DNA of 64,000 nucleotides, from contig CAYMDJ010000001.1 of assembly GCA_964389315.1 (NCBI GenBank), positions 543 to 64,542 on the forward strand. The letters are read 5' to 3'. The notes below the pieces were generated by a model. It made no database searches and was not told the DNA's origin. It was given only the letters and a program-made list of their open reading frames with translations. Numbering within the stretch: the first letter of the stretch is position 1; each line of letters opens with the position of its first letter. This stretch comes from an uncultured archaeon. GTDB taxonomy: Archaea > Aenigmatarchaeota > Aenigmatarchaeia > QMZP01. This document shows positions 1 to 64,000 of this stretch, one piece after another. The position numbers and the translations under genes are program-made.

Positions 1-3000
1 GCGGGCCGAGTTGTTGAACTCTCCTTCCCCGCTTGTCCTGTTCCCCCAGCCCGACCAGATTAAATTGTCCTCAGAGGTCCTGGTCTGGATTGTTATGGAG
101 GTGTCTTCAGGCTCTGTCGAGCTCCAGGTCATGTTGATGAAAGAGGACAGGGAACCTGTGTCAAAGACCTGGGAGGTATAGGTCCCGTTGTGCGTGTAGG
201 TTGTGGTGTAGGCGACGTCGAATCCCCTGTAGTTGTAATTGTTGGAGAAGTCGCTCTCCAGGTTCAGGAGGTTGCCCCAACCAGAGCCGTTCCAGGACTG
301 GCTCCACACCTCCTGGGAGCCTGATGTGTCGGATGTAACGAGGAACATGTTGTCGGTGTTGTAGTCCCTCTCTAACCGAAGGAAGAGCGGCATGGCACCT
401 AAGCTCTCTATCTGCCCCTCTGCCTCCCATGATGCTCCGTTCCATACCCTGTATTCCCCGCGGGAGTTGCCCTGGTCTGCCCAGACAGCGATTGCGCGGC
501 TAGAGTTGTCGAACTCAACGTCCATAGGAAAGTAGTATTGGGATAGGTAGCTGTCTGCCTCAAGCTCTGTCGGGCCTGACCAGGAGGAGCCGTCCCAGAC
601 CCAGCCGTTTATCTCGTCTGCGTCATCCCAGTCAACAAGGACCATGTTCCCTGAGTTGGGGTCTGCCGCGAGCTCAATTGCACGTGGAGCGCCCACGGAG
701 CCGAAAGCCGTTCCAGATTCCCAGTAATAGCCGTTCCAGATGGTGTAATTGAGCTTTGCATCGTCATATATTCCCCATACCAACATTGCCCTGGATTCGT
801 TGTCATATTCGACGTCGATTCCCTTGTATGTATAGCTATCATATGTCTCCAGGAAGACATGGTCGTGCCATCCTGTCCCGTCCCAGATCTGGGCCTCAAC
901 GTCATTAGAGGCGTCCTGCGTAAGCAGGATGACCTCATCAGATGAAGGGTCAGAGGCGAGCCTTACCCAGAGCATGTCGTCTGTTATGTCAGACGCGTAT
1001 CCAACAGAGCTCCAGGAGGAGCCGTCCCATATCTTGTAGTTGGGTATTGAAGCATCGCTTCCGTCGCGGTAGACAACCATGACGTGGGTATCGTTTATGT
1101 AGACAGCGTCAAACCTCTCATAGTCGCAGTGGGAGTTTGCCGTAATCAGGTCTGCCGAGCCCCACTTGTCACCGTCCCAGCGCTGCGCGTATATGTCGTG
1201 TGACGTGTCCATCGTAATCATCATGGCCTCTGACCTGTCAGGGTTCGAGGCTATCCTTACCCAGGCAATGTTTCCTGTAGTGTCGGTTGCAGTCCCCGCT
1301 GATGAGTAGCCCATCTGCCCGTCCCAGAGCCTGTATTCGGGAAGGGAGCGGTCTGCCTGGCCTATCCAGGATGTCAGGACTCTTCCAAATTTGTCAAGGG
1401 ATATCGCCCCGTTGCTGATATTGATGTTCTCCCGGGTTCCCAGGTCCCAAGATGAGAACGTGTGGTTTGAGGACCAGTTGGTGTGGGAGAGGTCGTCGGA
1501 GGGCTGGCAGTTCCATGTGAATTCCTTGTCTATCAAGCCCCCTGCCGGATGGATGTTGAGGGTCCAGTTTGAGAAGTTCCAGTAGCCGGTCATGTTCGAG
1601 TAGTTGATGATTTGCCATGTCCCTGGATAGTCTGACCAGAGGGTCATGTTCTCGAGGTTACCTGATGCCTGGGAGGCAGAGCAGTTGAACGGGACAGAGG
1701 TGAAGTGGACGGAATTGTTGTTGTCATCTGGGGTGGTCAGGTCGACGGAGTGCGGATAAAGTGTTATGAACCTGTCCTCTGTGACGTTCATCAGGCCGCT
1801 CGTCTCGTTCGCGTAAACCCGGAAGTAGGCGTCGTGCTCTGTTACCGAGGTCAGGTTTATGTAGCAATAGAACCCGTCAACTGTCATCGTTATGTTGTTC
1901 TGCGTCCCGTTGGCCCAAGTCATGTCCAGGATGCATTCGTCGAGCATCTCTCCGCCGGAGACGTTCACGTATATCCAGTCGTCCTCTGAGTTGGTTTCAT
2001 TGGGTAGGGTTGGAGAAACGAATGATGGGTAGAGGACGTTGGAGTATGTCATGTTCACCCAGTTGAGGTTCGGCTTGTAAAGCGAATTGTCAGTGGAGAG
2101 GATTGCCCGGTACTGGATGAACCGGGCACTGGTGTATATCACACCGCCCGGGTTTGTGTGATTGCTTCCTGCTGTCTGGTAATGCTCGGATATCTCCTCT
2201 TTTGAGAGCGTCCTGTTGTATATCATCAGCGAGTCAATCCTGCCGTCGAGGTAGCCATTATCTCCCGAGGTCTTGCTTATCGTGACAGCGTTGCCTGTCG
2301 CGCTCGGTGAGAAGTAGCTTTCCGTCTGGTTTGAGAGAGAGCCGTCAATGTAGAGCCTCTGTGTCGTGCCGTTCCAGGTCGCGGCGATGTAATACCACCT
2401 CCCGGTTTCAGGAACAATTGAGCTGGATTTGGGAAGCCATTCCGAGCCGTCGTTCAGAAGGAAGGATATCTTCCCACCCTCCGCTGTCTTGTCCATCCTC
2501 AGCCAGTATTCTCCGTCCTTCTGGAGTATCGTCGGGTATTCCTCAAGTGACGTGTTCCTGTCGAAATAGACCCAAGTCTCTATGGATATCTGGTTATTAA
2601 GCTGGAGGGTCGGGCTGCTCGGGACGCTCATGTAGTCGTTGATGCCGTCAAAGGAAAGGGAATTCCCGAAATGGCCATGATAAGCGTATGCGCCTGAGAC
2701 AGAGCCGTGGTTGTTGTTGCCCGACTCGTCCTGCGTCCAGCCAGAGGCGTTGACTGACTCAAGGCGCCAGAACGCCATTATATCCGACTCGTCCGAGAAG
2801 TTCCCCCCTGCCCAGCCAGTCCAGACAGAGTTGTCATCTGAGGTCCGGCTCTGGACGTCCAGCCGCAGGGCCCCCCTCTTGTAGATGTCAAGTATCTCTT
2901 CGGAGGAGAGGCTCCGGTTCCAGATTGAAAGCTCGTCTATGAGACCGCTCCAGTATTCGCTGGAATCATCTGTTCTCTTGGCTACGTGCAGGTCAGACGC

Positions 3001-6000
3001 AAAGTTCATGCTAATAGGCGAGAAAGATGCAGAGTTTGACAGAATTCCGTCAATATAAACCTTCAATGTCCCGCTGTTTTCCCTCACACCGGCGACATGA
3101 TGCCACATTCCATCATTTATGCCCCCGCCCACTACAGCTTCTCCTCCAGTGGCAATATCTAATGCTTCAAGAGATATGTTCCCATTCTTTACATCAAGCT
3201 TCCAGATGTAGGCGGCATTTCTTTTCCCGGCAATTACATGATATCCACTTCCCACACTCGTTGTCTTTATCCATGCCGATATGCTGAACCCGGACGTGCC
3301 GAAACTGAAATCAGAGCTATCGCTTATACTGATGTAATCGCCGCTCCCGTCAAACTCGAAAGCGCCGTTCAGCTTGCCTGATGCTGTGGGCGCGGCGTTG
3401 TCATGACCGGTCCCGTTGTTCCCTTCCCCGGAGAAGTCGTATACGTGGGTGTTGTTCTCGCCATAGGTGGAGTCGTTATTCAGGTGGAGGAGCAGGACAT
3501 TGCCGGTCATGTTGGCCCAGCCGTCTTCCTGGCTGTCCGGGAGCTCTGATTCGGTGTCGTTCCAGCAGTTGGTGCAGTTCCATGAGATGTTGGTGAAGGA
3601 AGAGAGTGAGCCCGTGTCGAATACCTGGGAAGTGTAAAGGCCAGTCAGGTTGGAGCCGTAAAGGGTTATGTTGGTTACGTTCGTGATTGTCTTGTCATGG
3701 GTCCCGAGGTCCCAGGAGGAGAATGTGTAGTTTGAGTCGGCCCAGTCGTCATCTGACTTGCTGTCATTGACGTAGCAGTTCCAGATGAAGGACCTGTCTA
3801 TGAAGCCGCCCGGGGGATGGAGGGCTTTGGTCCATGTGGAGAAGTTCCAGATTCCTGTCTTGGTCCGGGTGCCTATCTCCTGCCAGGAACCGGGATAGTC
3901 AGACCAGAGGGAGAAGGATTCGAGTGAGAAGGCCTCGTCGGTGAGGGCAGAGCAGTTGAAGAAGACTGAGGTGAACAGGACTGAGTCGTTGTAGTCCTCT
4001 GGCTCGTGGAGGGTCGTGACGACGTCGCTGTATTCGTATGTTATGTTGACATGATTGAGGTAGGGCGTGGAGCCGCCATAGAAGGTTGCCTTGTACTGGA
4101 TGCACCTGGCAGAGGTGTTTATCAGGCCGGATGGGTTAGTGTGGTTGCTGCTCCATGAGGTCCACCCGCCAGAGCAGCTTCCATCATTGGATGTGCGGGT
4201 CTGGACGGTTATGTTCGTAGTTCCTGGTTTCGTTTCTTCCCAGGAGATGTTCGACCACAGGGAGAGGGAGCCTGAATCAAAGGTATGGGACGTGTAAAGG
4301 CCAGTCAGGTTGTTTCCGTAGAGGGTCACGTTGGTCCCGTTTGCTGTCGTGTTTTCGTGGGTTCCGAGGTTCCAGGATGAGAAGGTGAAATTGTAGTCTG
4401 CCCAGTTGCAGTTGTCCTGGACGTCGCAGACATGGCAGTTCCAGAGATAGCCGGCATCGATGAAGTAGTAGTCGGATGGGTTTATGGTCTCTGTCCAGTT
4501 GGAGAAGTCCCATGTCCCTGAGACGTCCCTGCTCCCTATCTCCTCCCAGACTCCAGTATAATTGGACCAGAGGGACATGTTCTTGAGGTCGTATACCTGG
4601 CTGAGGGCAGAGCAGTTGAAGAATTCAGGGGAGGTGAAGTTTATCGTGTGGTTGTTATCAACAGGCTCTACGAGGGTGACGTTGAGGAGCTCTTCCCAGG
4701 TCCCTGACTGGCATATTTCTGCCTCTCCATCCGAGTCAGGGTCTCCCACGTAGCTGCTGTCATAGCATACGTCATTGTATACGCACATATCAGAGGCGTT
4801 GCAGCAGTAATTGTCTGCTGCGCTGGTCGTGCATGCCTCTGGATAGCAGACCCTGGTTATGGTGTATTCGCCTGCGTCGTCCTGGCAGCAGCTTCCTGTC
4901 GTCCCTGATGAGAAGCCTATGTCCCAGTTCGTGGATGCGCCTGTATAGCATTCGCACCAGTCGCTGTCAGAGTCCCATTCTATCGTGTAGAGGGTGAAGT
5001 TGTCTGACCTCTCCCATATCCAGGAGTCTCCCTCTGCATAGGCATCCGCGCTAGCGTTGTATGTCCCCTCAACGTCGCATACAGTGAAGCCGAGGCTGTA
5101 GGTCCAGTCGGTTGTGTTGGGGCTTCCTGCCGTGCATCCGCCTGACTGGCTGTCAAAGGTCATGGAATAGTCAGAGAATATGACGGTTCCATTCGGCCAG
5201 TAGAGGGTTAGGTTCATTCCATCAACCTCGCAGTCATGGCATTCAGAATCCCCACCAACAACCGCCCTGCAATCGTTTCCCTCGTAGAGGAATTCGCTGG
5301 CCGAGACGTATCCGGTGCTGTTCTTGCTCTTGCCGCAGAAGTCCTGGTTGGTTTCTGTTGTCCAGAAGGAGATTCCGCTGCAGTATCCCTCGTTCGGGCA
5401 TCCTATATCGCTTCCCATGAACGTGCAGGATGAGGAGCCTGAGGTCACTGAGCTTCCTGTGCAGAGCAGCCTGGATTTTGACGTGCTGTTGTAGACCAGT
5501 ATACTGATGTAGTCTGACTCCGGGTCTGATACAGTGGCGCTGGCGGTGACGTTGTCCAGGCCCTTTATGTAGCTTGACGGTGATATGGATTGTGAAGCTG
5601 GGTTGTTGGGGGTGAGGTTGTAGAGGGAGGTCCCTCCCTCGCAATAGGTGCAATTGAGGTTGGAGCTTGAGTTCTCAAAGGTGTCCATCACCCCGACTCC
5701 GCCGTCGTCGCCGCAGCACAGGCTTGCCCCGGTCATCCAGTCGAAAGCATTGCAGCCTGAACCATCGGTGCAGTAGGATTCCTGGGTGTCCCTGTCGATA
5801 TAGAAACAGGTCTCGTTGCAGATGTAGCCGTCAACAGGGCATGTGAGATTCTCATACTCGTCGCACTGGGAAGATGCGCCGCAGGCTGTTTCGCACTGGA
5901 GGCCTGACTTGCCTCCAAGGCCCGATTCAAAGCCGCCCGAGGCCTGCTGGTGGCTTGCGGGGTCACACTCCACGCAGTCGCCCTCTGACTCGTCCCACCT

Positions 6001-9000
6001 GAAGAACTCGTCTGTCCATGAGTCCGAATCATCGTCTGCTGAATCCGCGCATTCATCGTTTTCTGTCGTGGATGCCCAGCCAGACGGGTCCCTGTCAGCG
6101 CAGAAGGTTGGTGGGTTCACTCCAAGAACAGAGTATCCGGTGCAGTACTGGCCGTCCTGGTCGCCTGCAGGGTTGTTTATGAGGATTGAGTAGCTGTAGG
6201 AGCCTGCGTCCCATAGGTCGCTGGTCCCAGAGGATTCGTCGTCCACAATGTAGTAGGCGTTGAGGTCTGTGCATATGCCGGCTGTCCCCCCGGCAGCGCA
6301 GACGCCCCTGTCTCCTGTCCAGGACATCTCCTCGCACATGTCACCGTAGTCACCGACCCCTCCGTCTGTGCAGATGTTGTCTGCAGTGGTGTTGTAGTAG
6401 TCCCAGCCGGTCCATCTTGTTGAATCCTCGCCTGCATTGTCGTCATCAACCTGGTAAGTGCAGCCGGAAGCGGACTGGTCAGAGTTCCAGTCTCCGTCTG
6501 TCCCGCACCAGTATGAACCGCGCAGTGTGCAGGTCGTATCGTCCGTATCAAGGGTGAGGTTTCCTGCATCACTGCAGGAGTAAAGCTGGCCATCCAGGCA
6601 GAGTAGGGTTCCTGAGGCAGAATCGCTTGAGAGCTCAGAGGCGTAGAGGCAGCATGACGAGCCAGATGCTGTTCCGTTCTCGAAAGTGTCGCTTGTGCCG
6701 TCGTCGCCGCAGCATTTGCTTCCTGTTCCTGAGGAGCCTGACATCCAAACCAAACCGCCGCAGGTGCACCAGTTCTCATCAGTGTCGTAGGTTACTGTGT
6801 AGAGCTCGAACTGGGGCTGGTCCCAGTCAGACCACTCCCATACCCAGGTGCTGCTCTGATTCTCAGCCTTTGCAACGGCAGTTGCGTTGTAGGTTCCCTC
6901 CACGTCGCAGACAGTGTAACCAAGATTATATGTCCAGTTCTCATACTTCGGGTCGCCGGCTCCTGTGCAGCCTCCTGTCTGGCTGTCAAAGGACATGGAA
7001 TAGTTGTTGGGGTTGACAGAGGTCCCGTTGGGCCAGTAAAGGGTGAAGTTCATTGCATCCACATCACAGATATCACACTGACCGTCCCCGCCCACCTCTG
7101 CCGTGCAGTTGGCATATACTGCGTTCTCTGCGTATTCTGTATCCTCGCCGAACGTGAATTCAAGGACGTGCTTCCCGTAGGTGAGTGCCTGGCTGACCTC
7201 GTATCCGGTCTCGTTGCAGGAATAGTTCTCATAGAAGACTGCTGTGGTGGCATCGAGCCAAGTGATGTTAAGGACCTTGTCCCCGCAGCGCAGCTCAAGG
7301 AAGAGGAGGTCTTCGGTGGTATTCAGGTTGTGCCACGCAGTCCCGTTGGAGGCGCGGATTGAGAGGTTAGCCTCGCCCGTGGTGTTGAATCTGACAGTCC
7401 AGTTTCCCCCCAATTCAGGATAGCTTTTTACGTTGATTATGGTTATGTCCAGCTCATAGCTCTCGTTGGATAGGTGCGGGACAATCCAAGAGATGCGGTC
7501 TGTGAGCGTGTCGTTGTCCTTGTCTATGTAGGTCAGGTTCATGACGCGGCTCCTTGTCCCGTTCACGAGGCGGTAGAGCTTGTATGCCTCTTCAGGCAAT
7601 TCAGGGACGTCTGTGTAGGCCGTTATGTTCTCGTAGTGCAGCTCTGAGGAGATGGTTATGGTCTTCCTGTAGGGGGTTTCCTGGGCTTCTGAGGATTCGG
7701 GTGCAGGGGTCTCATAATAGACCTCAAAGTTTTTTCCTTGCCTTGTTATGGTGAGGGATATGGCATCGGGAATCCTCCTTTCTTGGGAGGCAGGCTCCCT
7801 GAAGGTTTTGTTGCTCAGGTCTTCCGGTATGCTCCCGCTGCTCATGTCTGTCATGCTGCCAGTAAGCCCGGTGCTCAGAGCATTGGTGCCTGTTTCGTTG
7901 AGGGTGACGTCATCGGATTGGCTAATGAAGGAAGATAGGATGCCCCTATACAGAATGGTTTCTGAAAGCTTTGATGGACTTACGGTTTCCCTGCTCTGGT
8001 TCCCTATTGCAAAGACACTTATGTTGGAGGCCTGCGGGGGGAGGAGGGTGGTGATTCTTTCAAGAGGGACAGAGGAGCTTATGCTCCTGAGCCACCGGAC
8101 AGGCTTGTTTATCTCAGCAGGAAGCTGAACGGTCTCCTCAAGGGCTTCGGTTATTTCAGACATTTTTTCAACGACCAGGAGCTCTACATGGCCGGATTCA
8201 GATGCGTTCATGGAATCTTCTGCAACAAAGGTTATTTTTCTCGTTCCTGTGAAATTGGTGTCCGGTATCAGAGTGGCCGCTGTGCCCGATATCTCCACGG
8301 TGATGTTTTCCGGCCGGGTTGATGAGAATGTAAGGTTGTCTCCATCCGGGTCCTGGCAGTAGTTATCCAGATAGATTGTCCTTTCTGAGTTCATGCCCCA
8401 GAGCTGATTCGGGATTGGAGACCATTCCGGGGGGAGGTTTGTCATGTTGGTTGTGTTCTCTGTGACGTTCTTGGGCAGACCGTGGACGACCGAGTAAGTG
8501 AGGTAATCTATCCGGAGGGTAGTGTTGCCGTGGGTCTCTATGAGGATGGTGTATTCGTCCTGCTCAGGGACATTGATGGAGCAGGTCTCCTCGCAGATGT
8601 CAGTGAAGAGGGTCATGATTGGTGTTGGGGCAGTAATGTTGGTCATGTTGGTTGTTATGTTCTTCTCTGTGACATTGGTGAGGTTCTCTGGGAGGGTCAG
8701 GTTCTCCTGGATTGTGATGTTGGTTTCGTTTGGTGGGAGGGTGACATTCCTTGGAGTGGTGAGATTTATAGAGACGTTCTCGGTGATGTTGGCTGTCAGG
8801 ATTTCACTGATGTTGAGAGAGACGTTCTCGGGGAGAGTGATGTTCTCGGTGGTTTCGTTGGGCGTTTGGTTTGTTGCACTACCAGTTACCCTACGCTCGG
8901 AGGCGTTCGACAGGTCGTAACCCTCCGCCGACTGGTCGGGTTGGGTGAGATTCGTCAGGGTTTCGGGGATTTCGGGGGTTTCTGAGAAGTTTTGCGACTC

Positions 9001-9546
9001 GTTGGGTGCTACATTGGTAACAGAATGGGAGTCGTTTGATGGGGGAGGAGTAAGGGGTTGGCTAGAAGAAGATGGTGAATCAGACATGTTGGTGCCGGCC
9101 AGCATGCCTGTTATGGGAGTATCGGGCGGTGGGGTGTGTCGAAGGTGGGTTGAATCGAAAATGAGAAGGGGTTCGTCGGTGGCAAGAAGCCACACCTTTA
9201 CGTCACCTTCTCCGACAACCGAACCGCTGAGGGAGACAGAGCTCAGGTCTCCAGCCGTCTCCGCTGAAAGGACAAGCGTCCCGTTCTGGAAGGACTGGTT
9301 TATCTTCTGCGTGTGGTAGGTCTCTGTCCCGAGAAAGAAGCCCGTCATGTTGGCGAACCCGAAGAAGAGGGCAAGGAGGATGCAGAGACCCAGCGCCGTT
9401 ATCACAGGCACCTTGCTTGAGGATTGCTCATCTGGTTCGTTCCCGAGGAAGACCTCATTCTCTCCAGTCTCGATGGAGTCATAGTAGAAGGATTCGCCAA
9501 GCTTCCCTTCGTCAGGCTTTTTCCTGGGAGGTTTAGTTTGGGTCAA
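1..9546 (-). CDS. Giant secreted/cell-surface glycoprotein, 5' part only (over 3,100 codons; the stop lies beyond the window). It has an N-terminal signal anchor, a region very dense in N-x-S/T sequons, a Cys-rich module region, three roughly 125-aa homologous modules, two LamG/ConA-like domains, and a C-terminal array of roughly 58-aa W-D-G-x-x-W repeats (beta-propeller-like). The start is probably TTG at 9546 or GTG at 9411.
   Basis: The minus-strand frame (codons on 3k+1..3k+3) was translated by eye at 1-60, about 2,900, about 5,000, about 7,500 and 9,340-9,606. All are in one frame with no stop between the TAG at 9606-9608 and position 1. No other minus ORF in this frame appears in the track across 9.4 kb. 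A hydrophobic stretch VPVITALGLCILLALFFGFANMTGFF follows an SSSK segment. Motifs include DELSIWNRSLSSEEI and DSLMIYNRTLSKEEI (LamG-like), plus recurring QTRTSxD..WxGW and SARxIQY modules. It is absent from the ORF track only because it has no in-window stop and no ATG start. Confidence 0.8.
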   Translation of the reverse strand, partial: MTQTKPPRKKPDEGKLGESFYYDSIETGENEVFLGNEPDEQSSSKVPVITALGLCILLALFFGFANMTGFFLGTETYHTQKINQSFQNGTLVLSAETAGDLSSVSLSGSVVGEGDVKVWLLATDEPLLIFDSTHLRHTPPPDTPITGMLAGTNMSDSPSSSSQPLTPPPSNDSHSVTNVAPNESQNFSETPEIPETLTNLTQPDQSAEGYDLSNASERRVTGSATNQTPNETTENITLPENVSLNISEILTANITENVSINLTTPRNVTLPPNETNITIQENLTLPENLTNVTEKNITTNMTNITAPTPIMTLFTDICEETCSINVPEQDEYTILIETHGNTTLRIDYLTYSVVHGLPKNVTENTTNMTNLPPEWSPIPNQLWGMNSERTIYLDNYCQDPDGDNLTFSSTRPENITVEISGTAATLIPDTNFTGTRKITFVAEDSMNASESGHVELLVVEKMSEITEALEETVQLPAEINKPVRWLRSISSSVPLERITTLLPPQASNISVFAIGNQSRETVSPSKLSETILYRGILSSFISQSDDVTLNETGTNALSTGLTGSMTDMSSGSIPEDLSNKTFREPASQERRIPDAISLTITRQGKNFEVYYETPAPESSEAQETPYRKTITISSELHYENITAYTDVPELPEEAYKLYRLVNGTRSRVMNLTYIDKDNDTLTDRISWIVPHLSNESYELDITIINVKSYPELGGNWTVRFNTTGEANLSIRASNGTAWHNLNTTEDLLFLELRCGDKVLNITWLDATTAVFYENYSCNETGYEVSQALTYGKHVLEFTFGEDTEYAENAVYANCTAEVGGDGQCDICDVDAMNFTLYWPNGTSVNPNNYSMSFDSQTGGCTGAGDPKYENWTYNLGYTVCDVEGTYNATAVAKAENQSSTWVWEWSDWDQPQFELYTVTYDTDENWCTCGGLVWMSGSSGTGSKCCGDDGTSDTFENGTASGSSCCLYASELSSDSASGTLLCLDGQLYSCSDAGNLTLDTDDTTCTLRGSYWCGTDGDWNSDQSASGCTYQVDDDNAGEDSTRWTGWDYYNTTADNICTDGGVGDYGDMCEEMSWTGDRGVCAAGGTAGICTDLNAYYIVDDESSGTSDLWDAGSYSYSILINNPAGDQDGQYCTGYSVLGVNPPTFCADRDPSGWASTTENDECADSADDDSDSWTDEFFRWDESEGDCVECDPASHQQASGGFESGLGGKSGLQCETACGASSQCDEYENLTCPVDGYICNETCFYIDRDTQESYCTDGSGCNAFDWMTGASLCCGDDGGVGVMDTFENSSSNLNCTYCEGGTSLYNLTPNNPASQSISPSSYIKGLDNVTASATVSDPESDYISILVYNSTSKSRLLCTGSSVTSGSSSCTFMGSDIGCPNEGYCSGISFWTTETNQDFCGKSKNSTGYVSASEFLYEGNDCRAVVGGDSECHDCEVDGMNLTLYWPNGTVIFSDYSMTFDSQSGGCTAGSPNTTDWTYSLGFTVCDVEGTYNASADAYAEGDSWIWERSDNFTLYTIEWDSDSDWCECYTGASTNWDIGFSSGTTGSCCQDDAGEYTITRVCYPEACTTSAADNYCCNASDMCVYNDVCYDSSYVGDPDSDGEAEICQSGTWEELLNVTLVEPVDNNHTINFTSPEFFNCSALSQVYDLKNMSLWSNYTGVWEEIGSRDVSGTWDFSNWTETINPSDYYFIDAGYLWNCHVCDVQDNCNWADYNFTFSSWNLGTHENTTANGTNVTLYGNNLTGLYTSHTFDSGSLSLWSNISWEETKPGTTNITVQTRTSNDGSCSGGWTSWSSNHTNPSGLINTSARCIQYKATFYGGSTPYLNHVNITYEYSDVVTTLHEPEDYNDSVLFTSVFFNCSALTDEAFSLESFSLWSDYPGSWQEIGTRTKTGIWNFSTWTKALHPPGGFIDRSFIWNCYVNDSKSDDDWADSNYTFSSWDLGTHDKTITNVTNITLYGSNLTGLYTSQVFDTGSLSSFTNISWNCTNCWNDTESELPDSQEDGWANMTGNVLLLHLNNDSTYGENNTHVYDFSGEGNNGTGHDNAAPTASGKLNGAFEFDGSGDYISISDSSDFSFGTSGFSISAWIKTTSVGSGYHVIAGKRNAAYIWKLDVKNGNISLEALDIATGGEAVVGGGINDGMWHHVAGVRENSGTLKVYIDGILSNSASFSPISMNFASDLHVAKRTDDSSEYWSGLIDELSIWNRSLSSEEILDIYKRGALRLDVQSRTSDDNSVWTGWAGGNFSDESDIMAFWRLESVNASGWTQDESGNNNHGSVSGAYAYHGHFGNSLSFDGINDYMSVPSSPTLQLNNQISIETWVYFDRNTSLEEYPTILQKDGEYWLRMDKTAEGGKISFLLNDGSEWLPKSSSIVPETGRWYYIAATWNGTTQRLYIDGSLSNQTESYFSPSATGNAVTISKTSGDNGYLDGRIDSLMIYNRTLSKEEISEHYQTAGSNHTNPGGVIYTSARFIQYRAILSTDNSLYKPNLNWVNMTYSNVLYPSFVSPTLPNETNSEDDWIYVNVSGGEMLDECILDMTWANGTQNNITMTVDGFYCYINLTSVTEHDAYFRVYANETSGLMNVTEDRFITLYPHSVDLTTPDDNNNSVHFTSVPFNCSASQASGNLENMTLWSDYPGTWQIINYSNMTGYWNFSNWTLNIHPAGGLIDKEFTWNCQPSDDLSHTNWSSNHTFSSWDLGTRENINISNGAISLDKFGRVLTSWIGQADRSLPEYRLWDGQMGYSSAGTATDTTGNIAWVRIASNPDRSEAMMITMDTSHDIYAQRWDGDKWGSADLITANSHCDYERFDAVYINDTHVMVVYRDGSDASIPNYKIWDGSSWSSVGYASDITDDMLWVRLASDPSSDEVILLTQDASNDVEAQIWDGTGWHDHVFLETYDSYTYKGIDVEYDNESRAMLVWGIYDDAKLNYTIWNGYYWESGTAFGSVGAPRAIELAADPNSGNMVLVDWDDADEINGWVWDGSSWSGPTELEADSYLSQYYFPMDVEFDNSSRAIAVWADQGNSRGEYRVWNGASWEAEGQIESLGAMPLFLRLERDYNTDNMFLVTSDTSGSQEVWSQSWNGSGWGNLLNLESDFSNNYNYRGFDVAYTTTYTHNGTYTSQVFDTGSLSSFINMTWSSTEPEDTSITIQTRTSEDNLIWSGWGNRTSGEGEFNNSAR

Positions 9547-9600
9547 GAAACCAGCCCCCGGAGTATTTCTGGGAGTGGAAAAGAAGCAAGTAACATGGTA

Positions 9601-9715
9601 GTTACCCTACAAAAAACTCCCATGTTATATAATATATGTATTGGTTATATTTATAGTTACCCTACAAATAGCTATCCTATTGGTCAGTAGGGTAATTAAT
9701 TCTTGGTGTAGGGTA
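9601..9715 (-). promoter_or_regulatory. Promoter/operator region of the giant gene. A 13-bp direct repeat GTTACCCTACAAA occurs twice (9601-9613, 9656-9668), and its inverted core GTAGGGTAA occurs twice (9687-9695, 9707-9715), in AT-rich DNA with TATA-like TATATAATATAT.
   Basis: The repeats are read directly from the sequence. They lie between the upstream gene end (9750) and the candidate start (9546) of the giant ORF. Confidence 0.45.
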
Positions 9716-9749
9716 AAAGTAGTGCAACTAGGTTTGAGTGTGGTGGTTA

Positions 9750-10211
9750 TCAATAGATGAGGGCGAGGTCAGCTGATATGTTTGTCATGTAGGTGTCTGA
9801 ACACTCATCACCGCAGCACCAGACAAGCCAGACTTTTTCTGTATCCATGTCTTCTGTGCATGGGACCGTTGTCAGCGTGCCTGCGGATTCTGATTCAAGC
9901 GTCTCGTTGCAATTGTAGATGTCAACGTCCTCACCATCACGGAAATTCATGCTGACGCTTGTCAGGGCCTCGGTTCCAGGATTGTAGAAGGACGTGACCA
10001 GGTTGCCGTCAATGCACTCAGATGGGCCATACTCAATATGGCAGCCTTCATAGGACTCTAGGGAATGGTATTTCCCCGGTGCCGGTGAATTGTAATCTGT
10101 GAACAGGACAGCCGCCCAGATAAGGATTACTGCTGCGATGAGGGATACTGATATGAGCTTCTCATTCCTCTTGATGAATCCTCTGTTCATAAGACTCTCA
10201 GACCGGGACAA
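9750..10211 (-). CDS. Small membrane-anchored extracytoplasmic Cys-rich protein (153 aa). It overlaps the upstream radical-SAM gene by 14 bp.
   Basis: ORF track. It has a charged N-terminus, the TM segment LISVSLIAAVILIWAAVLF, and an ectodomain with 10 Cys plus sequons (NCNET, NIS). Confidence 0.55.
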   Translation of the reverse strand: MSRSESLMNRGFIKRNEKLISVSLIAAVILIWAAVLFTDYNSPAPGKYHSLESYEGCHIEYGPSECIDGNLVTSFYNPGTEALTSVSMNFRDGEDVDIYNCNETLESESAGTLTTVPCTEDMDTEKVWLVWCCGDECSDTYMTNISADLALIY

Positions 10212-11106
10212 GCTCTCTGAACCCCCTTCTATCAGCGTATTCCTTGAATATTCCCTCGCAGATATTAAAGTGTTTGCAGGCCCTGCACTGGGGACCCTTT
10301 ACCCTCCCATGCTTTGCCCTGTTCTTCTCCACATCAAGGTCCCTGAACTCAGGGCCTGCATGATGCTCCTTCATTCTTCCTCTGGTGCTGAACTCGCTCA
10401 GGTGCTTCAGGTCAAAGAGCATGTAGCACATGGGAACGTATCTTATCATGCTGTGATTTATGCCGTGCCTCAGGCCCGCCTGGACAGTGGGCTTCAGGTA
10501 ATCCTTTATCTCCGTGAGTGTGGGAACCACCTCGTCAAAATGCTTCAGGGCATTGCCCCTGGGATGGATGAACATGAATTCCATCCCGTCTGCCCCTAGC
10601 CTGGCATTGTTATCTGCTATCTGGGGAAGGAAGCGGTAATTGTCCTTAACTATCACCGTGTTCGTGCAGATATAGATGTCATTGGAAAGCTCCTTTAGGT
10701 TCCTGAGGCCCTGGGTGGCGTATCTGTAGGAATTTGACCGGGTCAAGTAATCATGAAGCTCCGGGGTGTGGCCGTGTATGGAGAAGACCGCGGAATTAAG
10801 GCCGGCATCAAGAATTCTCTCTGCAAAATCCCTGTAGTAGAACATCTTCCCGTTGGTGGTGAGGCTTATGGTCTCGAATCCGAGCTTCTTTGCATATCTG
10901 ACCAGCGGGATTATGTCCCTCCTTATGGTTGGCTCGCCCCCGAGGAGGTCAACGAAAGTAGAGCCTCTCTTCATGGCCTCAAGAAGCTCCTTCTTGACCT
11001 GCTCGGTGCTCATGGGAGGGAGCGTCCTCTTGTAGCCGCCGTCGTAGCAGAACCTGCAGTTGTTGTTGCATTCATATCCCATTATTATAGAGGTCTTTAT
11101 CTCCAT
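10198..11106 (-). CDS. Radical SAM protein of the CNNNCxxC type, with a C-terminal Cys cluster CRACKHFNIC. It is a paralog of 12813-13652 and 21996-22943.
   Basis: ECNNNCRFC cluster at residues 13-20, a GGEPT motif, and a conserved C-terminus ICEGIFKEYADRRGFRELVPV. The RBS GGAGG sits 5 nt before the ATG. Confidence 0.8.
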   Translation of the reverse strand: MEIKTSIIMGYECNNNCRFCYDGGYKRTLPPMSTEQVKKELLEAMKRGSTFVDLLGGEPTIRRDIIPLVRYAKKLGFETISLTTNGKMFYYRDFAERILDAGLNSAVFSIHGHTPELHDYLTRSNSYRYATQGLRNLKELSNDIYICTNTVIVKDNYRFLPQIADNNARLGADGMEFMFIHPRGNALKHFDEVVPTLTEIKDYLKPTVQAGLRHGINHSMIRYVPMCYMLFDLKHLSEFSTRGRMKEHHAGPEFRDLDVEKNRAKHGRVKGPQCRACKHFNICEGIFKEYADRRGFRELVPV

Positions 11107-11189
11107 GGTTCCTCCGGGCGGGTTTTCTGTGATGGTGTTTCTTTTGTGTTATGGTTTGGATTCAAAAGCAGGATCTTCATACCCCTCTA

Positions 11190-11215
11190 TTGATATTTAA
11201 ATATTAATATCCATT
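11190..11215 (-). promoter_or_regulatory. Archaeal TATA box (TTTAAATA) with a BRE-like context upstream of the radical-SAM gene 10198-11106.
   Basis: The sequence GATATTTAAATATTAATATC lies in the 230-bp intergenic gap. It indicates the 23-kb minus-strand run is more than one transcription unit. Confidence 0.35.
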
Positions 11216-11335
11216 TCTTAATGTGCTACCAACAGCTGATTCTGTGATGATAAGCCAGGTCGTTCTGACTTTTATAGGGGCTGTGTTTCTTATAGAGATG
11301 GGAAAGATTAGGAAAGAGTTGAGTAAAGTTAAGCT

Positions 11336-12787
11336 TTAGACCAGATGCCCAAGACCCCTAAGTGTATCCATTGTTTTATTTTCCACTTCTATCGCGGGGT
11401 TCGAATACATGACGGACATTCTTCTGTTATTCTCTGACCATTCGAACAATTCACCCTTTAGTTCCAGGGTAACTTTTTTCTCGTTATCTATTATGTTAGA
11501 TTGCTCTTTTGGATCGGCCAGTATATCAAACAGCTCTTCTGATTGACTAACTGATGATATATATTTCCACCCATTTCTTCTCACGCTCTGTTTTTGACCC
11601 GATTCTGTCAATTCGCTAAATATCGCATAATCTGATATCAGACTATCATTAATCATTAGTGGAGTCATGCTATTGCCTTGGAACGCATCGCTGGTTTTTA
11701 TTTCAACGATATCTAAAAGCGTTGGCATTATATCGATAAGCGAAACGCTGCTCGATATTCTTGCCGGATGCTGTCCAGGTATTCTAATCAAAAGCGGTAC
11801 ATGTATTATTTCGTCATATAGCTCAATATGCAAAAAACCCCCATGGTCGAGGAACTCCTCGCCGTGGTCAGCAGTGAAGACTATTATGGTCTGGTTTTGC
11901 AATCCAGATTCTTGCAGTGTTTTTATTATCTTGCCGACAGAATCATCCATGTATCTTATCGAGCCGTCATAAAGTGCTACAAGATGATTGAAATCATTGA
12001 TGGAAGATTTGTTGAATCCTGACCAAAAAATGTTCCTCACTACACCAAAGGCCTCGTCTTCGGGGTTGGACCATTTTGAATCAATGTTCATGAACAAATC
12101 CGTTTGTGTCTCCACCAAGCTTCCGTCATATCCAACGTCAAAGAGATTATTATACGGCTCTGGCGGTAAATATGGATCGTGCGTTATATAGGTGTGGAAG
12201 AACATGAAGAATTTTTCATGCTTTCCTCTCAGCCAAGCAAGAGTTTCTTTCAGTATTTCCTCGTTCGTAAAGACGGTGTTTTTGTAGATTTTGTATTCGT
12301 CAAAACCATCCCCGAACCCCAGCATGGGGTCAACGTTTCCTCCCCCCGTGAATGCCACTGTCCGATATCCATTATCCTTCAGTATTTCGGGGAGCGTTGA
12401 TATTGAATCATTCAATCGTTTTATGTTCGTGTTTTGTATGTTTATAATTCCGTGAACAGATGGGTACATGGATGTGAACATGGACATATGAGAAGACGCG
12501 GTAAGTGAGGATTGACTGAAGGCGTTCTCAAACAAAATACTTCCGTTAGCCAGAGCATCTATGTTGGGGCTGGTGTCTCTGTGGTAACCATAACAACCAA
12601 GATGGTCTGCCCTGAGAGTGTCAATTGATATAAGGATGATGTTACAGTCCGGGCATTTGTAGCTTTGATTTTCTGGTATGATTATGAAACCTGAAAGGCT
12701 CAGGGTAAAAAAGTATGAAAAGAGAGCTATGAATATGATAAGCAGCATAAAACCCGCAAGATGATATTCATCCATGTACCTGAACAA
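11336..12787 (-). CDS. Membrane-anchored sulfatase-fold (alkaline-phosphatase superfamily) enzyme with Thr at the nucleophile position. It is likely a phospho-alcohol (phosphoglycerol or phosphoethanolamine type) transferase rather than an FGly sulfatase.
   Basis: N-terminal TM segment, then DTLRADHLGCYGY ... LTASSHMSMFTSMYPSVHG ... TADHGEEF. The C/S-x-P-x-R FGly motif is replaced by T-A-S-S-H. Confidence 0.7.
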   Translation of the reverse strand: MFRYMDEYHLAGFMLLIIFIALFSYFFTLSLSGFIIIPENQSYKCPDCNIILISIDTLRADHLGCYGYHRDTSPNIDALANGSILFENAFSQSSLTASSHMSMFTSMYPSVHGIINIQNTNIKRLNDSISTLPEILKDNGYRTVAFTGGGNVDPMLGFGDGFDEYKIYKNTVFTNEEILKETLAWLRGKHEKFFMFFHTYITHDPYLPPEPYNNLFDVGYDGSLVETQTDLFMNIDSKWSNPEDEAFGVVRNIFWSGFNKSSINDFNHLVALYDGSIRYMDDSVGKIIKTLQESGLQNQTIIVFTADHGEEFLDHGGFLHIELYDEIIHVPLLIRIPGQHPARISSSVSLIDIMPTLLDIVEIKTSDAFQGNSMTPLMINDSLISDYAIFSELTESGQKQSVRRNGWKYISSVSQSEELFDILADPKEQSNIIDNEKKVTLELKGELFEWSENNRRMSVMYSNPAIEVENKTMDTLRGLGHLV

Positions 12788-12812
12788 TGATTTATTTCAA
12801 TCTTTAAATAGG

Positions 12813-13652
12813 TTATTGAATGGGGGTGAATTCCTTTTCCCCTGACAGGTTCAGGTAGCTCTTCCATATCATGGGGCAGTCCTGCCTGGAGCCACATGTC
12901 TTGCAGGCCTTGGCAAAGGCGAGCTCTGGCCCCTGCTTTGTTACTCCCTTTGCAATCTCCCTGTATCCCTCTGGTAGCGTGCAGAGGGGAAAGTGGAAGA
13001 GTTTTACAGGGATGCCTGCATTGAGGAGGGTGTCTGCTGCCCGGGATGTGTGGGGGACCAGTTTGCTGTATCTGATGAATATCCTTTTCAGGTTAATGAG
13101 GGCGTTCCCGGTGTATTTCATGTTTATGAAGACAACTCGCTCGACTCCAGCAAGGTTTCTGGATATGAAGCGGGCGGTCTCGTCCAGGCTGGCGTAGTTG
13201 AGCCTGCTGACTATTACTCTTAGCTCTACCCTGATTCCCAGGGATGTCAGGGCTTTAATTCCGCGCAGGGTCTGTTCCCAGCTTCCCTTGACCATGGTTA
13301 CTGAGTCGTGGACGGAAGGTAGGTGGCTGTATATCGCTATCCCAACCCTGAAGTTCTTTATTCTCAGATTGGAGAGTCTTTCAGCGAATTCCGGGTAGCT
13401 GAACATCCTGCCGTTGGAGACCAGGAAAAGGAGGGTGTCCGGACGGGTGTCCCTGATGTATGACATCGCCCTGAAGAAGTTTGGGGATATTGTTGGCTCA
13501 CCGCCGCTTATTCCAACGGTATGGCAGTCTTTCGGCAGCCTGTCTATGCACTGTTTTATCGTTTTCCAATGCACGTGGCCGGAAGGTTGGCTGCGGTCTC
13601 TTATGCAGGATATGCAGTTGTTGTTGCAAACCAATGTAAGGGGAATCTCCAT
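12813..13652 (-). CDS. Radical SAM protein of the CNNNCxxC type (paralog family).
   Basis: VCNNNCISC cluster at residues 9-16, GGEPT motif, C-terminal AKACKTCGSRQDCP. Confidence 0.75.
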   Translation of the reverse strand: MEIPLTLVCNNNCISCIRDRSQPSGHVHWKTIKQCIDRLPKDCHTVGISGGEPTISPNFFRAMSYIRDTRPDTLLFLVSNGRMFSYPEFAERLSNLRIKNFRVGIAIYSHLPSVHDSVTMVKGSWEQTLRGIKALTSLGIRVELRVIVSRLNYASLDETARFISRNLAGVERVVFINMKYTGNALINLKRIFIRYSKLVPHTSRAADTLLNAGIPVKLFHFPLCTLPEGYREIAKGVTKQGPELAFAKACKTCGSRQDCPMIWKSYLNLSGEKEFTPIQ

Positions 13653-13711
13653 AACACTTTTTTGCAGGAAGGATTTAAGTTAATGCGGTTGGTGAAACCC
13701 GTGAGCCGGCA

Positions 13712-15412
13712 TCATTCCTGGGTATGGTTGTGTGCCCATATGGGATAGGGATATGCCCACGGAGGATAGAGATATATCCTGTCCATGGAAGCGTTAAGGC
13801 CGGGGATTCTTCCTTTTACAGAGTAGAGCGTGTAGGTCAGGTTTTCCAGTGAATATTCGGCGACGGGTACTGTTTCATAAACCCTCAGGAATTCCAGGCA
13901 GGACTGGTTATATGGTGGTATCCTGCATATATAGCCGTCGTAGAAGAAAGCCATGCCCCTGTTTCCGATTATCTCTTCAACCGCGTTGCCATAAAAGGCA
14001 CCATGAAGGGGGACGGGGTTTGCTCCTGGAACGACTGATAGTGCATGATAACTCATGCTGAAAACATAGGCATTGTCAGGGAGTTCGCTGCCTAACATTC
14101 CCATGGCCTTTGTCTCAAGAATCCTTGGTTCGCTATAAAACCCGTATTTTTTTGTCCCAATGGTGTAGCAGCATGTGTTCTCAAGATAATCTCCTCCGGC
14201 AAGCGGGGGGATTGCGAATGATATCAACAGGAGCAGTGAAATTAGGGCCGTAATGAACCTTTTTTTGGTCAGATAAACATCCTGGACCAAAGAAATTCCC
14301 GATGACACAAATAAAAAGAGGAAGGATATTGCAAAGACCAGAAGCATGGGCTGCAGGAACCCGGATACTGCATAAAGACCAATAAAGGATATCGGTATCA
14401 GGCCAATGCTCCAGGGAAAGGGAGTTTTTTTCTGGAGGCCGAGAAAGATTCCTGCTGCTATCAGGATGTTGAACAGAAGTGGGTAATATAAGCCCGAAGC
14501 CATTCCTGCAAGAATCTCTGCTATACCGTTGCTCATGCCAGGGCAGGCTTGAAACTCTCCCAAAACCGAAAAAATTTGCTCATTAAGAACCTGTTGATTA
14601 AGCACGAATTCCGTGTTTATCTGCGTCCACAAGCGCTGCAAATATATTATAAAAAAGGATGAAGAGAGAATAATAGCTGCCCTGAACCTGTAGTCATGGA
14701 GCCTTTTAAGGAGGCTCCTCCTTGAATGGAGCATGATGATTATTGTAGGCAGCATGGCTATGAATTCTATCCTCGCATTCAGTGTGAATGCCAGGGTTAA
14801 CAGAAAGAGGTAAAGGGATTTCTGGTCATCATTCCTTAGGTAAAGGCACAGGCTGGAAAGGGATAGGAGAGCGAAGAAAAGGGCTATCGTGAAATCCTCG
14901 CCCATGGCAGAGGCTGCGACCAGAAAAGGATAGGCAGAAAACAGCGCCGAAGCGTAAAGGGCCGGGCGGGTGTCCTTCATGATCAGATACAGAAGAATGA
15001 AGGCAAGCGGTATGCATAACGTCCCGAAAAGGATTGACGTGTATATGGCAGTGTAATTTCCAAGCCCGAACACCAGGAAGGAGATTGAAAATATTATAAC
15101 AGAACCGAATGGCTTGAAATAGGGATGGCAATCCTCTGTTTCATATCCAGTGCAATAGCATATTTCCGCGTTCCCGTGCATCATCAGGTTCTTTGCAGCA
15201 TTCAGCCTGTAATCCTCGTCGATGAAATTGTGCTGCATCGGGGACGAGAGCCTTAGGAAAAGGCCTGCCGTGGTTATCAGTATCAGCAAAACCCACACCT
15301 CCTTTCTAATCCCCTTCAGGGAAGATGCAAGCGTTCCCCTGTCCATGAAAAGGAGAATGAAAACCAGTACGAGATTCAGCACAGTGCCCAGCATCAAGAA
15401 CGTCATCAGCAT
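13712..15412 (-). CDS. GT-C fold membrane glycosyltransferase (PMT/ArnT-like, multi-pass, 566 aa). It is not AglB, since no WWDYG motif is present.
   Basis: Roughly 12 predicted TM helices. The first extracytoplasmic loop carries the DEDYR acidic motif typical of GT-C enzymes. Confidence 0.55.
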   Translation of the reverse strand: MLMTFLMLGTVLNLVLVFILLFMDRGTLASSLKGIRKEVWVLLILITTAGLFLRLSSPMQHNFIDEDYRLNAAKNLMMHGNAEICYCTGYETEDCHPYFKPFGSVIIFSISFLVFGLGNYTAIYTSILFGTLCIPLAFILLYLIMKDTRPALYASALFSAYPFLVAASAMGEDFTIALFFALLSLSSLCLYLRNDDQKSLYLFLLTLAFTLNARIEFIAMLPTIIIMLHSRRSLLKRLHDYRFRAAIILSSSFFIIYLQRLWTQINTEFVLNQQVLNEQIFSVLGEFQACPGMSNGIAEILAGMASGLYYPLLFNILIAAGIFLGLQKKTPFPWSIGLIPISFIGLYAVSGFLQPMLLVFAISFLFLFVSSGISLVQDVYLTKKRFITALISLLLLISFAIPPLAGGDYLENTCCYTIGTKKYGFYSEPRILETKAMGMLGSELPDNAYVFSMSYHALSVVPGANPVPLHGAFYGNAVEEIIGNRGMAFFYDGYICRIPPYNQSCLEFLRVYETVPVAEYSLENLTYTLYSVKGRIPGLNASMDRIYLYPPWAYPYPIWAHNHTQE

Positions 15413-15485
15413 CTTATCTTCCCTTTAAAGGTTTAGTATCATAGAGCTTTATGTTAATCGGACTTTCCAGTGGTTGGGTCGCATA

Positions 15486-16517
15486 TTAAAGTGGCATGAG
15501 TGGATCAGGGGAGGAATAATCCCCACCAACGAGCTTTGCGATGAACCTTGAGCCTCCCTTGCATTTCCAGAGGTAGTCGCACTGCCTGCATGCATCCGGA
15601 ACGAATCTCAGGTATCTCAATTTCAGCATCAGGTCGCTGTTCCAGCATCCCATTATGTCAAGTGGATTCCCTATGTTCTCGCCTATATAATAGCTTGGCT
15701 TTGCAAACCCCCTTGGATCAATCACAAACCTGGAGTGCCCATCATCTGTTATGCCGCCGAGGGAAACGCTTTCCACTCTGGCAGCATCATAGAAGCAGAA
15801 GGGGATTGGATTAGCTATCACATAATTTGTCCCGCTGGTTCTGTTTATATTAATCAGCCTGTCAACAAGGGCCTTGAGGCCTTTTACTGAGGATGTTGCA
15901 TGCTGCTTTGTGGTTGGAATTGTTCTGTAGAGTCCCCAGTGGTCAAGGTCAAGTTCCTGGACGATTGCAGTGAAATAATCAAGATTCGTTATGTTTTCAG
16001 GTGTTGCAACGGTCCCTGCCCTAAGCATCCATATTCCAGTCTTTCTGACCATCCTGAATGAATCTATCTTCCTTCTGAAGGATTCGGCCGTTCCGCCGAG
16101 CCTTGCCTCGCTCTCAGGCGAGAAAGAATTGAGTGAGATGAGCAGGTTGTCTATGTATCTGCCTATTCTTACTGCAGCCTTCTTGTCAATGAGCGTCCCG
16201 TTGCTGTTCAGCAACACATCCATTCCAATGGATTTTGCATGGCGTGCCAGAACGAAGAGGTCCTTCCTAAGGAGCGGCTCCCCGCCCGTAAACCTTATAA
16301 TGTCTACTCCATTGTCATAGACGGCGTCTATTATTTCCTTTATATGACTGGCTGGCATTTCTGGAAGTGTCCTTCCAGCGCTGGCGAATGTGCTCCTGTT
16401 GAAGCAGAACTTACAGGAAAGGTTGCATCGTGCAGTAACTTCTATAATAATCTCGCTGGGCTTCTTTAGGACGCTGGGTACGGATGCATGGCGTTCTTCC
16501 GTAATTTCGTTTTCCAT
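15486..16517 (-). CDS. Radical SAM/SPASM-type peptide-modifying enzyme. It is the candidate maturase for the adjacent His-Xaa-Ser peptide.
   Basis: CNLSCKFC cluster, FTGGEPLL motif, C-terminal CRQCDYLWKCKGG (SPASM-like CxxCx5C). It lies 29 bp downstream of the peptide ORF on the same strand. Confidence 0.8.
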   Translation of the reverse strand: MENEITEERHASVPSVLKKPSEIIIEVTARCNLSCKFCFNRSTFASAGRTLPEMPASHIKEIIDAVYDNGVDIIRFTGGEPLLRKDLFVLARHAKSIGMDVLLNSNGTLIDKKAAVRIGRYIDNLLISLNSFSPESEARLGGTAESFRRKIDSFRMVRKTGIWMLRAGTVATPENITNLDYFTAIVQELDLDHWGLYRTIPTTKQHATSSVKGLKALVDRLININRTSGTNYVIANPIPFCFYDAARVESVSLGGITDDGHSRFVIDPRGFAKPSYYIGENIGNPLDIMGCWNSDLMLKLRYLRFVPDACRQCDYLWKCKGGSRFIAKLVGGDYSSPDPLMPL

Positions 16518-16546
16518 GTTTCTGATTGGTTTGCAGATTTAAACTA

Positions 16547-16819
16547 TCAGTATGATTCGTGGCTTGCGTGGGAGGAGTGGGAGGAGTGGGAGCCGTGGCT
16601 GGCGTGGTGGCCGTGCTGGGCGGTGACAGTGCCTGCATTCCAGGATATGTCAAAGCTGTTGGTGTGGTCGGCGGCAACCTCGGGCAGGAATGAGAGTATT
16701 GATATCGATGCCAGGAAGGCGCCAAGGCTGGCTGCCTTGTGCTTGGCAACCCTCCCCCTGTTGTCCAGGAGGAAGTCTGAGAACGTGTTCTTTATCTTGG
16801 GCAGGATTTCCCTCTTCAT
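16547..16819 (-). CDS. Putative precursor peptide or small protein (90 aa) whose C-terminus carries six tandem His-Xaa-Ser triplets (HAS-HGS-HSS-HSS-HAS-HES-Y), following a hydrophobic segment.
   Basis: Translated by hand: MKREILPKIKNTFSDFLLDNRGRVAKHKAASLGAFLASISILSFLPEVAADHTNSFDISWNAGTVTAQHGHHASHGSHSSHSSHASHESY. The RBS AAGGGAG sits 4 nt before the ATG. Confidence 0.6.
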   Translation of the reverse strand: MKREILPKIKNTFSDFLLDNRGRVAKHKAASLGAFLASISILSFLPEVAADHTNSFDISWNAGTVTAQHGHHASHGSHSSHSSHASHESY

Positions 16820-16883
16820 TCAACTCCCTTATTATTTGGGAACCTTCAAATAAATAGCTGAGTGGCGATTCGGTAAACGTCGC

Positions 16884-17351
16884 TCATGTCTTGGTGGTTT
16901 TCCTGCCCTGAGGGACTGCTTCTGAACGTCCTGGTTTCTCTGTCCCCTTGGCCCTGTCCGGGGTCCAGGGCTTTGCTATCCCCTCCGGGTCATCCAGCCA
17001 ATCGGATTCCTCAGGCTCCTCTGTTTCATCGGCCAATGTGTTTGTGGCAAGAGCCCTCCTTATTATGGCCTCCCTTATTGGCTGCTTCTTTGCGGCCTGT
17101 ATGACGTAGACAGAGTAGTTTATGAGCTCGTTGCTGAAGTCGAGGCAGAGCCTCTTCAGGTCAAGTCCCTTTTCCTTGGGCTTTATTGTGACGATAATCT
17201 GCTTCTTGGGTTCGCCCTCGAACAGGAAGTGAGCCTTGTCGAGGAAGACATAGGCAGCAGAGTAAATGACCTCCGGGGGATAGAGTTTCGTGTTAACGAG
17301 GACTGTGGCTTCCTTCCCCCCTGGAGCAATCCTTATTGTTTTGTGCAGCAT
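16884..17351 (-). CDS. Hypothetical protein (155 aa) with an acidic, Pro-rich C-terminal tail. It is the first gene of the peptide/maturase sub-cluster.
   Basis: ORF track. A TATA-like TATTTAAA lies about 25 bp upstream, and no family was recognised. The motif LCLDFSNELINY is only weakly reminiscent of the HxsD LLNDYxLRE motif. Confidence 0.4.
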   Translation of the reverse strand: MLHKTIRIAPGGKEATVLVNTKLYPPEVIYSAAYVFLDKAHFLFEGEPKKQIIVTIKPKEKGLDLKRLCLDFSNELINYSVYVIQAAKKQPIREAIIRRALATNTLADETEEPEESDWLDDPEGIAKPWTPDRAKGTEKPGRSEAVPQGRKTTKT

Positions 17352-17373
17352 GGAAATATTTTGTATACGGCGT

Positions 17374-18411
17374 TTAAATAGGAATGATTCCTCCCTGAAA
17401 AACGAGCGTGAGGACGTATCCTATAAGGATAAAGGCAGCGAAAGGCTGGGTCTGGCAGACCCTGACCGTAGCGAAGCCTATACTCCCCTGCTTCCTGAGG
17501 CGCTTTATCCTTTCAACGTCCGCCTTCGTGAGCTCATCCAGGCCGTGGACAAACCTTCTCTTCTTCTGCTGGAGGAATTCAACAAGGCTCGAGTTCAGGA
17601 AGCTTATCCTTGAATATTCTTTTCCCTTGCGGTATATTCCCTCTGCCATAATCATGCCCGGCACGAGTTTCTCTATTCGCACCTCGCTGGTGAACGTGTA
17701 GTATGCAAGGTGTATGAGGAAGAACCTGAAGAAAACGAATACACCGGCAACGAGGAGGAAGAACTGAAGGCTCGCCAGGGTGAAGAGGCCCTGGAAATCC
17801 AGGAGGGCCCTCAGGACTGCAAGGAGTGCGAAGAATGCCTCTGCCTTTGCGCTTATCGTGACTGAGAAGAGCTCATATACAGCAAAGAGGATAAGGATGG
17901 TTATGAAGTAGTCTGCCTCTATCCCGGCAAGCCTTATAAGGCCTGTGAAGAACCACATGAAGCCTATCAGGATGATGAATATGAACGATATCCTGTAGGG
18001 GTTGAGCGAATGGGTGATGGCTTTCTTTATGGAGGATGCCTTGCTTCTGATAATGACATAGGCAACCATGAACGCAAAGACCGGGATGAAGATGTTCGCC
18101 ATGTATGGGAGAACAAGGCTTTCTGAATAGAGTCCCTGCGGGAAGAGGAGCAGGAGGGCAGTGAAGAGCTTGGCATCCCCTCCTGGCCAGAGGCCGAGCC
18201 ACCAGAAGAGGAAGGCTATGAAGAAGCCATAGAGGAACGTGGAGGCTATAGCAAGTGTGTCTGTCAAGAGCGCGCCTGAAAGGGCCTGGTAGGCAATGCC
18301 CAGGAGCAGCAGGGCGAGGATGAGCCTGTTCCTTATTATCCCGTGCCTTATGTCCTGGTAGCATATGTATATGCCCAGCAACAGGACAGGGAGAAGAATC
18401 AGGTCCAGCAT
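17374..18411 (-). CDS. Archaeal prepilin/preflagellin peptidase (A24 family, PibD/FlaK-like) with extra C-terminal TM helices.
   Basis: Polytopic membrane protein with an N-terminal Asp region (YQDIRHG) and GLWPGGDAKLF (the GGDxKL second catalytic Asp motif). Confidence 0.7.
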   Translation of the reverse strand: MLDLILLPVLLLGIYICYQDIRHGIIRNRLILALLLLGIAYQALSGALLTDTLAIASTFLYGFFIAFLFWWLGLWPGGDAKLFTALLLLFPQGLYSESLVLPYMANIFIPVFAFMVAYVIIRSKASSIKKAITHSLNPYRISFIFIILIGFMWFFTGLIRLAGIEADYFITILILFAVYELFSVTISAKAEAFFALLAVLRALLDFQGLFTLASLQFFLLVAGVFVFFRFFLIHLAYYTFTSEVRIEKLVPGMIMAEGIYRKGKEYSRISFLNSSLVEFLQQKKRRFVHGLDELTKADVERIKRLRKQGSIGFATVRVCQTQPFAAFILIGYVLTLVFQGGIIPI

Positions 18412-18446
18412 TTTATGTTATTGGGGATTGGGATTAATAACCTGAC

Positions 18447-19886
18447 CTATTTCATTATGTTATCGTTCCTGTACCAGCTTAGGAAGGTTTTCCTGTCCCT
18501 TTCTGAGAAGACCAGCCTCCTGGTTATTGATTCCAGAACGTGGTTGTTAATCTTGCAGCGGTCATCCATGGCGAGCTTGGAGATTATTGTTCCCTGGGCA
18601 GCGTGTGTGTATATCGGACAGATGCCGCAGAACGGGTTCCATGCGCAGTTGTCGCAGAGGTATCCCTGCTTTGAGGATACGTCAATCATGCTGGTAGCAG
18701 TCTTGTTGTTGAAGACCCTGTTGTAGGGTGTGGTCTTTGCGTTTCCGAGCCTCAGCTCCTTGAAGAGCTTGCCCTCATCGCAGGTGTGTATGTCTCCCTT
18801 GTAGTTATAGAACAGCTGCCCGATAGCAGCTCCGCAGGGTGACTGTATGTCAACGAACATCGGATCCCATCTCTGCAGCAGCTTCTTGAGGAAGATGACT
18901 GTCAGATGCTCAAAGAACGGGGTCCTGGCATTGGTCTCTATTATGTAATCCAGCGTTTCGTCCCAGAACTTCAGGTATTCCTCGGGTGTGTAGCCTATGC
19001 TGTTCCATGCCTTGCCTGCAAGGCCTATGTTGTTCATGAACCTCAGGAAGATTCCGTCGAACCCGAGCCTGATATATTCGTCCACCATCTCCCTGCCATA
19101 ACCGAGTGAATGCCTGGTTATGGTGGTAAGGGCCCTGAGGTTGAAGTCGTGCTTCCATTCGTTCTTCATTCTCCCTATCCAGTATACAACGTCATCGTAA
19201 GTTCCCTTGCCATCGATGTATTTCCTGTTCCTGTTGTGGAGCTCCCTGGGGCCGTCCAGGGATGTTGCAATTCCCATAAGCCTCCTCTTGGCCAGGCTTC
19301 TGAGTATGTCCTCGTCCATTAGCGTGAGGTTTGTTACGAGCCTGAAATTCATTTTCTTGCCCGCTTTTCTGGATTTCTCCCTGGCGTAGTCAATTATGTA
19401 TTCCACCATAGGGAAGTTCATGAGGCAGTCCCCTCCCTGGAACTCTATCACGAGGCTGTCAGATGGGGTTTTCAGTATGAAGTCGACCACAGACCTTGCG
19501 GTTTCCTGGTCCATGTCATGCCCCCGCGATCCCTCACTGACCATGGAATGGCAGTATACGCAGGCGGAGTTGCACCTCATCGTGGGTGTGATTATATGGA
19601 GCGTGGGCGGCCTGAAGAGGAAGTGGTTCCTTTCTGCATAGGACCTGACGACATCCCTTACATTCCTCTCGGTGAGGATTATTCCCTTCTGTTCAAGGAA
19701 GGAGAAGAGAGTCGGGTCTTCCTCAACCCTCTCCAGCCTGAGGAGTTCATGCTCTTGCTCAGATAGGACTGCCCATGCACCGTGGTCTGTGGTCACAAGA
19801 TAACAATCTTCCAGCTTCTTGGAAACGAAATAGTTCGATGTATATTGCTTATCAGAGAAATCTGAGCTGAGGTGGGTTATTTCCAT
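18447..19886 (-). CDS. Radical SAM/SPASM enzyme with a roughly 100-aa N-terminal extension, which may be a peptide-recognition (RRE-like) domain.
   Basis: CNSACVYCHS cluster at about residue 105, GGDCLMNF motif, C-terminal CDNCAWNPFCGICP and a further Cys. Confidence 0.75.
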   Translation of the reverse strand: MEITHLSSDFSDKQYTSNYFVSKKLEDCYLVTTDHGAWAVLSEQEHELLRLERVEEDPTLFSFLEQKGIILTERNVRDVVRSYAERNHFLFRPPTLHIITPTMRCNSACVYCHSMVSEGSRGHDMDQETARSVVDFILKTPSDSLVIEFQGGDCLMNFPMVEYIIDYAREKSRKAGKKMNFRLVTNLTLMDEDILRSLAKRRLMGIATSLDGPRELHNRNRKYIDGKGTYDDVVYWIGRMKNEWKHDFNLRALTTITRHSLGYGREMVDEYIRLGFDGIFLRFMNNIGLAGKAWNSIGYTPEEYLKFWDETLDYIIETNARTPFFEHLTVIFLKKLLQRWDPMFVDIQSPCGAAIGQLFYNYKGDIHTCDEGKLFKELRLGNAKTTPYNRVFNNKTATSMIDVSSKQGYLCDNCAWNPFCGICPIYTHAAQGTIISKLAMDDRCKINNHVLESITRRLVFSERDRKTFLSWYRNDNIMK

Positions 19887-19966
19887 TTTATCACATTTTA
19901 GATTGTCGGGATTATATTTAAATCCGGTTAAACATGAACAGGACCTGGTGGATATTTAGCGTGGTG

Positions 19967-22003
19967 TTAATTATAGGAGGCGTCTGATATGCACCTCTCC
20001 ATTATTGAGGGGTCTATTATCTGGTGGCAGGCATCGGGATTCTTTTCTGCAAGGGCATTGCATAGTATTCTTATGTCAGGCTCGGTTATGTTTGTGCATA
20101 GTTCATTTTTGCCTGTTGAGGAGGCGAACTCAAGTATGCAGGAATCCCTGCCAGCCTCGCCCAGGAGCATGCATTCCTCAGGGTTGCCACCAATCAGGGC
20201 GAGGCAGTTGGACCTATACCAGTCAAGGTCTATGTAATTGCAGTATTGCATGTTCTTCGTGAGGAAGGCCAGGCAGAACATCTTCTCGTTGATTGGCCTG
20301 CCCCCACACTCCTGAGAGCCTGTCTCGACGCCCTCTCTGCAGAGGGAGGCTTCTTTGCTGCCTTCTATTCCCTCGCAGAAAGAGGTGTTATAATTATCAA
20401 CTGCCATGGCTATATAGTAATTATCATCAACCGTTATCTGCATTGTCTTGCTTGCAGGAGAGCCTGTGCGGCCGCTGGAATCGATGGGTGTGTATTCTAT
20501 CTTTAGAAAGTCTCCCTCCTCCAGTCCGCTAAGTTTTGTCTGGCTTCCCTCTCCGAAAAGTTTGCCGTTAACATACCATCTGTATTCTGATTCTCCTTCT
20601 ATGCTCAGGCCGAAATAAATTCCCTTTGCAGAGACCTGGGAACCCGGGTATAAAATCTTCGGGTTTGTTACTATGCCCCTGGCAAACGGGGGCAGGTCCG
20701 TTATCTTGATGGTTTCTGAATTTACTGGCTCGCCCTCGAGCCCTGTAAAGTCTATCGGATGGTATGCGGCTCTTATCTCGTCGCCATCCTTTACTGGAAC
20801 CAGTGAGAGGTCCAGGGGATTTGAGCGGGCGTTTTCTATGGGCTGGTTGTTCTTATACCAGACAAGTGGGGATATTGGTTCCGGCATCCTCTCAATGTCG
20901 TTCGGTGAGTGGTATTCAGTATGGAGATGGACATAACCGTTATTTGCGTCGAACCGGAGGGAAATGTATGCGCTCGGTCTTTTTGTGTTGGTAAGTAAGC
21001 CATATGTCTTTGTGCTGGTGTTCGTTCCCTGGTATTCGACCATTAAGGATATGTTGTGTATCCCGTCTCCCCTGCAGAAATCGCTTGTTATGAACGTCTC
21101 CGCATACCTTCCATTAGCGGGACGGGGTTCCCATGGTCCATCATCGCAGCGGAACCAAATCCTGTCCATGCTGTCATTGTATTCGGCCCTTATTATGATG
21201 TAATCGTAAAGCGTCATGTTCATGGAATTTTTCTCCTCCTGTGGGAAAATCAGGTCCTTAAGGTTCGGGTTATACAATTCTGTATATGGCTGGTCTGTCT
21301 TGGAGACTGAATAGGATGTGTATTCACCACCAGGTGTTTTGAATGCAAGAGTATTCTCCCCTTCGGAGAGTGAGTCGCTGCTTATGGAAACCGAACCTGA
21401 ATCGTAGCATGTCCATTCCTGCGGATGCTGCTCTGTGCCGTATATGATTTTGTCATGGTTCAGCGCAATCCGCAGCTTGATGCTGTTATTCACTGTATTC
21501 ATGTAAAGATTGATTGGATAATCCTCTGTAAAACCGTAGAGGGTGCTGCCGAGGATCTTGGTGTATTTGAAATGGTCGCTCCCGGATGGGAGGGCCGAGT
21601 TATCAAAGAAAGTGTATGATGTTATGAATTCTGTTATGGTGGCGTTGTTGATGAATTCGATGGAGTTGTTCGTTATCTTAATGTCGCTTTCATTGCTACA
21701 GGGCCCTGCAACGCCCTTGTCAAGGTCATAGCACATATTGTCCCTGAAAACCATCTCGTATAGCGGGGACCATGGCTCGTATTGTGAAATGCATATCCCA
21801 TTGGCTGACTTGTTTATGAGGGAGAATGTGATTGACTGTCCTTGAAAGAGCACATCGAGATTGTTGGGATTCTCTATATCGAGCCATTCATTAATCCCGC
21901 CCCCTGCAGAGCCTGTTTCCGTGGGCAACGGTTGCAGAACATGAAGGAGCATGATGATTATAAGCACGGCCAGTGGAAGCATTGCATACGTGAGCTTATT
22001 CAT
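19967..22003 (-). CDS. Secreted N-glycosylated protein (678 aa) with a Cys-rich C-terminal region.
   Basis: Signal peptide MNKLTYAMLPLAVLIIIMLLHVL, many N-x-S/T sites, and about 18 Cys in the last 140 aa. It overlaps the upstream rSAM gene by 8 bp. Confidence 0.6.
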   Translation of the reverse strand: MNKLTYAMLPLAVLIIIMLLHVLQPLPTETGSAGGGINEWLDIENPNNLDVLFQGQSITFSLINKSANGICISQYEPWSPLYEMVFRDNMCYDLDKGVAGPCSNESDIKITNNSIEFINNATITEFITSYTFFDNSALPSGSDHFKYTKILGSTLYGFTEDYPINLYMNTVNNSIKLRIALNHDKIIYGTEQHPQEWTCYDSGSVSISSDSLSEGENTLAFKTPGGEYTSYSVSKTDQPYTELYNPNLKDLIFPQEEKNSMNMTLYDYIIIRAEYNDSMDRIWFRCDDGPWEPRPANGRYAETFITSDFCRGDGIHNISLMVEYQGTNTSTKTYGLLTNTKRPSAYISLRFDANNGYVHLHTEYHSPNDIERMPEPISPLVWYKNNQPIENARSNPLDLSLVPVKDGDEIRAAYHPIDFTGLEGEPVNSETIKITDLPPFARGIVTNPKILYPGSQVSAKGIYFGLSIEGESEYRWYVNGKLFGEGSQTKLSGLEEGDFLKIEYTPIDSSGRTGSPASKTMQITVDDNYYIAMAVDNYNTSFCEGIEGSKEASLCREGVETGSQECGGRPINEKMFCLAFLTKNMQYCNYIDLDWYRSNCLALIGGNPEECMLLGEAGRDSCILEFASSTGKNELCTNITEPDIRILCNALAEKNPDACHQIIDPSIMERCISDASYN

Positions 22004-22943
22004 GCTCTATTATTTGTTTCGAATCTTTAATCACCTTTCCCATTACAGGAACGAATTCTGAAGGACCATATCTTTCTGCATACTCCTTCCAGGGGCCTTC
22101 ACATATCAGATCAAAGCGGCATCTCTTGCACTGGTCGAACTTGGCCTTTCCCTGGGTTTTCCTCAGCCGGTCGAAGTTCCTTGTTATTCTCTTTGCATCG
22201 ATTATCTCTGAAGGTGGCATGTATAGCTCTGAGCAATGCCTCTCATAGCCCTTCATGAAGCAGAAGGGATAGGCCTCTATCATGACAGGAGCCTCGTTCG
22301 AGACCGCAATATCTATTGCATCGTGGACGTATTTCATGACCTCTGATTTCCTGGGCACGAGCAGATTGAAGTTCTTCCATGCGTTGCCTACAGGGTGTAT
22401 GAAGGCCAGCTGGAACTGGTCCACCCTGAGGTCTGTAAATAGCTGGACGATATCCTGGAGGTGCCTGGAGTTTGGCTTGGTTATTACGGAGTTCATTACG
22501 ACTCGCTGCCCGAACTCCTTGAGGTTCCTTATTCCCCGGACCGCCTGGTCAAAGGCGCCGGGAGACCTCGTTATATAGTCATGTATTTCCTGAGTGTGCC
22601 CATGGATTGCAGGGGCGAACTCTGTCACACCCGCCCCGATCAGGCTGCGGACAAAGGGTTTATAGCACAGCCTCCTTCCGTTGGTCTGGATCTGGACGTG
22701 TTCGTATCCGATGTCCCTTGCGTGCCTTATTATCTCACAAAGGTCATTCCTCATGGTTGGTTCTCCGCCTGTAAGGACCACCTCATTTGCGCCGTGCGAG
22801 AAGCCAATCTCGAGGTTCCTCTTGACCTGTTCTGTGGAGAGGTCTCCTAGGTGCTTGTTGTGAGCCTGGGGGCATGAGAGGCAGTTGTTGTTGCAGGAAA
22901 ATCCCACCTTCAGGTCAAGGCGCTTTGTTTTTTCTTTGGCCAT
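21996..22943 (-). CDS. Radical SAM protein of the CNNNCxxC type. It is the closest paralog of 10198-11106.
   Basis: SCNNNCLSC cluster, GGEPT motif, C-terminus CKRCRFDLICEGPWKEYAERYGPSEFVPV. Confidence 0.8.
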   Translation of the reverse strand: MAKEKTKRLDLKVGFSCNNNCLSCPQAHNKHLGDLSTEQVKRNLEIGFSHGANEVVLTGGEPTMRNDLCEIIRHARDIGYEHVQIQTNGRRLCYKPFVRSLIGAGVTEFAPAIHGHTQEIHDYITRSPGAFDQAVRGIRNLKEFGQRVVMNSVITKPNSRHLQDIVQLFTDLRVDQFQLAFIHPVGNAWKNFNLLVPRKSEVMKYVHDAIDIAVSNEAPVMIEAYPFCFMKGYERHCSELYMPPSEIIDAKRITRNFDRLRKTQGKAKFDQCKRCRFDLICEGPWKEYAERYGPSEFVPVMGKVIKDSKQIIEHE

Positions 22944-23001
22944 GATAATAGTTTGGGTTAGTTTTAAAATACAGGGTGTTCGCCTGATTTTTTAGCCACG
23001 G

Positions 23002-24015
23002 TTAAAATCTGAGCATCCTCCTAAAGGATTCATGCAGCTTGTTTATTAAAAATCTGATGATTTTCCTTTTTTTAAGGACCAGCGGGTTCGATAGTCCGAG
23101 CATGCTCATTGGAAGGAAGGCCTTCTTTCTGAATCTGATCGCTATCATAATCTCAATTAGCTTTATTTTTAGAAACGCGGGCAAGGAAACATTCTTGTAT
23201 CTTGATGTTCCCCCGGTCGATATTATGACCGACCTGCAGAAACCGTGATTAATCATATCATAATACACGAATAGCCTGCTTAGATAGCAATTCGTGTCAA
23301 CCGGATCAATTTCTTTGATGAGGCGCTCTTCCATGACTCGCTTTCCTATAAAGGATGGTGACAGAGCAGGCATGACATGGAGGGGGAAAAGAATCCGTGG
23401 CCGACTGCTTTTTGTGTTTATTTCAATTCCCCTGCAAATGTCATTAATCTCTCGCCTCGGGAGTTCGTAGAAAGCATCACCCTGATCGATGACGAATCCA
23501 GTGACTATTAGTGGTATGTTTTCTCTTGCTGCAATCCTTATAAACTCTTCATATTTGCTTCTGAAGCATACCTTGCACAATCTGTTTTCAAGGCTCTGTC
23601 CTCGCTCGAGAAATTTTTGACGAAGAATTTTTCTTAATCCATCATCCTGGTAGTAAAGGGAATCAAGGCCGAGAATCTCGATTGTTCTCTTGATGTTTTC
23701 AATCGCAGCGGGCGGGAGAAATCCGTTGTCTATAGTCACGGCAAGAACCCTTAATTTGTATTTTCTCGATAGGATATACGCAAGATAGGCGCTGTCCTTT
23801 CCGCCGCTTAACCCAAGCAGACAATGATATTTGTAAGGCCTGCCCTTTATCTTATTTATGGTTTTTTCCCAGTTCTTTCTGTAAAGATTCTTTAGTTTTT
23901 TATCGTCCCTGTGCTCCTTGCAAACGTGGCAGAAGTCGCCCCTGGGTATGCCAGATACGTATGTAGGGATTAGGCATTTCCTGCATTCTTCAGCGGAGTC
24001 TCTCATGATAGACAA
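23002..24015 (-). CDS. PP-loop ATP pyrophosphatase with an N-terminal zinc ribbon (TtuA/NcsA-like sulfurtransferase family).
   Basis: CRKC...CHVC at the N-terminus, LSGGKDS PP-loop, internal CKVC. The C-terminal roughly 80 aa is low-complexity, so the true stop may lie earlier. Confidence 0.6.
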   Translation of the reverse strand: MSIMRDSAEECRKCLIPTYVSGIPRGDFCHVCKEHRDDKKLKNLYRKNWEKTINKIKGRPYKYHCLLGLSGGKDSAYLAYILSRKYKLRVLAVTIDNGFLPPAAIENIKRTIEILGLDSLYYQDDGLRKILRQKFLERGQSLENRLCKVCFRSKYEEFIRIAARENIPLIVTGFVIDQGDAFYELPRREINDICRGIEINTKSSRPRILFPLHVMPALSPSFIGKRVMEERLIKEIDPVDTNCYLSRLFVYYDMINHGFCRSVIISTGGTSRYKNVSLPAFLKIKLIEIMIAIRFRKKAFLPMSMLGLSNPLVLKKRKIIRFLINKLHESFRRMLRF

Positions 24016-24085
24016 TTTCTTTTGTTATTTAAAACGTCATGCTTAAGTGTCCATGATAAGAAGCTTTGAGTTGGTTTTTTAATGA

Positions 24086-26029
24086 TTGTTGCTCAGAACT
24101 TTAATAGATTGTATGGGAGCCATATTCGGATATGTCGGTTTTGAAGACAACAATCTTGTTAGGAAAATGTCCAGACCAATGAGACATAGGTCAATGGATG
24201 GGTATAGGTATTACAAGAACAAGGACTTGGTCTTTGGCCAGGGGATTTCTAAGATCGGTGCTGATTGCTCTCCTGGACCAATCATAAGCGAGGATGGTGA
24301 TATCGTCCTTCTTTTTGACGGGCGCGTTTTTAGAGCAGATAAAATCAGGTCATCCCTTGAATCAGAAGGGCATGAATTCAAGACCGGTTTTAGCGGAGAG
24401 GTAATCCTTCATTTGTATGAGGAATGTGGGATGAAATTCCTTAACAGGATAAACGGTGATTTTGGGTTCTGTTTGTATGATTCCGGTAAAAGGAAACTTT
24501 TTTTGTGTTCTGATAACTCGGGGTCAAGGCCCATATATTACCATGAAAACGGCAGGGCGCTTGTTTTTGCGTCTGACATTAAACCTATCTTACAGTACGA
24601 TGTGTTTGAGAGGAAACTTGATGAGTACGCATTCAATTTGTTCTTGACCTATCTCTTTCTGCCAACAGAGAAGACCATGTTGCAGGGAATTAGGAGGGTC
24701 ATGCCATCCACTTATGTTGTTTTTGATTCGGGTTCTTTAGAGACCGTTAGATATTTTGAAATAAAAGAGAATATTGACAACACGAAGAGTGAGGAATATT
24801 TCATTAAGAAAACAAGAGCGGGGCTGGAAAGGGCCATAGATGACAGGTTTATTGATGGCGTTCCAATACACATGAGCCTGGGCGGCCTTGATTCCAGTGC
24901 AGTTGTAGGAATCCTCTCATCAAGAGCGGACGTCATCAATACGCATACGATAAGGTTTGATAACGAATTTGATGAGGGCGGGTTTGCAAGAGAGGTTTCG
25001 GAAATGCACGGAACAAGCCATCATGAATTTTATGTTGATGGTGATTCAATAGAGGGCTTTTACAAAAAAATGCTGGCAAATTTCAACTCACCCTCTGTCA
25101 TAAACATGGTTGCAATTAGCCTATATAGTATATTTTCAAAGATGGCTGGTAAGAGGTCGCTTTTTTTCAATGGAGAGGGTGCAGATGAGGTCTTTGGTGG
25201 CTTAAAGAACGAAAGTATGCTAAAATACAGGAGCCTTCTGAATATGCCTAAACCTGTAAGGAATTTTATAAGCAAGTCTTTTATTGCATCGGCCAACGGG
25301 ATGGGGGGTTTTGCTGATTTCATGCGGCTCAATAAGGGCCGGTTTGAGAGATCTACCATCAATGAATATGCTAAATTCCTCAAGGAATTGGTTTCCATGG
25401 ACAGGAGCTATGCGAACCTCACGCCAACCTTTTATTTTGATGGGTATGAAGCCGGTGTAAATTGTGATGGCAAAGACCTGTTTTTATACAGGAAAGGCCT
25501 CAATGACAAGCGTTTTTGTTATGTGAACAGACTAATGAAAATGGACACCGAATCCAGGGCGTATCTTGATGGTTTGGCAAGAAACGAAATAATATGCAGT
25601 TCTCGCGGACTGCTTAACAACTGCCCGTTCCTGGACAAGGAACTGATAATTTTTTCTTTCAAGGTTCCCATGAGGTATAAATTCAGAAGGAATTCAAATA
25701 AAGCGCTTTTGGCGAAGGCCACAAAAAATCTTTTTCCGAAGAGAGATTTGATTGGTAAGGGTTTGTTTACCAGGGGGGCACTTAGTGTTTATAACGACTA
25801 TTTTACTCAAAACCGCTCGCTTTTAGAGAACCTATTTGAGAAATCAGAGGTGTTCAACATGTTCAGAAGGGATTTTCTTGATAAAAACGTCAATCAACTT
25901 GCTAGGAGGTCCAGCGATTGCTTCAGCACAAAGGGTTTTTATAGAATCTCAAAAATACATACGCTGCTCTCGCTTGGTTTATGGTATGAACATTATTTCA
26001 ACGACGAGAAGATAAGCAATTTTTTCTGA
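24086..26029 (+). CDS. Asparagine-synthetase-B-like adenylating enzyme. The Ntn glutaminase Cys at position 2 is missing (TTG start; the N-terminus reads ..DCMGAIFGY).
   Basis: HRSMDG (similar to HRGPDG), and the SLGGLDSS PP-motif of the synthetase domain. It is about 640 aa, as in AsnB and the lasso-cyclase/amidotransferase relatives. Confidence 0.7.
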   Translation: MLLRTLIDCMGAIFGYVGFEDNNLVRKMSRPMRHRSMDGYRYYKNKDLVFGQGISKIGADCSPGPIISEDGDIVLLFDGRVFRADKIRSSLESEGHEFKTGFSGEVILHLYEECGMKFLNRINGDFGFCLYDSGKRKLFLCSDNSGSRPIYYHENGRALVFASDIKPILQYDVFERKLDEYAFNLFLTYLFLPTEKTMLQGIRRVMPSTYVVFDSGSLETVRYFEIKENIDNTKSEEYFIKKTRAGLERAIDDRFIDGVPIHMSLGGLDSSAVVGILSSRADVINTHTIRFDNEFDEGGFAREVSEMHGTSHHEFYVDGDSIEGFYKKMLANFNSPSVINMVAISLYSIFSKMAGKRSLFFNGEGADEVFGGLKNESMLKYRSLLNMPKPVRNFISKSFIASANGMGGFADFMRLNKGRFERSTINEYAKFLKELVSMDRSYANLTPTFYFDGYEAGVNCDGKDLFLYRKGLNDKRFCYVNRLMKMDTESRAYLDGLARNEIICSSRGLLNNCPFLDKELIIFSFKVPMRYKFRRNSNKALLAKATKNLFPKRDLIGKGLFTRGALSVYNDYFTQNRSLLENLFEKSEVFNMFRRDFLDKNVNQLARRSSDCFSTKGFYRISKIHTLLSLGLWYEHYFNDEKISNFF

Positions 26030-26049
26030 AGGCCCATTGGGACAACTTC

Positions 26050-27180
26050 CTAAGTCATTTTTTTAATAATGTCCATTGGTCTTGGAGGACAGCCCGGAAC
26101 CCATATAAGGTTATGCTTCCTAGCGAGTTCCCTTGTGCAGTTCCCTACACATACGACCTTGCCGTGCTTCTCTGGGACGTCGCTTTTTCCTGATAGGATG
26201 TCAACCCTCCTGAGGATTCCGTTATAGAAGAATATCGGCCACAATAAAGGGTTTCTCATTATCTGGATATTTAAGTCGATAAGTGCGCGGGTGCAACCCG
26301 AACATGTTTCGTCTGTGAACCAGTAATAGAAGTTGAATTTCCTGTCATGATCTGTCGGTTTCTTGAATTTCATCTTATGCGCAGATAGCTCGTTAAGAAC
26401 TTCCTTTGGGAAGGATATTCGCCTTTTCCCTGAAGCGATTCTGAGGTGCTCTATCTTCATTGGGTCCATTCCCATGAGCATAGAGGACAGGAAATCCACC
26501 TTAAGGGCGTCTGTTCCTATGACAAGCAGGTTTATGTTTTTTACTGGATTGCCTGTAGAACCGGGGCCATTCCCTTCAACGCCGCTAGTTGCATCCACCA
26601 TGGAAAGGTCTGGCTTTATGGCAGAATATAGCTTTGCTATGTTCCTGTGAAGGTCTCTGTGAGAAGACCGCTTTTCCTGAAGTGTCAGGAGCCCTTTCTG
26701 GTTCTTAAGGCAAAGGGTAACCCCTGTTTGTGAATGGGTCTTGAGCTTGGATATGTTTATGTATTCTGAGTTAAGAACCAGTCTCGGTATTGATATCTTG
26801 CGGCCGGCTGCATTGAGGTATATCCTCTCGGTCTCATATAAGTCTACTAGGGCCACGCCGGTCTTTTTGCAGAGTTTCTTGTATCCTGTTTTATTGAAAA
26901 CGTGGCGGGTGTTTTCTGATACAGGACCCTCTCCCACGGCTATTTCATCTATATCAATGTCTTGGAGGTATTCTATAAGACCTTCCACTACCTTTAGGTT
27001 TGTTATGTAAGGTGTCCCGGGGCGGTATTCGCCGACTATGTTAGGCTTTATGAAAACCTTTTTTTTCTTTGGTCTGTAACCAAAACTGGCGAGTGATTCG
27101 TATACGTCTTGTCTGGTTTTCCTTCCTAGTTTGAATATTTCAGGGTTCATGAAATCACTAGATGTTATTATATTTTTCAT
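26050..27180 (-). CDS. DUF362-family protein (function unknown, frequently Fe-S associated).
   Basis: Motifs IKPNIV, LKTHSQTGVTLCLKNQKG and VDATSGVEGNGP. It overlaps the upstream rSAM gene by 23 bp. Confidence 0.55.
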   Translation of the reverse strand: MKNIITSSDFMNPEIFKLGRKTRQDVYESLASFGYRPKKKKVFIKPNIVGEYRPGTPYITNLKVVEGLIEYLQDIDIDEIAVGEGPVSENTRHVFNKTGYKKLCKKTGVALVDLYETERIYLNAAGRKISIPRLVLNSEYINISKLKTHSQTGVTLCLKNQKGLLTLQEKRSSHRDLHRNIAKLYSAIKPDLSMVDATSGVEGNGPGSTGNPVKNINLLVIGTDALKVDFLSSMLMGMDPMKIEHLRIASGKRRISFPKEVLNELSAHKMKFKKPTDHDRKFNFYYWFTDETCSGCTRALIDLNIQIMRNPLLWPIFFYNGILRRVDILSGKSDVPEKHGKVVCVGNCTRELARKHNLIWVPGCPPRPMDIIKKMT

Positions 27181-28384
27181 TCATCACAAGCGAATAACAG
27201 AAAGGGACGATTCTGTTGTCTTTTGTCAGCTGCGCGGTCATACACCTTTCTATGTTATCAATATCTAATGTGTATTTATCTGGCCATGACCTGATATAGA
27301 CATTCAGTTCGCGCGGGCTCTTGTTTTTTAGCACTCTTTTTGCTATAAGTTTCAGTGTAATGGCCTTTCTTCTCTTTAATATGTTTCCCAAAAACATCAG
27401 GTTTTTTGACCTTGATTTCTTGAATACCTCAAAATCGATACCCTCTGACAGGAACTCTATCTTTTTGTTGTTTATAAAAATTGTTATTCTCAGTGAGCAG
27501 GGAAGTATTGTGCTATGGTTTTTAATTAACCTTTTTATTTTCTCCTGCAGAACACACTCCAAAAGAAGCTGTTTCTTACCTATATGTATAGCATTGCTTA
27601 ATACTTTTATTATTTCGGACAGGAATATCCTTTCTGGGTTGCCATGCCTTCCGATATGAACGGCGCTTCTTATTCTAAGTTCGTTTATGTTTCTTTTCAT
27701 GAGGCAGAAATCTATGATATTGGGGATTTCTTTTTCATTCCAGTTTTTTATGGCCATGAAAGAAAATATTGTCATTATTTTCGAATGCTTGAGGTTATCC
27801 ATGGCTGCCATCTTGGCAGGGAGGTTGTCTCCTTCTATCTTTTTCATCAATTTCCTGTCAAGCGAATTGATTGACAGATGAACTGCACCGAGGCCTGCAT
27901 CCTTTAGCTTCCCGACATACCCGGGGCTCGAAAGCTTTATACCGTTTGTGAGAAGGCTTACCGTCTTTCCATTTTTTGATGCGAACCTTATTATCTCAGA
28001 AAGTTCTTTCCTCAGGGCAGGTTCGCCGCCAGAGAGCCTTATGTATTTGCCTCCGAATCTTGCTATCTCTGACTTTATATCTTGCAGGCTCTTTTCCTTC
28101 TCCTTTTTTTTCGGAAGATAACAGAAAAAGCAGTTGTTGTTGCAGTCGTGTGTGAGTGTTATGGTCAGGGAATCAAAAAACTTTCTCTTTCCAGGTTTGT
28201 GGTTGAGTATTTCCCTGTATAACCAGGCATCCTTTTCTATAAGCGACCTTGTTTTCCCATGTGAAGGACATGTTTTAACCATATATATCTTTCCACCCTC
28301 TTCTAAGATGTCTGAATCTATTTTTTCCATGCACACCGGGCAAATGCTTGTTGTCTTTTTTAAAGCTTTTATATTAATCACCAA
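27158..28384 (-). CDS. Radical SAM protein with an N-terminal zinc-ribbon-like motif (CPVC...CPSHG) and a CNNNCxxC cluster.
   Basis: THDCNNNCFFCY cluster, LSGGEPAL motif. It overlaps the upstream B12-rSAM gene by 11 bp. Confidence 0.7.
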   Translation of the reverse strand: MVINIKALKKTTSICPVCMEKIDSDILEEGGKIYMVKTCPSHGKTRSLIEKDAWLYREILNHKPGKRKFFDSLTITLTHDCNNNCFFCYLPKKKEKEKSLQDIKSEIARFGGKYIRLSGGEPALRKELSEIIRFASKNGKTVSLLTNGIKLSSPGYVGKLKDAGLGAVHLSINSLDRKLMKKIEGDNLPAKMAAMDNLKHSKIMTIFSFMAIKNWNEKEIPNIIDFCLMKRNINELRIRSAVHIGRHGNPERIFLSEIIKVLSNAIHIGKKQLLLECVLQEKIKRLIKNHSTILPCSLRITIFINNKKIEFLSEGIDFEVFKKSRSKNLMFLGNILKRRKAITLKLIAKRVLKNKSPRELNVYIRSWPDKYTLDIDNIERCMTAQLTKDNRIVPFCYSLVMNEKYNNI

Positions 28385-29888
28385 GCGACCGTCTATTAAA
28401 AATTCTTTTCAATGTAAAGTATATATAAAGGCGCGGCAGGCACATCTTCTTCCTTCCGCTGAAATTTATCCTTCTTTTCCTCGATAAGAAATCCCTTGGT
28501 TTCCTTACAACCAACATGAACGTGTAAAGGGGTTTCGGAGGCAGGAACCTGTGGATGTTGTGCCTTATGAGGAATGATGATAGCCTGCCGGGAACCATAT
28601 TCAGGACGTAGAGCGAATTGACAGACTTGGCAAGTTCCCTGTTGAAGGTGTCCCCCTTATGTGTGAAGAAGCTCGTATTCTCTGATTCCTCTATCCTATT
28701 CATCATCTCATCGTCCAGAAGGCCCATCTGCCTTGCTATCTTCACTATCTCTGTCTTGGGGAAATACCTGAGCCAGTATGTCTGGACGAATTCCACGCCG
28801 TTCTCGCTGTAGAACCTGGCCATCTCAAGCACGTCATCGCTCTTCTGCAGCGGGAGGCCTACCATGTTGTCAGTGGTTATGTGTATGCTCTCCTTCTTGA
28901 ACAGCCTTATTGCCTTCCTGGTGTCTTTTGTGGAGCATCTCCTGTTGAGGATGTTTCTTCCCAACTCCTTGTTGTGGGTCTGGACGCCCATCTCGATGGC
29001 CACACAACCTGCTTTTCTAAGCATGGATGCTGTGTCTTCCCTGACATTAGCAGGGTATATCCAGCAAAAGAAGGGGAGGCCAATCTCCTTCCCGTATCTT
29101 TCTGAGAACTCCCTCAGCCAGGCATGGTCGTGATTGAAGGTCTCGTCGTGGAATATTATCTCCCTGAATCCCGCCCTCTTGGCCAGCCTGAGCTCCTCTA
29201 TGACATTGCCTACGCTCCGCCTGCGCAGGTATTTGCCCTTGCCCATGTAAAGCTTCTTCATGTAGGAGTTGTTGCAGTAGGTGCACGAGAACGGGCACCC
29301 CCTACTCGTTATGGTGGTATACCTGTCAAAGAATCTGGGGACTATCTCGCTGAATATGGACTTGTCAGGGAACGGGAGGGAATCGAGGTCTTGTATAAGG
29401 GGCCTTACCGGATTCCTGTATATCTTTCTGCCCTTTTTGGACCAGACGTTGGCTATCCTTCGGGTGGAGCGTCCTGACTCGAGTGCGTCCGTGAGTTCCA
29501 GAAGGGCATGCTCGCCCTCACCTACCACTACGAAATCAACGAAATCCTTCCTTATAACCCGCCCGGGAACGGACGTAGGGTGTATGCCGCCGAACACTAT
29601 CGGGACTTTGGTGTGTTTCTTTATCTCCCTTGCAATCCTGCATGCCCAGGAATAGTTGTCTGATATTACAGAGAAGCACACCAAATCCGGATTAAGTTCC
29701 TTAATCTCTTTTAGCAGGATTTTTTTGAAACCAATGACCCTATGGAGCCACCCGGCCCTTATTACAGAGTCCATGAAGAGCATGGGATCGAAAACGAGCT
29801 CTGTCTGGTGGCCGGCTTGCTTCAGGACCGCTGAGAGATACTCGACCCCCAGGCAGTCTGTCTCCGGGTGCACAAAAACCACCTTCAT
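28374..29888 (-). CDS. Cobalamin (B12)-binding radical SAM enzyme (class B, methyltransferase-like).
   Basis: N-terminal Rossmann-like B12-binding region (MKVVFVHPETDCLGVEYLSAVLKQAGH ... VVVGEGEH), then the CPFSCTYC rSAM cluster. Confidence 0.75.
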   Translation of the reverse strand: MKVVFVHPETDCLGVEYLSAVLKQAGHQTELVFDPMLFMDSVIRAGWLHRVIGFKKILLKEIKELNPDLVCFSVISDNYSWACRIAREIKKHTKVPIVFGGIHPTSVPGRVIRKDFVDFVVVGEGEHALLELTDALESGRSTRRIANVWSKKGRKIYRNPVRPLIQDLDSLPFPDKSIFSEIVPRFFDRYTTITSRGCPFSCTYCNNSYMKKLYMGKGKYLRRRSVGNVIEELRLAKRAGFREIIFHDETFNHDHAWLREFSERYGKEIGLPFFCWIYPANVREDTASMLRKAGCVAIEMGVQTHNKELGRNILNRRCSTKDTRKAIRLFKKESIHITTDNMVGLPLQKSDDVLEMARFYSENGVEFVQTYWLRYFPKTEIVKIARQMGLLDDEMMNRIEESENTSFFTHKGDTFNRELAKSVNSLYVLNMVPGRLSSFLIRHNIHRFLPPKPLYTFMLVVRKPRDFLSRKRRINFSGRKKMCLPRLYIYFTLKRIFNRRSLGD

Positions 29889-30989
29889 CTGACCACTGAT
29901 ATAAGATATAAACGTTTGTTATTAATCTTTAATATGAAGGCTTCCCATGTTTTCTGGACAGGTTTGAGGGTCGCTGGTTATAAAATGGGGAGGAGATTCT
30001 CGTTCCCTCTTCCGATGCCGGTAAACCTTGCCATTGTTCCCACAGGCAGGTGCAACTCCATGTGCAGGACATGTAACATATGGAAGACTCCTGTTAGTGA
30101 TGAGCTCGATGCTGGTGAGTGGGACAGGATATTCAAATCCATCGGGAGGTCTCATCCCTGGGTAACGGCTTCTGAAGGCGAGCCCTTCCTGTCAAAGGAC
30201 CTTGTCGAGATAACAAGGAACCTCGTGGAGCACACGGACCCGCAGATAATGGTTTTTCCCACCAACGGGATTCTGACCGAGAAGATAACGGATGACGTCA
30301 GGGAGATTTTGGGGTTTTATGGCGGCATACTCATAATAAATTTCTCCCTTGACGGCGTCGGGAATCTGCATGACGAGATACGTGGGGTCAGGGGGAATTT
30401 CAGGAGGGTTGTTGACAGCGTATCTGCAATGAAGGACGTCAAAAGGGGTTCTGATAACCTGGTGGTTGGGATAAACACGGTGGTATCCAAACACAACATA
30501 AAAAAAATTGATGAGATATCTGACTTCGTTAAGAATGAGCTGAAGCCGGACTCTCATATCTTTGAGATTGCAGATAACAGGGAGGCTCTCAACAACGCCG
30601 GGATGGACCTGAGGCCTGGTTGCCAGGAGTATCTGGATGCCATTGGCAGGGTATCTGGAGATTCCAACGTCTTCCCTACAGGGTTCTTCAGGAAGAGATA
30701 CTACAGGCTGGTTGAAGAGATGCTCCTGAAAGGCAGGGGGATTATCCCGTGCTATGCGGGCATCGCATCAGCGCAGATATCATCAACAGGAGAGGTATGG
30801 GCATGCTGCAGGATGTGCGAGTCAATGGGGAACCTGAGGGAGAATGGTTATGATTTCAGGAAGGTGTGGAAAAGCAGGCAGGCAATGGATGTGAGGAGGG
30901 GCATAAAGGAGAGGAAGTGCTGGTGCACATCAGCCAACGCGAACTACACGAACATATTATGTAGTTTCATAAGGCTTGCCGGAGTTTAG
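29868..30989 (+). CDS. Radical SAM/SPASM enzyme. The true start is probably the internal Met near 29934 or 29987, which would avoid the divergent overlap with the B12-rSAM gene.
   Basis: GRCNSMCRTC cluster, SEGEPFL motif, and C-terminal CCRMCESMGN ... CWCTSANANY. An AT-rich divergent promoter (ATAAGATATAAAC, TTATTAATCTTTAAT) lies at 29889-29935. Confidence 0.75.
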   Translation: MHKNHLHLTTDIRYKRLLLIFNMKASHVFWTGLRVAGYKMGRRFSFPLPMPVNLAIVPTGRCNSMCRTCNIWKTPVSDELDAGEWDRIFKSIGRSHPWVTASEGEPFLSKDLVEITRNLVEHTDPQIMVFPTNGILTEKITDDVREILGFYGGILIINFSLDGVGNLHDEIRGVRGNFRRVVDSVSAMKDVKRGSDNLVVGINTVVSKHNIKKIDEISDFVKNELKPDSHIFEIADNREALNNAGMDLRPGCQEYLDAIGRVSGDSNVFPTGFFRKRYYRLVEEMLLKGRGIIPCYAGIASAQISSTGEVWACCRMCESMGNLRENGYDFRKVWKSRQAMDVRRGIKERKCWCTSANANYTNILCSFIRLAGV

Positions 30990-31833
30990 GATTATGGATG
31001 TATCAGTAGGTGTGATGGCTCACAACGAGGAGAAAAACATAGGCAGTCTTCTGGATTCGCTTATAAACCAGGAAGAGGAGATTGTGAGGATAATGGAGAT
31101 TATCGTTGTGAGCTCCGGCTCTGTTGACAGGACGGACAGAATAGTTGAGAGCTTTTGCAGGGCTGACCGGAGGGTCAGGCTTGTAAAGGAGCCTGAGAGG
31201 AGGGGGAAATCGAATGCGATAAACCTTTTTCTGGAGAGGAGCAGAGGTGATGTCAACGTTCTTGTCAGCGGCGATGTTGTTCCAGGAAGGAATTCTGTTG
31301 AAAGGGTGTGCTCTATGCTTGTTGGAAATGTTGGAATCGCTGTCGGTAGGGTGGTACCAGAGGAGAGCGGAAGCTTGTTGGGGAGGGTTGTTGGCCTTGA
31401 GTGGAGGATTCATCATGAAGTTTCACTGAAAAGGCCGAAGTTCGGTGAGATGATAGCCTTCAGGGGGGTTGGCAAGATTGCAGAAACATCGGTTGATGAG
31501 GAATTCATAGGTATGCTCGTAGTAAAGTCAGGGCTTGAATCGGTGTATGTCCCCGGAGCCGTGGTAATGAACCGAGGCCCCAGGACAATGAAGGATTTCA
31601 TAAAGCAGAGGAGGAGAATCTATTCCGGTCATTTGGAGCTTTTCAGGACAGGGTATGAACCGGCAACCGTGAAACTCCTTCCTGTGCTGAGGGGGTTCAT
31701 GAAGTCAGGCGGCGCCGGGGCGGGTGTATTAATTTCAGCAGTGCTTCTGGAGGCAGTTTCCAGGGCGCTTGGCTTCTACGATTTTGTGTTCAACAGGGGG
31801 AGGCACATGGTCTGGGATATGGTAAAGAGGTGA
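30976..31833 (+). CDS. Glycosyltransferase family 2.
   Basis: VGVMAHNEEKNIGSLLDSL ... IIVVSSGSVDRTDRI. GT-A fold with DxD-type motifs. Confidence 0.7.
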   Translation: MPEFRIMDVSVGVMAHNEEKNIGSLLDSLINQEEEIVRIMEIIVVSSGSVDRTDRIVESFCRADRRVRLVKEPERRGKSNAINLFLERSRGDVNVLVSGDVVPGRNSVERVCSMLVGNVGIAVGRVVPEESGSLLGRVVGLEWRIHHEVSLKRPKFGEMIAFRGVGKIAETSVDEEFIGMLVVKSGLESVYVPGAVVMNRGPRTMKDFIKQRRRIYSGHLELFRTGYEPATVKLLPVLRGFMKSGGAGAGVLISAVLLEAVSRALGFYDFVFNRGRHMVWDMVKR

Positions 31834-31839
31834 GGGCTT

Positions 31840-32742
31840 ATGAAAAAACCGGTTGTTAGCGTTATTGTTGTGGTTTATAATGAAGAAACGTATATCGGGA
31901 AGTGCATCGAATCTATCCTGCGCCAGTCGTTTGGTGATTTTGAACTTATAGTTGTTGATGCCGCCTCAACGGACAGGACGCAGGAGATAGTCCGGGGGTT
32001 CGGAGACAAGAGGATAAGATATTTCAGGCTAAGTGAAAGGGTCAATATAGCAAAATCCAGAAACTTCGGGATAGGGGCATCAAGAGGGGGATATGTTTTC
32101 TTTACAGATGGGGATTGCTCACCCGCAAGAGGATGGATCAAGGAAGGCGTCAGGTGCCTGAAGGAGCAGGGGGTTGTAGGCTGTGAGGGCAGGACTGTTT
32201 ATGTTTCAAGCCGATACCGGCCCGGCCTGATGGAGAACGTGGTGTATAACAATGGGGGTGGTTTTTTTCCAACGAACAACGTGGCATACAAGAGGGCGGT
32301 CTTTGACGAGGCGGGCTTCTTTGACGAATCCCTGGATGTGGCAGAGGACACTGATATGGGTACGAGGGCATCCAGGCTGGGTGAAATTGTTTTTGTAAAT
32401 GAAATGCTGGTCATTCATGAAAAGAAGACGCTTTCCATGGGGTCGTTTTTCAGGAGGGTATACGTGACAGATAGCGTAGTCAGGATGGTTAAAAGGCATG
32501 GCAGATGCCGGGTTCGCGGACCGCGCGGGATTCCTTTTTATAATATTGGGAGGGTGGTTTTCCCATTCTATTATTTCGTTATGTTTTTCCCCCCGCTGCT
32601 CATAATTGTTCTAATGTTCAGAAAAATTAAAATGGGCAGCCTGAAGGATTTCCTGATGATTCCGCTGTATTATGTGCGGGTTGTTTTTTTCAGGTTTTTT
32701 GTCTGGAAAACGGCAATAAAGGAAAGGTCCTTTTTTATATGA
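31840..32742 (+). CDS. Glycosyltransferase family 2 with a C-terminal hydrophobic segment.
   Basis: VSVIVVVYNEETYIGKCIESIL ... LIVVDAASTDRTQEI ... FFTDGDCSP. Confidence 0.7.
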   Translation: MKKPVVSVIVVVYNEETYIGKCIESILRQSFGDFELIVVDAASTDRTQEIVRGFGDKRIRYFRLSERVNIAKSRNFGIGASRGGYVFFTDGDCSPARGWIKEGVRCLKEQGVVGCEGRTVYVSSRYRPGLMENVVYNNGGGFFPTNNVAYKRAVFDEAGFFDESLDVAEDTDMGTRASRLGEIVFVNEMLVIHEKKTLSMGSFFRRVYVTDSVVRMVKRHGRCRVRGPRGIPFYNIGRVVFPFYYFVMFFPPLLIIVLMFRKIKMGSLKDFLMIPLYYVRVVFFRFFVWKTAIKERSFFI

Positions 32743-33790
32743 GAGCTGTCCTCAGAAGTGTTTTTGGATTATAAACTATGCGATGCACCAGGAAGCATGG
32801 GTGTATGCAGCTGCAATTCCTAATCTCCCTCCTCCTCTTTTCAGCCATTTCGGAGAACCAGAGCCTCCTGAAATCATAGTTGAAATCCCTCAGGTTGCCG
32901 ACCGGCCCCGTTGATTCGCAAAGCCTAACGTCCCCGTCAGGTTCAATGACGCCTATAGTGTTTCCTGCCAGGCACCTGAAACCAAACCCCTGTCCCATGA
33001 TTCCCGTTTCTATAAGACTGTAAATTTTTCGCTTGCCCTTCAGGTTAAGCCCAAGGAAATGCACTTTTTCTTTTGAAAGATAATAAATGTCATATCCGAG
33101 AAGAATCTTGTAAAGGGTTGCCCATTGCCGGGGCGTGGGGGATTCCTCCGAGGCTCTGCCTGCCTTGTTCCTTATTGGTGAGACCGAGTGGTAATTGATG
33201 CCTTGCCTTGTCTTTATGAAATCCATCAGTTTCGGTATCTCACTGTAATTCCTTCTGGAGACCACTGTGTTTATCATGATGGAGAGGTTCGGGTATCTCT
33301 CCTTAAGTTTAACAGCGCCCTCGATGGTTTTTAATGTTTTTCTGAATCCTCCCCGAACACCCCTTATATCATCATGGGTCTTTCCCACACCGTCAAGGGA
33401 TGGTGCCAGGATTATCCTGGTTCTGGCGCAGGTTTTCAACATTCCCTCTGTTTTTTCCAGTATGTTTCTTGTGGCGAGGCCGTTGGTTGGTATGAATATC
33501 AAATTCGGTCTGTTGTTTCTGTAGAAAGCGTGGCAGATTTCCGGTAGGTCTTCCCTCAGGAATGGTTCCCCGCCCGAGACGAGAAGAGAGTAGAATCTGC
33601 CCATTCCTGTGGATGTCATTCTTATCTCTTCCAGGGAGAGCTCTTTGATTGGTTTGTTGATTCTGTCCCTGTAAAAACATCCACTGCATGATGAGTTGCA
33701 CTTGTTCGTAACGAAAAAAATGACCTCGTGTGGAAGGTGTCCCTTTCTGATCAGGGTGAGATGACCCGAGGTTACGTTTTTTATGTTCAT
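32735..33790 (-). CDS. Radical SAM/SPASM enzyme.
   Basis: CNSSCSGCFY cluster, VSGGEPFL motif, C-terminal CSCIHPCFLV. It is convergent with the GT2 gene and overlaps it by 8 bp. Confidence 0.75.
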   Translation of the reverse strand: MNIKNVTSGHLTLIRKGHLPHEVIFFVTNKCNSSCSGCFYRDRINKPIKELSLEEIRMTSTGMGRFYSLLVSGGEPFLREDLPEICHAFYRNNRPNLIFIPTNGLATRNILEKTEGMLKTCARTRIILAPSLDGVGKTHDDIRGVRGGFRKTLKTIEGAVKLKERYPNLSIMINTVVSRRNYSEIPKLMDFIKTRQGINYHSVSPIRNKAGRASEESPTPRQWATLYKILLGYDIYYLSKEKVHFLGLNLKGKRKIYSLIETGIMGQGFGFRCLAGNTIGVIEPDGDVRLCESTGPVGNLRDFNYDFRRLWFSEMAEKRRREIRNCSCIHPCFLVHRIVYNPKTLLRTALI

Positions 33791-33860
33791 ATAATGCTAT
33801 TAAAAAGAAATCATAAAAACGGCTCCCAGACCGTGGTGTAAGCCGTTAAACACAATGCGA

Positions 33861-34712
33861 CTAACCCAATATTGATTTAAGGACCCTTGGTATCGAGCTT
33901 ATGATGTCAGAGGCTATCAGGCCCGGACCGATCTCCCTTTCTGCCATGTCCCCTGCCAGCCCTGTCAGATGTGCGCCAGCGCATGCTGCATTGAGCGGGG
34001 GGTTGCCCATTGCGAGAAAGCCTCCGCAGACGCCGGCAAGGATGTCGCCGGTCCCGCCCTTTGTCATCCACGGGTTCCCGGTCCTGTTTAGGAGGGTCTC
34101 CCTTCCGTTGGATATCACGTCAACCCTTCCCTTGAGGAGGATTGTCGTGCTGAGCTTCCTCGCGAGCTTCATTGTTTCCTGCTCCCGTTTCTTGAGGTCA
34201 GCACTCGGTTGGGAACCGGAAAGCAGGGAGAACTCCCTTGCGTGGGGTGTCAGTATGAAGCTCCTCTTTATGACGCCAGGATTCCCTGAGGCAGCGGATA
34301 TGGCATCGGCGTCAACGACGCAGGGTTTTTCAAGGAGATTAAGGAAGTTCTGGACGAAAACCGCCGTGTCAGACCTGTTGTCCAGGCCGCCCCCTATTAC
34401 GACAGCATCGAAGTTCTCTGCCTCATCGAGGAGGAATTTCGTGTGCCAGTTGTTCAGGTAGTCGGTCCGTATGGGGTCTGCTATGAGGTCAGGCGAGAAT
34501 GAGGATATCACATCCGCTGCCCGCTCTGGCGCACAAACGTGGACGAGGTCTGTTCCCATGCGCATTGCCGCGAGGGCAGAGAGCGCCGGAGCGCCCGAAT
34601 ACGTCCTGCTCCCGCCTATGACGACCAGCCTTCCGAAGTCTCCCTTGTGTGACCAGTCTTTCTTCTTAGGATAGCATGCCTTCAGCATCTGGGGCGTTAC
34701 ATATTTTGGCAC
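33861..34712 (-). CDS. ADP-dependent NAD(P)H-hydrate dehydratase (YjeF C-terminal domain / Nnr).
   Basis: GDFGRLVVIGGSRTYSGAPALSALAAMRMG ... KGGTGDILAGVCGG. Confidence 0.75.
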   Translation of the reverse strand: MPKYVTPQMLKACYPKKKDWSHKGDFGRLVVIGGSRTYSGAPALSALAAMRMGTDLVHVCAPERAADVISSFSPDLIADPIRTDYLNNWHTKFLLDEAENFDAVVIGGGLDNRSDTAVFVQNFLNLLEKPCVVDADAISAASGNPGVIKRSFILTPHAREFSLLSGSQPSADLKKREQETMKLARKLSTTILLKGRVDVISNGRETLLNRTGNPWMTKGGTGDILAGVCGGFLAMGNPPLNAACAGAHLTGLAGDMAEREIGPGLIASDIISSIPRVLKSILG

Positions 34713-34720
34713 GTCATCAC

Positions 34721-36187
34721 CTATTTCACTTTGTCTATCTGGGCCTTCTGGAGGCGGTTGGAATAATCGAAATAGACTGTCTTGACCTCAGAGAACTCCT
34801 CAATTCCCAGCATGCCGGCTTCGCGTCCGTGGCCGGTCTCCTTCACGCCACCGAAGGGAAGGTGGACCTCCGAGCCTATGGTGCTGGAATTGACATAGGT
34901 CAGTCCTGCCTCTATCCTCTGGACGGCAAGGAAGGCGTTCCTGATGTTGCTGGTATATATTGCCGAGCTGAGACCGTATGTAACGGTGTTGGCGCAGTCT
35001 ATCGCTTCATCGAGGCTGTTAACAGGTGTTATGGAGAGGGTCGGCCCGAATATCTCCTCCTGCGCAATCCTCATGTCATTGTCAACGTTTGTGAAGATGG
35101 TTGGTTTGTAGAAGAACCCCCTTCCCGGAAGAGACGAGCCGCCCGTGAGGAGCTTTGCGCCCTCCTCCTTTCCGACACCGGTGTAGTAATGGATCTTCTT
35201 GAGGGCAGTTCTGTTTATCACAGGCCCAACGTCTGTCTCTGGCCTCAGGCCATCACCCAGGCGGAGCTTCCTGGCCTTCCCGACCAGCATCCTCTCGAAC
35301 CTGTTCTTTACCTTCCTGTGGATTATCACGCGGGAGGCGGCAGTGCACCTCTGGCCTGTCGTCCCGAAGGCGCCCCATATCACGCCGTCCAGCGCTAGGT
35401 CAAGGTCTGCGTCATCCATTATTATTATGGGGTTCTTTCCTCCGAGCTCGAGCCCCACCTTCTTTATTCCCGCGCACCTCATGGTGGAGAGCCCCACGTC
35501 CCTGGAGCCTGTGAAGGAGATTCCCCTGACCTTCCTGTGCTTGACCATGGTCTCGCCGACCGTGCTGCCCGGTCCTGTGACCAGGTTTATCACGCCCGGG
35601 GGAACGCCTGCCTTCTCGAATATCTTGACAAGCTCTATCGCGCAGAGCGGAGTGTCTGATGCCGGCTTAAGTATCATGGTGTTGCCGCATATGAGGGCAG
35701 GGGCAATCTTCCATGCAGGTATCGCCATGGGGAAATTCCATGGTGTTATCAGGCCGCAGACACCTATCGGCATCCTTGTGGTCATGCAGAACTTTTCCCT
35801 GAGCTCCGAGGGCGTCGTGAAGCCGAAGAGTCTCCTTCCCTCGCCTGCCATGTATTCCGTGACGTCAATCGCTTCCTGGACGTCTCCTCTCCCTTCTGCC
35901 AGGACCTTGCCCATCTCCATTGTGACCAGCCTCGCGAGCCTCTCCTTTTCCTTTTCCATGAGCAGGGCGGCCTTTAGGAGGATGTCCCCCCTCCTTGGGG
36001 CAGGGAGGCTGCTCCATCCCTCCAGGGCCCTTTCCGCCGCATCAACCGCCCTTTCTGCGTCGTTGGGCGTCCCGAGCTCGAACTTTCCCAGGGTCTTTTC
36101 CGTGGCAGGGTTCAGACTCTGGAAGGTTTCCCCTGAGTCTGATTTCTGCCATTTCCCGCCAATGAGTATTCCGTGAGTTTTCATCAT
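34721..36187 (-). CDS. NAD(P)-dependent aldehyde dehydrogenase. The start is probably MMKTHGILIGG at 36187; the track's longer version runs into the upstream gene.
   Basis: ALDH superfamily motifs: FTGS, LELGGKNP, EEIFGPTL, catalytic Cys context. Confidence 0.75.
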   Translation of the reverse strand: MMKTHGILIGGKWQKSDSGETFQSLNPATEKTLGKFELGTPNDAERAVDAAERALEGWSSLPAPRRGDILLKAALLMEKEKERLARLVTMEMGKVLAEGRGDVQEAIDVTEYMAGEGRRLFGFTTPSELREKFCMTTRMPIGVCGLITPWNFPMAIPAWKIAPALICGNTMILKPASDTPLCAIELVKIFEKAGVPPGVINLVTGPGSTVGETMVKHRKVRGISFTGSRDVGLSTMRCAGIKKVGLELGGKNPIIIMDDADLDLALDGVIWGAFGTTGQRCTAASRVIIHRKVKNRFERMLVGKARKLRLGDGLRPETDVGPVINRTALKKIHYYTGVGKEEGAKLLTGGSSLPGRGFFYKPTIFTNVDNDMRIAQEEIFGPTLSITPVNSLDEAIDCANTVTYGLSSAIYTSNIRNAFLAVQRIEAGLTYVNSSTIGSEVHLPFGGVKETGHGREAGMLGIEEFSEVKTVYFDYSNRLQKAQIDKVK

Positions 36188-36188
36188 G

Positions 36189-37571
36189 TCACCTCCCGAA
36201 TTCATAAAGCGCAGCAAGCGCCTTTGCCGCCTTCTCTGGGTAGGAGAAGGTCGGCGTCCCGAAATCCTCAATGCTCTTCTTGAGGACCTCTGTGAACCTT
36301 CCGCCAGCGGCCACCACCACCAACGGCTTGCTGCAGGTGTCAGCGATTGCGGAAACCACGTCCGTTATCTCCGCAGTCAGGGTCGGTATCTGGAAGAGGG
36401 TTATGACCATCATCATGTCAACGTTGCTGTCCGCAGCGGCTGCCTCCATGGCTATCCTGTATCTCTCGACCGTTGCGTCTCCTGTCAGGTCGAGCGGGTT
36501 CTTTATCACTACATGGGGCGGGTATCTCTTTTTCAGGTTCCTGGTTGTTGCCCTGTCCATCTGAGCGAGCCGGAGGCCGTTGCCTATTATCCAGTCTGTT
36601 GCAAGGACGCCGAAGCCCCCGCCGTCTGTTATCACCTGGACGCGGTTGCCTTTTGGCCTTGGCTGGGTAGAGAAAAGCCGCGCGAAGTCAAAGAGCTCCT
36701 CGAGGTTGTCTGCTGTTATTATGCCGGACTGCTTCATTGCCGCGCTGAATATCTCATACTCACCTGCAAGGGAGCCTGTGTGGGAGGAGACGGCGGAGGA
36801 GCCTTCTGAGGTTATCCCCCCCTTAAGGACTATTATGGGCTTCTTCTTTGAGACCCTGGTCGCGATGTCATAGAATTTCCTTCCCTGCTTGACGCCCTCG
36901 AAGTATGCGCATATGACGCTCGTCCTGGGGTCGTTGGCCAGGTATTCTATGAGGTCTGCCTCGTCAACGTCTATCGCGTTGCCGTAGGAAACGAACTTTG
37001 ATATCTTGTAGTTCTTCATTGCCATCCAGTCCAGAATTACCGAGCCGAGCGCACCTGACTGGGATATGAATGCTATAGAGCCTTCGCCAGGGCGCTCCAG
37101 CTTGTAGCGGGGGAGGAAGAACGTGTCAACCTCTGAATATGGGTCGAAGATTCCTATGCAGTTCGGTCCTATGGCACGCATGCCGTATTTCCTGATGATT
37201 TTCCTGCAGTCCTCCTCCAGCTCAATGTTCCCTATCTCACCGAAGCCCCCGGATATTATTATGACAGCACGGACGCCCTTCCTTCCGCACTCATCCAGGG
37301 TCTTTGGAACGACCGGTGCTGGGATGCAGACAACGGCAAGGTCTATCCCTCCGGGAACCTTGGTTACAGAGGGGTATGCTTTCAGGCCGAACATATCATC
37401 GGCATTGGGGTTTATTGGATAGATTTTGCCTGCGAACCTTCCCTCTATGAAGTTCCTGAGAATGACGTGACCTACCTTCTTGGGATTCCTTGAGGCTCCT
37501 ATGACTGCGACTGACCTGGGCTGGAAAAAATAGTCAAGTTTCTTCATGTTATTTATTATGGAAAGGCGCAA
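36189..37571 (-). CDS. Acyl-CoA synthetase (ADP-forming) alpha subunit / CoA-binding domain protein.
   Basis: PRSVAVIGASRNPKKVGH ... KIYPINP ... and a succinyl-CoA-synthetase-like flavodoxin domain. Confidence 0.7.
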   Translation of the reverse strand: MRLSIINNMKKLDYFFQPRSVAVIGASRNPKKVGHVILRNFIEGRFAGKIYPINPNADDMFGLKAYPSVTKVPGGIDLAVVCIPAPVVPKTLDECGRKGVRAVIIISGGFGEIGNIELEEDCRKIIRKYGMRAIGPNCIGIFDPYSEVDTFFLPRYKLERPGEGSIAFISQSGALGSVILDWMAMKNYKISKFVSYGNAIDVDEADLIEYLANDPRTSVICAYFEGVKQGRKFYDIATRVSKKKPIIVLKGGITSEGSSAVSSHTGSLAGEYEIFSAAMKQSGIITADNLEELFDFARLFSTQPRPKGNRVQVITDGGGFGVLATDWIIGNGLRLAQMDRATTRNLKKRYPPHVVIKNPLDLTGDATVERYRIAMEAAAADSNVDMMMVITLFQIPTLTAEITDVVSAIADTCSKPLVVVAAGGRFTEVLKKSIEDFGTPTFSYPEKAAKALAALYEFGR

Positions 37572-37579
37572 TATAAAAT

Positions 37580-38749
37580 ATGCTGAGGAACATCATTTCT
37601 GAAAGGGAGCAGGATCTCCCCGAATCCACGATAGGGCAGATGTTGAAGCTTTGCGCAGAATCAAAGGATGTGATTTCACTCGGGCCTGGTGAGCCCGACT
37701 TCTCGTCGCCTCCTAATGTGATAAGGGCAGCGAAGAAGGCGCTTGATAGGAAGATGACTCATTATTCGCCGATATCCGGGAGGACGGATTTCAAGGAAGC
37801 GGTTGTTAAGAAGCTTAAGAGGGATAATGGGATAGTTGCTTCTCCTGAGAACATAATCGTTACGTGCGGCTCCACAGAGGCAATCCTCCTTGCGCTCATC
37901 GCGACGGTTGACCCCGGGGAGGGGGTGATGGTCCCTGATCCAGGGTTTCTCTCATACCTTCCGACCGTGGAGGTCCTCAACGGCATGCCGATAACAATCC
38001 CCCTTACAGAGGAGGAGGGATTCCAGCTCAACGTTGACGTGATGAGGAAGAGGGTGATAAAGAAAAAGACCAGGGCAATCATAATAAACACCCCATCGAA
38101 CCCCACGGGGACCGTATTCACAAAGAGTGTCCTGGAGGAGGTTGCTGATTTCGCTGTCGAGAACGGCCTTCTCATAATCTCTGATGAGGCGTATGAGAAG
38201 CTGGTTTACGGTGACGCAAGACACGTTTCCATCGGCTCTCTCAACGGCATGGACAAGCATGTGATGACCCTGCAGAGCTTCTCGAAGACATATGCGATGC
38301 CCGGCTTCCGGCTGGGTTATGCGTGCGGCCCCAAGGACATAATCGGGGCGATGACGAAACTGCATATATTCTCGTCGCTCTGCGCGCCAACCATCTCTCA
38401 GGTCGCCGGGATAGAAGCTCTCAATGGGCGCCAGTCTGCGGTTGAGAGGATGAGAAGGGAGTATGACAGGAGGAGAATGATGATAGTGAAGAGGTGCAAC
38501 GAGATTCCTGGAATGGAATGTGTGGAGCCAAAGGGTGCTTTTTATGCCTTCCCTAACATCAAATCTTATGGGATGTGCTCTTACGACCTGTCCATGAAGC
38601 TGCTCAGGGAGGCGAAGGTGGCGACCATACCTGGAACAGAATTCGGCTCCTGTGGGGAGGGGTACATAAGGCTCTCATATGCAACCGCTTACGGGAAGAT
38701 AGAGAAAGCAATGGATAGGATTGAGAGGGTGGTTAGGAAGAGCAAGTGA
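37580..38749 (+). CDS. Class I/II pyridoxal-phosphate aminotransferase (aspartate/aromatic aminotransferase-like).
   Basis: LGPGEPDF, NPTG, FSKTYAMPGFRLGY (Lys-PLP context). Confidence 0.75.
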   Translation: MLRNIISEREQDLPESTIGQMLKLCAESKDVISLGPGEPDFSSPPNVIRAAKKALDRKMTHYSPISGRTDFKEAVVKKLKRDNGIVASPENIIVTCGSTEAILLALIATVDPGEGVMVPDPGFLSYLPTVEVLNGMPITIPLTEEEGFQLNVDVMRKRVIKKKTRAIIINTPSNPTGTVFTKSVLEEVADFAVENGLLIISDEAYEKLVYGDARHVSIGSLNGMDKHVMTLQSFSKTYAMPGFRLGYACGPKDIIGAMTKLHIFSSLCAPTISQVAGIEALNGRQSAVERMRREYDRRRMMIVKRCNEIPGMECVEPKGAFYAFPNIKSYGMCSYDLSMKLLREAKVATIPGTEFGSCGEGYIRLSYATAYGKIEKAMDRIERVVRKSK

Positions 38750-38810
38750 TGCCTTTGCGGGCGCGGTGTTTTCAGCATCATGTTATATGCCTTTTATATA
38801 ATTCTTATAC

Positions 38811-39827
38811 ATGATGGTCCTGAATGTGTTGAGGGTTTTTTGGGGAGGCTTAAAATATTACGCTTTTGGTTTGAGAACTCCCCTGAATGTTGGTTTGAGA
38901 ATAACCAACCAATGCAATTCTAAATGCAAGTATTGCTTTGTCCGTGACAGGCCACAGAGGGAGATGACAACAGAAGAGATAAAGAAGGTCATTGATGGCA
39001 TGCACTCCATGGGAACCCAGAGGGTTGGGATTCAGGGTGGTGAGGTGTTTCTCAGGGATGATGCTGAAGAAATAGTCAGGTACATAAAGTCCTGTGGAAT
39101 GCACCTGTCCCTGGTGACCAATGGTCTTCTCGTTCCTGATAACATGAAAGTGGTGAGGATGGTTGACTGCCTTGTTGTAAGTTTTGATGGGCGCGAAAAG
39201 GGCCATGAGAATAACAGGATTGTGGGTGGACATAAAGCGGCGCTGAATGCCATCAGGGCTGCCCGGTCAAATGGTGTTCTGGTGCTCACTATAACAGTTA
39301 TTACCAAAAACAATATAAATGATATTGATTACATACTAGAAACCGCAAAAGAGCGCGGGTTTGCGTGCATGTTCAATCTCTTGCATGGAGCAGACGTTTT
39401 TCCTGAAATGGGCGGGATGCTTCCAACAAAAGGCCAATATAGAAGGGCTATTCTGAATATCATGAAAAAGAAGCGTGAGGGTTATCCTGTCGTGCTGTCA
39501 TACAAGTCCCTTCGCCACATGCTGAACTGGGAGGATTACAGGAGGACGTGTAAGTTTGGCGGCCCCGGTGAAGGGAGATGCCTTGCCGGAAAGCTGTTTT
39601 GCAACATAGATACGGACGGGACGCTCTCTGCCTGCGATATCTCAAAACACTTTTCAGAAAAGATAGACATCACGAAACATGGATTCAGAAGCGCGTGGTT
39701 GAGGCTTGGAAAACAAAAACTACCATGTTCTTCCTGTGCTTGCTCGGCGCTGACAGATTATAATAACATGCTCCTGCCCGATGTTGGGACCGTCGGTAGC
39801 TGGCTGCGTTTTTTGTTCCGTCTGTAG
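38811..39827 (+). CDS. Radical SAM/SPASM enzyme.
   Basis: CNSKCKYCFV cluster, QGGEVFL motif, C-terminal CSSCACSALTD plus CNIDTDGTLSACD. A TATA-like TTTTATATAA lies upstream. Confidence 0.75.
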   Translation: MMVLNVLRVFWGGLKYYAFGLRTPLNVGLRITNQCNSKCKYCFVRDRPQREMTTEEIKKVIDGMHSMGTQRVGIQGGEVFLRDDAEEIVRYIKSCGMHLSLVTNGLLVPDNMKVVRMVDCLVVSFDGREKGHENNRIVGGHKAALNAIRAARSNGVLVLTITVITKNNINDIDYILETAKERGFACMFNLLHGADVFPEMGGMLPTKGQYRRAILNIMKKKREGYPVVLSYKSLRHMLNWEDYRRTCKFGGPGEGRCLAGKLFCNIDTDGTLSACDISKHFSEKIDITKHGFRSAWLRLGKQKLPCSSCACSALTDYNNMLLPDVGTVGSWLRFLFRL

Positions 39828-39835
39828 GCCCGGGG

Positions 39836-40186
39836 GTGCCCCGGCGTATTTTGGGACACGGTTGTAATAAATTTGACCTCATCAAAGTATATATCATGGT
39901 GAGGTTCTACAGGAACACCGTGGTCAATGTTGTGAGGATATTCCGTTTTCTGAAGCAGGCGCATGAAGAGGACAGGGGACACCTGACCGTGAGCGAGATT
40001 GCAAGGGAGCTGGGAATGCACAAGTGGACGGTCTCGCGGACGCTTGACATATGGATGGAGCCCATAGTTGACATGGTCATACCAGAAGAGCTGGAGGACG
40101 TTGGCCTGAAGATAAAGCTGGTTTCCCTCAAGAACCCCGACATCAAAGAGGAGCAGGTCGTGAAGATGCTTTCGGTCAGGAGCTAG
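39836..40186 (+). CDS. Small winged-helix DNA-binding protein (putative transcription regulator). The start is possibly the internal Met at about 39896.
   Basis: HTH-like LTVSEIARELGMHKWTVSRTLD. Confidence 0.45.
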   Translation: MPRRILGHGCNKFDLIKVYIMVRFYRNTVVNVVRIFRFLKQAHEEDRGHLTVSEIARELGMHKWTVSRTLDIWMEPIVDMVIPEELEDVGLKIKLVSLKNPDIKEEQVVKMLSVRS

Positions 40187-40545
40187 ATGAAGACCCTGAG
40201 GAATGCTTCCAGTCCTATCCAGTTCTCGTCATCAAATCTCCTGGCCTCGGCGTCCTTGATGGGAAGGAACCTCCACTGGTTCTTATTATACCAAGCAAGA
40301 AAGCCCATTGCCTGGGCGGTTTTGCACCATGATATGAAAGGGTCTAGTTTTTTCATGCTCAGGACCGGCTTCTTTGACCAGGACTTTATCTCAAAGCAGA
40401 GTATCCTTCCACCCTTTATTGCCACGAGGTCAGCCGGTGTGTGCAGCCCCCCAGAAGAGGCGGCTCTGATGCAGGAATAGCCCCTGGTTGAGAGGAAGCT
40501 GAGCAGTTGCCTCTCTGCGCGGTAGCCCTTCGCGTATATCTTCAT
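40183..40545 (-). CDS. hjc: Holliday junction resolvase Hjc.
   Basis: KGYRAERQLLSFL ... GYSCIRAASSG ... DLVAIK ... LCFEIK catalytic motif layout. Confidence 0.75.
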   Translation of the reverse strand: MKIYAKGYRAERQLLSFLSTRGYSCIRAASSGGLHTPADLVAIKGGRILCFEIKSWSKKPVLSMKKLDPFISWCKTAQAMGFLAWYNKNQWRFLPIKDAEARRFDDENWIGLEAFLRVFI

Positions 40546-40632
40546 GTTTATAATATACCCTTGTTGTTTTTAGGGTTTTGGTGGAGCAGAAAGATATTTA
40601 AACGGTGGTTATAAGATAATTCCAGTGGTTTC

Positions 40633-41322
40633 ATGAGGATACTTGTGATAGCGGATATGCATGGCTATATTGATGAGGTGTCTGAGTTCTTCAGGAAGAT
40701 TGACGCCTCTGGGTTTGACCTGATAATCTCCCCCGGGGACTTCACGGACATGTTCAACCAGCCACCAGGCTTCTCACAGACGCATATAGCGGACCTGATG
40801 ATGCAGAAGCTCATCGCATACAACACGCCGCTCGTCTGCCTTCCTGGGAACCATGACCCCTATGAGATAATCGATTTGTTCAGGGAGTATGGAGTGAACA
40901 TCCACGGCAAGCATAGGGAAATTAAGGGAGAATCCTTCGTTGGCTGGGGTGGGGCGCTGACCCATTTCGGGACGGCGTTCGAACCGAGCGAGGAGGAGAC
41001 AAAGGCCTCCCTGGATGCGCTCTCGGAAAGGGTCAAGAAGGGGGACTTCACTCTCATTCTACACAACCCACCCCATGGAACGGACGCAGACCTGACGATT
41101 TCCGGTGAGCATGTCGGCTCGAAGGCGATAAGGGAGTTCGTGGACAGGATGCATCCAAAGCTGGTAATATCCGCACACATACATGAGGCGAGGGGGGTGT
41201 CAAAGCTGGGCGATATCACCATATTCAATCCCGGACCATTCTATGCGGGATGTTATGGTGTAATAGAGATTGATGGAAAAAACGTTAAGTGTGAATGTAA
41301 AAAGGTAGAGCTTGACGTCTAG
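40633..41322 (+). CDS. Calcineurin-like metallophosphoesterase.
   Basis: ILVIADMHGY, SPGDFTD, LPGNHD, ISAHIHE. Confidence 0.7.
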   Translation: MRILVIADMHGYIDEVSEFFRKIDASGFDLIISPGDFTDMFNQPPGFSQTHIADLMMQKLIAYNTPLVCLPGNHDPYEIIDLFREYGVNIHGKHREIKGESFVGWGGALTHFGTAFEPSEEETKASLDALSERVKKGDFTLILHNPPHGTDADLTISGEHVGSKAIREFVDRMHPKLVISAHIHEARGVSKLGDITIFNPGPFYAGCYGVIEIDGKNVKCECKKVELDV

Positions 41323-42056
41323 TCCCTCGGCTGGGCTGTGTTTTTCAGGTTGGTTATTATATTGTCAACAGAATCCATCCTGCAGATTGCCAGGGGTATA
41401 TTCTCAACCTCAGCTATCCTCTTCGCGACCTCGTTGATCGTGTGAAGGCCGTGGACTATCACCAGGCCGGGGTGCAGGTTTGTCAGCTTTATCGCGACCA
41501 TTGGCGTCTTCCCTGTCGAGGTCTTTGTGAATATCAGTGCGCGCTGTGTCGTTATCCCATACATCTTCACGAGCTCTGTGAACGGGAGTTCTGTTATCGC
41601 CTTGAGGGAATCTATAATGGTGTAGCCGTATATCTCCTTATCTATCCCTCCCCTGACTATCAGGGTGCTGTTCGTGAGCCTGCAAAACTCCTCTATTGGC
41701 ATGGGCGACGAGAATTCCTTTATATCTATTATCGCGCTCGAGACCGTGAGTGGGGAGGATTCCTTGGAAAAGCTTCTCAGAACATTGCCGCCCCTGCTCT
41801 CATCTATCTTAAGCAGGGCGCCTACGTATTTATTGACCATCTTTATTCCGGGCGACCTCCTCCTGCCCGACTCGTAATCAGAGATGACAGAGGGTGTGAT
41901 GCCAAGCTCGTTTGCAAGGGTCTTTTGTGATATCTTGAATATGTTCCTCCATTTCTTTATGGCCCTGTCCGAATTATCTGTGAGGACTATCTCACCAACG
42001 ATGTCCTTGGCGAGTTTCTGTTTGGCAAGGAAAAACTCGTCAGTTATATTATCCAT
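41319..42056 (-). CDS. XRE-family HTH transcriptional regulator with a C-terminal domain of unknown function.
   Basis: ISQKTLANELGITPSVISDYESGRR helix-turn-helix. Confidence 0.6.
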   Translation of the reverse strand: MDNITDEFFLAKQKLAKDIVGEIVLTDNSDRAIKKWRNIFKISQKTLANELGITPSVISDYESGRRRSPGIKMVNKYVGALLKIDESRGGNVLRSFSKESSPLTVSSAIIDIKEFSSPMPIEEFCRLTNSTLIVRGGIDKEIYGYTIIDSLKAITELPFTELVKMYGITTQRALIFTKTSTGKTPMVAIKLTNLHPGLVIVHGLHTINEVAKRIAEVENIPLAICRMDSVDNIITNLKNTAQPRD

Positions 42057-42059
42057 ATC

Positions 42060-42311
42060 CGTTTATTGTTAGAGTGGTATTTAAGTGTTGTTTTGGTGTT
42101 CGACCCCCGTTTCATATGGAGGTTTGAAAACCTCACCACAACCCTACCATTTCCTGTGGAGATTGTCTTTTTTGTGAATCAACAACAAGAAAGATGTATA
42201 ACATTGTTATATTATAATAAATAAATTTTTATGACAAACAAACCTTTTATAAACAACATTCCAATAGAAACAATGGGGTTGGGGTCTATAATTTAGGTTT
42301 GGTGTGTTTCA
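42060..42311. other. Candidate replication origin (oriC). It is an AT-rich unwinding region with an ORB-like element TTTCCTGTGGAG (42150-42161), immediately upstream of orc1/cdc6.
   Basis: A 250-bp non-coding gap with an ATAACATTGTTATATTATAATAAATAAATTTTTATGACAAAC stretch. The ORB-like core is the reverse complement of CTCCACAGGAAA. Position next to orc1 is canonical for archaea. Confidence 0.4.
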
Positions 42312-43514
42312 ATGCAGGGCTCGCTTAAGGATATATTTGATAGTTATGTTAAGGGGGGGCGTGTCTTTAAAAACAAGGAAACGCTCTCCATAAGGTTTGC
42401 GCCAGACAACATACCACACAGGGACAGGCAGTTGAAGCAGATTGGTTTAATAATCGCGCCCGTACTGAGGAACGAGAAGCCATCCAACATATTCGTATAC
42501 GGGAAGACGGGGACGGGAAAGACGCTCGTTGTCTCCAATGTTATAAACACACTACTCAAATCAGCGGACGGGTCTGATTCACGGCTTAGGATAATATATG
42601 TAAACTGTAAGATGAAGAAGACGACAGACACGGAATACAGGCTGCTGGCTCACCTACTATCTTACTTCGGTGAGACGGTCCCATACACAGGCCTTCCTAC
42701 AAATGAGCTCTACTCAAAATTCTATAAATACCTAGATTCAAGGAACCAGAACGTAATAATAGTCCTGGATGAGGTGGATTCCCTTATAAGGAAGATAGGT
42801 GATGACATACTCTACAACCTGACCAGGGTAAACCAGGAGCTTGACAACTCCCAGCTTACGATAATAGGCATATCAAACAACATATCCTTTATAGAGACTC
42901 TCGACCCCAGGGTGAGGTCCTCCCTGTCCGAGGAGGAGATTATATTCCCTCCGTACAATGCTTCCGAGCTGAGGGACATACTGACAGAGAGGACGGGCCA
43001 GGCGTTCAGCCCCGGAGCCGTCCCTACGGGAGTTGTCGCGAAATGCGCAGCGCTTGCCGCGCAGGAGCATGGGGATGCGAGGAAAGCGCTGGACCTACTG
43101 AGGGTTGCCGGTGAGATAGCAGAGAGGAACGGCAGCCCCGTGGTTGAGGAGAAACATGTTGACATGGCAGAAAAGAAGCTGGACACGGACAAGATAATGG
43201 AGACCATACATTCCCAACCAAAACAGTCGCAGGCTGTCCTGAAGGCGATTCTCTCCCTTTACGGGGACGGTGAGAAGAACATACAGACCGGGGACGTTTA
43301 TGATTCGTATTCAAGGATATGCCGCTCCAACGGAATCACCCCGCTTACGCAGAGGAGGGTATCGGATCTCATATCAGAGCTTGACATGTTCGGCGTAATC
43401 AACGCGAGGGTTACCTCAAAGGGGAGATACGGCAGGACTCGCGTGATAAATATAAACCACCCGGAAACGCTCATAAGAAAGATGGGGGACTTCCTGGTGG
43501 GGGAGTTTGGCTAG
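42312..43514 (+). CDS. orc1: Orc1/Cdc6 replication initiator (AAA+ ATPase with a C-terminal winged helix).
   Basis: Walker A VYGKTGTGKT, Walker B IIVLDEVD, ORC1-type organisation, 400 aa. Confidence 0.85.
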   Translation: MQGSLKDIFDSYVKGGRVFKNKETLSIRFAPDNIPHRDRQLKQIGLIIAPVLRNEKPSNIFVYGKTGTGKTLVVSNVINTLLKSADGSDSRLRIIYVNCKMKKTTDTEYRLLAHLLSYFGETVPYTGLPTNELYSKFYKYLDSRNQNVIIVLDEVDSLIRKIGDDILYNLTRVNQELDNSQLTIIGISNNISFIETLDPRVRSSLSEEEIIFPPYNASELRDILTERTGQAFSPGAVPTGVVAKCAALAAQEHGDARKALDLLRVAGEIAERNGSPVVEEKHVDMAEKKLDTDKIMETIHSQPKQSQAVLKAILSLYGDGEKNIQTGDVYDSYSRICRSNGITPLTQRRVSDLISELDMFGVINARVTSKGRYGRTRVININHPETLIRKMGDFLVGEFG

Positions 43515-44402
43515 ATGGACAGGAAGGGGGCTGTGAGGGAACTGATATCCCGGGGAGAAATACCCACACCAGAGCTTATAGACAGGATGGTTTCCGGGAG
43601 GGGGGGTGGTAAACCCGAAGAGAGGGGGGCTGAAAATAAACGGGGCGAAGAAAGGATTGGGGTGAAGGTTCTTTCGCCCGAGAAAAAGGAAAGGCTCTCG
43701 GCCCAGGATTTCACGGCGTATTACAATAACAAGTATGAGGGGTTGAGGGAGATTCTCTCCTCAAAAATCAGCGCGATATCCATAAACAAGGCCACGGAGA
43801 CCTTCGGTGAGGTTGGTGTTATCGGAATGGTTAGGGAGAAGACACCCACCGGTTATATTATAGAGGATACCACGGGCTCGATAGAGCTTGTCCAGAAAGG
43901 CAGCAACATGGTGACGGGTGATGTCATAGGGGTTTCCGGCCAGGTAAAGGAAAACCGGCTATTTGGAAATGGCGTCGTGCTTCCAGACGTCTCACTAACC
44001 CAAAAATATGGCACCGTAAAGGGGGTCAGGATAACACTCTCCAGGAAGCCGCCCAAAAAGAGGGAAGAGGGAACGCTCCATTTCCATGCGGAGGGAAACG
44101 GGGGGCTCCCAAACGGCAGCCGGATAGAGATATCTGGTGGAGGGAAGGTCAGGATACTCTTTTATTCCCCCTTGGGGAAGGCAGGGCCCCAGGAATGCAC
44201 AGAGTGCTTGAAGAAGAGGCACCTCACCATCTCAAATAAGGAGATAATTTCACCCAAGGACGATTTCATAATAAGAGAGGTCCCTGACATGCTGTGGTCG
44301 AATTCGGACAACCGTTTTGTGGAGAGTTATAAGGGGGTCCTCATAATATCGCCGGGCAGCGAGACCGTCAGCGTTGACCTGGGAACCAGGAGAGTCTATT
44401 AA
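43515..44402 (+). CDS. Hypothetical protein with an OB-fold-like segment, co-located with the replication genes.
   Basis: ORF track. Lys/Glu-rich N-terminus, then EVGVIGMVREKTPTGYIIEDTTGSIELV (OB-like). No catalytic motifs were recognised. Confidence 0.35.
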   Translation: MDRKGAVRELISRGEIPTPELIDRMVSGRGGGKPEERGAENKRGEERIGVKVLSPEKKERLSAQDFTAYYNNKYEGLREILSSKISAISINKATETFGEVGVIGMVREKTPTGYIIEDTTGSIELVQKGSNMVTGDVIGVSGQVKENRLFGNGVVLPDVSLTQKYGTVKGVRITLSRKPPKKREEGTLHFHAEGNGGLPNGSRIEISGGGKVRILFYSPLGKAGPQECTECLKKRHLTISNKEIISPKDDFIIREVPDMLWSNSDNRFVESYKGVLIISPGSETVSVDLGTRRVY

Positions 44403-44425
44403 TACAAGAAAACAAACATAAAAGG

Positions 44426-45640
44426 ATGTTTGTCTACATCCTGGCTGCCCTTCTTTTGGGGATTGCCATAGGCACCCTGACTGGTTTGATTCCGGGCGTC
44501 CATCCAAACACGGTGTTCGTGTTTCTTCTCAGCGTTGTCGTGTTCCTCCCACTGAGCCCCGAAATACTTCTGGTTTTCATAATCTCTGTGGCGGTCTCGA
44601 ACACGTTCACGGATTTCCTTCCCTCCCTGATATTCGGCGTGCCAGACCCGGCCACTGCACTTTCTGTCCTGCCCGGGCACAAAATGGTTCTGGAGGGGAA
44701 CGCACACGAAGCGCTGTTCCTGACGGTCGTTGGTGGCCTGGGCTCAATATTCCTGATAATCCTCACCCTGCCGCTGCTGTTCCTGGTCCTCCCTGCTCTC
44801 TATGGGACGATAAGCCCGTTCATGCACATAATCCTGTCGGGGATTGTTGCCTGGATGGTGTTCGGTGAGAGTAACAGGAAGGCCGCCCTGCTGGTCATTG
44901 CGCTGTCCGGGGCGCTGGGGTTCGTGTCACTTAATGCGTTCTCTGATGCTGCCCTGTTCCCTGCATTCACGGGGCTGTTTGCGCTGAGCACGCTCTTTGC
45001 TAGCGTGAGGAGAGAGGGAGAAATCCCCCCGCAGAAGAAACCCACTGATGTTAAGGGGCCATTCAGGAGAGGGATAATCACGGGCTGGCTTGCCGGCTGG
45101 TTCTCTGGAATGCTTCCTGGCATAGGAGCGGCCCAGGCAGGGGTCCTTGCTGCTCAGGTACTGAAGGCGAAGACCAGGGACTTCCTGACTGCGCTCGGTG
45201 GTATAAACACGTCCAATATCGTGTTTACGTTGATAATGCTCTACCTGATTGGCAGGACAAGGTCCGGTGCAGCAGTGGCGGTCTCACAAACAATCGGATT
45301 AATGGGACCAGGCCACTTGGTGCTGGCGATAATCACAGTCCTTGTGGTAGGGTGCGTTTCCGCGCCCCTTACACTCTTCCTGGGAAAGAGGTTCATATCG
45401 CTGGTGGAGAGGATTGATTACGTGAAGATGAACAAAACCATCATAATAGGACTGATAGTGATGGTGGTTGCCTTCTCCGGCCTGGTTGGGATAATCATAA
45501 CATTCGCGGCGGCGTGTATAGGGATAATAACGATAAATTCCGGAGTAAGGAGGTCGCATCTAATGGGTTTCCTGTTGGTGCCAACGATTCTATACTTCTC
45601 TTCGGTTGGGGTTTATATGAAGGTTTTTGCGGGGATGTGA
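44426..45640 (+). CDS. Polytopic membrane protein, possibly TctA/DUF112-family transporter subunit.
   Basis: About 11 TM helices, Gly/Pro-rich loops (GLIPGVHP, GMLPGIGAAQAG). Confidence 0.45.
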   Translation: MFVYILAALLLGIAIGTLTGLIPGVHPNTVFVFLLSVVVFLPLSPEILLVFIISVAVSNTFTDFLPSLIFGVPDPATALSVLPGHKMVLEGNAHEALFLTVVGGLGSIFLIILTLPLLFLVLPALYGTISPFMHIILSGIVAWMVFGESNRKAALLVIALSGALGFVSLNAFSDAALFPAFTGLFALSTLFASVRREGEIPPQKKPTDVKGPFRRGIITGWLAGWFSGMLPGIGAAQAGVLAAQVLKAKTRDFLTALGGINTSNIVFTLIMLYLIGRTRSGAAVAVSQTIGLMGPGHLVLAIITVLVVGCVSAPLTLFLGKRFISLVERIDYVKMNKTIIIGLIVMVVAFSGLVGIIITFAAACIGIITINSGVRRSHLMGFLLVPTILYFSSVGVYMKVFAGM

Positions 45641-45647
45641 AGGTTGC

Positions 45648-45693
45648 CATGTCCCATTGGGGGTAGACGTTAACTTCATGTGGAGTTCATATA
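45648..45693. repeat. 46-bp perfect direct repeat, copy 1 (CATGTCCCATTGGGGGTAGACGTTAACTTCATGTGGAGTTCATAT).
   Basis: An identical string recurs at 46389-46434. The two copies bracket the LAGLIDADG gene. Confidence 0.8.
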
Positions 45694-45729
45694 AAAACGA
45701 CCCAAACTTCACGTGTTTATACTAAATAT

Positions 45730-46401
45730 CTATACAGAAAGAGGATCAAGCGCTTCATCAAGAAGGTCTATCTTATATCCCAGCGTGAAGCCGACCCTGT
45801 CTTTAAAGAGGTCCAGCCGGGTCTTCCCCTCTATATCAAGGCAGAAATAAGAACCACTGCTGTAGAGGGACGAGCGAATGCCAACCCCCTTAAGGAGAGA
45901 ACCGACACCCTCCAGTCCCCTCTGGTTGGCAGACGTGCACCTGACCCTTCTTATCTTATGCTTCCCCCTTTTTGTCTTCTTGACGTAATGGGTCACGATA
46001 CCTTCACAATCAAAGAAACCCCTCAGGAACATCACACCGAGCCCTTTGTCCTCGGCGCATCTCCTGGGAATCACCCAGGAAGAGGTTCCTGCGACCATTC
46101 CCCACCTTGACACAAACGATTCAACAACATCCTTCCCGTATTTAACGACCCTGTAAGAGACGCGCGACTCGTTTCCATGCTCCCTCATGCTGGTATAAAC
46201 TCCCGGCTTTCCCAAACATCTCATGAGCGCGTCTGAGAAAACCTTCACGAGTTCCCACCTTGACGTGCCCAGCGATATGTAGTAGTTTCCAGCTTCATGG
46301 TTGAGCTCTATCCTGCCTGCGGCGCAGAGGAGACCGCATAGGTAGGCGCCTGTTTTCTCCATGCGTGATATTTGGAGGCAGGTTTTATAAGCATGTCCCA
46401 T
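45730..46401 (-). CDS. Free-standing double-motif LAGLIDADG homing endonuclease. The first motif is degenerate (lacks the acidic residue) and the second is intact.
   Basis: YLCGLLCAAGRI (motif 1, D replaced by A) and FLRGFFDCEGIV (motif 2). 223 aa. The start codon lies inside repeat copy 2. Confidence 0.65.
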   Translation of the reverse strand: MGHAYKTCLQISRMEKTGAYLCGLLCAAGRIELNHEAGNYYISLGTSRWELVKVFSDALMRCLGKPGVYTSMREHGNESRVSYRVVKYGKDVVESFVSRWGMVAGTSSWVIPRRCAEDKGLGVMFLRGFFDCEGIVTHYVKKTKRGKHKIRRVRCTSANQRGLEGVGSLLKGVGIRSSLYSSGSYFCLDIEGKTRLDLFKDRVGFTLGYKIDLLDEALDPLSV

Positions 46402-46434
46402 TGGGGGTAGACGTTAACTTCATGTGGAGTTCAT
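46389..46434. repeat. 46-bp perfect direct repeat, copy 2.
   Basis: Identical to 45648-45693. Confidence 0.8.
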
Positions 46435-46562
46435 ATGAAACACCACAACCAAACCCTGCGTAGGAAGCAAAGGCACATGAAATTCACGCCAGTCACGTCA
46501 AGACGCTCCGGGCTTTGTCTGGGGGAACGGGTATATGTTTTTAATTTGCACATCCCATCACT

Positions 46563-49238
46563 TCAGTGGCGGGCACTTAACGGGCACGTCATCACACACT
46601 CAACCGGTCCCTTTGACGAGCCTATCAGGAGAGCCTTCCCACATTCACATGTCCCCGAAAGGGACGAGCCCTCATAGAACCTTCCACACCCGCTGCACAC
46701 GAATCCGGTCATGTCAGATATCCCAGCCTCCCTCGCAACGTTCTTATCCTCCACACCATTCAGGCCGAACGATGACATCAGGTCCATCTGCTTCCCGTTC
46801 CCAAGGAGCTCTGACTTGCTCACACCAAGGGCCCCGAATATCCTCTCCAGCGGAGGAAGGAGCTGGTTCTCGATATAATACTTGGGGTCCACCTGAACCC
46901 CTTTCTCCTTTATATAGTTCGGGTCCTCTGCCCGCTTTGACAGCAGTGACGTTCCCTTAACTATGACATAACCGACCCTGTCTCCCACACCAGGAGCCTC
47001 CTGCGGGTTCCTTATCCTCATCTTCTTCACGAGTTCTACGTGTGGCTGTATCCCCGCATACCTCTCAGGCGCCCTGGTCAGGGACTTGGTAACGACGAGC
47101 TTCTCCACAGGTATCTTCCCGCTAGTCAGCCCCCTAACTATCTCACCGAACCTCTTCACGGCCTCTTCCTGGTCGTCCCTCTTAACTATGATGTCTATTA
47201 TCTCCTTCATGGTGTCGCTGACCAGCTCGCACCAGTCCCTCCTGACGGTCTCTATTCCCTTCATCTCTATACCCTCCTTCCACCCGCCGTTCGAGGGCTC
47301 GAACTTCCACGCGACATACCTCTTCTTCGTGAGCGGAAGAAATCTCCGGAAGAGTTTCTCGAACTCCAGCTCCATCATACCAGGAAGCTTGTCTGTCACA
47401 TACTCCGATATCTTCTCGGCCTCCCTGCGTATCCTGTTCATGTCATCCATACCCATCTTCACCATGACGGAATCCGTATCACCGTACACCACCCTATGCC
47501 CGAACTCCTTCTCTACCATATCCTTGGTCTTGTGTATCATGTCCCTGCCCGTGGCGGTTATCACGTTGGCTATCCTTATGTCATATATCCTGGCCCTCGA
47601 GTATCCCATGTGCCCGTAGAACGCGTTTGCCATTATCTTCAGTGCCCACTGCTCAGCGTCGTAAACCCTCCTCCTGTTCTCATCCTTGGCATCCACCATC
47701 TTCTTCTTTGCAGCCCCCCTCCTCTTCATCAATTCCTCGAGTATCCCCGGGATTATGCCGTGCCTTACGCCCTTGGGGACGAACGACGTCCCCGTGACCG
47801 TGACTATGGGCTTCTCCACCTTCTTGTCCGTTATCATGGTCGTGGGGCAGACGTTGAAGGTCCTTATTATCGATGGATACATGCTCTTGAAATCAAGGAC
47901 CACCACATTATCGTGAAGCCCCTTGTCTGGCTCGAGGACAAACCCGCCCTTGAGCTCATTCTTTCTCGATGCCTCCCTCTCGGCAACGTCCTCCTCCTTC
48001 GGTCTGCACGGGAAGACGAATCCCCCCTTGTTGAATTCCTGGAGAAGGAAGTTCTCTATCCGTTGTGTCTCCCCGCTGGTCAGTGTGTCCTGTATAAGGG
48101 TCCCCGATATCTTTGAAAGCGCTATGTATTTGTCCATCAGCCTCATCTTCAGCACGAGGTCCAGCGCGAGCCTCGAGTCCTTCTTGCAGTATTCGACGAA
48201 CCTCTCGAACCCCTCCTGGCCTCCTTTCCAGAGGTCTTCCATCTCGCTTATCCGTATGGGAATCTTGCTGTCCCCGAGCAGGTTCTTGACGACCGTCCCG
48301 AGGTCATACCTCATGAAGGAGAAGTCCTTCTTGATGATTTCAAAACTGTCGAATATTATCCTTCCTGTCGCGGATACCCTGTATCTCGCCATCAGCTTCT
48401 TCGCTATGACCGGCTTCTGTGTGCACCTTCCCATCACGGGCCTCATCCTGTATTTTTTCATCCTCTCGAGCAGGTATGGAAAGTCGAAGTTGTTCACGTT
48501 ATACCCGGTTATGACGTCCGGGTCATACTGGGAGACTATATCCAGGAACCTGCTTATGATTTCCTCCTCTGTCGAGACCGCCGTCACCCCCTTGCCGGGC
48601 CTGGTGCTTATAAGCATGGATTTCTCGCCCTTGAACTCCTCGCTGAAGACCACCGATATCATTATCACGGGGTCCCTTACGGCATCTGGGGCGGTCCCGG
48701 AAACGAGCGGTATGCACTCTATGTCAAATGCCATGAACCTCAGGGGAGCGTTTTCCATCCTATCCACGGGCTCTATGCTCCCGGCCTTTATTGACTGGTC
48801 TGTCCTCACGGTGGCTGTTGGCGTTCCCTTACCCTCTTTTACCTTTATCCAACCGAGACCCTTTATACCGAAGTCGTTCATGAACCTGTACTTGAACAGG
48901 ATGTCAGACTCATACGTCCGGAGGCCCTTGCCATGTATCATGTCCCTTATTTCAGGCGTCCTTGACGGGTTCTGCAGGGTTATCTTCCACATATCAACAG
49001 GGTCGCTGAACCCCATGACCCTCTTCCTCCTCACCTTCTCCCTCTTGAGGACGTTGGGGTCGTCCTTGATGAACTCGAGCGCCCTCTCATCATCAACATA
49101 GAAATAAGGAAGATACTTGTCATAGAATACACAGACAGTCTTTCCATCCATCTTCTTGCCGAATATCCTCACGATCGGCTTCTCATCAACCAGCACGTAA
49201 TCGACGTCAAGCACCTGTATCTCCATCATCACACCCAT
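46563..49238 (-). CDS. polB: DNA polymerase B (family B, replicative), intein-free, 891 aa.
   Basis: Motif A DFKSMYPSII, motif C VVYGDTDSVMV, exonuclease motifs FDIE and YNVNNFDFPYL, C-terminal Cys cluster. Confidence 0.9.
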   Translation of the reverse strand: MGVMMEIQVLDVDYVLVDEKPIVRIFGKKMDGKTVCVFYDKYLPYFYVDDERALEFIKDDPNVLKREKVRRKRVMGFSDPVDMWKITLQNPSRTPEIRDMIHGKGLRTYESDILFKYRFMNDFGIKGLGWIKVKEGKGTPTATVRTDQSIKAGSIEPVDRMENAPLRFMAFDIECIPLVSGTAPDAVRDPVIMISVVFSEEFKGEKSMLISTRPGKGVTAVSTEEEIISRFLDIVSQYDPDVITGYNVNNFDFPYLLERMKKYRMRPVMGRCTQKPVIAKKLMARYRVSATGRIIFDSFEIIKKDFSFMRYDLGTVVKNLLGDSKIPIRISEMEDLWKGGQEGFERFVEYCKKDSRLALDLVLKMRLMDKYIALSKISGTLIQDTLTSGETQRIENFLLQEFNKGGFVFPCRPKEEDVAEREASRKNELKGGFVLEPDKGLHDNVVVLDFKSMYPSIIRTFNVCPTTMITDKKVEKPIVTVTGTSFVPKGVRHGIIPGILEELMKRRGAAKKKMVDAKDENRRRVYDAEQWALKIMANAFYGHMGYSRARIYDIRIANVITATGRDMIHKTKDMVEKEFGHRVVYGDTDSVMVKMGMDDMNRIRREAEKISEYVTDKLPGMMELEFEKLFRRFLPLTKKRYVAWKFEPSNGGWKEGIEMKGIETVRRDWCELVSDTMKEIIDIIVKRDDQEEAVKRFGEIVRGLTSGKIPVEKLVVTKSLTRAPERYAGIQPHVELVKKMRIRNPQEAPGVGDRVGYVIVKGTSLLSKRAEDPNYIKEKGVQVDPKYYIENQLLPPLERIFGALGVSKSELLGNGKQMDLMSSFGLNGVEDKNVAREAGISDMTGFVCSGCGRFYEGSSLSGTCECGKALLIGSSKGPVECVMTCPLSARH

Positions 49239-49435
49239 CTTAACAGGGGCAGGCCCCAGCAGGACACATACCCCAATTCAAATCATCCAATAACCCAACG
49301 GAACCCCAGAAATTCCAGATTTCCAACCCTAAATTATTGTCAGCACATAATAAAAAAACACCCTCACCCCAGACATATATTATAGAGGAGATGCTTGCCG
49401 CATAATTTATTTAAAACCCCGGAACAAGTGATATG

Positions 49436-49757
49436 CATGAAAATCAACCCCAAGCAGCTCGAGAAGATGGCAAGGAAGATGGGAATCCAGAGCACGGAGA
49501 TAGACGCAGAGGAGGTCATAATAAGGACGAAGAAGAAGGAAATCATCATCACGAATCCACAAGTGTCAAAGGTCAACATGGCCGGACAGGACACCTTCCA
49601 GATATCCGGCGACATCGAGGAGAAGGACTCCTCAGAGTTCTCAGAAGAGGACCTCCGCCTAATCGTTGAGCAGACCGGCGCCACCCCCCAGGAGGCCGCG
49701 GAGGCCCTGGAAGAAACAGGCGACATCGCCCATGCCATCCTGAAGCTCAAGAAATGA
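49436..49757 (+). CDS. nac: Nascent polypeptide-associated complex protein (archaeal NAC-alpha with a C-terminal UBA domain).
   Basis: MKINPKQLEKMARKMGIQ ... and the C-terminal TGATPQEAAEALEETGDIAHAILKL (UBA-like). The track ORF starts earlier at 49395. Confidence 0.7.
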
Positions 49758-49793
49758 ACTGGTTTTAAGCCGGGGCTGCCATAATATATTAAT

Positions 49794-52484
49794 ATGGACG
49801 AGGGCCAGTGGCACGAGACTGATGCCAAGCGCGTTCTGAAGAAGCTGGGTTCGTCTCCCCATGGAATCTCCCCGCAGGAGGCATCCTCCCGCCTGAGGGA
49901 ATACGGGCCGAACGAGATAAAGTCAGGGAAGAAGATAAACCCCCTTGCCATCTTCCTCGGCCAGTTCAAGAGCACCCTCGTCATCATCCTTATCTTCGCC
50001 ACCTTCTTCTCTGCCCTCATAGGCGAGGTCATAGACGCGATAGCGATACTTATCATAGTAATACTGAATTCGATATTCGGCTTCATGCAGGAATATCGCG
50101 CCGAGAAAACGATAGAGGCGCTCAAGAAGATGACCACCCCGGAATCAATCGTCATCAGGGACGGAAAGAAGCTCAGGATACAGAGCACCGAGCTCGTACC
50201 CGGAGACGTAGTCCTCCTGGAGCAGGGGACCCGCGTCCCTGCTGACATGCGCATCATAGAGACAGCAGAGCTCAAGATAGACGAGGCAATCCTGACAGGA
50301 GAGTCGCAGCCCGTCACCAAGGAAACCTCTCCGCTCAAGGCAGGAGCCCTCGCTGACAGGAAGAACATGTGCTACATGGGAACGGTAGTTTCTTACGGGA
50401 GGGGAATGGGAGTCGTCGTTTCAACTGGCATGAACACAGAGATGGGGAAGATTGCCCACAGGATAGAGGAGACCCCTGAAGAGGAGACGCCCCTCCAGAA
50501 GAAGCTCGCTGCGTTCGGCAAGAAGCTCGGGGCGATAATCCTCGGCATATGCGCTGTGGTCGCAACCACCGGGATACTCAGGGGAAGCCTTCTTACCGGA
50601 GACCCGGTAACAGAGAAGCTGATAACCACGCAGATAATAAACGGCATAGCCCTGGCGGTAGCAGCGGTCCCTGAGGGCCTTCCTGCGGTAGTCACGGTTA
50701 CCCTGGCCCTGGGCCTGAGGAGGCTCGCTAAGAGGAACGCGCTGATGAGGAGGCTCCCGGTCGTTGAGACGCTCGGCTCCACGACAGTCATATGCAGCGA
50801 CAAGACAGGGACCCTCACAAAGAACGAGATGACGATTAGCAGGATATGGCACCCGGGAAGGGACATATCCGTGACAGGGGCAGGATACGAGCCAAAAGGA
50901 GGGTTTCTTGTAAACGGAAAGAAGACCGACCCGTCCAGGGACAAGCAGCTTTCCCTCCTTCTGAAGACCGGCGCGCTCTGCAACAATGCGTCGCTTGATT
51001 TGTCCGGGAAGACATGGAGCATAATAGGCGACCCCACAGAGGGTGCAATCATCGTTGCGGCCCGTAAGGCAGGATATCATAGCGATGACATGGAAAGGGA
51101 GCATCCGAGGAAGAAGGAGTTCCCATTCACGTCAGAGAGGAAGATGATGAGCACCGTGAACTCCTGCGGAGGGATTGTTGTCAACGTCAAGGGCGCGCCT
51201 GAGAACGTGCTCAGGAAATGCACCACGATAATGATTAACGGAAAGGCAGCAAGAATGACACCCAAGCACAGGAAGGAAATCCTCTCAATGAACACGGAAT
51301 TCGCCACAGGGGCCCTGAGGGTGCTCGCCATTGCAATGAAGGAAACCATGAGCATTCCAGGGACACAGGAACAGGCAGAGTCCGGACTCACCTTCCTCGG
51401 CCTCGTCGGCATGATAGACCCGCCCAGGAAGACGGTCAGGGATGACATAGAGCTCTGCAAGAGGGCCGGCATAAAGGTCGTGATGATAACAGGCGACCAC
51501 AGGGACACCGCCATCGCCATATCGAAACAGATAGGCATAGTGGGTGACAGGCCGGTTGCCCTGACAGGCGAGGAGCTCGAAAAGATGTCTGACAAGGAGC
51601 TCTGCGGTAAGGCAAACGACATATCCGTCTATGCCAGGGTTAATCCCGAGCATAAGGTCAGGATAGTCGAGGCCCTCCGTTCCAACGGACATGTAATAGC
51701 AATGACCGGTGACGGCGTGAACGACGCCCCTGCCCTGAAGAGCGCAGACATCGGGATAGCCATGGGTATAAAGGGGACGGACGTTGCAAAGGAGGCCTCG
51801 GACATGATTCTGAGGGATGACAACTTCTCGAGCATAGTGAGCGCCATAAAGGAGGGCAGGGGAATCTATGACAACATAAAGAAGTTCATACAGTACCTCC
51901 TCTCCAGCAATACGGGGGAAGTGCTCATAGTCTTCATCGCGACCCTGATTGCCCTGGTTGACCCGGAAACGGGCCTCATACTCCTCCCGCTCCAGCTGCT
52001 CTGGATAAACATCCTGACCGATGGTTTGCCTGCGCTCGCCCTGGGGGTTGACCCTGCCTCGCCCGGAATAATGGACAAGAGGCCCCGTGACCCCAAGGAG
52101 AGCATACTCACCAGGAGAATGATGACAGACATTCTAATCGTCGGTATAGTGATGTGCGTAGGGACGCTCTTCCTCTTCTGGCTCAACCTCCCGACAGGGG
52201 GGAGGCACGCCATGACGGTCGCCTTCACTGCGATAGTGATGCTAGAGATGGTAAGGGTCCAGACGGTCAGGTCAGACTACAAGATAGGACTCTTCTCGAA
52301 CAAGGCCCTACTCATGGCAATGGGCCTTTCGATAGGGTTACAGGTCATCGTTGTCTACGTGCCGTTCCTCCAGCCAATATTCAGCACGGTACCCATCGGC
52401 CTGGAGGACTGGATTGAAATAATCATGGTCTCGCTGAGCGTAATGGTTATAATGAAGCTGAGGACAATAATTAAGAGTGGTTAG
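49794..52484 (+). CDS. P-type cation-transporting ATPase, type IIA (Ca2+-ATPase-like).
   Basis: DKTGTLT phosphorylation site, TGES, MTGDGVNDAPALK, PEGLPAVVTV in TM4. Confidence 0.85.
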   Translation: MDEGQWHETDAKRVLKKLGSSPHGISPQEASSRLREYGPNEIKSGKKINPLAIFLGQFKSTLVIILIFATFFSALIGEVIDAIAILIIVILNSIFGFMQEYRAEKTIEALKKMTTPESIVIRDGKKLRIQSTELVPGDVVLLEQGTRVPADMRIIETAELKIDEAILTGESQPVTKETSPLKAGALADRKNMCYMGTVVSYGRGMGVVVSTGMNTEMGKIAHRIEETPEEETPLQKKLAAFGKKLGAIILGICAVVATTGILRGSLLTGDPVTEKLITTQIINGIALAVAAVPEGLPAVVTVTLALGLRRLAKRNALMRRLPVVETLGSTTVICSDKTGTLTKNEMTISRIWHPGRDISVTGAGYEPKGGFLVNGKKTDPSRDKQLSLLLKTGALCNNASLDLSGKTWSIIGDPTEGAIIVAARKAGYHSDDMEREHPRKKEFPFTSERKMMSTVNSCGGIVVNVKGAPENVLRKCTTIMINGKAARMTPKHRKEILSMNTEFATGALRVLAIAMKETMSIPGTQEQAESGLTFLGLVGMIDPPRKTVRDDIELCKRAGIKVVMITGDHRDTAIAISKQIGIVGDRPVALTGEELEKMSDKELCGKANDISVYARVNPEHKVRIVEALRSNGHVIAMTGDGVNDAPALKSADIGIAMGIKGTDVAKEASDMILRDDNFSSIVSAIKEGRGIYDNIKKFIQYLLSSNTGEVLIVFIATLIALVDPETGLILLPLQLLWINILTDGLPALALGVDPASPGIMDKRPRDPKESILTRRMMTDILIVGIVMCVGTLFLFWLNLPTGGRHAMTVAFTAIVMLEMVRVQTVRSDYKIGLFSNKALLMAMGLSIGLQVIVVYVPFLQPIFSTVPIGLEDWIEIIMVSLSVMVIMKLRTIIKSG

Positions 52485-53426
52485 ATGTACGAGGCAATGA
52501 ACATCCTGATATTCATCGTCAGCCTTGGAATCCTCATAAAGGGCGCGGACATAATAACGAACTATGCCTCCCGCCTCGCAAAGCTCTGGGGCATCTCCGA
52601 GCTCGTCATAGGCATAACCATAGTAGCAATCTCTACATCCCTCCCTGAGCTCGCGGTCTCCCTCATATCAGTCCTCGGCTCATTGGGAGGGATAGCGGTT
52701 GGAACGATAATAGGCTCCAACATCGCAAACATAGGCCTGATTGTTGGAATCTCCGCCCTCGCCTCCCCGCTCCTGGTGACCAGGAAGTTCATAAGGGAGG
52801 GTATAGTCATGCTCTTCTTCAGCATCGTGACGGCCGCCCTGCTCCTTGACGGCATGTTCTGGTACGAGGGAATTATCCTGATAATAATGCTCTTTGGCTA
52901 CCTCTACTACCTGGTAAAATCGGCAACGTCAGGGGCATCGCACAAGAGAACCAGCAGGGCGGCCGAGGAGAAGAAGCACCGTGCCGTAATCAAGTGCCTC
53001 CTTTTCTGCGCGCTCGGCGCCGCGTTCATCGCAATCGGCGCGGAGGTGCTGGTCTACTCCACGATAAACATAGCGACCTGGCTAGGGATATCAGAGGTCG
53101 TTATAGCGCTGGTCGCAATAGCAATCGGGACATCGCTTCCGGAGTTCGCGACCTCTGTCGTGGCAGCCCTCAAGAAGATGCGCGGGATATCCGTAGGGAA
53201 CATAATAGGCTCGAACATATTCAACGTCTCCATACTGGGCCTGGTTGCCCTGTTCGGTCCCATACCCACAGAGGCCATAATAAACAACATAAACATACCG
53301 ATAATGCTCGTCCTCTCCTTCCTGCTAATCCTCTTCATGCGCAAGGGAATGAAGATAGACAGGACAGAGGCAATAGTCTTGTTCGGCATCTACGTGGTCT
53401 TCCTGATACTACAGTTCGCATATTAG
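52485..53426 (+). CDS. Na+/Ca2+ exchanger family (CaCA/YrbG-like) membrane protein.
   Basis: Two alpha-repeat motifs (GSLPELAVSLIS ... GSNIANIG and GTSLPEFATSVVA ... GSNIFNV). The start codon abuts the ATPase stop. Confidence 0.75.
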   Translation: MYEAMNILIFIVSLGILIKGADIITNYASRLAKLWGISELVIGITIVAISTSLPELAVSLISVLGSLGGIAVGTIIGSNIANIGLIVGISALASPLLVTRKFIREGIVMLFFSIVTAALLLDGMFWYEGIILIIMLFGYLYYLVKSATSGASHKRTSRAAEEKKHRAVIKCLLFCALGAAFIAIGAEVLVYSTINIATWLGISEVVIALVAIAIGTSLPEFATSVVAALKKMRGISVGNIIGSNIFNVSILGLVALFGPIPTEAIINNINIPIMLVLSFLLILFMRKGMKIDRTEAIVLFGIYVVFLILQFAY

Positions 53427-53428
53427 AA

Positions 53429-54937
53429 TCACTTTATAACGACCCCTAGCTTGCTCAGCGGCTTCCCGTTTATGAAGCCTCTCAGGGTTTCCGGGAGGTC
53501 GCTTACCCTGACCCTTATCTGCTTCATGGTGTCCCTGTCCCTCAGGGTGACGTCATTCCCTTTGAGCGAGTCATAATCTATGGTTATCCCCGCAGCAACC
53601 CCTGCCTCGTCAATCCTCCGGTATCTCCTGCCGATGCTACCTGACGAGTCATAGAACACGCTGAATCCGGCTTCCTGGAGAAGCCTCTTCACCCCCCTTG
53701 CCTTCTCCGGGAGGTTGTCCTTGTTTACGAGAGGAAAGATTCCCGCATCGAAGGGAGAGACCCTCCTCGGGAAGAGCATGACGTCCCTTTCCTTCTCTTC
53801 CCTGTAAGCGAGCTCGAAAAGGGCGTATATGTTCCTGTCAACCCCGAAGCTCAGCTCAAGCACGTGAGGGAGAATCTTCTTGCCGTCAACGTCAACCACC
53901 ATGCTGACGCCGGACACCTTCTGGTGACCCGATAGGTCATGGTCTGCCCTGTAGTGGAGGCCGGCAATCTCCCTGTATCCCCCTATACTTTCGAGGTCCA
54001 TCTCAACATCCCAGTGATACTTGTTGTAAAACGCCCTCTCATCCTCATCCAGCTCCCTGAACCGAAACTTCTCTTTCGGTAGGCCAAGCACGTCCAGGTA
54101 GAACTGCTGCATCATTGCCATGTGATAGACGTAGAACTTCGGGAGCTTCAGCACCCTGACAGCATCCTTCGCAGCCACCTCCTTTATCGTCCCCCTCGAG
54201 CGGTTCTTCACCGGAAAGACCCTGATTCTATACCTTTCAATCTCCCTGAACCTGGGGTGCTGCCTTATATTGTCAGGGTCAAAGAATACCTGGAGCTCTG
54301 CCTGCGTGAACTCCCTCTGCCTTATCAGGACATTCCTCGGTGATATCTCGTTCCTGAAGGCCTTCCCCACCACGGCAAGCCCCATGGGAAGCCTCTTCCT
54401 CAGGGCATCGAATTCGTGCTTGAAGTTAACGTAAGCGCCCTGCGCGGTTTCCGGGGAAAGATACCCCGTCCTCTTGGTCTTGCCCGTCCCTATCTCCAGG
54501 GGAAACATCATGTTGAGGATACCGACCTCCGCAAGCTCCCCCTTACATTTCGGGCACCTTATGTTGTTGTCCTTTATCAACTTCTCCATCTTCCTGAGGG
54601 AAACGCCCTCGAACGTCCCTCCCAGTTCTGCCTCTATTATGTGGTCTGCCCTCTCCACGTTAAGGCATTTCTTGCATTTGACTATGGGGTCCACGAAGGA
54701 CTCCAGGTGTCCTGATGCCCTGAACACTTCCTCGGGCATGACCTGGGAGACCTGTATCTCATGGAAGTTGTCGTCCAGTCCCAGGAAATATTCCCTCCAG
54801 ACGTTCTCCCACTTCCTCTTAAGGGACGCCCCCAGGTGGGCATAGTCATAAAACCCCGCTATAGGGCTGTATATCTGGGAGGACTGCCAGAAGAATCCCC
54901 TCCTCTTGGCTATGTCGAGTAGTTTGTCAGTCTTCAT
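53429..54937 (-). CDS. glyS: Glycyl-tRNA synthetase (archaeal/eukaryotic-type class II) with a zinc-ribbon insertion.
   Basis: RRGFFWQSSQIY ... GFYDY, class II motifs, C-terminal anticodon-binding domain, and a CKKC...CPKC insertion. Confidence 0.75.
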   Translation of the reverse strand: MKTDKLLDIAKRRGFFWQSSQIYSPIAGFYDYAHLGASLKRKWENVWREYFLGLDDNFHEIQVSQVMPEEVFRASGHLESFVDPIVKCKKCLNVERADHIIEAELGGTFEGVSLRKMEKLIKDNNIRCPKCKGELAEVGILNMMFPLEIGTGKTKRTGYLSPETAQGAYVNFKHEFDALRKRLPMGLAVVGKAFRNEISPRNVLIRQREFTQAELQVFFDPDNIRQHPRFREIERYRIRVFPVKNRSRGTIKEVAAKDAVRVLKLPKFYVYHMAMMQQFYLDVLGLPKEKFRFRELDEDERAFYNKYHWDVEMDLESIGGYREIAGLHYRADHDLSGHQKVSGVSMVVDVDGKKILPHVLELSFGVDRNIYALFELAYREEKERDVMLFPRRVSPFDAGIFPLVNKDNLPEKARGVKRLLQEAGFSVFYDSSGSIGRRYRRIDEAGVAAGITIDYDSLKGNDVTLRDRDTMKQIRVRVSDLPETLRGFINGKPLSKLGVVIK

Positions 54938-55024
54938 CCAACCACATTCCTATTTGGTATCAACAATTTATAATTGTCCCTGCTCACATAAAAGGCATTT
55001 ATTATCTCGGCACAAGAATAACCC

Positions 55025-55699
55025 ATGGCAGCTCCTGCACGAACCAGGAAACTGAAGGTAGACCTCCACATCCACACCAACCTATCCTCTGACGGTGGAC
55101 AGACACCGGAGGAGCTGGTTGAGACAGCACTCGCCCACGGCTTTGACGCGATAGCGGTAACGGACCACAACACCGTCCAGGGCTCGCTCAGGGCAGAGCG
55201 CCACGCAAGAGGAAGAATAATCATCTTCCCTGGCCAGGAGGTCCTGACAGATAGCGGAGAGATCGTGGTCCTTAATCTTCGGGAGACCCTGCCTGCCGGA
55301 GGGGGCCTCGAGGAGACGGTCAGGCTCGCCAAAGAGAAGGGAGGTTTCGTGATAGCACCACACCCCTTTGACATCATGAGGAGGGGCATAGGGGACAACC
55401 TCAACCGGATAATCGGCCAGGTCGATGCCATAGAGGCCTTCAATTCCAGGACCATATGGACCAGGTTCAACAGGAGGGCTCTGGAATACGCAGAGTCCAA
55501 AGGCAAGCCAATGGTCGCGGCCTCGGATGCCCACTTCCCGGACGAAATCGGAAAGACCTACATGCTGGTCTCATCCAGAAAGGACCCCGCGGACATACTG
55601 AAATCCATACTCGCGGGAAGAGCGGAACTCGTCATGAAGGCCCAGAGCCGCTCCTCAAAGCTCATGAGAGGATTCAGGAAGCTCAGGACATACCTCTGA
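55025..55699 (+). CDS. PHP-domain phosphoesterase.
   Basis: KVDLHIHTNLSSDG ... AIAVTDHNTVQG ... IAPHPFD. Confidence 0.7.
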   Translation: MAAPARTRKLKVDLHIHTNLSSDGGQTPEELVETALAHGFDAIAVTDHNTVQGSLRAERHARGRIIIFPGQEVLTDSGEIVVLNLRETLPAGGGLEETVRLAKEKGGFVIAPHPFDIMRRGIGDNLNRIIGQVDAIEAFNSRTIWTRFNRRALEYAESKGKPMVAASDAHFPDEIGKTYMLVSSRKDPADILKSILAGRAELVMKAQSRSSKLMRGFRKLRTYL

Positions 55700-55734
55700 T
55701 TCGTGCAATATAAAGACAGCTTCCAATATAGATT

Positions 55735-56874
55735 ATGTGGTTGGTCATAACAGTAGGAATCCTCACATTCACCTATCTGGTTCTCGGCCACGCGGGCATA
55801 AAAAGGACAGAGAGGGAGAGGTCCTCGCTCACTGCCCCCAAGAAGCTGCCGCTGGTTTCCATAATAATCCCTGCCTACAGGTCAGAGAAGACCATAGAAT
55901 CCACCCTGAAGTCAATAAAGTCTCTTAGATACCCGAGGAAGGAAATAATAGTGGTCAACGAATACCCGGACAGGACACCTGAAATAGCGAGGAAATACAC
56001 GAGCAAGGTCTACCACAGCAAAGAGAGGACAGGAAAGCCAAACTCCCTGAATTTGGCCCTCACCAAGGCTAGAGGAGATATTCTCTTTTTCCTTGATTCT
56101 GACACCTCGGTCATGCCAGACACGCTCAGCAGGATGGTTCCGTGGTTCTCGAAAAAGGACGTTGCCGCAGTGATGCCGAAATACCTGGTCAGGAACGACA
56201 GAAACGACCTCGCGAGGCTCGCTGGCGTGGAGAACGCGTTCACATTCGCACTGATAAAGATGAACATGTTCTTCGGCTCACTCATAGGATTCCGCGGCTG
56301 CGGGATTGCCATAAGGAGGTCTGTCATCAAGAGGCTGGGCGGGTGGCCTAACACCCTCCTGGAGGACAATGACCTCGCGGCAAGGATTGCAAAGAAGGGG
56401 ATGAAAATCCAGTGGGAGCCGCTCTCCATAATAAAGACCACAGAGCCGCCCGACAGGAAGAGGCTCAGGAACCAGAAGATACGGTGGGGCAAGGGCAGCT
56501 TCTTCAGCTATGCCCACCACTGGAAGTTCTACATGAAGGCGCCGCAGTTCCTGCTGTTCTTCTTCCCCTACCTGCTGCTGAGCATATTCATGATTGACAC
56601 CCTGCTGATAGGGACGGTGATGTCCCTCATCTATGACGCCCCGATGTTCTTCGCCTTCGTCATATACCAGATACTACTAGCCTTCCTGGCCATGCTCCTC
56701 CATTCAGTGATAATGGTCTGGTCAACCGGCGACAGGAGGGACCCACTCGAAATATTCGAGTTCGTGTTCTTCTACTTCCCCCTCACCACATACTACTACT
56801 TCCGCGGCCTCATCAAGGGGATAAGGAAGAAGAAGAGAAAGGAGCCAGAGCTCAGCTTCAAATACTGGCAGTAA
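55735..56874 (+). CDS. Membrane-bound glycosyltransferase family 2 (GT2 domain plus C-terminal TM helices).
   Basis: VSIIIPAYRSEKTIESTL ... FLDSDT ... QKIRWGKG and 4 C-terminal TM helices. Confidence 0.7.
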   Translation: MWLVITVGILTFTYLVLGHAGIKRTERERSSLTAPKKLPLVSIIIPAYRSEKTIESTLKSIKSLRYPRKEIIVVNEYPDRTPEIARKYTSKVYHSKERTGKPNSLNLALTKARGDILFFLDSDTSVMPDTLSRMVPWFSKKDVAAVMPKYLVRNDRNDLARLAGVENAFTFALIKMNMFFGSLIGFRGCGIAIRRSVIKRLGGWPNTLLEDNDLAARIAKKGMKIQWEPLSIIKTTEPPDRKRLRNQKIRWGKGSFFSYAHHWKFYMKAPQFLLFFFPYLLLSIFMIDTLLIGTVMSLIYDAPMFFAFVIYQILLAFLAMLLHSVIMVWSTGDRRDPLEIFEFVFFYFPLTTYYYFRGLIKGIRKKKRKEPELSFKYWQ

Positions 56875-56882
56875 ACCAATGT

Positions 56883-57686
56883 TCATCTACTCAGGTTCTT
56901 ATATGAAGATTTCTTTGTCCAATATGCGAGCTGAAGTATATATCCAGGAACACCACATTTGTTTGCCAAATCCAAGGAAAACTCCTCTGCCTCAATGTAG
57001 GACCTTCCCTTAAGACCAAGTTTTTTCTTTTTTGTTGATATCACGTCTGTTCCCCACCTGGGTCTATCAACCTCGACCCTAGGCATCTCAACAGGATAGC
57101 CAAGAAAATAAAGCATCTCTGCCATCCATGAATCAACCGGAACCAGATATTCTGCTCCGCACATTCTCAAGAAAATGGATGCTGTTTTCCCTCCAAACCC
57201 CCTGACATCCTTTATCATCCCCTTCCTGAGCAAAATCTCTCGCTCCCTGTTAGTTTTGATGCCCTCATTAATCCTTTCCAAAAAATCCAAGCTTTCCCAA
57301 ATCTCAGACAACTCATGAATATTGCTGGGCTTTTGTCTAAACAGCGAAACCCTCCCTTCCCTGAAAATCCTATATAATTTTTCTTCGCTCTCTCTGACAC
57401 TCTCTGGTGAGTCAAGACCCTCACTCATAAGCTGTTCAAAAAGCCTGATATGTCCAGGATAATCCTGTTGTGGGGTTAATAATGAATAAATCGCTCCACG
57501 AAAGACCCCATTGTCTGTGAGCTCTCCGTTTTCACGGACAATTTCTGACTCCCTGCTATATACTTCATGTGCCTCTCTAAAATCGTCCTCAGTAAGAATC
57601 ATATCAGAAAATCCTTCTATTTTATAGAGCCTGCCGGTTTCAGCAATCCGTTTTTCAGCCAGTCCCATGTCATACACTATTGTCAT
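56883..57686 (-). CDS. HhH-GPD DNA glycosylase (archaeal 8-oxoguanine glycosylase-like).
   Basis: KDVRGFGGKTASIFLRMCG ... VPVDSWM helix-hairpin-helix with a Gly/Pro ... Asp motif. Confidence 0.55.
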   Translation of the reverse strand: MTIVYDMGLAEKRIAETGRLYKIEGFSDMILTEDDFREAHEVYSRESEIVRENGELTDNGVFRGAIYSLLTPQQDYPGHIRLFEQLMSEGLDSPESVRESEEKLYRIFREGRVSLFRQKPSNIHELSEIWESLDFLERINEGIKTNREREILLRKGMIKDVRGFGGKTASIFLRMCGAEYLVPVDSWMAEMLYFLGYPVEMPRVEVDRPRWGTDVISTKKKKLGLKGRSYIEAEEFSLDLANKCGVPGYILQLAYWTKKSSYKNLSR

Positions 57687-57732
57687 TTTGAAAAGAAGGA
57701 AAAAAACATTAAATCATTGTATTGTTCTCAGA

Positions 57733-58482
57733 TTACTTCTTTACCCCAACGGCGGCGATAACCCTCCCGAACCTGTTGGCCAGGGGGTTGTCGTAATTGA
57801 GGCGGCTCACCTTCCTGTTCCTCGGCCTGCCTATTGACATTGAAAGGATCCTGCTCTTCATCCATAGCGGGGCGAACGCCCACCCAAAGGAGAACAGGAA
57901 TTCCCCACCTATCATTTTCTCGAACCTCATCCCGGACCTCTCCATCCTCTTCCTCAGCTCTGTCCTGGAATAGGGATACTCGTTGCCATGAATCCACGTC
58001 CCCGTCTTTTCTGCAAGGAGCTTGCCAATCCTGTATGGGGGCGACTTTATCTGGGGGACTGTTATCACAGACCTCCCTCCCCTCTTCAGGGCATTGGCAT
58101 GGACGTCCACGATTCCCTGCCTCCTCTCCCCCCTGAAGTGCTCTATCACACCCTCGCTGTGGGAGATGTCAAACCCACTCAAATCAACATCGAACGCGTC
58201 CCCGAGGACCAGCTCTCCGTCAACGCCCAGGGACCTCATCACGCGCTTCACTATCCCCAGCGCATCCCTGGAATAATCCAGGAACGTGACCTCCGCTCCC
58301 CTCCTTGCCATCATGCAGGTGCTTATCCCTGTCCCGCACCCGATCTCCACCACGCGCTTCCCCCTGTAATCAAACCTTCTCCCGAGAAGGGACTCGTATA
58401 TGCTCCATGTGTAGTTCTCCCTCTCAAACCCAATGTCCTTCATACCTGTCCAGACAGAATCCCACGAAGACTCAGATGACAT
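57733..58482 (-). CDS. SAM-dependent methyltransferase (class I).
   Basis: VVEIGCGTGISTCMMARRGAEVTFLD (motif I) plus acidic motif II. Confidence 0.7.
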   Translation of the reverse strand: MSSESSWDSVWTGMKDIGFERENYTWSIYESLLGRRFDYRGKRVVEIGCGTGISTCMMARRGAEVTFLDYSRDALGIVKRVMRSLGVDGELVLGDAFDVDLSGFDISHSEGVIEHFRGERRQGIVDVHANALKRGGRSVITVPQIKSPPYRIGKLLAEKTGTWIHGNEYPYSRTELRKRMERSGMRFEKMIGGEFLFSFGWAFAPLWMKSRILSMSIGRPRNRKVSRLNYDNPLANRFGRVIAAVGVKK

Positions 58483-58577
58483 GTCTTTAATTAGGGCCAG
58501 TTAATTTAATAACTGTTGCGAATATTGCGGCAGCCAAGAAAAAGAAAAAATTAATAAGCAAGCCGTTAACTAATATT

Positions 58578-58964
58578 ATGTCCGATATGGACGACCAATT
58601 AAAGCAACTGGTTGAAGACAATGTTGGGGCCCTTGCAAGCATAGGCGAATCCGTCAGGCCGCACAACATAGCGGTGGGTTCCTCAAAGGTCGTTTCTGAA
58701 AACCAGATTCTTGTAACTGATAATTTCATGAAGGAAACCATACAAAATATCCTGAAAAACAAAAACGTTTCTTTGTTATTCTGGAACACTGACCGGGAAA
58801 AGAGAAAGGACTGTCCTGGCTGCGAATTCAGAGGCACCGCAGAATACTTCACTTCCGGTAAATGGGTTGAAAATATTAGGGACAGATATAAAAAACAAGG
58901 CAAAACCCTGCCTGCCAAGGGAGCGATTCTCATTAAAGTGGACGATATTAAGAAATTAACATAA
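58578..58964 (+). CDS. Pyridoxamine-5'-phosphate-oxidase-like FMN-binding split-barrel protein.
   Basis: Small (128 aa). Segments ...SVRPHNIAVGSSKVVSEN..ILVTDNFM.. are typical of the PNPOx-like fold. Confidence 0.45.
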   Translation: MSDMDDQLKQLVEDNVGALASIGESVRPHNIAVGSSKVVSENQILVTDNFMKETIQNILKNKNVSLLFWNTDREKRKDCPGCEFRGTAEYFTSGKWVENIRDRYKKQGKTLPAKGAILIKVDDIKKLT

Positions 58965-59024
58965 CATGCCTTATTGCCTTCAGCCAACGCGAAAGGTATA
59001 AATTCGTAACCATGAAATATAAGC

Positions 59025-59741
59025 ATGGCAATCCGTTTTTCAGTGATAATCCCCACCTACATGGAAGAGCGCGCGATAGGAAGGACGCTGAAGCATCTGG
59101 AGCGCGCAGGGCGCGGGTACGGTATGGAAACCATAGTAGTGGATTCTGACTCTCCTGACAGGACGAGGGAGATTGCGTCCGGCCTCGGGGCCAGGGTACT
59201 TAACATCAGCAAGAGAGGCATTTCTGTTGCCAGGAACCACGGAGCCAGGCTGGCCAGCGGAGAGATTCTCATGTTCATAGACGCCGACGCAATAGTTCCC
59301 ACTAACCTCTTCGCAAGGCTTGACTCTGTCTTCTCAGAGCCTTCTGTTGCTGGGGCATCATGCAATATGATGCCAGACCCTTCGGTGAAGCCCACCCTGT
59401 TCGAATACTCCTTCTACAGGGCATGGTCAGGCATCAAGTCACTCGCACACACGATAAAGCCCTGCACGTCAGGGGAGAACGGGATAATGGTAAGGAGGGA
59501 AACCTTCAGCCGCCTGGGAGGGTTCGATGAGAGCCTCCCCGTGATAGAGGACCTGGATTTCGTCTTCCGCGCATCGAGATGCGGCAGCTTTCCCCTCCTG
59601 AGGGACCTCACGATAAAGGACTCAATCCGCAGGTTCAGGGAGCTGGGAGTCCTGGCCTTCTCAAAGACATACCTGACCAACTGGATATACTACACGTTCA
59701 TGAAGAGCAGCAGGGTAAGTGAGTGGCACCCTGTCCGCTGA
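59025..59741 (+). CDS. Glycosyltransferase family 2.
   Basis: FSVIIPTYMEERAIGRTL ... ETIVVDSDSPDRT ... FIDADA. Confidence 0.7.
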   Translation: MAIRFSVIIPTYMEERAIGRTLKHLERAGRGYGMETIVVDSDSPDRTREIASGLGARVLNISKRGISVARNHGARLASGEILMFIDADAIVPTNLFARLDSVFSEPSVAGASCNMMPDPSVKPTLFEYSFYRAWSGIKSLAHTIKPCTSGENGIMVRRETFSRLGGFDESLPVIEDLDFVFRASRCGSFPLLRDLTIKDSIRRFRELGVLAFSKTYLTNWIYYTFMKSSRVSEWHPVR

Positions 59742-61260
59742 CCTTAAACCATTATTAACGACCAAAACCAATAAGGATATAGATAACATGGAAGACGTTG
59801 TCAAGAAGCTTTCCCCGCACGAGAAGAAGGTTCTGCTCGCACTCAAGAAGCTTCAGGAGGCAGCCACGGGCGAGATAGCAAAAGAGACAGGCCTCTCTGA
59901 GGACACTGTCCACAAGGCAGGCCAGTGGGCCAGCATGAAGGGACTTGTGGAGCACAGGGAGGAGGTCGAGACAAAGGCAGAGCTCACCGAAGAGGGGAAG
60001 AGATACTCTGAGGAGGGTGTCCCCGAGAAAAAACTTCTGGAGATAGTTTCAAAGAAGACCATGTCAATACAGGAACTCAACAGGAGCGTTGATAATTTCA
60101 GCATTGCCCTTGCCTGGGCCAAGAAGAAGGGCTGGGTCCAGATGGCAGGGGGAAAGGTGAGCATAACCAAGACAGGAAGGGAAGTCCTCTCCAAGAGCAC
60201 GCCCGTTGAGGAGGGCCTCAGGGGAAACTTCCATGAGAATAATCTGGATGAGCTCAGGGCAAGGAAGCTCGTCACGGTCAGGGAGAAGAAAACGAAGATG
60301 CTCTCCCTCACAGAGAAGGGAAGGCAAATCCTTCCGCACCTCAAGGATATGAAGGCAATAAAGGAGGAGGTGGGTCAGTTGACGCCCTCCCATATAAAGA
60401 CAGGCAAGTGGAAGGACGAGGTATTCAGGGAGTATGACGTCAACACCCCTGTTCCAACGTTATACACGTCCACCATCCATCCATACGTGCAGTTCATAAA
60501 CGAGACCAGGAGGAAGATGATTGCCCTGGGATTCCATGAGATGAAGGGTCCCTTTACAGAGACAGAGTTCTGGAACATGGATGCCCTGTTCATGCCACAG
60601 GACCACCCCGCCAGGGGGATACATGACGTATTCAGGCTGAAGAAGCCCTCTAAAGGCGAGGTGAAGGATAAGATGGCCCTGGAGAGGGTAGGAAAGACGC
60701 ATAAGAATGGCTGGATAACAGGCTCCACCGGATGGGGTCACTGGAACCAGGAGCAGACACTCAATCTGGTATTGAGGAGCCACACGACCTGCGTTTCTGC
60801 CAGGACCCTCGCATCCAGGCCGGAGATTCCCTCGAAGTTCTTCACCATAGACAGGGTTTTCAGGCCGGACGTCCTTGACGCCACCCATTCCTTTGAGTTC
60901 CACCAGATGGAAGGAATAATCCTCGGGGAGAACCTCAACATAAGGAACCTGCTGGGATACCTTGAACTCTTCGGAAGGGAGGTCGCAGGAGCAGAGGACA
61001 TTCGTTTCAGGCCGGGATACTTCCCCTTCACAGAGCCATCCGTTGAGATGGACGCCAAGATAGGGGGGAAATGGGTCGAGATTGGAGGCTCGGGCATATT
61101 CAGGCCAGAGCTCACCAAACCCCTGGGGATTGATGCGAGCGTCCTTGCATGGGGTCTGGGTTTCGGGAGGCTCGCCATGATAAAGCTCGGCATAAGCGAC
61201 ATGAGGGACCTGTTCAACCACGACGTTGAGTGGCTCAGGAAGAGGAGGCTGGTGGTCTGA
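59719..61260 (+). CDS. pheS: Phenylalanyl-tRNA synthetase alpha subunit (archaeal type). The start is possibly the internal Met at about 59785.
   Basis: N-terminal winged-helix repeats, class II core FMPQDHPARG ... FRPGYFPFTEPS ... GSGIFRPE. Confidence 0.85.
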   Translation: MSGTLSADLKPLLTTKTNKDIDNMEDVVKKLSPHEKKVLLALKKLQEAATGEIAKETGLSEDTVHKAGQWASMKGLVEHREEVETKAELTEEGKRYSEEGVPEKKLLEIVSKKTMSIQELNRSVDNFSIALAWAKKKGWVQMAGGKVSITKTGREVLSKSTPVEEGLRGNFHENNLDELRARKLVTVREKKTKMLSLTEKGRQILPHLKDMKAIKEEVGQLTPSHIKTGKWKDEVFREYDVNTPVPTLYTSTIHPYVQFINETRRKMIALGFHEMKGPFTETEFWNMDALFMPQDHPARGIHDVFRLKKPSKGEVKDKMALERVGKTHKNGWITGSTGWGHWNQEQTLNLVLRSHTTCVSARTLASRPEIPSKFFTIDRVFRPDVLDATHSFEFHQMEGIILGENLNIRNLLGYLELFGREVAGAEDIRFRPGYFPFTEPSVEMDAKIGGKWVEIGGSGIFRPELTKPLGIDASVLAWGLGFGRLAMIKLGISDMRDLFNHDVEWLRKRRLVV

Positions 61261-62909
61261 TGCCTGTCATAGAGATAAGCGCCCCTGACCTCAAGGGGAT
61301 GATAGGAAGGAAGGTGGCGGACAGCGAGCTGGAGAGCGTCCTTCCCCTGAACAAGCTCGAGATAGAGGAATGGGACGGTGACAGGATAAAGATTGAGGTC
61401 ACTCCAGACAGGCCAGACCTCATGTGCACAGAGGGCATAGCCAGGCAGGTTTCCGCGTGGCTGGGGATAAGGAGAGGCCTGCCGAGCCATGTTGTCTCGA
61501 AACCAACCATATCCATGGCAGCAGGTCCTGTCAAGGCGAGACCCTGCATAGTCGCAGGCATAGCCCGTGGCCTGAATCTCAATGACGACACCGTCAGGAG
61601 CATAATGCAGCTCCAGGAACTGATTGACCTCACCATAGGAAGGGACAGGGTAAAGACAGCAATAGGCGTGCACGACGTCTCCAAGGTAAAGCCGCCGTTC
61701 TGCTACAAGGAGGTCGACCCCAAGACGGTCAGCTTCGTTCCCCTAGGATTCAAGAAAGAGATGACCATGGAGGAAATCCTCAGGAAGCATCCCAAGGGAA
61801 TCCAGTACAGGCACATCTTCGGGAACGCCAGGAAGCTGCCGATAATCCTTGACAGGAACGGCGATGTTATCTCCTTCCCTCCCATAATAAACGGGGAGCT
61901 GACAAAGGTAACAGAGGGGACCAAGGACATATTCCTTGACATAACGGGTTATGAAGAGACCCCGATAAGCTATGCCCTCAACATCCTGCTCACCTCCATG
62001 GAGATGCGCGGGGGAAGGATAGAGGCTGTCAGGATAAACAAAAAGACCTATCCGAACCTGAGGGCAAGGTCCATGAAGCTCGATACGGGTTATGTCAAGA
62101 GGATGCTCGGCTACAACCTGAAGGACAGCGAGATAAAGTCCCTCCTTGAAAGGATGAACTACGGCGTGAACATGAAGAACAGGACGGTCCTCGTCCCGCC
62201 ATATAGGTATGACATCCTCCACACCGTTGACATCATAGAGGACATAGCGATAGCATACGGCTACAATGATTTCGAGCCAGAGCTTCCAAGGCTCCCGGCC
62301 GTGGGAAGGCCGCACCCTTTCGAGGAGTTCTGCAACAGGATAAGGGAGATGATGATAGGAACGGGATTCCAGGAGGTCGTCAATTACACCCTCACGAACC
62401 CCGAGAAGCAGTTCAGGCTGATGAACGTTCCCGAGGGAGAGACCGTGGAGATAGCCAATCCCATGTCAAAGGAATACTCCCAGGTGAGGGTGTGGGCAAT
62501 CCCCTCGCTCATGGCAAACCTCGTCTCCAACAAGCACAGGAGATACCCCCAGAGGCTGTTTGAGGTCGCTGACTGCGTGCTCCCTGACCCCAAGCAGGAC
62601 GTCAGGACAAGGAACATAAGGAAGCTCGCGGGCGTGGTCAGCCACGCCAACGCCAACTTCTCTGAGATGGCAGCGATAGTCAACTCGATAGACGAGAACC
62701 TGAGTCTAATGGCGTCCAAGCAACCCTCTGACCATCCCTCCTTCATGAAGGGGAGGTGCGGCCAGATAATGAAGGGAAAGAAGACAATCGGATTCTTCGG
62801 AGAGATATCCCCGGCCATCCTCAGCAAGCTCGCGCTCAAGATGCCCGTCACGGCCTTCGAGCTTGAGCTCGACGAAGTCTACAAGCACAAGCAACCCCTT
62901 TACTGCTAA
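61260..62909 (+). CDS. pheT: Phenylalanyl-tRNA synthetase beta subunit (archaeal type). The start overlaps the pheS stop (TGATG).
   Basis: MPVIEIS... N-terminus, B3/B4 and B5 domain layout, about 550 aa. It sits directly downstream of pheS. Confidence 0.85.
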   Translation: MPVIEISAPDLKGMIGRKVADSELESVLPLNKLEIEEWDGDRIKIEVTPDRPDLMCTEGIARQVSAWLGIRRGLPSHVVSKPTISMAAGPVKARPCIVAGIARGLNLNDDTVRSIMQLQELIDLTIGRDRVKTAIGVHDVSKVKPPFCYKEVDPKTVSFVPLGFKKEMTMEEILRKHPKGIQYRHIFGNARKLPIILDRNGDVISFPPIINGELTKVTEGTKDIFLDITGYEETPISYALNILLTSMEMRGGRIEAVRINKKTYPNLRARSMKLDTGYVKRMLGYNLKDSEIKSLLERMNYGVNMKNRTVLVPPYRYDILHTVDIIEDIAIAYGYNDFEPELPRLPAVGRPHPFEEFCNRIREMMIGTGFQEVVNYTLTNPEKQFRLMNVPEGETVEIANPMSKEYSQVRVWAIPSLMANLVSNKHRRYPQRLFEVADCVLPDPKQDVRTRNIRKLAGVVSHANANFSEMAAIVNSIDENLSLMASKQPSDHPSFMKGRCGQIMKGKKTIGFFGEISPAILSKLALKMPVTAFELELDEVYKHKQPLYC

Positions 62910-62910
62910 T

Positions 62911-63025
62911 CCTGCCCCACCAGATAACAACAGGGCAGGTAACAGCAACGAATCTTCGCGTCCAGGAACAACATAATCTATCCTGGGTCCGAAAGGCTTA
63001 ACCAAAAACGGAGTCAGTAAACGAG
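62911..63025. repeat. Roughly 100-bp direct repeat, copy 1 (core CCAGATAACAACAGRGCAKGTAACAGCAACGAATCTTCG...GAACAACATAATCTATCCTGGGTCCGAAAGGCTTAACCAAAAA). It includes a degenerate copy of the 3' end of the downstream MinD-like gene.
   Basis: Aligned by eye to 63718-63840 at roughly 90% identity. The tail GTCAGTAAACGAGCC matches ATCAGTAGACGAACC, the stop and last codons of the minus-strand gene ending at 63827. Confidence 0.7.
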
Positions 63026-63091
63026 CCTGACCAAAAGCTTAAATATATAAGTTTATATATATAATATTATTAATATATATTAGGTGATTTC

Positions 63092-63370
63092 ATGAAGACC
63101 CAGACCCTTCACATGCCGAGACTTGACACCGTTCTGATGGTAGAGGACACCATAAAGAAGTTTGATTACTATCCGACAAAGAACCAGCTCTGGAGGGCCC
63201 TCCCGAAAATGGTCATGTGGCAGACATTTAATTTGATTCTGGAATACCTGGAGAAGAGCAACAAGATACTGATAACAAAGGACAAAAAGATAATGTGGGT
63301 AGCAATGGACAACAAGAAGCTAAGAAAGCTCTTCGAAACATCAGTCAAATGGGAGAAAAAAGGCAAATGA
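63092..63370 (+). CDS. Small protein (92 aa), the candidate antitoxin partner of the downstream RelE-like gene.
   Basis: ORF track. It overlaps the next ORF's start by 4 bp (ATGA). Confidence 0.35.
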   Translation: MKTQTLHMPRLDTVLMVEDTIKKFDYYPTKNQLWRALPKMVMWQTFNLILEYLEKSNKILITKDKKIMWVAMDNKKLRKLFETSVKWEKKGK

Positions 63371-63705
63371 CGACAATAAGATTATCCCAGGAATTCCTTA
63401 AGGATTTTTCTAAACTCGAAAGGCGGCTTGAAAAAGGAAGCGGAGATGCCGAACACATAATCAGGATAATAAACAGGGGTATGACCAAGCTATCCGAGAA
63501 TCCTGAGGCCGGCCAGAAAATACCAAGAAAGCTCTGGCCGGAATATTACATAAGCAAATATGACATAAACAACCTCTGGAGGCTCAGGCTTGATGACAGC
63601 TGGAGAATGATATACACGCTGGGCAAGGAAGGCATAGAAATATTCTGCATAGTTCTAGAAGCAATGGACCACAAGAAATACAACAAGAGGTTCGGATACA
63701 AATAA
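63367..63705 (+). CDS. RelE/ParE-family toxin-like protein (start MTTIRLSQEF...).
   Basis: C-terminal WRMIYTLGKEGIEIFCIVLEAMDHKKY matches the RelE-type signature (W/Y-R-x-I-Y ... hydrophobic strand ... H-R/K-K-x-Y). The track ORF 63295-63705 uses an upstream Met in the same frame. Confidence 0.5.
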   Translation: MTTIRLSQEFLKDFSKLERRLEKGSGDAEHIIRIINRGMTKLSENPEAGQKIPRKLWPEYYISKYDINNLWRLRLDDSWRMIYTLGKEGIEIFCIVLEAMDHKKYNKRFGYK

Positions 63706-63717
63706 CCTTTTTACAGA

Positions 63718-63840
63718 TAACTCTGTCGCCAGATAACAACAGAGCATGTAACAGCAACGAATCTTCGTGCCCATGAACAACATAATCTATCCTGGGTCCG
63801 AAAGGCTTAACCAAAAAAAAACAAAATCAGTAGACGAACC
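63718..63840. repeat. Roughly 100-bp direct repeat, copy 2. It overlaps the 3' end of the MinD-like gene.
   Basis: See copy 1. Confidence 0.7.
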
Positions 63841-64000
63841 GTCCGAAGAACCTGTGCAGGACAGGCCTCTTTATCTTGTATTCCATCCCAAGGATGTTGG
63901 CTGCCACTGCAAGGAACTGCTGCGACGAGAGCGCCCCGGGGTTGTGCGAAACCACAGGAGACTTCTCTGCTATCGCCTTCCTTACGTTCTGGTCCTCGTT
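63827..64000 (-). CDS. C-terminal fragment (57 codons) of a MinD/ParA-family ATPase. The gene continues beyond the window end.
   Basis: Hand translation: ...NVRKAIAEKSPVVSHNPGALSSQQFLAVAANILGMEYKIKRPVLHRFFGRFVY*. The C-terminus resembles MinD. It is not in the track because it has no in-window start. Confidence 0.4.
   Translation of the reverse strand, partial: NEDQNVRKAIAEKSPVVSHNPGALSSQQFLAVAANILGMEYKIKRPVLHRFFGRFVY

Follow-up and report, generated by a model that had tools for sequence, protein, structure and literature searches.

Why would an archaeon keep the gene of a small, Cys-rich, membrane-anchored protein directly behind that of a radical SAM (rSAM) enzyme, and are the two products substrate and enzyme? 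The question is raised by the window studied here, the whole 64,000-nucleotide stretch of DNA that we analysed, in which, as an earlier note had described, an open reading frame on the minus strand (9750-10211) lies immediately 3' of an rSAM gene (rSAM-A, 10198..11106, minus strand, 302 aa). That note saw in this arrangement, and in a second one built around a paralogous enzyme (rSAM-B, 21996..22943, minus strand, 315 aa), two possible enzyme-substrate pairs, the exported partners receiving thioether or other crosslinks. We find a conserved two-gene module, but the thioether and substrate part of the proposal has lost ground, given paired cysteine losses, even cysteine counts, an extracytoplasmic location of the domain and the lack of SPASM and RRE matches.

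The module and its Hxs-like surroundings

The mini-protein gene (9750..10190, minus strand) most likely starts at the ATG at 10190, since its orthologues begin at this position, and would then encode 146 aa; a start at the TTG (10211) would give 153 aa. The 14-bp overlap with the rSAM gene that had been described needs the less likely TTG and is not retained, but the tight coupling that it implied is: only 7 nt separate the rSAM-A stop codon (TGA, 10200-10198) from the ATG. A gap of 229 nt lies upstream of rSAM-A, and in the window the two genes look like a bicistronic unit. To judge from its homologues, the mini-protein is encoded by a real gene. Ten close homologues were found (E 1e-33 to 1e-95), and an exhaustive search at E<=1e-3 yielded 50 cluster representatives. 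By sequence, these about 50 clusters make up an archaeal family that is unannotated, and the mini-protein matched nothing in Pfam or NCBIfam, even at E<=1. We count seven cysteines in it, not ten as reported earlier (positions 57, 66, 101, 118, 132, 133 and 137 in the 153-aa numbering); in the 146-aa numbering used below, C50, C59, C111, C125, C126 and C130 are family-wide and C94 is clade-specific. The CC pair and the CxxxC arrangement are both there, in WCCGDEC, and so is the membrane anchor, a hydrophobic N-terminal segment. The N-glycosylation sequons are present as well, as two N-x-S/T motifs, but they are not conserved among homologues in the alignments of the close and the wider family.

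rSAM-A is an HxsC-like radical SAM enzyme (PF04055, 83.9 bits) with the CNNNC-type motif C13-NNN-C17-RF-C20. Its best NCBIfam match is HxsC4 (NF038332, 139.1 bits, cutoff 500), and rSAM-B, a paralogue with 36% identity to rSAM-A, reaches 170.3 bits with the same model and cutoff; both fall below the curated cutoff and are thus classed, by sequence, as HxsC-like paralogues and not as HxsC4. We retrieved 506 rSAM-A homologues at E<1e-20, mostly from DPANN archaea, and the organisms concerned live mostly in anoxic habitats. Beyond the cluster motif, four cysteines (C227, C274, C277 and C283) are invariant in the homologue alignment, a pattern which fits one auxiliary cluster. Neither rSAM-A nor rSAM-B has a Pfam match to SPASM (PF13186), rSAM-A having only one C-terminal CxxCx5C plus C227, and no RRE or PqqD-type domain was found among the Pfam and NCBIfam results for either enzyme.

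The partner of rSAM-B is a 678-aa exported protein (19967..22003, minus strand) with an N-terminal signal or anchor, an Ig-like middle and, at its C-terminal end, a domain of helical Cys repeats (about 19970-20380), in which 12 Cys follow one another at 11-14-residue spacing. The overlap claimed for this second pair stands, the rSAM-B stop overlapping the ATG of the next gene by 8 nt (ATGAATAA), but the richness of this protein in cysteine is confined to the final ~136 residues, where 12 of the 18 cysteines lie.

By its gene content, the locus is an archaeal His-Xaa-Ser-like multi-rSAM cell-envelope cluster. This identification follows from an HxsB above its cutoff, from the presence of HxsC-, HxsD- and HxsA-like genes and from the paired rSAMs, which match HxsC-type models best. 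HxsB is a radical SAM/SPASM maturase of 479 aa (18447..19886, minus strand; TIGR03978, 395.7 bits, cutoff 370). The HxsC-like enzyme of 279 aa (12813..13652, minus strand) has TIGR03977 as its best family over the full length (205.7 bits, cutoff 267.9), and the HxsD-like small protein of 155 aa (16884..17351, minus strand) matches TIGR03976 with 46.6 bits (cutoff 50); a precomputed PF27806 HxsD match exists for the gene at the same position in locus L002 and for an HxsD-like gene of L009. The HxsA-like precursor of 90 aa (16547..16819, minus strand; HxsA4 NF038313, 37.5 bits, cutoff 55) combines tandem His-Xaa-Ser repeats with an export signal: an N-terminal extension is followed by a Sec-like hydrophobic segment ending in PEVAA/DHTN and by six overlapping C-terminal H-x-S motifs (HASHGSHSSHSSHASHES), a layout retained in L002, L009, L010, L028 and L031. 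This peptide, a neighbour of the mini-protein, is His-rich.

The remaining genes of the cluster are all on the minus strand. They encode a peptidase A24 (prepilin-peptidase-like) membrane protein (17374..18411; PF01478, 39.4 bits), which recurs beside Hxs-like genes in many loci, an extra radical SAM enzyme of 343 aa that is of NirJ/PqqE (SPASM-maturase) type by its Pfam and NCBIfam matches (15486..16517), and a PMT_2 (GT-C) membrane glycosyltransferase of 566 aa (13712..15412; PF13231, 28.3 bits), which recurs across related loci. A membrane-anchored sulfatase/alkaline-phosphatase superfamily protein (11336..12787; PF00884, 182 bits) is inserted between the HxsC-like gene and rSAM-A. We rejected a pairing of this protein with an anSME, as it has LTASSH at the CxPxR position in a manual alignment; within the cluster, TIGR03942 (anSME) matches only HxsB, with 89 bits for a cutoff of 349. 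Directly downstream of the mini-protein, and with its own intergenic region, a giant surface-protein ORF of more than 3,202 aa (1..9606) runs off the window, and giant ORFs of 2,107-5,524 aa occupy the same position in L001-L003. We rejected the idea that the mini-protein domain is a repeat unit of giant surface proteins: the candidates P0043 and P0054 are devoid of cysteine, and the family HMM matches none of the three giants examined. P0043 and P0059 each gave 26 matched stretches in the exhaustive family search. A PADLOC v2 scan, the models of which omit Hxs, returned generic viperin-type rSAM matches only, and no origin-type repeats were found near orc1.

Conservation of the adjacency

The pairing of the two genes is conserved at other loci. 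In all five distinct contigs found via the mini-protein (L001, L002, L003, L005 and L007; L006 duplicates the contig of L003), the rSAM-A orthologue is followed directly by the mini-protein, and L004, a short contig with the mini-protein of L003, is arranged likewise. Scanning the close-homologue alignment against genome contigs gave two loci. Of 21 loci retrieved via the rSAM alone, 11 had the mini-protein directly downstream and 13 had it within 5 kb, and 8 had none within 8 kb, or within the available sequence of shorter contigs. Besides the five contigs above, direct succession is seen in L009, L012, L016, L021, L022, L026, L028, L029, L031, L033 and L034. This is the tightest conserved adjacency of the cluster, and a plain structural-subunit role for the mini-protein leaves that tightness unexplained. 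Taken with the conservation of the cysteines, it links rSAM-A and the mini-protein as one module. The tie of this module to the HXS core is looser, as HxsA, HxsB and HxsD are not visible in the sequenced flanks of about half of the loci. We also considered readthrough or fusion of the two genes and rejected it: a single in-frame stop separates them in only about 9 of 20 loci, the window genes are out of frame, and no fused homologue exists among the ~120 rSAM homologues listed, all of ~300 aa.

The Cys-repeat domain has its own history of association. It is homologous between the 678-aa window protein and DPANN proteins, in which its gene lies directly 3' of the mini-protein gene (L007, L010, L024, L026) or is fused to it (L028, L031, L033, and in reverse order in P0045). 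In L024 and L025, the mini-protein is separated from rSAM-A and still accompanies the Cys-repeat protein. Here and in L002, the rSAM-A/mini-protein and rSAM-B/Cys-repeat pairs sit at opposite ends of the cluster.

Could the mini-protein then be the substrate of rSAM-A, and the Cys-repeat protein that of rSAM-B, with thioether (sactionine- or ranthionine-type) or similar crosslinks installed before export? The conserved adjacency with its translational coupling and the survival of both pairs through cluster rearrangement argue for it, as do the fact that the cysteines are the only strongly conserved reactive residues and the four additional invariant cysteines of rSAM-A, which fit an auxiliary cluster. 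Radical SAM enzymes do modify proteins ahead of their export, as anSME does with sulfatases and QhpD with QhpC, the latter showing that a small protein can receive its crosslinks in the cytoplasm and be exported afterwards. On the other hand, eight of the rSAM-A loci have no nearby mini-protein, the mini-protein of L024/L025 stays with the Cys-repeat protein and not with rSAM-A, and rSAM-A is devoid of the SPASM and RRE/PqqD matches mentioned above. With the behaviour of the cysteines, considered below, added to this side, we regard the substrate proposal as unlikely.

Cysteine pairs and fold of the mini-protein

How are the six cysteines used? They are near-invariant in the wider-family alignment, and all six are retained in 63 of 72 homologues, so that the conservation on which the original proposal depended is there. 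True losses are only three, each of them coordinated and double, each affecting a different pair: P0055 is devoid of C50 and C126, P0047 of C59 and C111, and L029 of C125 and C130. No single loss was seen, and each variant retains four cysteines. Such coordinated losses, here n=3 events, are expected of Cys-Cys pairs, as in disulfides, and not of cysteines bound to non-Cys acceptors. Most simply, and as far as sequences can tell, the six cysteines behave as three ordinary disulfide pairs, C50-C126, C59-C111 and C125-C130, a chemistry that we infer from the losses. In the predicted structure, C125 and C130 are opposed across the 121-126/129-134 hairpin. Searching a set of 5.8 billion proteins with the wider-family profile returned 15 proteins and no further cases of cysteine loss. 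The window clade has an odd count (seven), with one extra unpaired cysteine, C94. The Cys-repeat proteins point the same way as the loss events, their cysteine count being even in 13 of 13, with a regular spacing at helix boundaries that is typical of stapled repeats; the model of this domain matched no fold in the PDB. Complementary double losses and even counts both speak against the substrate proposal, in which each cysteine would be joined to a non-Cys partner.

Near-invariant cysteines in organisms from mostly anoxic habitats, next to a His-rich HxsA-like peptide, might also suggest an extracytoplasmic metal or iron-sulfur site with a redox or metal-handling role. Such a site is highly improbable: with four cysteines left in each loss variant, separate pairs are a better fit than one shared site, the spacing matches no known cluster motif, and the Cys-repeat spacing is that of stapled repeats.

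The paired-loss signature would fit an S-S bond or a bridged pair equally well and does not discriminate between them. Stable disulfides on the surfaces of anaerobic archaea are not a given, and rSAM-A and rSAM-B might covalently modify the exported Cys domains with redox-insensitive bridges, for example one-carbon S-C-S, or with short-range thioethers. An S-C-S bridge would be reminiscent of the +C/-4H change that HxsA of bacteria is reported to undergo. The main obstacle is the passage of a long-range crosslinked domain through the membrane, and we hold such bridges to be very unlikely; if they were real, they would be 'disulfide surrogates' on the folded surface proteins of anaerobic archaea.

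This obstacle follows from the topology and fold of the protein. The AlphaFold2 model (mean pLDDT 88.6) shows seven strands behind a TM helix that spans residues 4-33, and family members are predicted to share an N-in anchor and an ectodomain folded as a seven-strand beta-sandwich. In 70 of 75 homologues, the N-terminal tail carries more positive charge than the post-TM flank, from which the N-in/C-out orientation is deduced. The target of rSAM-A would thus be a predicted folded ectodomain behind a signal anchor, and loops of 52-76 residues closed in the cytoplasm would, on sequence considerations, be hard to thread through Sec; by manual inspection the tail is devoid of a twin-arginine motif.

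The Foldseek matches of the model are weak (best E 1.5e-3, TM 0.36), the best of them being helix-anchored Ig-like subunits of membrane machines such as archaeal pilins, FlaF and TRAP. Archaeal surface subunits (FlaF 4zbh; type IV pilins 8fk7 and 6w8u; archaellin 5tfy) share with the mini-protein a small beta-sandwich behind a hydrophobic N-terminal helix, and the presence of an A24 prepilin-type peptidase in the cluster adds to the likeness. Unlike archaeal type IV pilins, however, the mini-protein has no class III signal motif. Inspection of both family alignments revealed no [KR][GA] followed immediately by a hydrophobic stretch and no conserved Gly or Ala at -1; the sole 'RG' precedes the charged residues FIKRNEK. 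In spite of the pilin and FlaF matches and of the peptidase, we therefore rejected the mini-protein as a type IV pilin, the structural scores being weak and the signal motif missing.

Two further readings place the function of the pairing elsewhere than in the cysteines. In the first, rSAM-A would modify the mini-protein, before it enters the membrane or while it does so, at a non-Cys site such as the short cytoplasmic tail or one of the conserved Tyr or Asn residues, the cysteines being plain disulfides. This would account for the bicistronic pairing while accepting the Cys-pair signature. Among the tail residues, E10 and S14 do not vary between close homologues and F5, R8 and N9 hardly do, and in bacteria the HxsB/HxsC-dependent change of HxsA lies in a His- and Ser-containing SHRSS motif and not on Cys (PMC13128918). 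The tail motif is not shared across the wider family, however, the mini-protein has no H-x-S motif, and its sole non-Cys invariants, N70 and L98, both lie in beta-strands of the fold; such a modification is quite improbable. In the second, which we find hardly more probable, the mini-protein would be a membrane tether or export partner, its tail or TM segment recruiting rSAM-A and so coupling the modification of HxsA or another precursor to its export, and its ectodomain having a stabilising or sensing role. The 7-nt spacer and the one-stop-codon spacing in many loci suggest a near 1:1 stoichiometry, the weak best fold matches are to machine subunits, and bacterial Hxs proteins have been proposed to assist the non-canonical export of HxsA (PMC13128918). 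Against this tether, the tail is short and poorly conserved, no fusion to the rSAM is found among the homologues listed, and rSAM-A occurs at loci with no mini-protein nearby.

Relation to known systems and role of the module

Two kinds of known system resemble the locus. Among maturases of Cys-rich peptides, SCIFF/ScfB, PapB ranthipeptides, CefB 'Cys-every-fifth', CXXX-repeat and QhpD/QhpC all have, as here, an rSAM gene beside a product with regularly spaced conserved cysteines. Unlike these maturases, rSAM-A and rSAM-B have no SPASM or RRE, and only HxsB matches the corresponding models, far below their cutoffs. The partners differ too: in place of the leader-core peptides of sacti- and ranthipeptide systems, we find membrane-anchored ectodomains of at least 95 residues, predicted to be folded. 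Moreover, whereas each cysteine of the sacti-/ranthipeptide type is joined to a non-Cys acceptor, those of the mini-protein co-vary in pairs and those of the Cys repeats are even in number, at the level of sequence.

The second is the bacterial HXS system, in which HxsB, HxsC and HxsD mature the exported effector HxsA (Li et al., Nat Commun 2026, PMC13128918). It shares with this locus an HxsB-type rSAM/SPASM enzyme, CNNNC HxsC-type rSAMs, a small HxsD-like protein and an exported precursor with H-x-S repeats at its end and a probably processed N-terminal region, although the archaeal HxsC, HxsD and HxsA, known here from their genes alone, are all under the curated cutoffs of the HXS families. 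In that study, 99.7% of HXS systems are in Pseudomonadota, and the anti-phage activity, by blocking DNA entry, has been shown for the E. coli HXS system only (PMC13128918). The present cluster differs in being archaeal, in having an HxsA-like peptide of just 90 aa without a peptidoglycan-binding domain, in its two additional HxsC paralogues, each with an exported Cys-rich partner, and in its A24 peptidase, PMT_2 glycosyltransferase, further rSAM and giant surface protein. The HxsC-like identity of the rSAMs, together with the cluster's own HxS-repeat peptide, weakens the idea of a thioether substrate.

We tentatively favour, at somewhat less than even confidence, a module in which a disulfide-clamped surface adaptor is co-inherited with cytoplasmic HxsC-like enzymes that act on another precursor. 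Its two genes, rSAM-A and the mini-protein, are conserved side by side and tightly coupled within an archaeal His-Xaa-Ser-like envelope cluster. The mini-protein would be a type-II (N-in, C-out) single-pass protein, its ~95-residue Ig-like beta-sandwich ectodomain holding three intradomain Cys-Cys pairs, and would act on the outside of the membrane alongside the helical Cys-repeat domain, which in DPANN archaea is a separate small protein or is fused to the mini-protein, and which here ends the 678-aa partner of rSAM-B. We infer that the exported domains are structural or adaptor parts, which may retain or display either the exported HxS-repeat peptide, once matured by an rSAM, or the giant surface protein encoded nearby, while the HxsC-like rSAMs would work in the cytoplasm on a different precursor and not on these cysteines.

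Bacterial HXS was only recently recognised as an rSAM-matured envelope defence, and here we describe an archaeal relative with a larger and different parts list. This Hxs-like cluster is widespread in DPANN-type archaea, and it brings to light two unannotated families of exported Cys-stapled domains, repeatedly adjacent or fused, that are now available for annotation. If the rSAMs act on these proteins, RiPP-like chemistry would reach folded surface proteins. Otherwise, the module still hints at a way in which an HxS-type effector might be anchored in archaea that have no cell wall.

The mini-protein gene and its radical SAM neighbour

Every gene between about 9.6 kb and 24 kb of the window lies on the minus strand. 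Among them are rSAM-A (10198-11106), a radical SAM enzyme whose cluster motif reads C13-NNN-C17-RF-C20, and the ORF at 9750-10211, present in the sequence as the earlier note described it, with a Cys-rich product that we call the mini-protein. The 14-bp overlap claimed for the two genes holds for the TTG start, which gives 153 aa. However, since the starts of close orthologues (alignment A1) match the ATG at 10190, the mini-protein is likely 146 aa long (the numbering used here), and 7 nt would then separate its gene from the rSAM-A stop (TGA, 10200-10198). We counted seven cysteines, not ten, and two N-x-S/T sequons. All seven are invariant among ten close homologues (E 1e-33 to 1e-95); across a 39-sequence alignment C50, C59, C111, C125, C126 and C130 are invariant or nearly so (C-x8-C ... 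C ... WCC-x3-C), C94 occurs only in close relatives of the window sequence and the sequons show no conservation. When 1.84 billion cluster representatives were searched exhaustively, 50 matched at E<=1e-3, nearly all of 135-160 aa, and no Pfam or NCBIfam model matched even at E<=1. Judged by sequence, the mini-protein represents a genuine protein family, conserved and as yet without annotation.

The proposed pairing proved conserved within the orthologous clade. Indeed, a ~303-aa rSAM-A orthologue lies immediately upstream of the mini-protein in 5/5 distinct contigs retrieved through the latter (related loci L001, L002, L003, L005 and L007; L006, the same contig as L003, was counted once). Further loci were retrieved through the rSAM alone and annotated by local BLAST and HMMs. 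The mini-protein is directly downstream of rSAM-A in 11 of the 21 non-redundant loci whose orthologue scores 300 bits or more and whose downstream sequence is long enough, within 5 kb in two more (L010, L024/L025) and absent from the available sequence in eight; its start was seen on four contigs that end early. Loci without an adjacent mini-protein belong mostly to one clade, which includes loci retaining it. No mini-protein was found in a distant group (L038-L090, 43-47% identity) of tandem HxsC-like rSAM arrays, some fused into two- or three-rSAM-domain polypeptides. Such single polypeptides occur at L039 7989-9869, L041 3749-6004, L045 5219-7129 and L047 2970-6170, in arrays of 5-7 rSAM genes from DPANN-type metagenome loci. 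rSAM-A has 506 homologues at E<1e-20, with 45-62% identity across phyla; those named are mostly from Aenigmatarchaeota and Diapherotrites, with single records from Nanohaloarchaea and Altiarchaeota.

Other neighbours recur. DUF483-like proteins with a GYPxCCxxF motif adjoin rSAM-A in L003 (4958-5848, minus), L014 (8922-9803, minus), L032 (8922-9845, minus) and L010 (8923-9435), some of them loci without an adjacent mini-protein. Directly downstream of the mini-protein, a giant minus-strand ORF (1-9606) exceeds 3,202 aa and runs past the window start; its product has a hydrophobic segment at the N-terminus and is very densely set with N-x-S/T sequons, and ORFs of 2,107-5,524 aa hold the matching position in L001-L003. 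In the intergenic region, two 20-nt direct repeat units (9599-9618 and 9654-9673) match at 90% identity, and the repeat core recurs in inverted orientation as GTAGGGTAATTA at 9687-9698; together they enclose an AT-rich TATA-like sequence. A regulator of the giant gene may bind these repeats (9599-9698).

Probable cysteine pairs and predicted topology of the mini-protein

Orthologues retain the cysteines: of 72 distinct homologues aligned at full or nearly full length, 63 keep all six. Setting aside truncated sequences and a displacement of C111 by 2-3 residues, cysteines were lost only two at a time, in three cases, each confirmed by eye and each involving a different pair: C50 and C126 in the database homologue P0055, C59 and C111 in another, P0047, and C125 and C130 in L029. 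No single loss was seen among the 72. The three losses partition the six cysteines exactly into three pairs, for which the chance with three random pairs is ~2.7% (90/3,375), and C125 and C130 are opposed across a predicted hairpin (121-126/129-134). The pattern, with the pairing drawn from three loss events, reads most simply as Cys-Cys pairs, disulfides being the simplest form; among these homologues it is not that of cysteines each joined to a non-Cys acceptor. We regard metal binding by these residues as very improbable.

The AlphaFold2 model built on the family alignment is confident (mean pLDDT 88.6) and predicts a long helix (4-33) joined by a linker to a seven-strand beta-sandwich (52-134). 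Foldseek against the PDB gave weak matches only (best E 1.5e-3, TM 0.36), to helix-anchored Ig-like proteins (archaeal pilins, FlaF, TRAP subunits); a pilin is ruled out by the lack of a class III signal motif in the family. In 70 of 75 homologues, the N-terminal tail carries more positive charge than the post-TM flank (mean net charge +2.8 vs -1.3). This bias predicts an N-in, C-out orientation, which would place the Cys-rich domain outside the cytoplasm. Service as a membrane tether for the rSAM seems to us an unlikely role for this protein, and its modification by the rSAM at a non-Cys site about equally unlikely.

The second pair and the His-Xaa-Ser-like cluster

The second pair is as the earlier note had it: the stop of rSAM-B (21996-22943) overlaps the ATG of the gene for an exported 678-aa protein (19967-22003) within 8 nt (ATGAATAA), and 12 of its 18 cysteines fall in the last ~136 residues, spaced by 11-14. 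rSAM-A and rSAM-B share 36% identity, and their best NCBIfam models are HxsC-type (HxsC4, 139 and 170 bits respectively, cutoff 500); at sequence level the two are HxsC paralogues outside any named family. Neither SPASM nor RRE domains were detected in either.

The Cys-repeat C-terminus of the 678-aa protein has homologues among small TM-anchored proteins of DPANN loci, and all 13 distinct Cys-repeat proteins have an even Cys count (6, 8, 12, 14, 18, 20 or 22). A small Cys-repeat gene directly follows the mini-protein gene in L007, L010, L024 and L026, and the two domains are fused in L028, L031, L033 and several ~220-257-aa database proteins (in P0045, in reversed order). Cys-repeat genes are adjacent to, or at most one gene from, an rSAM-B orthologue in the window, L002, L010, L024, L028 and L031, and are not so placed in L016, L021 or L039. 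Given these adjacencies and fusions, the ancestral order looks like rSAM-A, mini-protein, Cys-repeat, rSAM-B, apparently split in the window into two pairs, one at each cluster end. An alpha-helical repeat is predicted for the region, with pLDDT about 90 only where homologues give coverage; the model had no PDB fold match.

Between the pairs lie minus-strand genes whose best NCBIfam models are HxsB (TIGR03978; 18447-19886, 395.7 bits, cutoff 370), HxsC (TIGR03977; 12813-13652, 205.7 bits, cutoff 267.9), HxsD (TIGR03976; 16884-17351, 46.6 bits, cutoff 50) and HxsA4 (NF038313; 16547-16819, 37.5 bits, cutoff 55), the last encoding a 90-aa HxsA-like protein ending in HASHGSHSSHSSHASHES. The cluster further encodes an A24 peptidase, a PMT_2 glycosyltransferase, a sulfatase-superfamily protein and one more rSAM; only about half of related loci show HxsA, HxsB and HxsD. 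As the window encodes Orc1/Cdc6, PolB, archaeal PheRS and GlyRS, its gene content marks it as archaeal chromosome. The orc1/cdc6 gene (42312-43514) and the family B polymerase gene (46563-49238) are close neighbours; a repeat scan of 39800-42400 gave no clear origin-type (ORB) repeats.

In E. coli the exported anti-phage effector HxsA is matured by HxsB, HxsC and HxsD, through processing at the N-terminus and a mass change of +8 Da within an SHRSS motif; 99.7% of these His-Xaa-Ser (HXS) systems were reported from Pseudomonadota, and the word 'archaea' is absent from that paper (PMC13128918). The archaeal HxsA-like precursors share a ~25-aa N-terminal extension, a Sec-like hydrophobic segment ending PEVAA(A/D)HTN, and H-x-S repeats, up to ~30 in L028 and L031. 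In many loci an A24 prepilin-type peptidase gene (17374-18411, minus, in the window) adjoins Hxs-like genes, and L038-L090 keep an hxsC-A24 pair, a recurrence that hints that this peptidase performs the N-terminal processing of the precursors. In the membrane-anchored sulfatase-family protein (11336-12787, minus), LTASSH apparently replaces the C/S-x-P-x-R formylglycine motif (manual alignment only); rather than a sulfatase, the product may be an LtaS/EptA-like transferase with a Thr or Ser nucleophile. Beyond rSAM-B, 23002-29888 holds further envelope and modification genes, for WbuX-like and asparagine-synthase-type amidotransferases, a DUF362 protein, a TrsS/Tes-like zinc-ribbon rSAM and a B12-binding rSAM, bringing the rSAM genes within 20 kb to seven or more.

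A possible role for the pairs

The conserved pairs stand, and the enzyme-substrate part of the proposal, in which the rSAM would crosslink cysteines of its partner as thioethers, is weakened. We hold it possible but less likely. The pair signature and even Cys counts argue against it, as do the folded, extracytoplasmic target domain and the lack of SPASM and RRE domains in both rSAMs; if 52-76-residue loops were closed in the cytoplasm, they would be hard to thread through Sec, and no twin-arginine motif is visible in the mini-protein tail. Moreover, the cluster holds an HxS-repeat precursor, the known kind of substrate for this enzyme lineage. Our best reading, tentatively held, is that the mini-protein and Cys-repeat domain would serve an archaeal HXS-like envelope system as disulfide-stapled, membrane-anchored surface adaptors or structural components, with the HxsC-like rSAMs acting on a cytoplasmic precursor. 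An adaptor role would be attractive because the archaeal HxsA-like peptide, unlike bacterial HxsA, has no peptidoglycan-binding anchor.

In conclusion, the pairing of an rSAM with a Cys-rich protein is genuine and conserved, an accessory module not described so far, within a type of system already known, HXS-type rSAM maturation.

Follow-up and report, generated by a model that had tools for sequence, protein, structure and literature searches.

Two neighbouring genes in a 64-kb window (the whole stretch of 64,000 nucleotides analysed here), from a host that is probably an Aenigmatarchaeota (DPANN) archaeon, are transcribed divergently and encode a homologue of the asparagine synthetase AsnB and a PP-loop protein. 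This raised the question of which chemistry each protein carries out, and whether the two form a functional pair as an earlier note on this DNA had proposed. The motifs of both proteins agreed with the note's view that they are PP-loop enzymes and putatively adenylate-forming. We tentatively propose, at somewhat less than an even chance, that they are two separate adenylating tailoring enzymes in a cell-surface maturation island, one a glutaminase-dead AsnB derived from the WbpS kind and the other a member of an orphan branch of the N-acetyl sugar amidotransferases (NASATs).

Gene starts and the intergenic region

The mechanical open reading frames, 23002..24015 (−) and 24086..26029 (+), are divergent, with 70 bp between them when TTG is taken as the start of each, and the earlier note had begun the AsnB-like frame at TTG 24086. 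We found in-frame TAA TGA stops immediately 5′ of this codon, and MGAI(F/L)GY formed the N-terminus in 5/5 AsnB-like homologues, whose upstream sequence was unrelated or contained stops. Public gene calls also gave 638 aa, and together these comparisons favour ATG 24113 over TTG 24086 as the most likely start. For the PP-loop gene, the mechanical frame (TTG 24015, 337 aa) is three residues longer than the public call (334 aa), and ATG 24006 is the likely start. The divergent arrangement was thus confirmed, while the gap between the likely ATG codons becomes 106 bp (Table 1). A/T-rich, TATA-like stretches were read by eye at ~24025-24034 and ~24074-24081, and would place each TTG codon beyond its transcript or right at the transcript's margin. 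An upstream start yielding an N-terminal Cys found no support: the sole upstream in-frame Cys codon (24110-24112) is position −1 of the conserved Met and is poorly conserved, being absent from the homologues at L004, L006 and L007.

Table 1. Positions of genes, domains and motifs in the window
Feature	Position	Strand	Remark
AsnB-like CDS, 638 aa	24113..26029	+	probable start ATG 24113
NASAT-like PP-loop enzyme CDS, 334 aa	23002..24006	−	start ATG 24006
Divergent intergenic region, 106 bp between probable ATG starts	24007..24112		
N-terminal class II (Ntn) glutaminase-like domain, catalytically dead	24113..24712	+	residue mapping to E. coli AsnB
Variant PP-loop S-L-G-G-L-D-S-S	24875..24898	+	first SGGxDS Ser is Leu in 6/6 clade members
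GEGADEVFGG motif (equivalents of E. coli AsnB G347, E348, D351)	25172..25201	+	clade-conserved
K449 equivalent, within NSNKALL	25691-25711	+	
N-terminal tetracysteine zinc ribbon CRKC...CHVC (C11, C14, C29, C32)	23920..23985	−	
PP-loop SGGKDS, residues 70-75	23791..23808	−	
CKVC (C147, C150)	23566..23577	−	profile alignment to NcsA Cys142/Cys145 and mmLarE CxxC
C243, third Cys of CxxC...C trio	23287..23289	−	invariant in alignments A3 and A4

The AsnB-like protein has lost its glutaminase site

The AsnB-like protein contains GATase_7/GATase_6 and Asn_synthase Pfam domains and is a full two-domain AsnB homologue. Its AF2 model (pLDDT 88.5, pTM 0.90) has an Ntn-glutaminase plus synthetase fold, for which Foldseek gave TsnB9 and AsnB as the best folds (7ylz, TM 0.70-0.73; 1ct9, TM 0.57-0.59). 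It scored below the curated cut-offs of the AsnB model TIGR01536 (240.3 against 267.1 bits), of the second-best NCBIfam match TIGR03108 (eps_aminotran_1, WbpS type; 190.9 against 816.9) and of the lasso-cyclase model NF033535 (140.3 against 525), and its similarity to 1q15 and 1jgt was weak (E about 1e-6). The nearest full-length relatives are only ~30% identical.

The earlier note had judged glutamine hydrolysis unlikely on account of the missing Ntn Cys, and our results reinforced this. Mapping to E. coli AsnB revealed that Cys1 is replaced by Gly2 in the N-terminus M-G-A-I-F-G-Y, and that four further glutamine-site residues are replaced as well (R49 by G44, N74 by D69, E76 by R71 and D98 by S94). 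The nucleophile column held Gly in 6/6 clade members compared to Cys in 38/42 aligned relatives, and the clade columns at R49, N74, E76 and D98 read GGGGGG, DADDDD, RRRREG and SSSSAS, respectively, while the glutamine-site residues are kept in 29 to 40 of the 42 canonical relatives. All clade proteins (P0001-P0006) begin MGAI(F/L)G, whereas 97/120 and 134/149 of the next relatives start with MC. Since the loss is fixed throughout the clade and extends to four more glutamine-site residues, it is neither chance nor a sequencing artefact. The glutaminase is therefore dead clade-wide, and without a Cys nucleophile or a glutamine pocket, glutamine is ruled out as the nitrogen donor.

The synthetase half is better preserved. 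The clade conserves the GGLDS core, D351, K449 and an E/D at the E348 position, suggesting that the adenylating domain has been retained, as the earlier note had stated. The intact SGGLDSS that the note had reported needed correction, because the first Ser is Leu throughout the clade. The AsnB-like protein also lacks the conserved Glu and Arg of ExRxPFLD and, given these two changes, its ATP-dependent activity is putative.

The PP-loop protein is closest to N-acetyl sugar amidotransferases

The earlier note had described a zinc-ribbon protein of the TtuA/NcsA type. Both the N-terminal CxxC...CxxC ribbon and the SGGKDS loop were present, but the assignment to TtuA/NcsA did not survive. The TtuA model NF049949 gave only 25 bits (cut-off 450), and the TM-scores to TtuA/NcsA were 0.36-0.39 compared to a TMq of 0.60 for the top Foldseek match, the NASAT structure 8wex. 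The C-terminal zinc finger of TtuA/NcsA is absent, with no Cys beyond residue 259. TtuA/NcsA orthology was ruled out on these three grounds. NASATs are defined by a PP-loop SGGxDS and the tetracysteine motif CxxCxn[GN]xCxxC (PMC10607449), which the protein fits with one extra residue between Gly and Cys (C11-x2-C14...G-D-F-C29-x2-C32). Its best NCBIfam match was WbuX (TIGR03573; 91.1 bits against a cut-off of 203.2, over residues 10-174 only), and its subfamily profile matched 8wex over the full length (E = 1.6e-32). By HMM, profile and predicted fold, the protein is thus closest to the NASATs WbuX, PseA and LpNASAT.

It also carries the CxxC...C trio that holds a [4Fe-4S] cluster in NcsA, TtuA and LarE, and 104/120 homologues retain this trio. 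The [4Fe-4S] ligands of Methanococcus maripaludis NcsA are Cys142 and Cys145 (PMC10067955), and a CXXC-C motif marks the [4Fe-4S] PP-loop sulfur transferases (PMC9283937). The trio is absent from 8wex and from most plasmid NASATs checked. The ammonia-delivery partner HisH/HisF was found neither in the window (tblastn, E ≤ 0.01) nor at 80 related PP-loop loci, and is present at 4/6 PGAP-annotated plasmid NASAT loci. At L091, a PGAP-annotated NASAT with the same trio is directly followed by hisH-hisF, so the trio is no proof of sulfur chemistry. Next to its closest relatives lie genes of the B12-radical SAM, AMP-binding or enolase type, not glycan genes.

Genomic contexts of the two genes

Both genes are surrounded by DUF362, radical SAM and B12-radical SAM genes and by many other radical SAM genes, in agreement with the radical-SAM-rich island that the earlier note had described. 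The AsnB-like gene adjoins, divergently, a His-Xaa-Ser (Hxs) cassette comprising an HxsC4-like radical SAM protein, a 678/689-aa protein, HxsB (395.7 bits, above its curated cut-off of 370), an A24 peptidase, HxsD and an HxsA4-like precursor. The same arrangement occurs at the closest syntenic relative, L003, in the order Hxs cassette, AsnB-like gene, DUF362, and the precursor is nearly identical at both loci. The immediate neighbours in the window and L003 are this cassette and the DUF362/radical SAM operon, not sugar genes. Elsewhere the window encodes two GT2 glycosyltransferases, PMT_2 and a sulfatase, as well as an N-x-S/T-rich protein no shorter than 3100 aa. Taken together, the context points to archaeal surface glycoprotein and glycan maturation alongside a His-Xaa-Ser radical-SAM cassette.

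The AsnB-like clade is very small. A set of 5.8 billion clusters contained six proteins, a 50%-identity representative library one representative and two fragments, and 241 million metagenome records a single additional contig. There are only five independent contexts. At L004 the neighbours are a polysaccharide deacetylase, a GT2, DegT, a FemAB-family protein and a 14-TM flippase; at L006 and L007 they include DegT, an NTP-transferase, sulfatases and GT2. The nearest Cys-bearing relative, L098 (31% identity; MCGIFGFYGFED), lies in an operon ordered UDP-sugar dehydrogenase, AsnB, epimerase, DegT, FemAB-like, PglD-like, with GT1 and GT2 nearby. The L004 gene set mirrors the Wbp/Vim/WbpS set of Porphyromonas gingivalis, in which the AsnB homologue forms a uronamide (PMC7468200). 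We found no nucleotide-sugar dehydrogenase, DegT, NeuB or epimerase genes in the 64-kb window and no UDP-sugar dehydrogenase in the five clade loci, so a sugar carboxylate substrate is not directly supported here.

The two genes are not a conserved pair

The proposed functional pair did not hold up when other loci were compared. The PP-loop gene is missing at L003, where the flanking synteny is kept, and at L004, L006 and L007, and an AsnB neighbour is found neither at the two closest PP-loop homologues nor at 80 PP-loop genome loci. A coupled module acting on one substrate, in which the AsnB-like protein takes the place of HisH/HisF and delivers nitrogen to the NASAT-like enzyme or in which amide and amidine are formed sequentially on one sugar, is thus very improbable. 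It would account for the shared 106-bp control region and for the low GC content of both genes (0.42 and 0.41, compared to ~0.50 in the flanks), and in Azospirillum (L090) a NASAT gene is adjacent to an AsnB gene with no HisH/HisF present. However, lacking a glutaminase site, the AsnB-like protein cannot supply ammonia, and the pairing is absent at every other locus examined, on either side. NASAT and AsnB genes also co-occur as separate tailoring genes in the bacterial glycan clusters L090 and L096.

Proposed reactions and alternatives

Our observations concern the domain architecture, the lost catalytic residues, the placement by family and by fold, the lack of conserved pairing and the genomic contexts, whereas substrates, nitrogen donor and Fe–S binding by the Cys trio are inferred. 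The AsnB-like protein would have its origin among the WbpS-like AsnB amidotransferases of sugar clusters and have wholly lost glutamine hydrolysis. Its synthetase domain would adenylate the carboxylate of its substrate, in the likeliest case a sugar or glycan building block, and free ammonia or another amine would attack the acyl-AMP to give a carboxamide or amide link. The conserved inactive N-domain would serve as a structural or ligand-binding module only, as in β-lactam synthetase. The PP-loop protein would represent an 'orphan' NASAT-fold branch, adenylating a carbonyl oxygen that is then replaced by a nucleophile; this is ammonia in canonical NASATs, and the orphan branch has no HisH/HisF glutaminase partner. 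Its Cys trio probably carries a metal or [4Fe-4S] site.

The gene order at the window and at L003 could instead tie the AsnB-like enzyme to His-Xaa-Ser (Hxs4) maturation, which we consider unlikely. Adenylation would then target a peptide carboxylate of HxsA4 or the 678-aa Cys-rich protein, either at the C-terminus or at an Asp/Glu, and would lead to a C-terminal amide, an isopeptide or a macrolactam on the model of lasso cyclases and β-lactam synthetase. The divergent cassette, the HxsB score and the near-identical precursors are consistent with this and, to our knowledge, Cys-less AsnB homologues are the rule in peptide and lactam amide formation (lasso cyclases, β-LS, CarA). However, 3/5 clade contexts (L004, L006, L007) are sugar-type clusters without Hxs genes, and the nearest canonical relative, L098, sits in a nucleotide-sugar operon. 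The comparison with lasso cyclases drawn in the earlier note fell away, as the lasso model scored 140 bits (cut-off 525), under the 240 bits of the generic AsnB model, no B-protein or RRE-type neighbour was found, and Pfam scans showed no protease or RRE partner; those of the ORFs between 10198 and 44402 detected no transglutaminase-like or PqqD-like neighbour. That the AsnB-like protein is a housekeeping asparagine synthetase running on ammonia, or else an inert pseudoenzyme, is improbable. E. coli AsnB remains active with NH3 after the C1A mutation, so an AsnB without the Cys might likewise form Asn; on the other hand, the PP-loop Ser-to-Leu change and the lost Glu and Arg before PFLD might leave the protein inactive. 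Yet the tiny, patchy distribution does not fit a housekeeping gene, every locus of the gene is a surface or glycan-type cluster, and the strong conservation of the clade (62% mean column identity, an invariant N-terminus and the catalytic Glu/Asp/Lys equivalents) argues against decay.

For the PP-loop protein, the thio-modification suggested earlier would make it a [4Fe-4S]-dependent sulfur transferase on a NASAT fold, in which a carbonyl or carboxyl oxygen is adenylated and replaced by cluster-bound sulfide to give a thioamide, thioacetamido or thiocarboxylate. SGGKDS together with C147-x2-C150...C243, the alignment of its CxxC with NcsA and mmLarE, the retention of the trio among homologues, the absence of HisH/HisF and the prevalence of anaerobes among its relatives speak for this reading. 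We nevertheless regard it as quite unlikely, because the same trio in the L091 NASAT-hisH-hisF locus is compatible with amidotransfer, sequence and fold are nearest to 8wex rather than to TtuA, NcsA or LarE, and no sulfur-carrier or desulfurase gene was seen nearby. Similarly doubtful is a broader departure, in which the dead N-domain has been repurposed for a non-ammonia amine or macromolecular acceptor, the NASAT-fold neighbour is a sulfur-installing [4Fe-4S] enzyme, or both. The N-terminus MGAIFGYxGFED is strongly conserved within the clade, more so than in active AsnBs, and an amino acid, peptide (for example HxsA4) or protein may be ligated to a surface-glycan carboxylate. If true, the repurposed ligase or sulfur-installing NASAT would represent a type of reaction new to its fold in archaeal surface biogenesis.

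Significance and comparison with known systems

Enzymes that add amide-linked substituents (carboxamides, amino acids) to surface sugars are poorly known, especially in archaea. The AsnB lineage described here, glutaminase-dead and found in glycan-type clusters, offers a concrete candidate for surface-sugar amide chemistry in the DPANN archaea, which attach to their hosts by way of surface structures. Furthermore, the three Cys that typify [4Fe-4S] PP-loop sulfur transferases are retained in a large NASAT-fold branch, most of it uncharacterised, but are absent from the only solved NASAT, raising the question of whether many 'N-acetyl sugar amidotransferases' are metal-cluster enzymes or catalyse other chemistry. 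The annotation is corrected accordingly: neither TtuA nor a lasso cyclase is encoded here, and the two genes do not form a conserved module.

Among known systems, the uronamide-forming WbpS, WbqG and PGN_1234 (TIGR03108) share the two-domain AsnB architecture with the AsnB-like protein, and L004 and L098 share their type of context, a surface-glycan cluster with DegT, flippase, FemAB/VimA-like and deacetylase genes (PMC7468200). Unlike WbpS, the AsnB-like protein has no Cys nucleophile or glutamine pocket, scores 190.9 against 816.9 bits, has Leu for the PP-loop Ser and lies in a window without UDP-sugar dehydrogenase. Its fold is common to E. coli AsnB, human ASNS and TsnB9 (TM 0.57-0.73), and E. 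coli AsnB shares the GGLDS core and the E348, D351 and K449 equivalents, but C1, R49, N74, E76 and D98 are all replaced. As in β-lactam synthetase, carbapenam synthetase and lasso-peptide cyclases, an inactive N-domain stands beside a putative adenylating domain and glutamine is unused, although sequence similarity is weak (E about 1e-6 to 1q15 and 1jgt) and the locus has neither the precursor-protease-RRE set of lasso systems nor clavam or carbapenem genes. TtuA, NcsA and [4Fe-4S]-LarE share the PP-loop, N-terminal zinc finger and CxxC...C with the PP-loop protein, which unlike TtuA and NcsA has a NASAT-like C-terminal half and no tRNA-modification context. With the NASATs WbuX, WbpG, PseA and LpNASAT (8wex) it shares the tetracysteine zinc ribbon and SGGKDS; unlike them it is without HisH/HisF (WbuY/WbuZ) and below the family cut-off (91.1 against 203.2 bits), it carries the CxxC...C trio missing from 8wex and most plasmid NASATs checked, and its closest relatives lie by B12-radical SAM genes.

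Gene boundaries and start codons

The earlier note had described a divergent pair of PP-loop and AsnB-like reading frames, and this physical observation was confirmed by the ORFs, their Pfam domains and their neighbours. The 70 bp gap holds when both ORFs are taken from TTG. The AsnB-like start proposed at TTG 24086, however, gave way to ATG 24113 as the likely start, from which public gene calls give 638 aa; the relatives all begin MGAI(F/L)GY, and in four related loci the stretch 5' of the conserved ATG either bears no resemblance or is interrupted by stops. For the PP-loop gene the call begins at ATG 24006 (334 aa), so that the intergenic region is 106 bp, and its A/T-rich, TATA-like stretches would put both TTG codons outside the transcripts. 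An upstream start yielding an N-terminal Cys, which the note had raised as an objection to its own reading, was rejected: TAA TGA stands in frame immediately 5' of TTG 24086, and the Cys codon immediately 5' of the ATG is found only in the window and in the related AsnB-clade locus L003, is absent from L004, L006 and L007, and does not line up with the canonical M-C-G-I.

The AsnB-like protein belongs to a small clade with a replaced glutamine pocket

Pfam identified GATase_7/GATase_6 and Asn_synthase domains in the AsnB-like protein, and its AlphaFold model showed a confident two-domain AsnB fold (pLDDT 88.5), with TsnB9, AsnB, human ASNS, beta-lactam synthetase and CarA as the closest structures. 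The protein fell short of all curated NCBIfam cut-offs, those for AsnB (240 versus 267), eps_aminotran_1 (191 versus 817) and lasso cyclase (140 versus 525). The lasso-peptide cyclase reading of the earlier note was dropped because of this last score and the missing partner genes. A search of 5.8 billion protein clusters revealed six proteins at 42-100% identity, after which identity fell to 30% or less; all six start with MGAI, and 97 of the 120 matches listed start with MC. At clade-level scores, a profile search of 1.84 billion representatives returned only a single full-length member of the clade, with two fragments. Full-length matches then dropped from 1051 to 335 bits, and 134 of the 149 following matches had the MC start. 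One further clade contig came from a scan of 241 million metagenome records. Judged by these searches, the clade is a very small, long-branched lineage.

We then compared the glutaminase site with that of E. coli AsnB (1ct9), in which C1, R49, N74, E76 and D98 make up the glutamine pocket. The AsnB-like protein has G, G, D, R and S at the aligned positions; clade-wide the columns read G, G, D/A, R/E/G and S/A, and the AsnB residues are kept in 29 to 40 of 42 canonical relatives. The claim that the protein lacks the N-terminal Cys nucleophile and is unlikely to hydrolyse glutamine was thus strengthened, since Cys is replaced by Gly and the other pocket residues are replaced too. Each of the five changes is an independent criterion by which glutamine hydrolysis is predicted to be lost. 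In the synthetase half, the GGLDS core is retained, as are the equivalents of E348, D351 and K449. The motif reported as an intact SGGLDSS was right as to this core but not literally, as Leu stands for the first Ser of SGGxDS in six of six clade members, giving S-L-GGLDSS. The conserved Glu and Arg ahead of PFLD are missing.

The PP-loop protein has a NASAT-type fold

For the PP-loop protein, Pfam gave only a weak NAD_synthase (PP-loop) match. The best NCBIfam match was WbuX (N-acetyl sugar amidotransferase, NASAT; TIGR03573), with 91 bits under a cut-off of 203, and the TtuA model scored 25 bits versus a cut-off of 450. A profile built from the protein together with its relatives gave a full-length match to 8wex, the NASAT structure from Legionella (E = 1.6e-32), and matched NcsA at 3e-6 and TtuA at 1.5e-5. 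The AF2 model (pLDDT 82) likewise had 8wex as its best match (TMq 0.60), followed by NcsA, LarE and TtuA (0.36-0.39). Unlike TtuA/NcsA, the protein has no C-terminal zinc finger. HMM, fold and this absence together rule out TtuA/NcsA orthology, the type to which it had been assigned. The protein has both the PP-loop and the tetracysteine zinc motif by which the NASAT family is defined (PMC10607449). No HisH/HisF-like genes were found in the window or in 80 related PP-loop genome loci. The most apt label for the protein is an orphan branch of the NASAT fold.

A Cys trio, C147-x2-C150 and C243, is kept in 104 of 120 homologues. Its CxxC aligns with the CxxC of mmLarE and with Cys142 and Cys145 of M. 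maripaludis NcsA, which are [4Fe-4S] ligands (PMC10067955), and a CXXC-C trio is a motif of [4Fe-4S] PP-loop sulfur transferases (PMC9283937). By contrast, 8wex, the only solved NASAT, lacks Cys at the aligned positions. Of six PGAP-annotated plasmid NASATs, five are without the trio and one, at the bacterial plasmid locus L091, carries it directly before hisH-hisF. The trio therefore does not prove sulfur chemistry, and the earlier intuition of a thio-modification was only partly rescued by it.

The two closest homologues adjoin B12-binding radical SAM genes, and other relatives adjoin AMP-binding enzymes with carrier proteins, enolase-superfamily proteins or B12-radical SAMs. Close homologues directly beside B12-binding radical SAM genes were seen at L008 (530-3022), L009 (8629-10978), L057, L069, L080 and L088. 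At Chloroflexota loci this radical SAM is accompanied by an ATP-grasp and a phosphatidylserine-decarboxylase-like gene, and in Lachnospiraceae the adjoining genes encode an AMP-binding enzyme, a carrier protein and a formyltransferase-like protein.

The two genes are not a conserved pair

L003 encodes the closest AsnB-like relative (55% identity) and has the flanks of the window, a His-Xaa-Ser radical-SAM (Hxs) cassette on one side and DUF362 adjoining the AsnB-like gene on the other, with only 50 bp at the place of the PP-loop gene. No PP-loop homologue was found in L004, L006 or L007, and no AsnB gene at the PP-loop loci examined (80 loci and those of the two closest homologues). Synteny thus rules out a conserved pair, and the functional pairing suggested by the earlier note is not supported. 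Between 23002 and 28384 GC is low (PP-loop 0.42, AsnB-like 0.41, DUF362 0.44, radical SAM 0.38; flanks about 0.50, window 0.50), which fits a variable, possibly acquired segment. The sulfatase gene (11336-12787) likewise has a GC of 0.41, and the AT-rich genomes of related loci L003-L009 range over 0.32-0.47.

Genomic context

Both genes lie in a radical-SAM-rich island beside DUF362, radical SAM and B12-radical SAM genes, just as had been noted. On the minus strand, from 24006 to 1, the order is PP-loop, HxsC4-like radical SAM, 678-aa protein, HxsB, A24 prepilin-type peptidase, HxsD, 90-aa His-Xaa-Ser precursor, further radical SAMs, PMT_2, sulfatase and giant ORF. Two GT2 genes lie further along on the other side of the AsnB-like gene. 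The His-Xaa-Ser system with its extras spans 10198-22943 (minus), and its core order is kept in L003.

Features of the window and of one plasmid NASAT locus
Feature	Position	Strand	Remarks
Giant ORF	1-9348	minus	continues past window edge; at least 3100 aa
HxsC/HxsC4-like radical SAMs (three)	12813-13652, 21996-22943, 10198-11106	minus	
His-Xaa-Ser precursor ORF	16547-16819	minus	90 aa; unannotated; ends in His-Xaa-Ser repeats HASHGSHSSHSSHASHESY
HxsD	16884-17351	minus	
A24 prepilin peptidase	17374-18411	minus	within the Hxs cassette
HxsB	18447-19886	minus	395.7 bits versus cut-off 370
Secreted Cys-rich protein	19967-22003	minus	678 aa; between HxsB and HxsC4-like gene
PP-loop ORF	23002..24015	minus	337 aa counted from TTG
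AsnB-like ORF	24086..26029	plus	647 aa counted from TTG
DUF362	26050-27180	minus	adjoins AsnB-like gene
Zinc-ribbon radical SAM	27158-28384	minus	neighbour of AsnB-like gene
B12-binding radical SAM	28374-29888	minus	neighbour; further radical SAM genes around
NASAT, then hisH-hisF	L091 6001-7206		trio-bearing

The precursor ORF is nearly identical in L003, and its best NCBIfam match is HxsA4 (37.5 bits, under the cut-off of 55). After ...KHKAA comes a hydrophobic segment, possibly a class III (prepilin-type) signal, in keeping with the A24 peptidase of the cassette. The 678-aa protein, 40% identical to a 689-aa protein of L003, has a hydrophobic segment at its N-terminus, is rich in N-x-S/T sequons, carries regularly spaced Cys in its C-terminal region, and may be a radical SAM/SPASM substrate. 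Downstream of the entire minus-strand array, the giant ORF has a signal/TM-like start and very dense N-x-S/T sequons, and it probably encodes a huge glycosylated surface protein. It occupies the ORF-poor first 5 kb of the window, where Rfam gave no match, and an rRNA operon there was ruled out. In the operon at 26050-29888, the B12-radical SAM weakly matches HpnJ and the ladderane-lipid B12 rSAM, and the zinc-ribbon radical SAM weakly matches TrsS and the tetraether lipid synthase Tes.

For GlyRS (53429-54937, minus), every one of the closest named homologues (64-70% identity) comes from Candidatus Aenigmarchaeota or Aenigmatarchaeota, and Orc1/Cdc6 and PolB are also encoded; the window is probably of DPANN origin. 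The family B DNA polymerase gene (46563-49238, minus) is followed immediately downstream by a free-standing LAGLIDADG-domain ORF (45730-46401, minus).

Proposed functions

The other AsnB-clade loci contain genes for DegT, GT2, a FemAB-family protein, polysaccharide deacetylase, a 14-TM flippase, an NTP-transferase and sulfatases. At 31% identity, L098 (MCGIFGFYGFED) is the nearest relative that has the Cys; its operon also encodes a UDP-sugar dehydrogenase, an epimerase, DegT, a PglD-like acetyltransferase and a FemAB-like protein. This combination parallels the Wbp/Vim pathway, where a uronic acid is converted to a uronamide by WbpS (PGN_1234), an AsnB homologue (PMC7468200). The bacterial nonulosonic-acid-type clusters L090 and L096 contain both NASAT and AsnB as distinct tailoring genes. 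Glycan clusters on bacterial plasmids have NASAT adjacent to or divergent from asnB (L090 5166-8125; L092 754-4016; L096 1-5140), and there a nucleotide-sugar dehydrogenase comes directly after a Cys-less 'asparagine synthase-related protein' (MSRIAGI...).

In our reading, the AsnB-like protein derives from WbpS-like sugar amidotransferases and would adenylate a carboxylate and then use free ammonia or another amine, and the PP-loop protein would be an independent adenylating enzyme of the NASAT fold. Against the sugar reading, no UDP-sugar dehydrogenase, DegT or NeuB was found in the 64-kb window, and the immediate partner, here and in L003, is the Hxs cassette. This makes a peptide or protein substrate a serious rival, and one we hold to be rather unlikely. 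Other explanations are less likely. That the PP-loop protein is a sulfur transferase, as the alignment of its CxxC with the NcsA ligands and mmLarE would suggest, is doubtful given the same trio in the HisH/HisF-coupled L091. We consider it quite improbable that the AsnB-like protein is a housekeeping enzyme or inert, and a coupled module of the two proteins, their pairing not being conserved, is the faintest prospect.

Cys-less AsnB homologues and NASATs are both already known kinds; what is new here is a rare variant of the former and an uncharacterised branch of the latter.

Follow-up and report, generated by a model that had tools for sequence, protein, structure and literature searches.

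A three-gene unit encoding two radical SAM enzymes and a DUF362 protein beside glycosyltransferase genes in an archaeal contig

Organization of the locus

The locus lies in a 64,000-nucleotide stretch of archaeal DNA, referred to here as the window, and is built around three closely packed genes that encode a cobalamin-dependent (B12) radical SAM enzyme (rSAM; gene 1), a short Tes-like rSAM (gene 2) and a long-form DUF362 protein (gene 3) (Table 1). The ORFs, coordinates and domains given in a preliminary description of this DNA were all recovered by profile search and by direct reading of the sequence. The stop codon of gene 1 (TAA, 28374-28376) falls within gene 2, which starts at TTG 28384 or GTG 28381, and the stop codon of gene 2 occupies 27158-27160. 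The overlaps of 11 bp (genes 1 and 2) and 23 bp (genes 2 and 3, from ATG 27180) that had been described are found in the longest-ORF reading, whereas the alternative gene 3 start at ATG 27150 replaces the second of them with a 7-nt gap. An identical 23-bp overlap of the Tes-like and DUF362 genes is seen in the related locus L089, and a 7-nt gap in the related locus L001. These overlaps, together with co-location in relatives, bear out the view that the three genes form one tight unit, and because the arrangement recurs on other contigs (L001, L089, L092 and L007) it goes beyond chance.

The divergent unit on the opposite strand consists of an rSAM/SPASM gene followed by two GT2 glycosyltransferase genes, of which GT2a probably begins at a Met codon seven codons inside its ORF. 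For the SPASM gene the start codon is almost certainly ATG 29934 rather than GTG 29868, and the AT-rich spacer between the two units, previously placed at 29889-29935, therefore exists but ends at 29933. It contains two TATA-like elements, TATAAGATATAAA at 29900-29912 and TTATTAATCTTTAAT at 29919-29933, and may act as a divergent promoter.

Table 1. Features at the locus, in window coordinates.
Feature	Position	Strand	Remarks
WbuX-like N-acetyl-sugar amidotransferase	23002..24015	-	TIGR03573 91 bits, below cut-off
AsnB-type glutamine amidotransferase	24086..26029	+	TIGR01536 240 bits, below cut-off
Long-form DUF362 protein (gene 3)	26050..27180	-	376 aa, or 366 aa from ATG 27150
Short Tes-like rSAM (gene 2)	27158..28384	-	408 aa
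B12-rSAM (gene 1)	28374..29888	-	504 aa; first gene of three-gene unit
AT-rich divergent spacer	29889..29933	.	45 bp; read from sequence
rSAM/SPASM gene, longest ORF	29868..30989	+	373 aa from GTG 29868
rSAM/SPASM gene, preferred start	29934..30989	+	~351 aa from ATG 29934
GT2a	30976..31833	+	PF00535
GT2b	31840..32742	+	PF00535
Second rSAM/SPASM enzyme	32735..33790	-	351 aa

Domain and structure assignments for the three proteins

Gene 1 combines a B12-binding domain (Pfam PF02310, 65.6 bits) with a Radical_SAM domain (PF04055, 83.2 bits) carrying the canonical SAM-cluster motif CPFSCTYC, and its matches in the PDB are AprD4, TsrM and TokK (E 1e-13 to 1e-7). It falls below every curated family cut-off: the best score is for HpnJ (110 bits against 578), and others are for the ladderane B12-rSAM (107 against 360), BchE (92 against 481) and PhpK (90 against 600) families. 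Methylation of sugar carbons had been proposed on the strength of the B12-rSAM, a proposal that gains no support from subfamily classification, which places the protein in no curated class-B family. The clade to which it belongs is large (3705 matches at E<1e-20), often has multiple copies per locus and adjoins GT2 genes; all orthologues of at least 50% identity lie no more than three genes from a GT2.

In gene 2 a Zn_ribbon_HMPTM domain (PF23545, 63.7 bits) precedes a Radical_SAM domain (88.3 bits). The predicted sites are a rubredoxin-like C15/C18/C39/H42 set, a SAM cluster at C81/C85/C88 and a C-terminal cluster at C296/C381/C396, and the motifs CPVC...CPSHG and CNNNCFFC (a CX3CX2C form) quoted earlier are present. 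The label of zinc-ribbon rSAM was thus correct as to domains, but it missed homology to the tetraether synthase GDGT-MAS/Tes (MJ0619; 7TOL/7TOM; NF045702), an enzyme of lipid C-C coupling. Both the sequence (E 1.4e-31 to 7TOL) and the AlphaFold2 (AF2) model (pLDDT 86.5; E 2.8e-29, TMq 0.79, with MoaA next at 1e-11) identify gene 2 as a short homologue of this enzyme. Overall fold, CX3CX2C SAM cluster, the rubredoxin-like C-X2-C-X20-C-X2-H spacing, the three cysteines of the C-terminal auxiliary cluster and the C-terminal 'C...PFC' motif are all shared. Gene 2 is, however, about 100 residues shorter, with the entire N-terminal auxiliary [4Fe-4S] site (three Cys and a His) deleted, the labile Met439 replaced by Arg365, His440 by Ser366 and the His-Tyr459 pair by Ala384-Gln385. 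Because the N-terminal cluster, the labile Met and the conserved Tyr are lost, gene 2 is not itself Tes, and its scores lie below the curated cut-offs for Tes (140 bits against 450) and TrsS (152 against 490). At 50% identity the short Tes-like clade resolves into at least 150 clusters. In seven of eight contexts a B12-rSAM gene is found within two genes, and in four it is directly upstream on the same strand.

The DUF362 call for gene 3 stands (PF04015, 147.7 bits), although the predicted LarA-fold, Fe-S nature of the protein had been overlooked. The AF2 model (pLDDT 94.8) has a LarA-like two-lobed fold followed by a C-terminal four-cysteine domain, and at E<=1e-3 the Foldseek matches are solely LarA-superfamily racemases (E 1e-6 to 4e-4, probability 1.0), the best being 7S91 and 6D6Z at E 1e-6. 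DUF362 and the LarA superfamily belong to the same Pfam clan, CL0471 (PMC11770544). The four cysteines (C293, C296, C348 and C364, in CSGC...GNC...PGCPP) are invariant in 46 relatives and align with the proximal-cluster motifs of [NiFe]-hydrogenase small subunits. The sole recurrent second family, PF01058, appears in 13 of these 46 proteins with sub-threshold scores (E 0.0048-0.5); such scores, taken with the motifs, suggest that the domain may be NuoB-like.

Genomic context and conservation

Among the flanking genes, the plus-strand SPASM gene (PF04055 48 bits, SPASM 24 bits) reaches no curated cut-off, and neither L089 nor L001 has a close orthologue of it. GT2a (75 bits) is the neighbour most consistently retained with the module, and its orthologues in L001 (60% identity), L089 (55%), L092 (Woesearchaeota; 43%) and L007 (Omnitrophota; 38%) each adjoin DUF362 and rSAM genes. 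GT2b (107 bits), which ends in a hydrophobic, membrane-like stretch, has an orthologue of 48% identity in L089. The second SPASM enzyme (PF04055 43 bits; SPASM 18.8 bits, below the 21.5 cut-off) shares 52% identity with L089 13350-14366; its identity to the SPASM rSAMs that immediately precede the Tes-like-DUF362 pair in L089 and DUF362 in L007 is 31-32%. On the other side of the module, two amidotransferase genes (Pfam Asn_synthase and GATase_7) separate it from a complete His-Xaa-Ser (HxS) peptide system that the preliminary description did not mention. WbuX-like and AsnB-type amidotransferases are common in glycan clusters, and we suggest that both may belong to the radical-SAM module. The glycan context of the window thus includes two GT2s, the WbuX-like and AsnB-like amidotransferases and a PMT_2 GT-C enzyme; nucleotide-sugar synthesis genes, a flippase and an oligosaccharyltransferase were not identified within it.

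In relatives, B12-rSAM, Tes-like rSAM, DUF362 and GT2 genes stay grouped despite rearrangement, and co-location of these orthologues in L001, L089, L092 and L007 upholds the proposed functional tie between the three-gene unit and the SPASM/GT2 unit. L001 has two B12-rSAM genes, a methyltransferase, the Tes-like gene and DUF362 beside GT2s. In L089 the order SPASM, Tes-like, DUF362 diverges from B12, GT2, GT2; the SPASM rSAM now leads the Tes-like-DUF362 operon and the B12-rSAM the GT2-GT2 operon, a swap of operon heads implying that the two divergent units exchange members. L092 contains DUF362, four intact B12-rSAM genes and the remnants of a fifth, a Tes-like rSAM, GT2, GT4 and CapK, and the Omnitrophota loci additionally have Wzy, CapK and ABC genes. 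Two further loci have the short Tes-like/B12 pair and no glycosyltransferase gene, one within a PKS/ACP cluster (L093) and one beside a sensor gene (L094), so the pair also occurs outside glycan contexts.

We also surveyed long DUF362 genes in 79 species-level loci or genomes. SPASM rSAM genes, the family of the second SPASM enzyme, typically lie directly upstream: they are near DUF362 in 27 loci, 16 of them immediately upstream on the same strand. GT2 genes occur in 23 (11 at position -2), GT4 in 16, NAD-epimerase in 14, LPG_synthase_TM in 8 and Wzx-like genes in 5. The co-occurrence of DUF362 with rSAMs raised previously is supported by this enrichment (rSAM genes make up 8.4% near DUF362 versus 2.7% far off, p=9e-4), but only in part, since two thirds of the loci have no rSAM within three genes. 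DUF362 is therefore not an obligate rSAM partner.

Candidate substrates of the module

We tentatively favour a reading, which falls somewhat short of an even chance, in which the radical chemistry of a cell-envelope glycoconjugate pathway is centred on the three genes and its substrate is probably membrane-associated, a lipid-linked glycan or else a glycolipid. A sugar unit would be assembled by the GT2 enzymes on a membrane-bound acceptor, and the B12-rSAM would then carry out radical chemistry of the B12 type, with C-methylation at an unactivated carbon as the likeliest outcome. The Tes-like rSAM, its near-constant partner, could abstract hydrogen via its SAM cluster and bind or hold an intermediate at its C-terminal [4Fe-4S] cluster, where three Cys would be ligands and Met would no longer cap the fourth site; formation of a C-C or C-X bond might follow as a second transformation, in an active site turned polar (Arg365, Ser366, Gln385). 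Finally, the DUF362 protein, whose translation is coupled to that of the Tes-like rSAM, bears a putative NuoB-like [4Fe-4S] cluster beside a LarA-like cleft; it may feed electrons to the rSAM clusters or cobalamin of its partners, or reduce or isomerise the product. We know of no product or activity for any of the three subfamilies, and all three score below the curated family cut-offs. Gene packing, fold and domain assignments, the loss or retention of metal sites and co-location with B12-rSAM, SPASM rSAM and GT2 genes are the observations from which this scheme starts.

The complete HxS system and a giant surface protein that flank the module count against a glycan substrate, and a peptide substrate is therefore a candidate as well, though we consider it rather unlikely. 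Here the B12, Tes-like and SPASM rSAMs and the GT2/PMT_2 enzymes would modify a ribosomal product (HxsA or adjacent secreted proteins) by C-methylation, cross-linking and glycosylation. The outcome would be a surface or defence effector that bears many modifications. Multiple B12-rSAMs in one cluster are a typical feature of RiPPs such as the proteusins, SPASM rSAMs are mostly peptide maturases, and PMT_2 enzymes act in protein glycosylation. The HxS block lies on the module's strand and comprises HxsB (395.7 bits, cut-off 370), one HxsC-like (206 bits) and one HxsD-like gene, a pair of HxsC4-like rSAMs and, about 9 kb from the module, a 90-aa HxsA ORF (16547-16819) that ends in six H-x-S repeats. 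HxsB- or HxsD-like genes adjoin orthologous B12-rSAM and GT2 genes in L090 and L091, and in L001 an HxsC4-like rSAM and a 676-aa Ig-like protein come after the module. However, the opposite-strand AsnB gene separates the module transcriptionally from the HxS block, the module itself contains no precursor-like small ORF, and the neighbours in Omnitrophota, Woesearchaeota and the 79 DUF362 loci are GT2, GT4, epimerase, Wzy and Wzx genes, with no recognised HxS genes. Moreover, bacterial HXS functions with HxsA-D alone (PMC13128918).

A comparably low probability attaches to action of the B12-rSAM/Tes-like pair on alkyl or isoprenoid tails (membrane lipids, dolichol-type carriers or polyketide chains), methylating and then coupling or cyclising carbons like Tes, GrsA/B, Gmm, HpnJ and the ladderane enzymes, while the GT2 genes supply head groups only. 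Gene 2 has only one characterised relative, the lipid enzyme GDGT-MAS, residues 318-352 of gene 2 are predicted from model and sequence to form basic amphipathic helices, and L093 places the pair after a giant PKS, an ACP and an AMP-ligase; DUF362 neighbourhoods also resemble hopanoid hpnA/B/L-type sets. Yet gene 2 lacks Met439 and Tyr459, which are conserved in 1000 Tes homologues, as well as the N-terminal cluster, and its substitutions are polar. The lipid-associated HpnJ and ladderane families, though the top curated matches of gene 1, exceed BchE, PhpK and ApyD only marginally in score and fall well short of their own cut-offs. No lipid-synthesis genes are present in the window, and the module occurs also in Woesearchaeota, a group generally regarded as lacking lipid synthesis (PMC8941075). 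Database names point instead to cofactor biosynthesis, with gene 1 as an anaerobic Mg-protoporphyrin cyclase (BchE), as several JGI annotations of relatives have it, and gene 2 as a methanopterin HMPTM (hydroxymethylpterin methyltransferase), after which its Pfam ribbon is named and one relative annotated. This very improbable reading is effectively refuted: the BchE score is far below its cut-off, no tetrapyrrole or pterin genes lie nearby, and the genes that stay alongside in relatives encode glycosyltransferases. For MJ0619 the HMPTM assignment found no corroboration; this protein turned out to be GDGT-MAS (PMC9433317). Assignment to bacteriochlorophyll or similar pathways, with orthologues outside a glycosyltransferase context, had been named as what would overturn the link to glycans; no such assignment resulted, and orthologues elsewhere keep their glycosyltransferase neighbours.

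Relation to known systems

LarA-superfamily proteins are 2-hydroxyacid racemases and epimerases dependent on the nickel-pincer nucleotide. Gene 3 is only about 10-14% identical to LarA, with a TM score of only about 0.4 and no similarity detected by HMMER, it has a C-terminal four-Cys domain that LarA lacks, and the window contains no recognised larBCE genes. The ligand motifs of that domain (CxxC, GxC and PGCPP) match the proximal [4Fe-4S] site of NuoB and [NiFe]-hydrogenase small subunits in order and form, and the region has an alpha/beta fold in the model; but whereas NuoB pairs with NuoD or a large subunit, the domain in gene 3 would be fused to a LarA-like one.

In gene content, the surroundings of long DUF362 genes resemble the hopanoid side-chain set (hpnA NAD-epimerase, hpnB GT2, hpnH rSAM, hpnJ B12-rSAM and the LPG_synthase_TM-like hpnL), a shared family mix that extends to HpnJ as top curated match of gene 1 and HpnH among the matches of the SPASM rSAMs. 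All scores are, however, far under the equivalog cut-offs, the host is an archaeon and there is no squalene-hopene cyclase; the likeness is one of gene content only.

Gene 1 shares with the class-B rSAMs (TsrM, TokK, GenK/Fom3-type, HpnJ, BchE and PhpK) an N-terminal B12-binding Rossmann domain and a CX3CX2C rSAM core, with similarity detectable to about 25 curated B12-rSAM families, but it comes from a large uncharacterised clade that occurs in Omnitrophota, Woesearchaeota and similar groups. Gene 2, in turn, differs from Tes in its company as well as in its clusters: its relatives are nearly always encoded beside a B12-rSAM, as Tes is not, and it sits among glycosyltransferase genes rather than genes of lipid synthesis.

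Gene organisation and host

The three minus-strand genes, encoding a B12-binding radical SAM (rSAM) protein (gene 1), a zinc-ribbon rSAM protein (gene 2) and a DUF362 protein (gene 3), diverge from a plus-strand unit made up of a SPASM-type rSAM gene and two GT2 genes. Their coordinates in the preliminary description match the six-frame ORF list exactly, its domain calls (B12-rSAM, zinc-ribbon rSAM, DUF362, rSAM/SPASM, two GT2s) are confirmed by Pfam, and the CPVC...CPSHG and CNNNCFFC motifs that it pointed out in gene 2 are found in the protein sequence. The overlaps claimed for the three genes are real when the longest ORFs are used, gene 1 ending inside the start of gene 2. For gene 3 there are two candidate starts, an ATG at 27180 that lies 23 nt inside gene 2 and an ATG at 27150 that lies 7 nt past it, and both forms of the junction are seen in related loci on other contigs (L089 has the overlap of 23 nt, L001 the gap of 7 nt). 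The AT-rich spacer between the divergent units stands as described, but the start at 29868 for the SPASM gene does not; the most likely start is ATG 29934, which leaves a spacer of 45 bp. It contains two TATA-like elements and is a putative promoter.

Features of the rSAM cluster and the flanking HxS system
Feature	Position	Strand	Details
Gene 1, B12-binding + Radical_SAM	28374-29888	-	504 aa; six-frame ORF list and Pfam
Gene 2, Zn_ribbon_HMPTM + Radical_SAM	27158-28384	-	408 aa; six-frame ORF list and Pfam
Gene 3, DUF362	26050-27180	-	376 aa; six-frame ORF list and Pfam
Radical_SAM + SPASM gene	29868-30989	+	longest ORF; Pfam
GT2 genes	30976-31833, 31840-32742	+	Pfam
HxsB	18447-19886	-	395.7 bits (cut-off 370)
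HxsD-like	16884-17351	-	
HxsC-like	12813-13652	-	206 bits (cut-off 268)
Two HxsC4-like rSAMs	21996-22943, 10198-11106	-	
HxsA	16547-16819	-	unannotated 90-aa ORF; C-terminal end HASHGSHSSHSSHASHES, six H-x-S repeats

The host is an archaeon, as judged from its replication genes and PheT, PheS and GlyRS: the window encodes Orc1/Cdc6, a PolD-small-subunit-like protein, a family-B DNA polymerase and an archaeal PheT (541 bits, cut-off 283). The G+C content falls to 0.41 over 24-28 kb, which includes the AsnB, DUF362 and gene 2 rSAM genes, against about 0.50 for the whole window and 0.46-0.47 for neighbouring 2-kb blocks; the dip at 24000-28000 suggests a surface-variation island, either laterally acquired or fast-evolving. 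Rfam and tRNA scans of the whole window found no riboswitch and no RNA genes, and the PADLOC defence-system models gave only generic viperin/rSAM matches on the three genes.

The two radical SAM proteins of the module

Judged by its domains and motif, gene 1 is a canonical cobalamin-domain (class B) rSAM, with PF02310 at residues 13-132 (65.6 bits, cut-off 32.1), PF04055 at residues 193-359, and CPFSCTYC as the CX3CX2C motif of the rSAM core. The class-B subfamily classification proposed as a check in the preliminary description gave no assignment, since the 26 curated models for B12-rSAMs and related enzymes, among them HpnJ, BchE, PhpK, TsrM, KedN5, the MCR Gln methyltransferase, HpnR and BzaD, all fall far under their cut-offs. 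The best was HpnJ (110 bits, cut-off 578), followed by the ladderane B12-rSAM (107, cut-off 360), BchE TIGR02026 (92.3, cut-off 481) and PhpK (90, cut-off 600). BchE, HpnJ and AprD4 are members of the B12-rSAM family that do not methylate. The relatives of gene 1 in the PDB (AprD4, TsrM and TokK) are all distant, and its own clade is very large and uncharacterised, with 3705 matches at E<1e-20 and many named relatives in Omnitrophota and Woesearchaeota.

Among curated models gene 2 scored highest against TrsS (152 bits, cut-off 490) and tetraether synthase (Tes, NF045702; 140.1 bits, cut-off 450). Its closest solved structure by sequence is GDGT-MAS, the tetraether synthase of PDB 7TOL (E 1.4e-31), which is also the best match of its AlphaFold model (pLDDT 86.5; E 2.8e-29, TMq 0.79), the second-best being MoaA (E 1e-11). 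Because the Tes score lies so far below its cut-off although the fold matches 7TOL, we regard gene 2 as a structural relative of Tes and not as a member. A word-indexed search gave about 16 close relatives and a metagenome pattern scan one, as if this were a very rare family. We dropped this view because an exhaustive profile search gave at least 150 representative clusters (50% identity) at E<=1e-73; the same search returned 1201 proteins at E<=1e-30.

A predicted LarA fold and a candidate Fe-S domain in gene 3

Gene 3, a long-form member, matches Pfam DUF362 (PF04015) at 147.7 bits (cut-off 24), and a paper search found no reported function for this family. Its structural model (pLDDT 94.8) shows a LarA fold: all seven Foldseek matches in the PDB at E<=1e-3 are LarA-family racemases (probability 0.99-1.0), while a sequence search of gene 3 against the PDB found no LarA. 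DUF362 and the LarA N-terminal domain belong to one Pfam clan, CL0471 (PMC11770544). The nickel-pincer cofactor site of LarA involves a tethering Lys, a Ni-binding His and a catalytic His; in 46 long DUF362 relatives the residues K147, K159, H174, D196 and D229 are invariant. As for larBCE genes, the one candidate near gene 3 encodes a WbuX-like PP-loop protein with a faint LarE match (E 2.7e-4).

Four cysteines near the C-terminus, within its last 100 residues, are likewise invariant in these 46 proteins (Cys 293, 296, 348 and 364, in CSGC, GNC and PGCPP). These motifs align with those of the proximal cluster in the small chain of hydrogenase-2, a [NiFe]-hydrogenase; with E near 0.5 the alignment is not significant. 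Apart from DUF362, the only family that turns up repeatedly among the 46 is PF01058 (NuoB/hydrogenase small subunit), which matches 13 of them (best E 0.0048; the window protein, E 0.45). We infer from sequence that a NuoB-like domain carrying a [4Fe-4S] cluster is probably fused to the LarA-fold part.

Conserved neighbourhoods

We considered how far the module is preserved in other loci. In L089, a related archaeal contig, the orthologues are 62% (B12-rSAM), 57% (DUF362), 55% (first GT2), 52% (second SPASM rSAM), 48% (Tes-like rSAM) and 48% (second GT2) identical to those of the window. Between 6464-13332 of this locus and 26050-32742 of the window the first genes of the two operons, the B12-rSAM and a SPASM rSAM, are swapped, and the Tes-like-DUF362 and GT2-GT2 pairs are unmoved; this is a local rearrangement at the putative bidirectional promoter. 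In L089 a SPASM rSAM leads the operon of Tes-like and DUF362 genes, and the GT2-GT2 operon begins with the B12-rSAM; therefore, the divergent units trade members and belong together. An NAD(P)HX dehydratase gene (Carb_kinase, 33861-34712, minus strand) bounds the cluster on the right and has the same relative place in L089 (57% identity); it encodes a repair enzyme, which is unexpected as a conserved neighbour.

A longer array is found in L001, from an uncultured relative, in the order GT2, GT2, SPASM, B12, B12, methyltransferase, Tes-like, DUF362, rSAM, B12, HxsC4-like rSAM and a 676-aa Ig-like protein. A woesearchaeotal locus (L092) holds DUF362, four intact B12-rSAMs with the remains of one more, a Tes-like rSAM, and GT2, GT4, CapK-like and sulfatase/phosphodiesterase genes. 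In Omnitrophota, two loci (L002 and L003) have B12 then Tes-like genes together with an ABC transporter, further B12-rSAMs, GT2, Wzy_C, CapK and ATP-grasp genes, and in a third (L007) the Tes-like rSAM and B12-rSAM adjoin DUF362. Of eight independent contexts for the short Tes-like clade, seven have a B12-rSAM no more than two genes away, four have one as the next gene upstream in the same orientation, and four contain DUF362. Two contexts are free of glycosyltransferases, one (L094) with a sensor gene and three B12-rSAMs, the other (L093) with genes for an AMP-ligase, an ACP and a giant PKS. L093, a metagenome contig, reads, over 1-11215, PKS (>2847 aa, KS-AT-KR), ACP, AMP-ligase, rSAM, a 674-aa B12-rSAM and then the short Tes-like rSAM; therefore, the B12/Tes-like pair may serve polyketide or fatty-chain pathways too.

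A pattern scan of GTDB species representatives gave 483 long-DUF362 relatives among the 600 matches listed, from which neighbour families were counted in 79 independent loci. A SPASM-type rSAM occurs in 27 (in 16 as the adjoining upstream gene, same strand) and a GT2 in 23 (at position -2 in 11). Other neighbours are GT4 (16), NAD-epimerase/dehydratase (14), two class-I methyltransferase families (9 and 7), LPG_synthase_TM, B12-rSAM and metallophosphoesterase (8 each) and a Wzx-like flippase (5). These counts indicate that a cassette of GT2, SPASM rSAM and DUF362, all three of which are represented in the window, recurs across phyla. The co-occurrence of DUF362 with rSAMs raised in the preliminary description holds in part: rSAM genes are enriched close to DUF362 (8.4% within 3 genes versus 2.7% at 6 or more; odds ratio 3.3, p=9e-4), but two-thirds of the loci have no nearby rSAM.

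The flanking HxS system and other window genes

A complete archaeal His-Xaa-Ser (HxS) rSAM system occupies 10198-22943 on the minus strand; its block also holds a prepilin-peptidase-like membrane protein, a PMT_2 glycosyltransferase and a sulfatase. Bacterial HXS has recently been shown to act against phages by blocking the entry of DNA (PMC13128918). A 678-aa secreted-looking protein (19967-22003, minus strand) has a faint Ig (AIR9) match and a Cys-rich C-terminus; its gene overlaps that of an HxsC4-like rSAM by 8 bp, the pair is kept in L001 (45% and 75% identity), and the protein is a possible substrate or partner of this rSAM. Directly downstream of the rSAM-rich array, an ORF of >3202 aa (1-9606, minus strand), cut by the left window end and for that reason missing from the ordinary ORF list, encodes Laminin_G_3/ConA-like lectin (173 bits), neurotoxin receptor-binding-like and Big_9 Ig domains and is probably a giant surface adhesin. 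Some 25 kb rightward, two more GT2 genes (55735-56874 and 59025-59741) lie amid housekeeping genes, one of them closest to the arsenosugar-type TIGR04283 (123 bits, cut-off 182), and a small methyltransferase (57733-58482) is weakly similar to the corrinoid-protein-associated CpaM.

Interpretation of the module

The best-supported reading of the module is radical-SAM tailoring within a membrane-associated cell-envelope glycoconjugate pathway. It draws on the glycan-type genes of the window, namely GT2s (one with a hydrophobic tail), WbuX- and AsnB-type amidotransferases and the PMT_2 GT-C enzyme, and on the glycan-type neighbours in the relatives and the 79 DUF362 loci. By analogy with established class-B chemistry, the B12-rSAM would most likely carry out C-methylation; the Tes-like partner, whose active site has turned polar, might use its open-site auxiliary cluster for a second radical reaction, and DUF362 may supply or remove electrons. 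The adjacent HxS system raises the rival reading that the substrate is a peptide or protein linked to that system, set against the glycan-type context just described. Chemistry on an alkyl or isoprenoid chain is a further rival, to which both the family resemblances and the L093 context point. Cofactor pathways of the BchE or methanopterin kind are effectively excluded, having been rejected on the scores of the BchE model and on the literature (PMC9433317).

A bolder version of the glycoconjugate reading, to which we give only a slim chance, is that the B12-rSAM and Tes-like enzymes act as a portable 'methylate, then couple' pair, with DUF362 as rSAM redox partner, that yields cross-linked or cyclised, methyl-branched surface glycoconjugates. 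The B12 enzyme would add methyls to a glycan, glycolipid or alkyl scaffold, and the Tes-like enzyme, with its open-site auxiliary cluster, would then join unactivated carbons through C-C (or C-S/C-O) bonds. The long DUF362 protein, as a fusion of LarA fold and NuoB domain, would be a dedicated, previously unrecognised Fe-S redox partner of rSAMs, and the products would be made in archaea, DPANN-type archaea and Omnitrophota.

The subfamilies of genes 1, 2 and 3 are uncharacterised components within known superfamilies, and a paper search found no published description of their association. To our knowledge, the only Tes-type chemistry known so far is the welding of archaeal lipid tails; if our reading is true, it would reach a distinct clade of some size (the 150 or more clusters above) with a remodelled polar active site and a near-obligatory B12-rSAM partner. 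We likewise know of no role for the widespread DUF362 family, for which a LarA fold with a NuoB-like Fe-S cluster, in a GT2/SPASM rSAM/DUF362 cassette of many phyla, would be a first functional handle. Radical-tailored surface glycoconjugates would also matter for how uncultured archaea and nanobacteria attach to hosts and resist viruses.

Comparison with tetraether synthase

Published work on GDGT-MAS defines four metal sites, among them a rubredoxin-like one with ligands C9/C12/C33/H36, and two residues, the labile Met439 and Tyr459, that are conserved across 1000 archaeal homologues (PMC9433317). We compared these sites across 18 Tes-like sequences and 12 close relatives of gene 2. The rubredoxin-like site is kept in all of both sets, and in gene 2 (C15-X2-C18-X20-C39-X2-H42) its spacing is identical to the C-X2-C-X20-C-X2-H of GDGT-MAS. 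Gene 2 also retains the SAM cluster (C81, C85, C88) and the three cysteines of the C-terminal auxiliary cluster (C296, C381, C396). In contrast to Tes, however, the N-terminal auxiliary [4Fe-4S] cluster, whose ligand region in Tes has three Cys and a conserved His in the stretch from the rubredoxin motif to the rSAM motif, is deleted: the H42-C81 interval has no Cys, the corresponding columns hold a gap or Lys in 12/12 subfamily members versus Cys/His in 18/18 Tes-like sequences, and 116 of 126 full-length clade representatives have 0-1 Cys in this region. Met439 and Tyr459 are replaced by Arg365 and Gln385, and the four residues most often seen among the 126 in the former column are Arg, Phe, Trp and Ala, with Met not one of them. 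With the defining residues and one cluster absent, true Tes orthology of gene 2 is rejected. Short paralogues of this kind could pass for Tes in surveys that infer GDGT or brGDGT producers from Tes homologues, which covers the puzzling 'Tes' matches in DPANN archaea.
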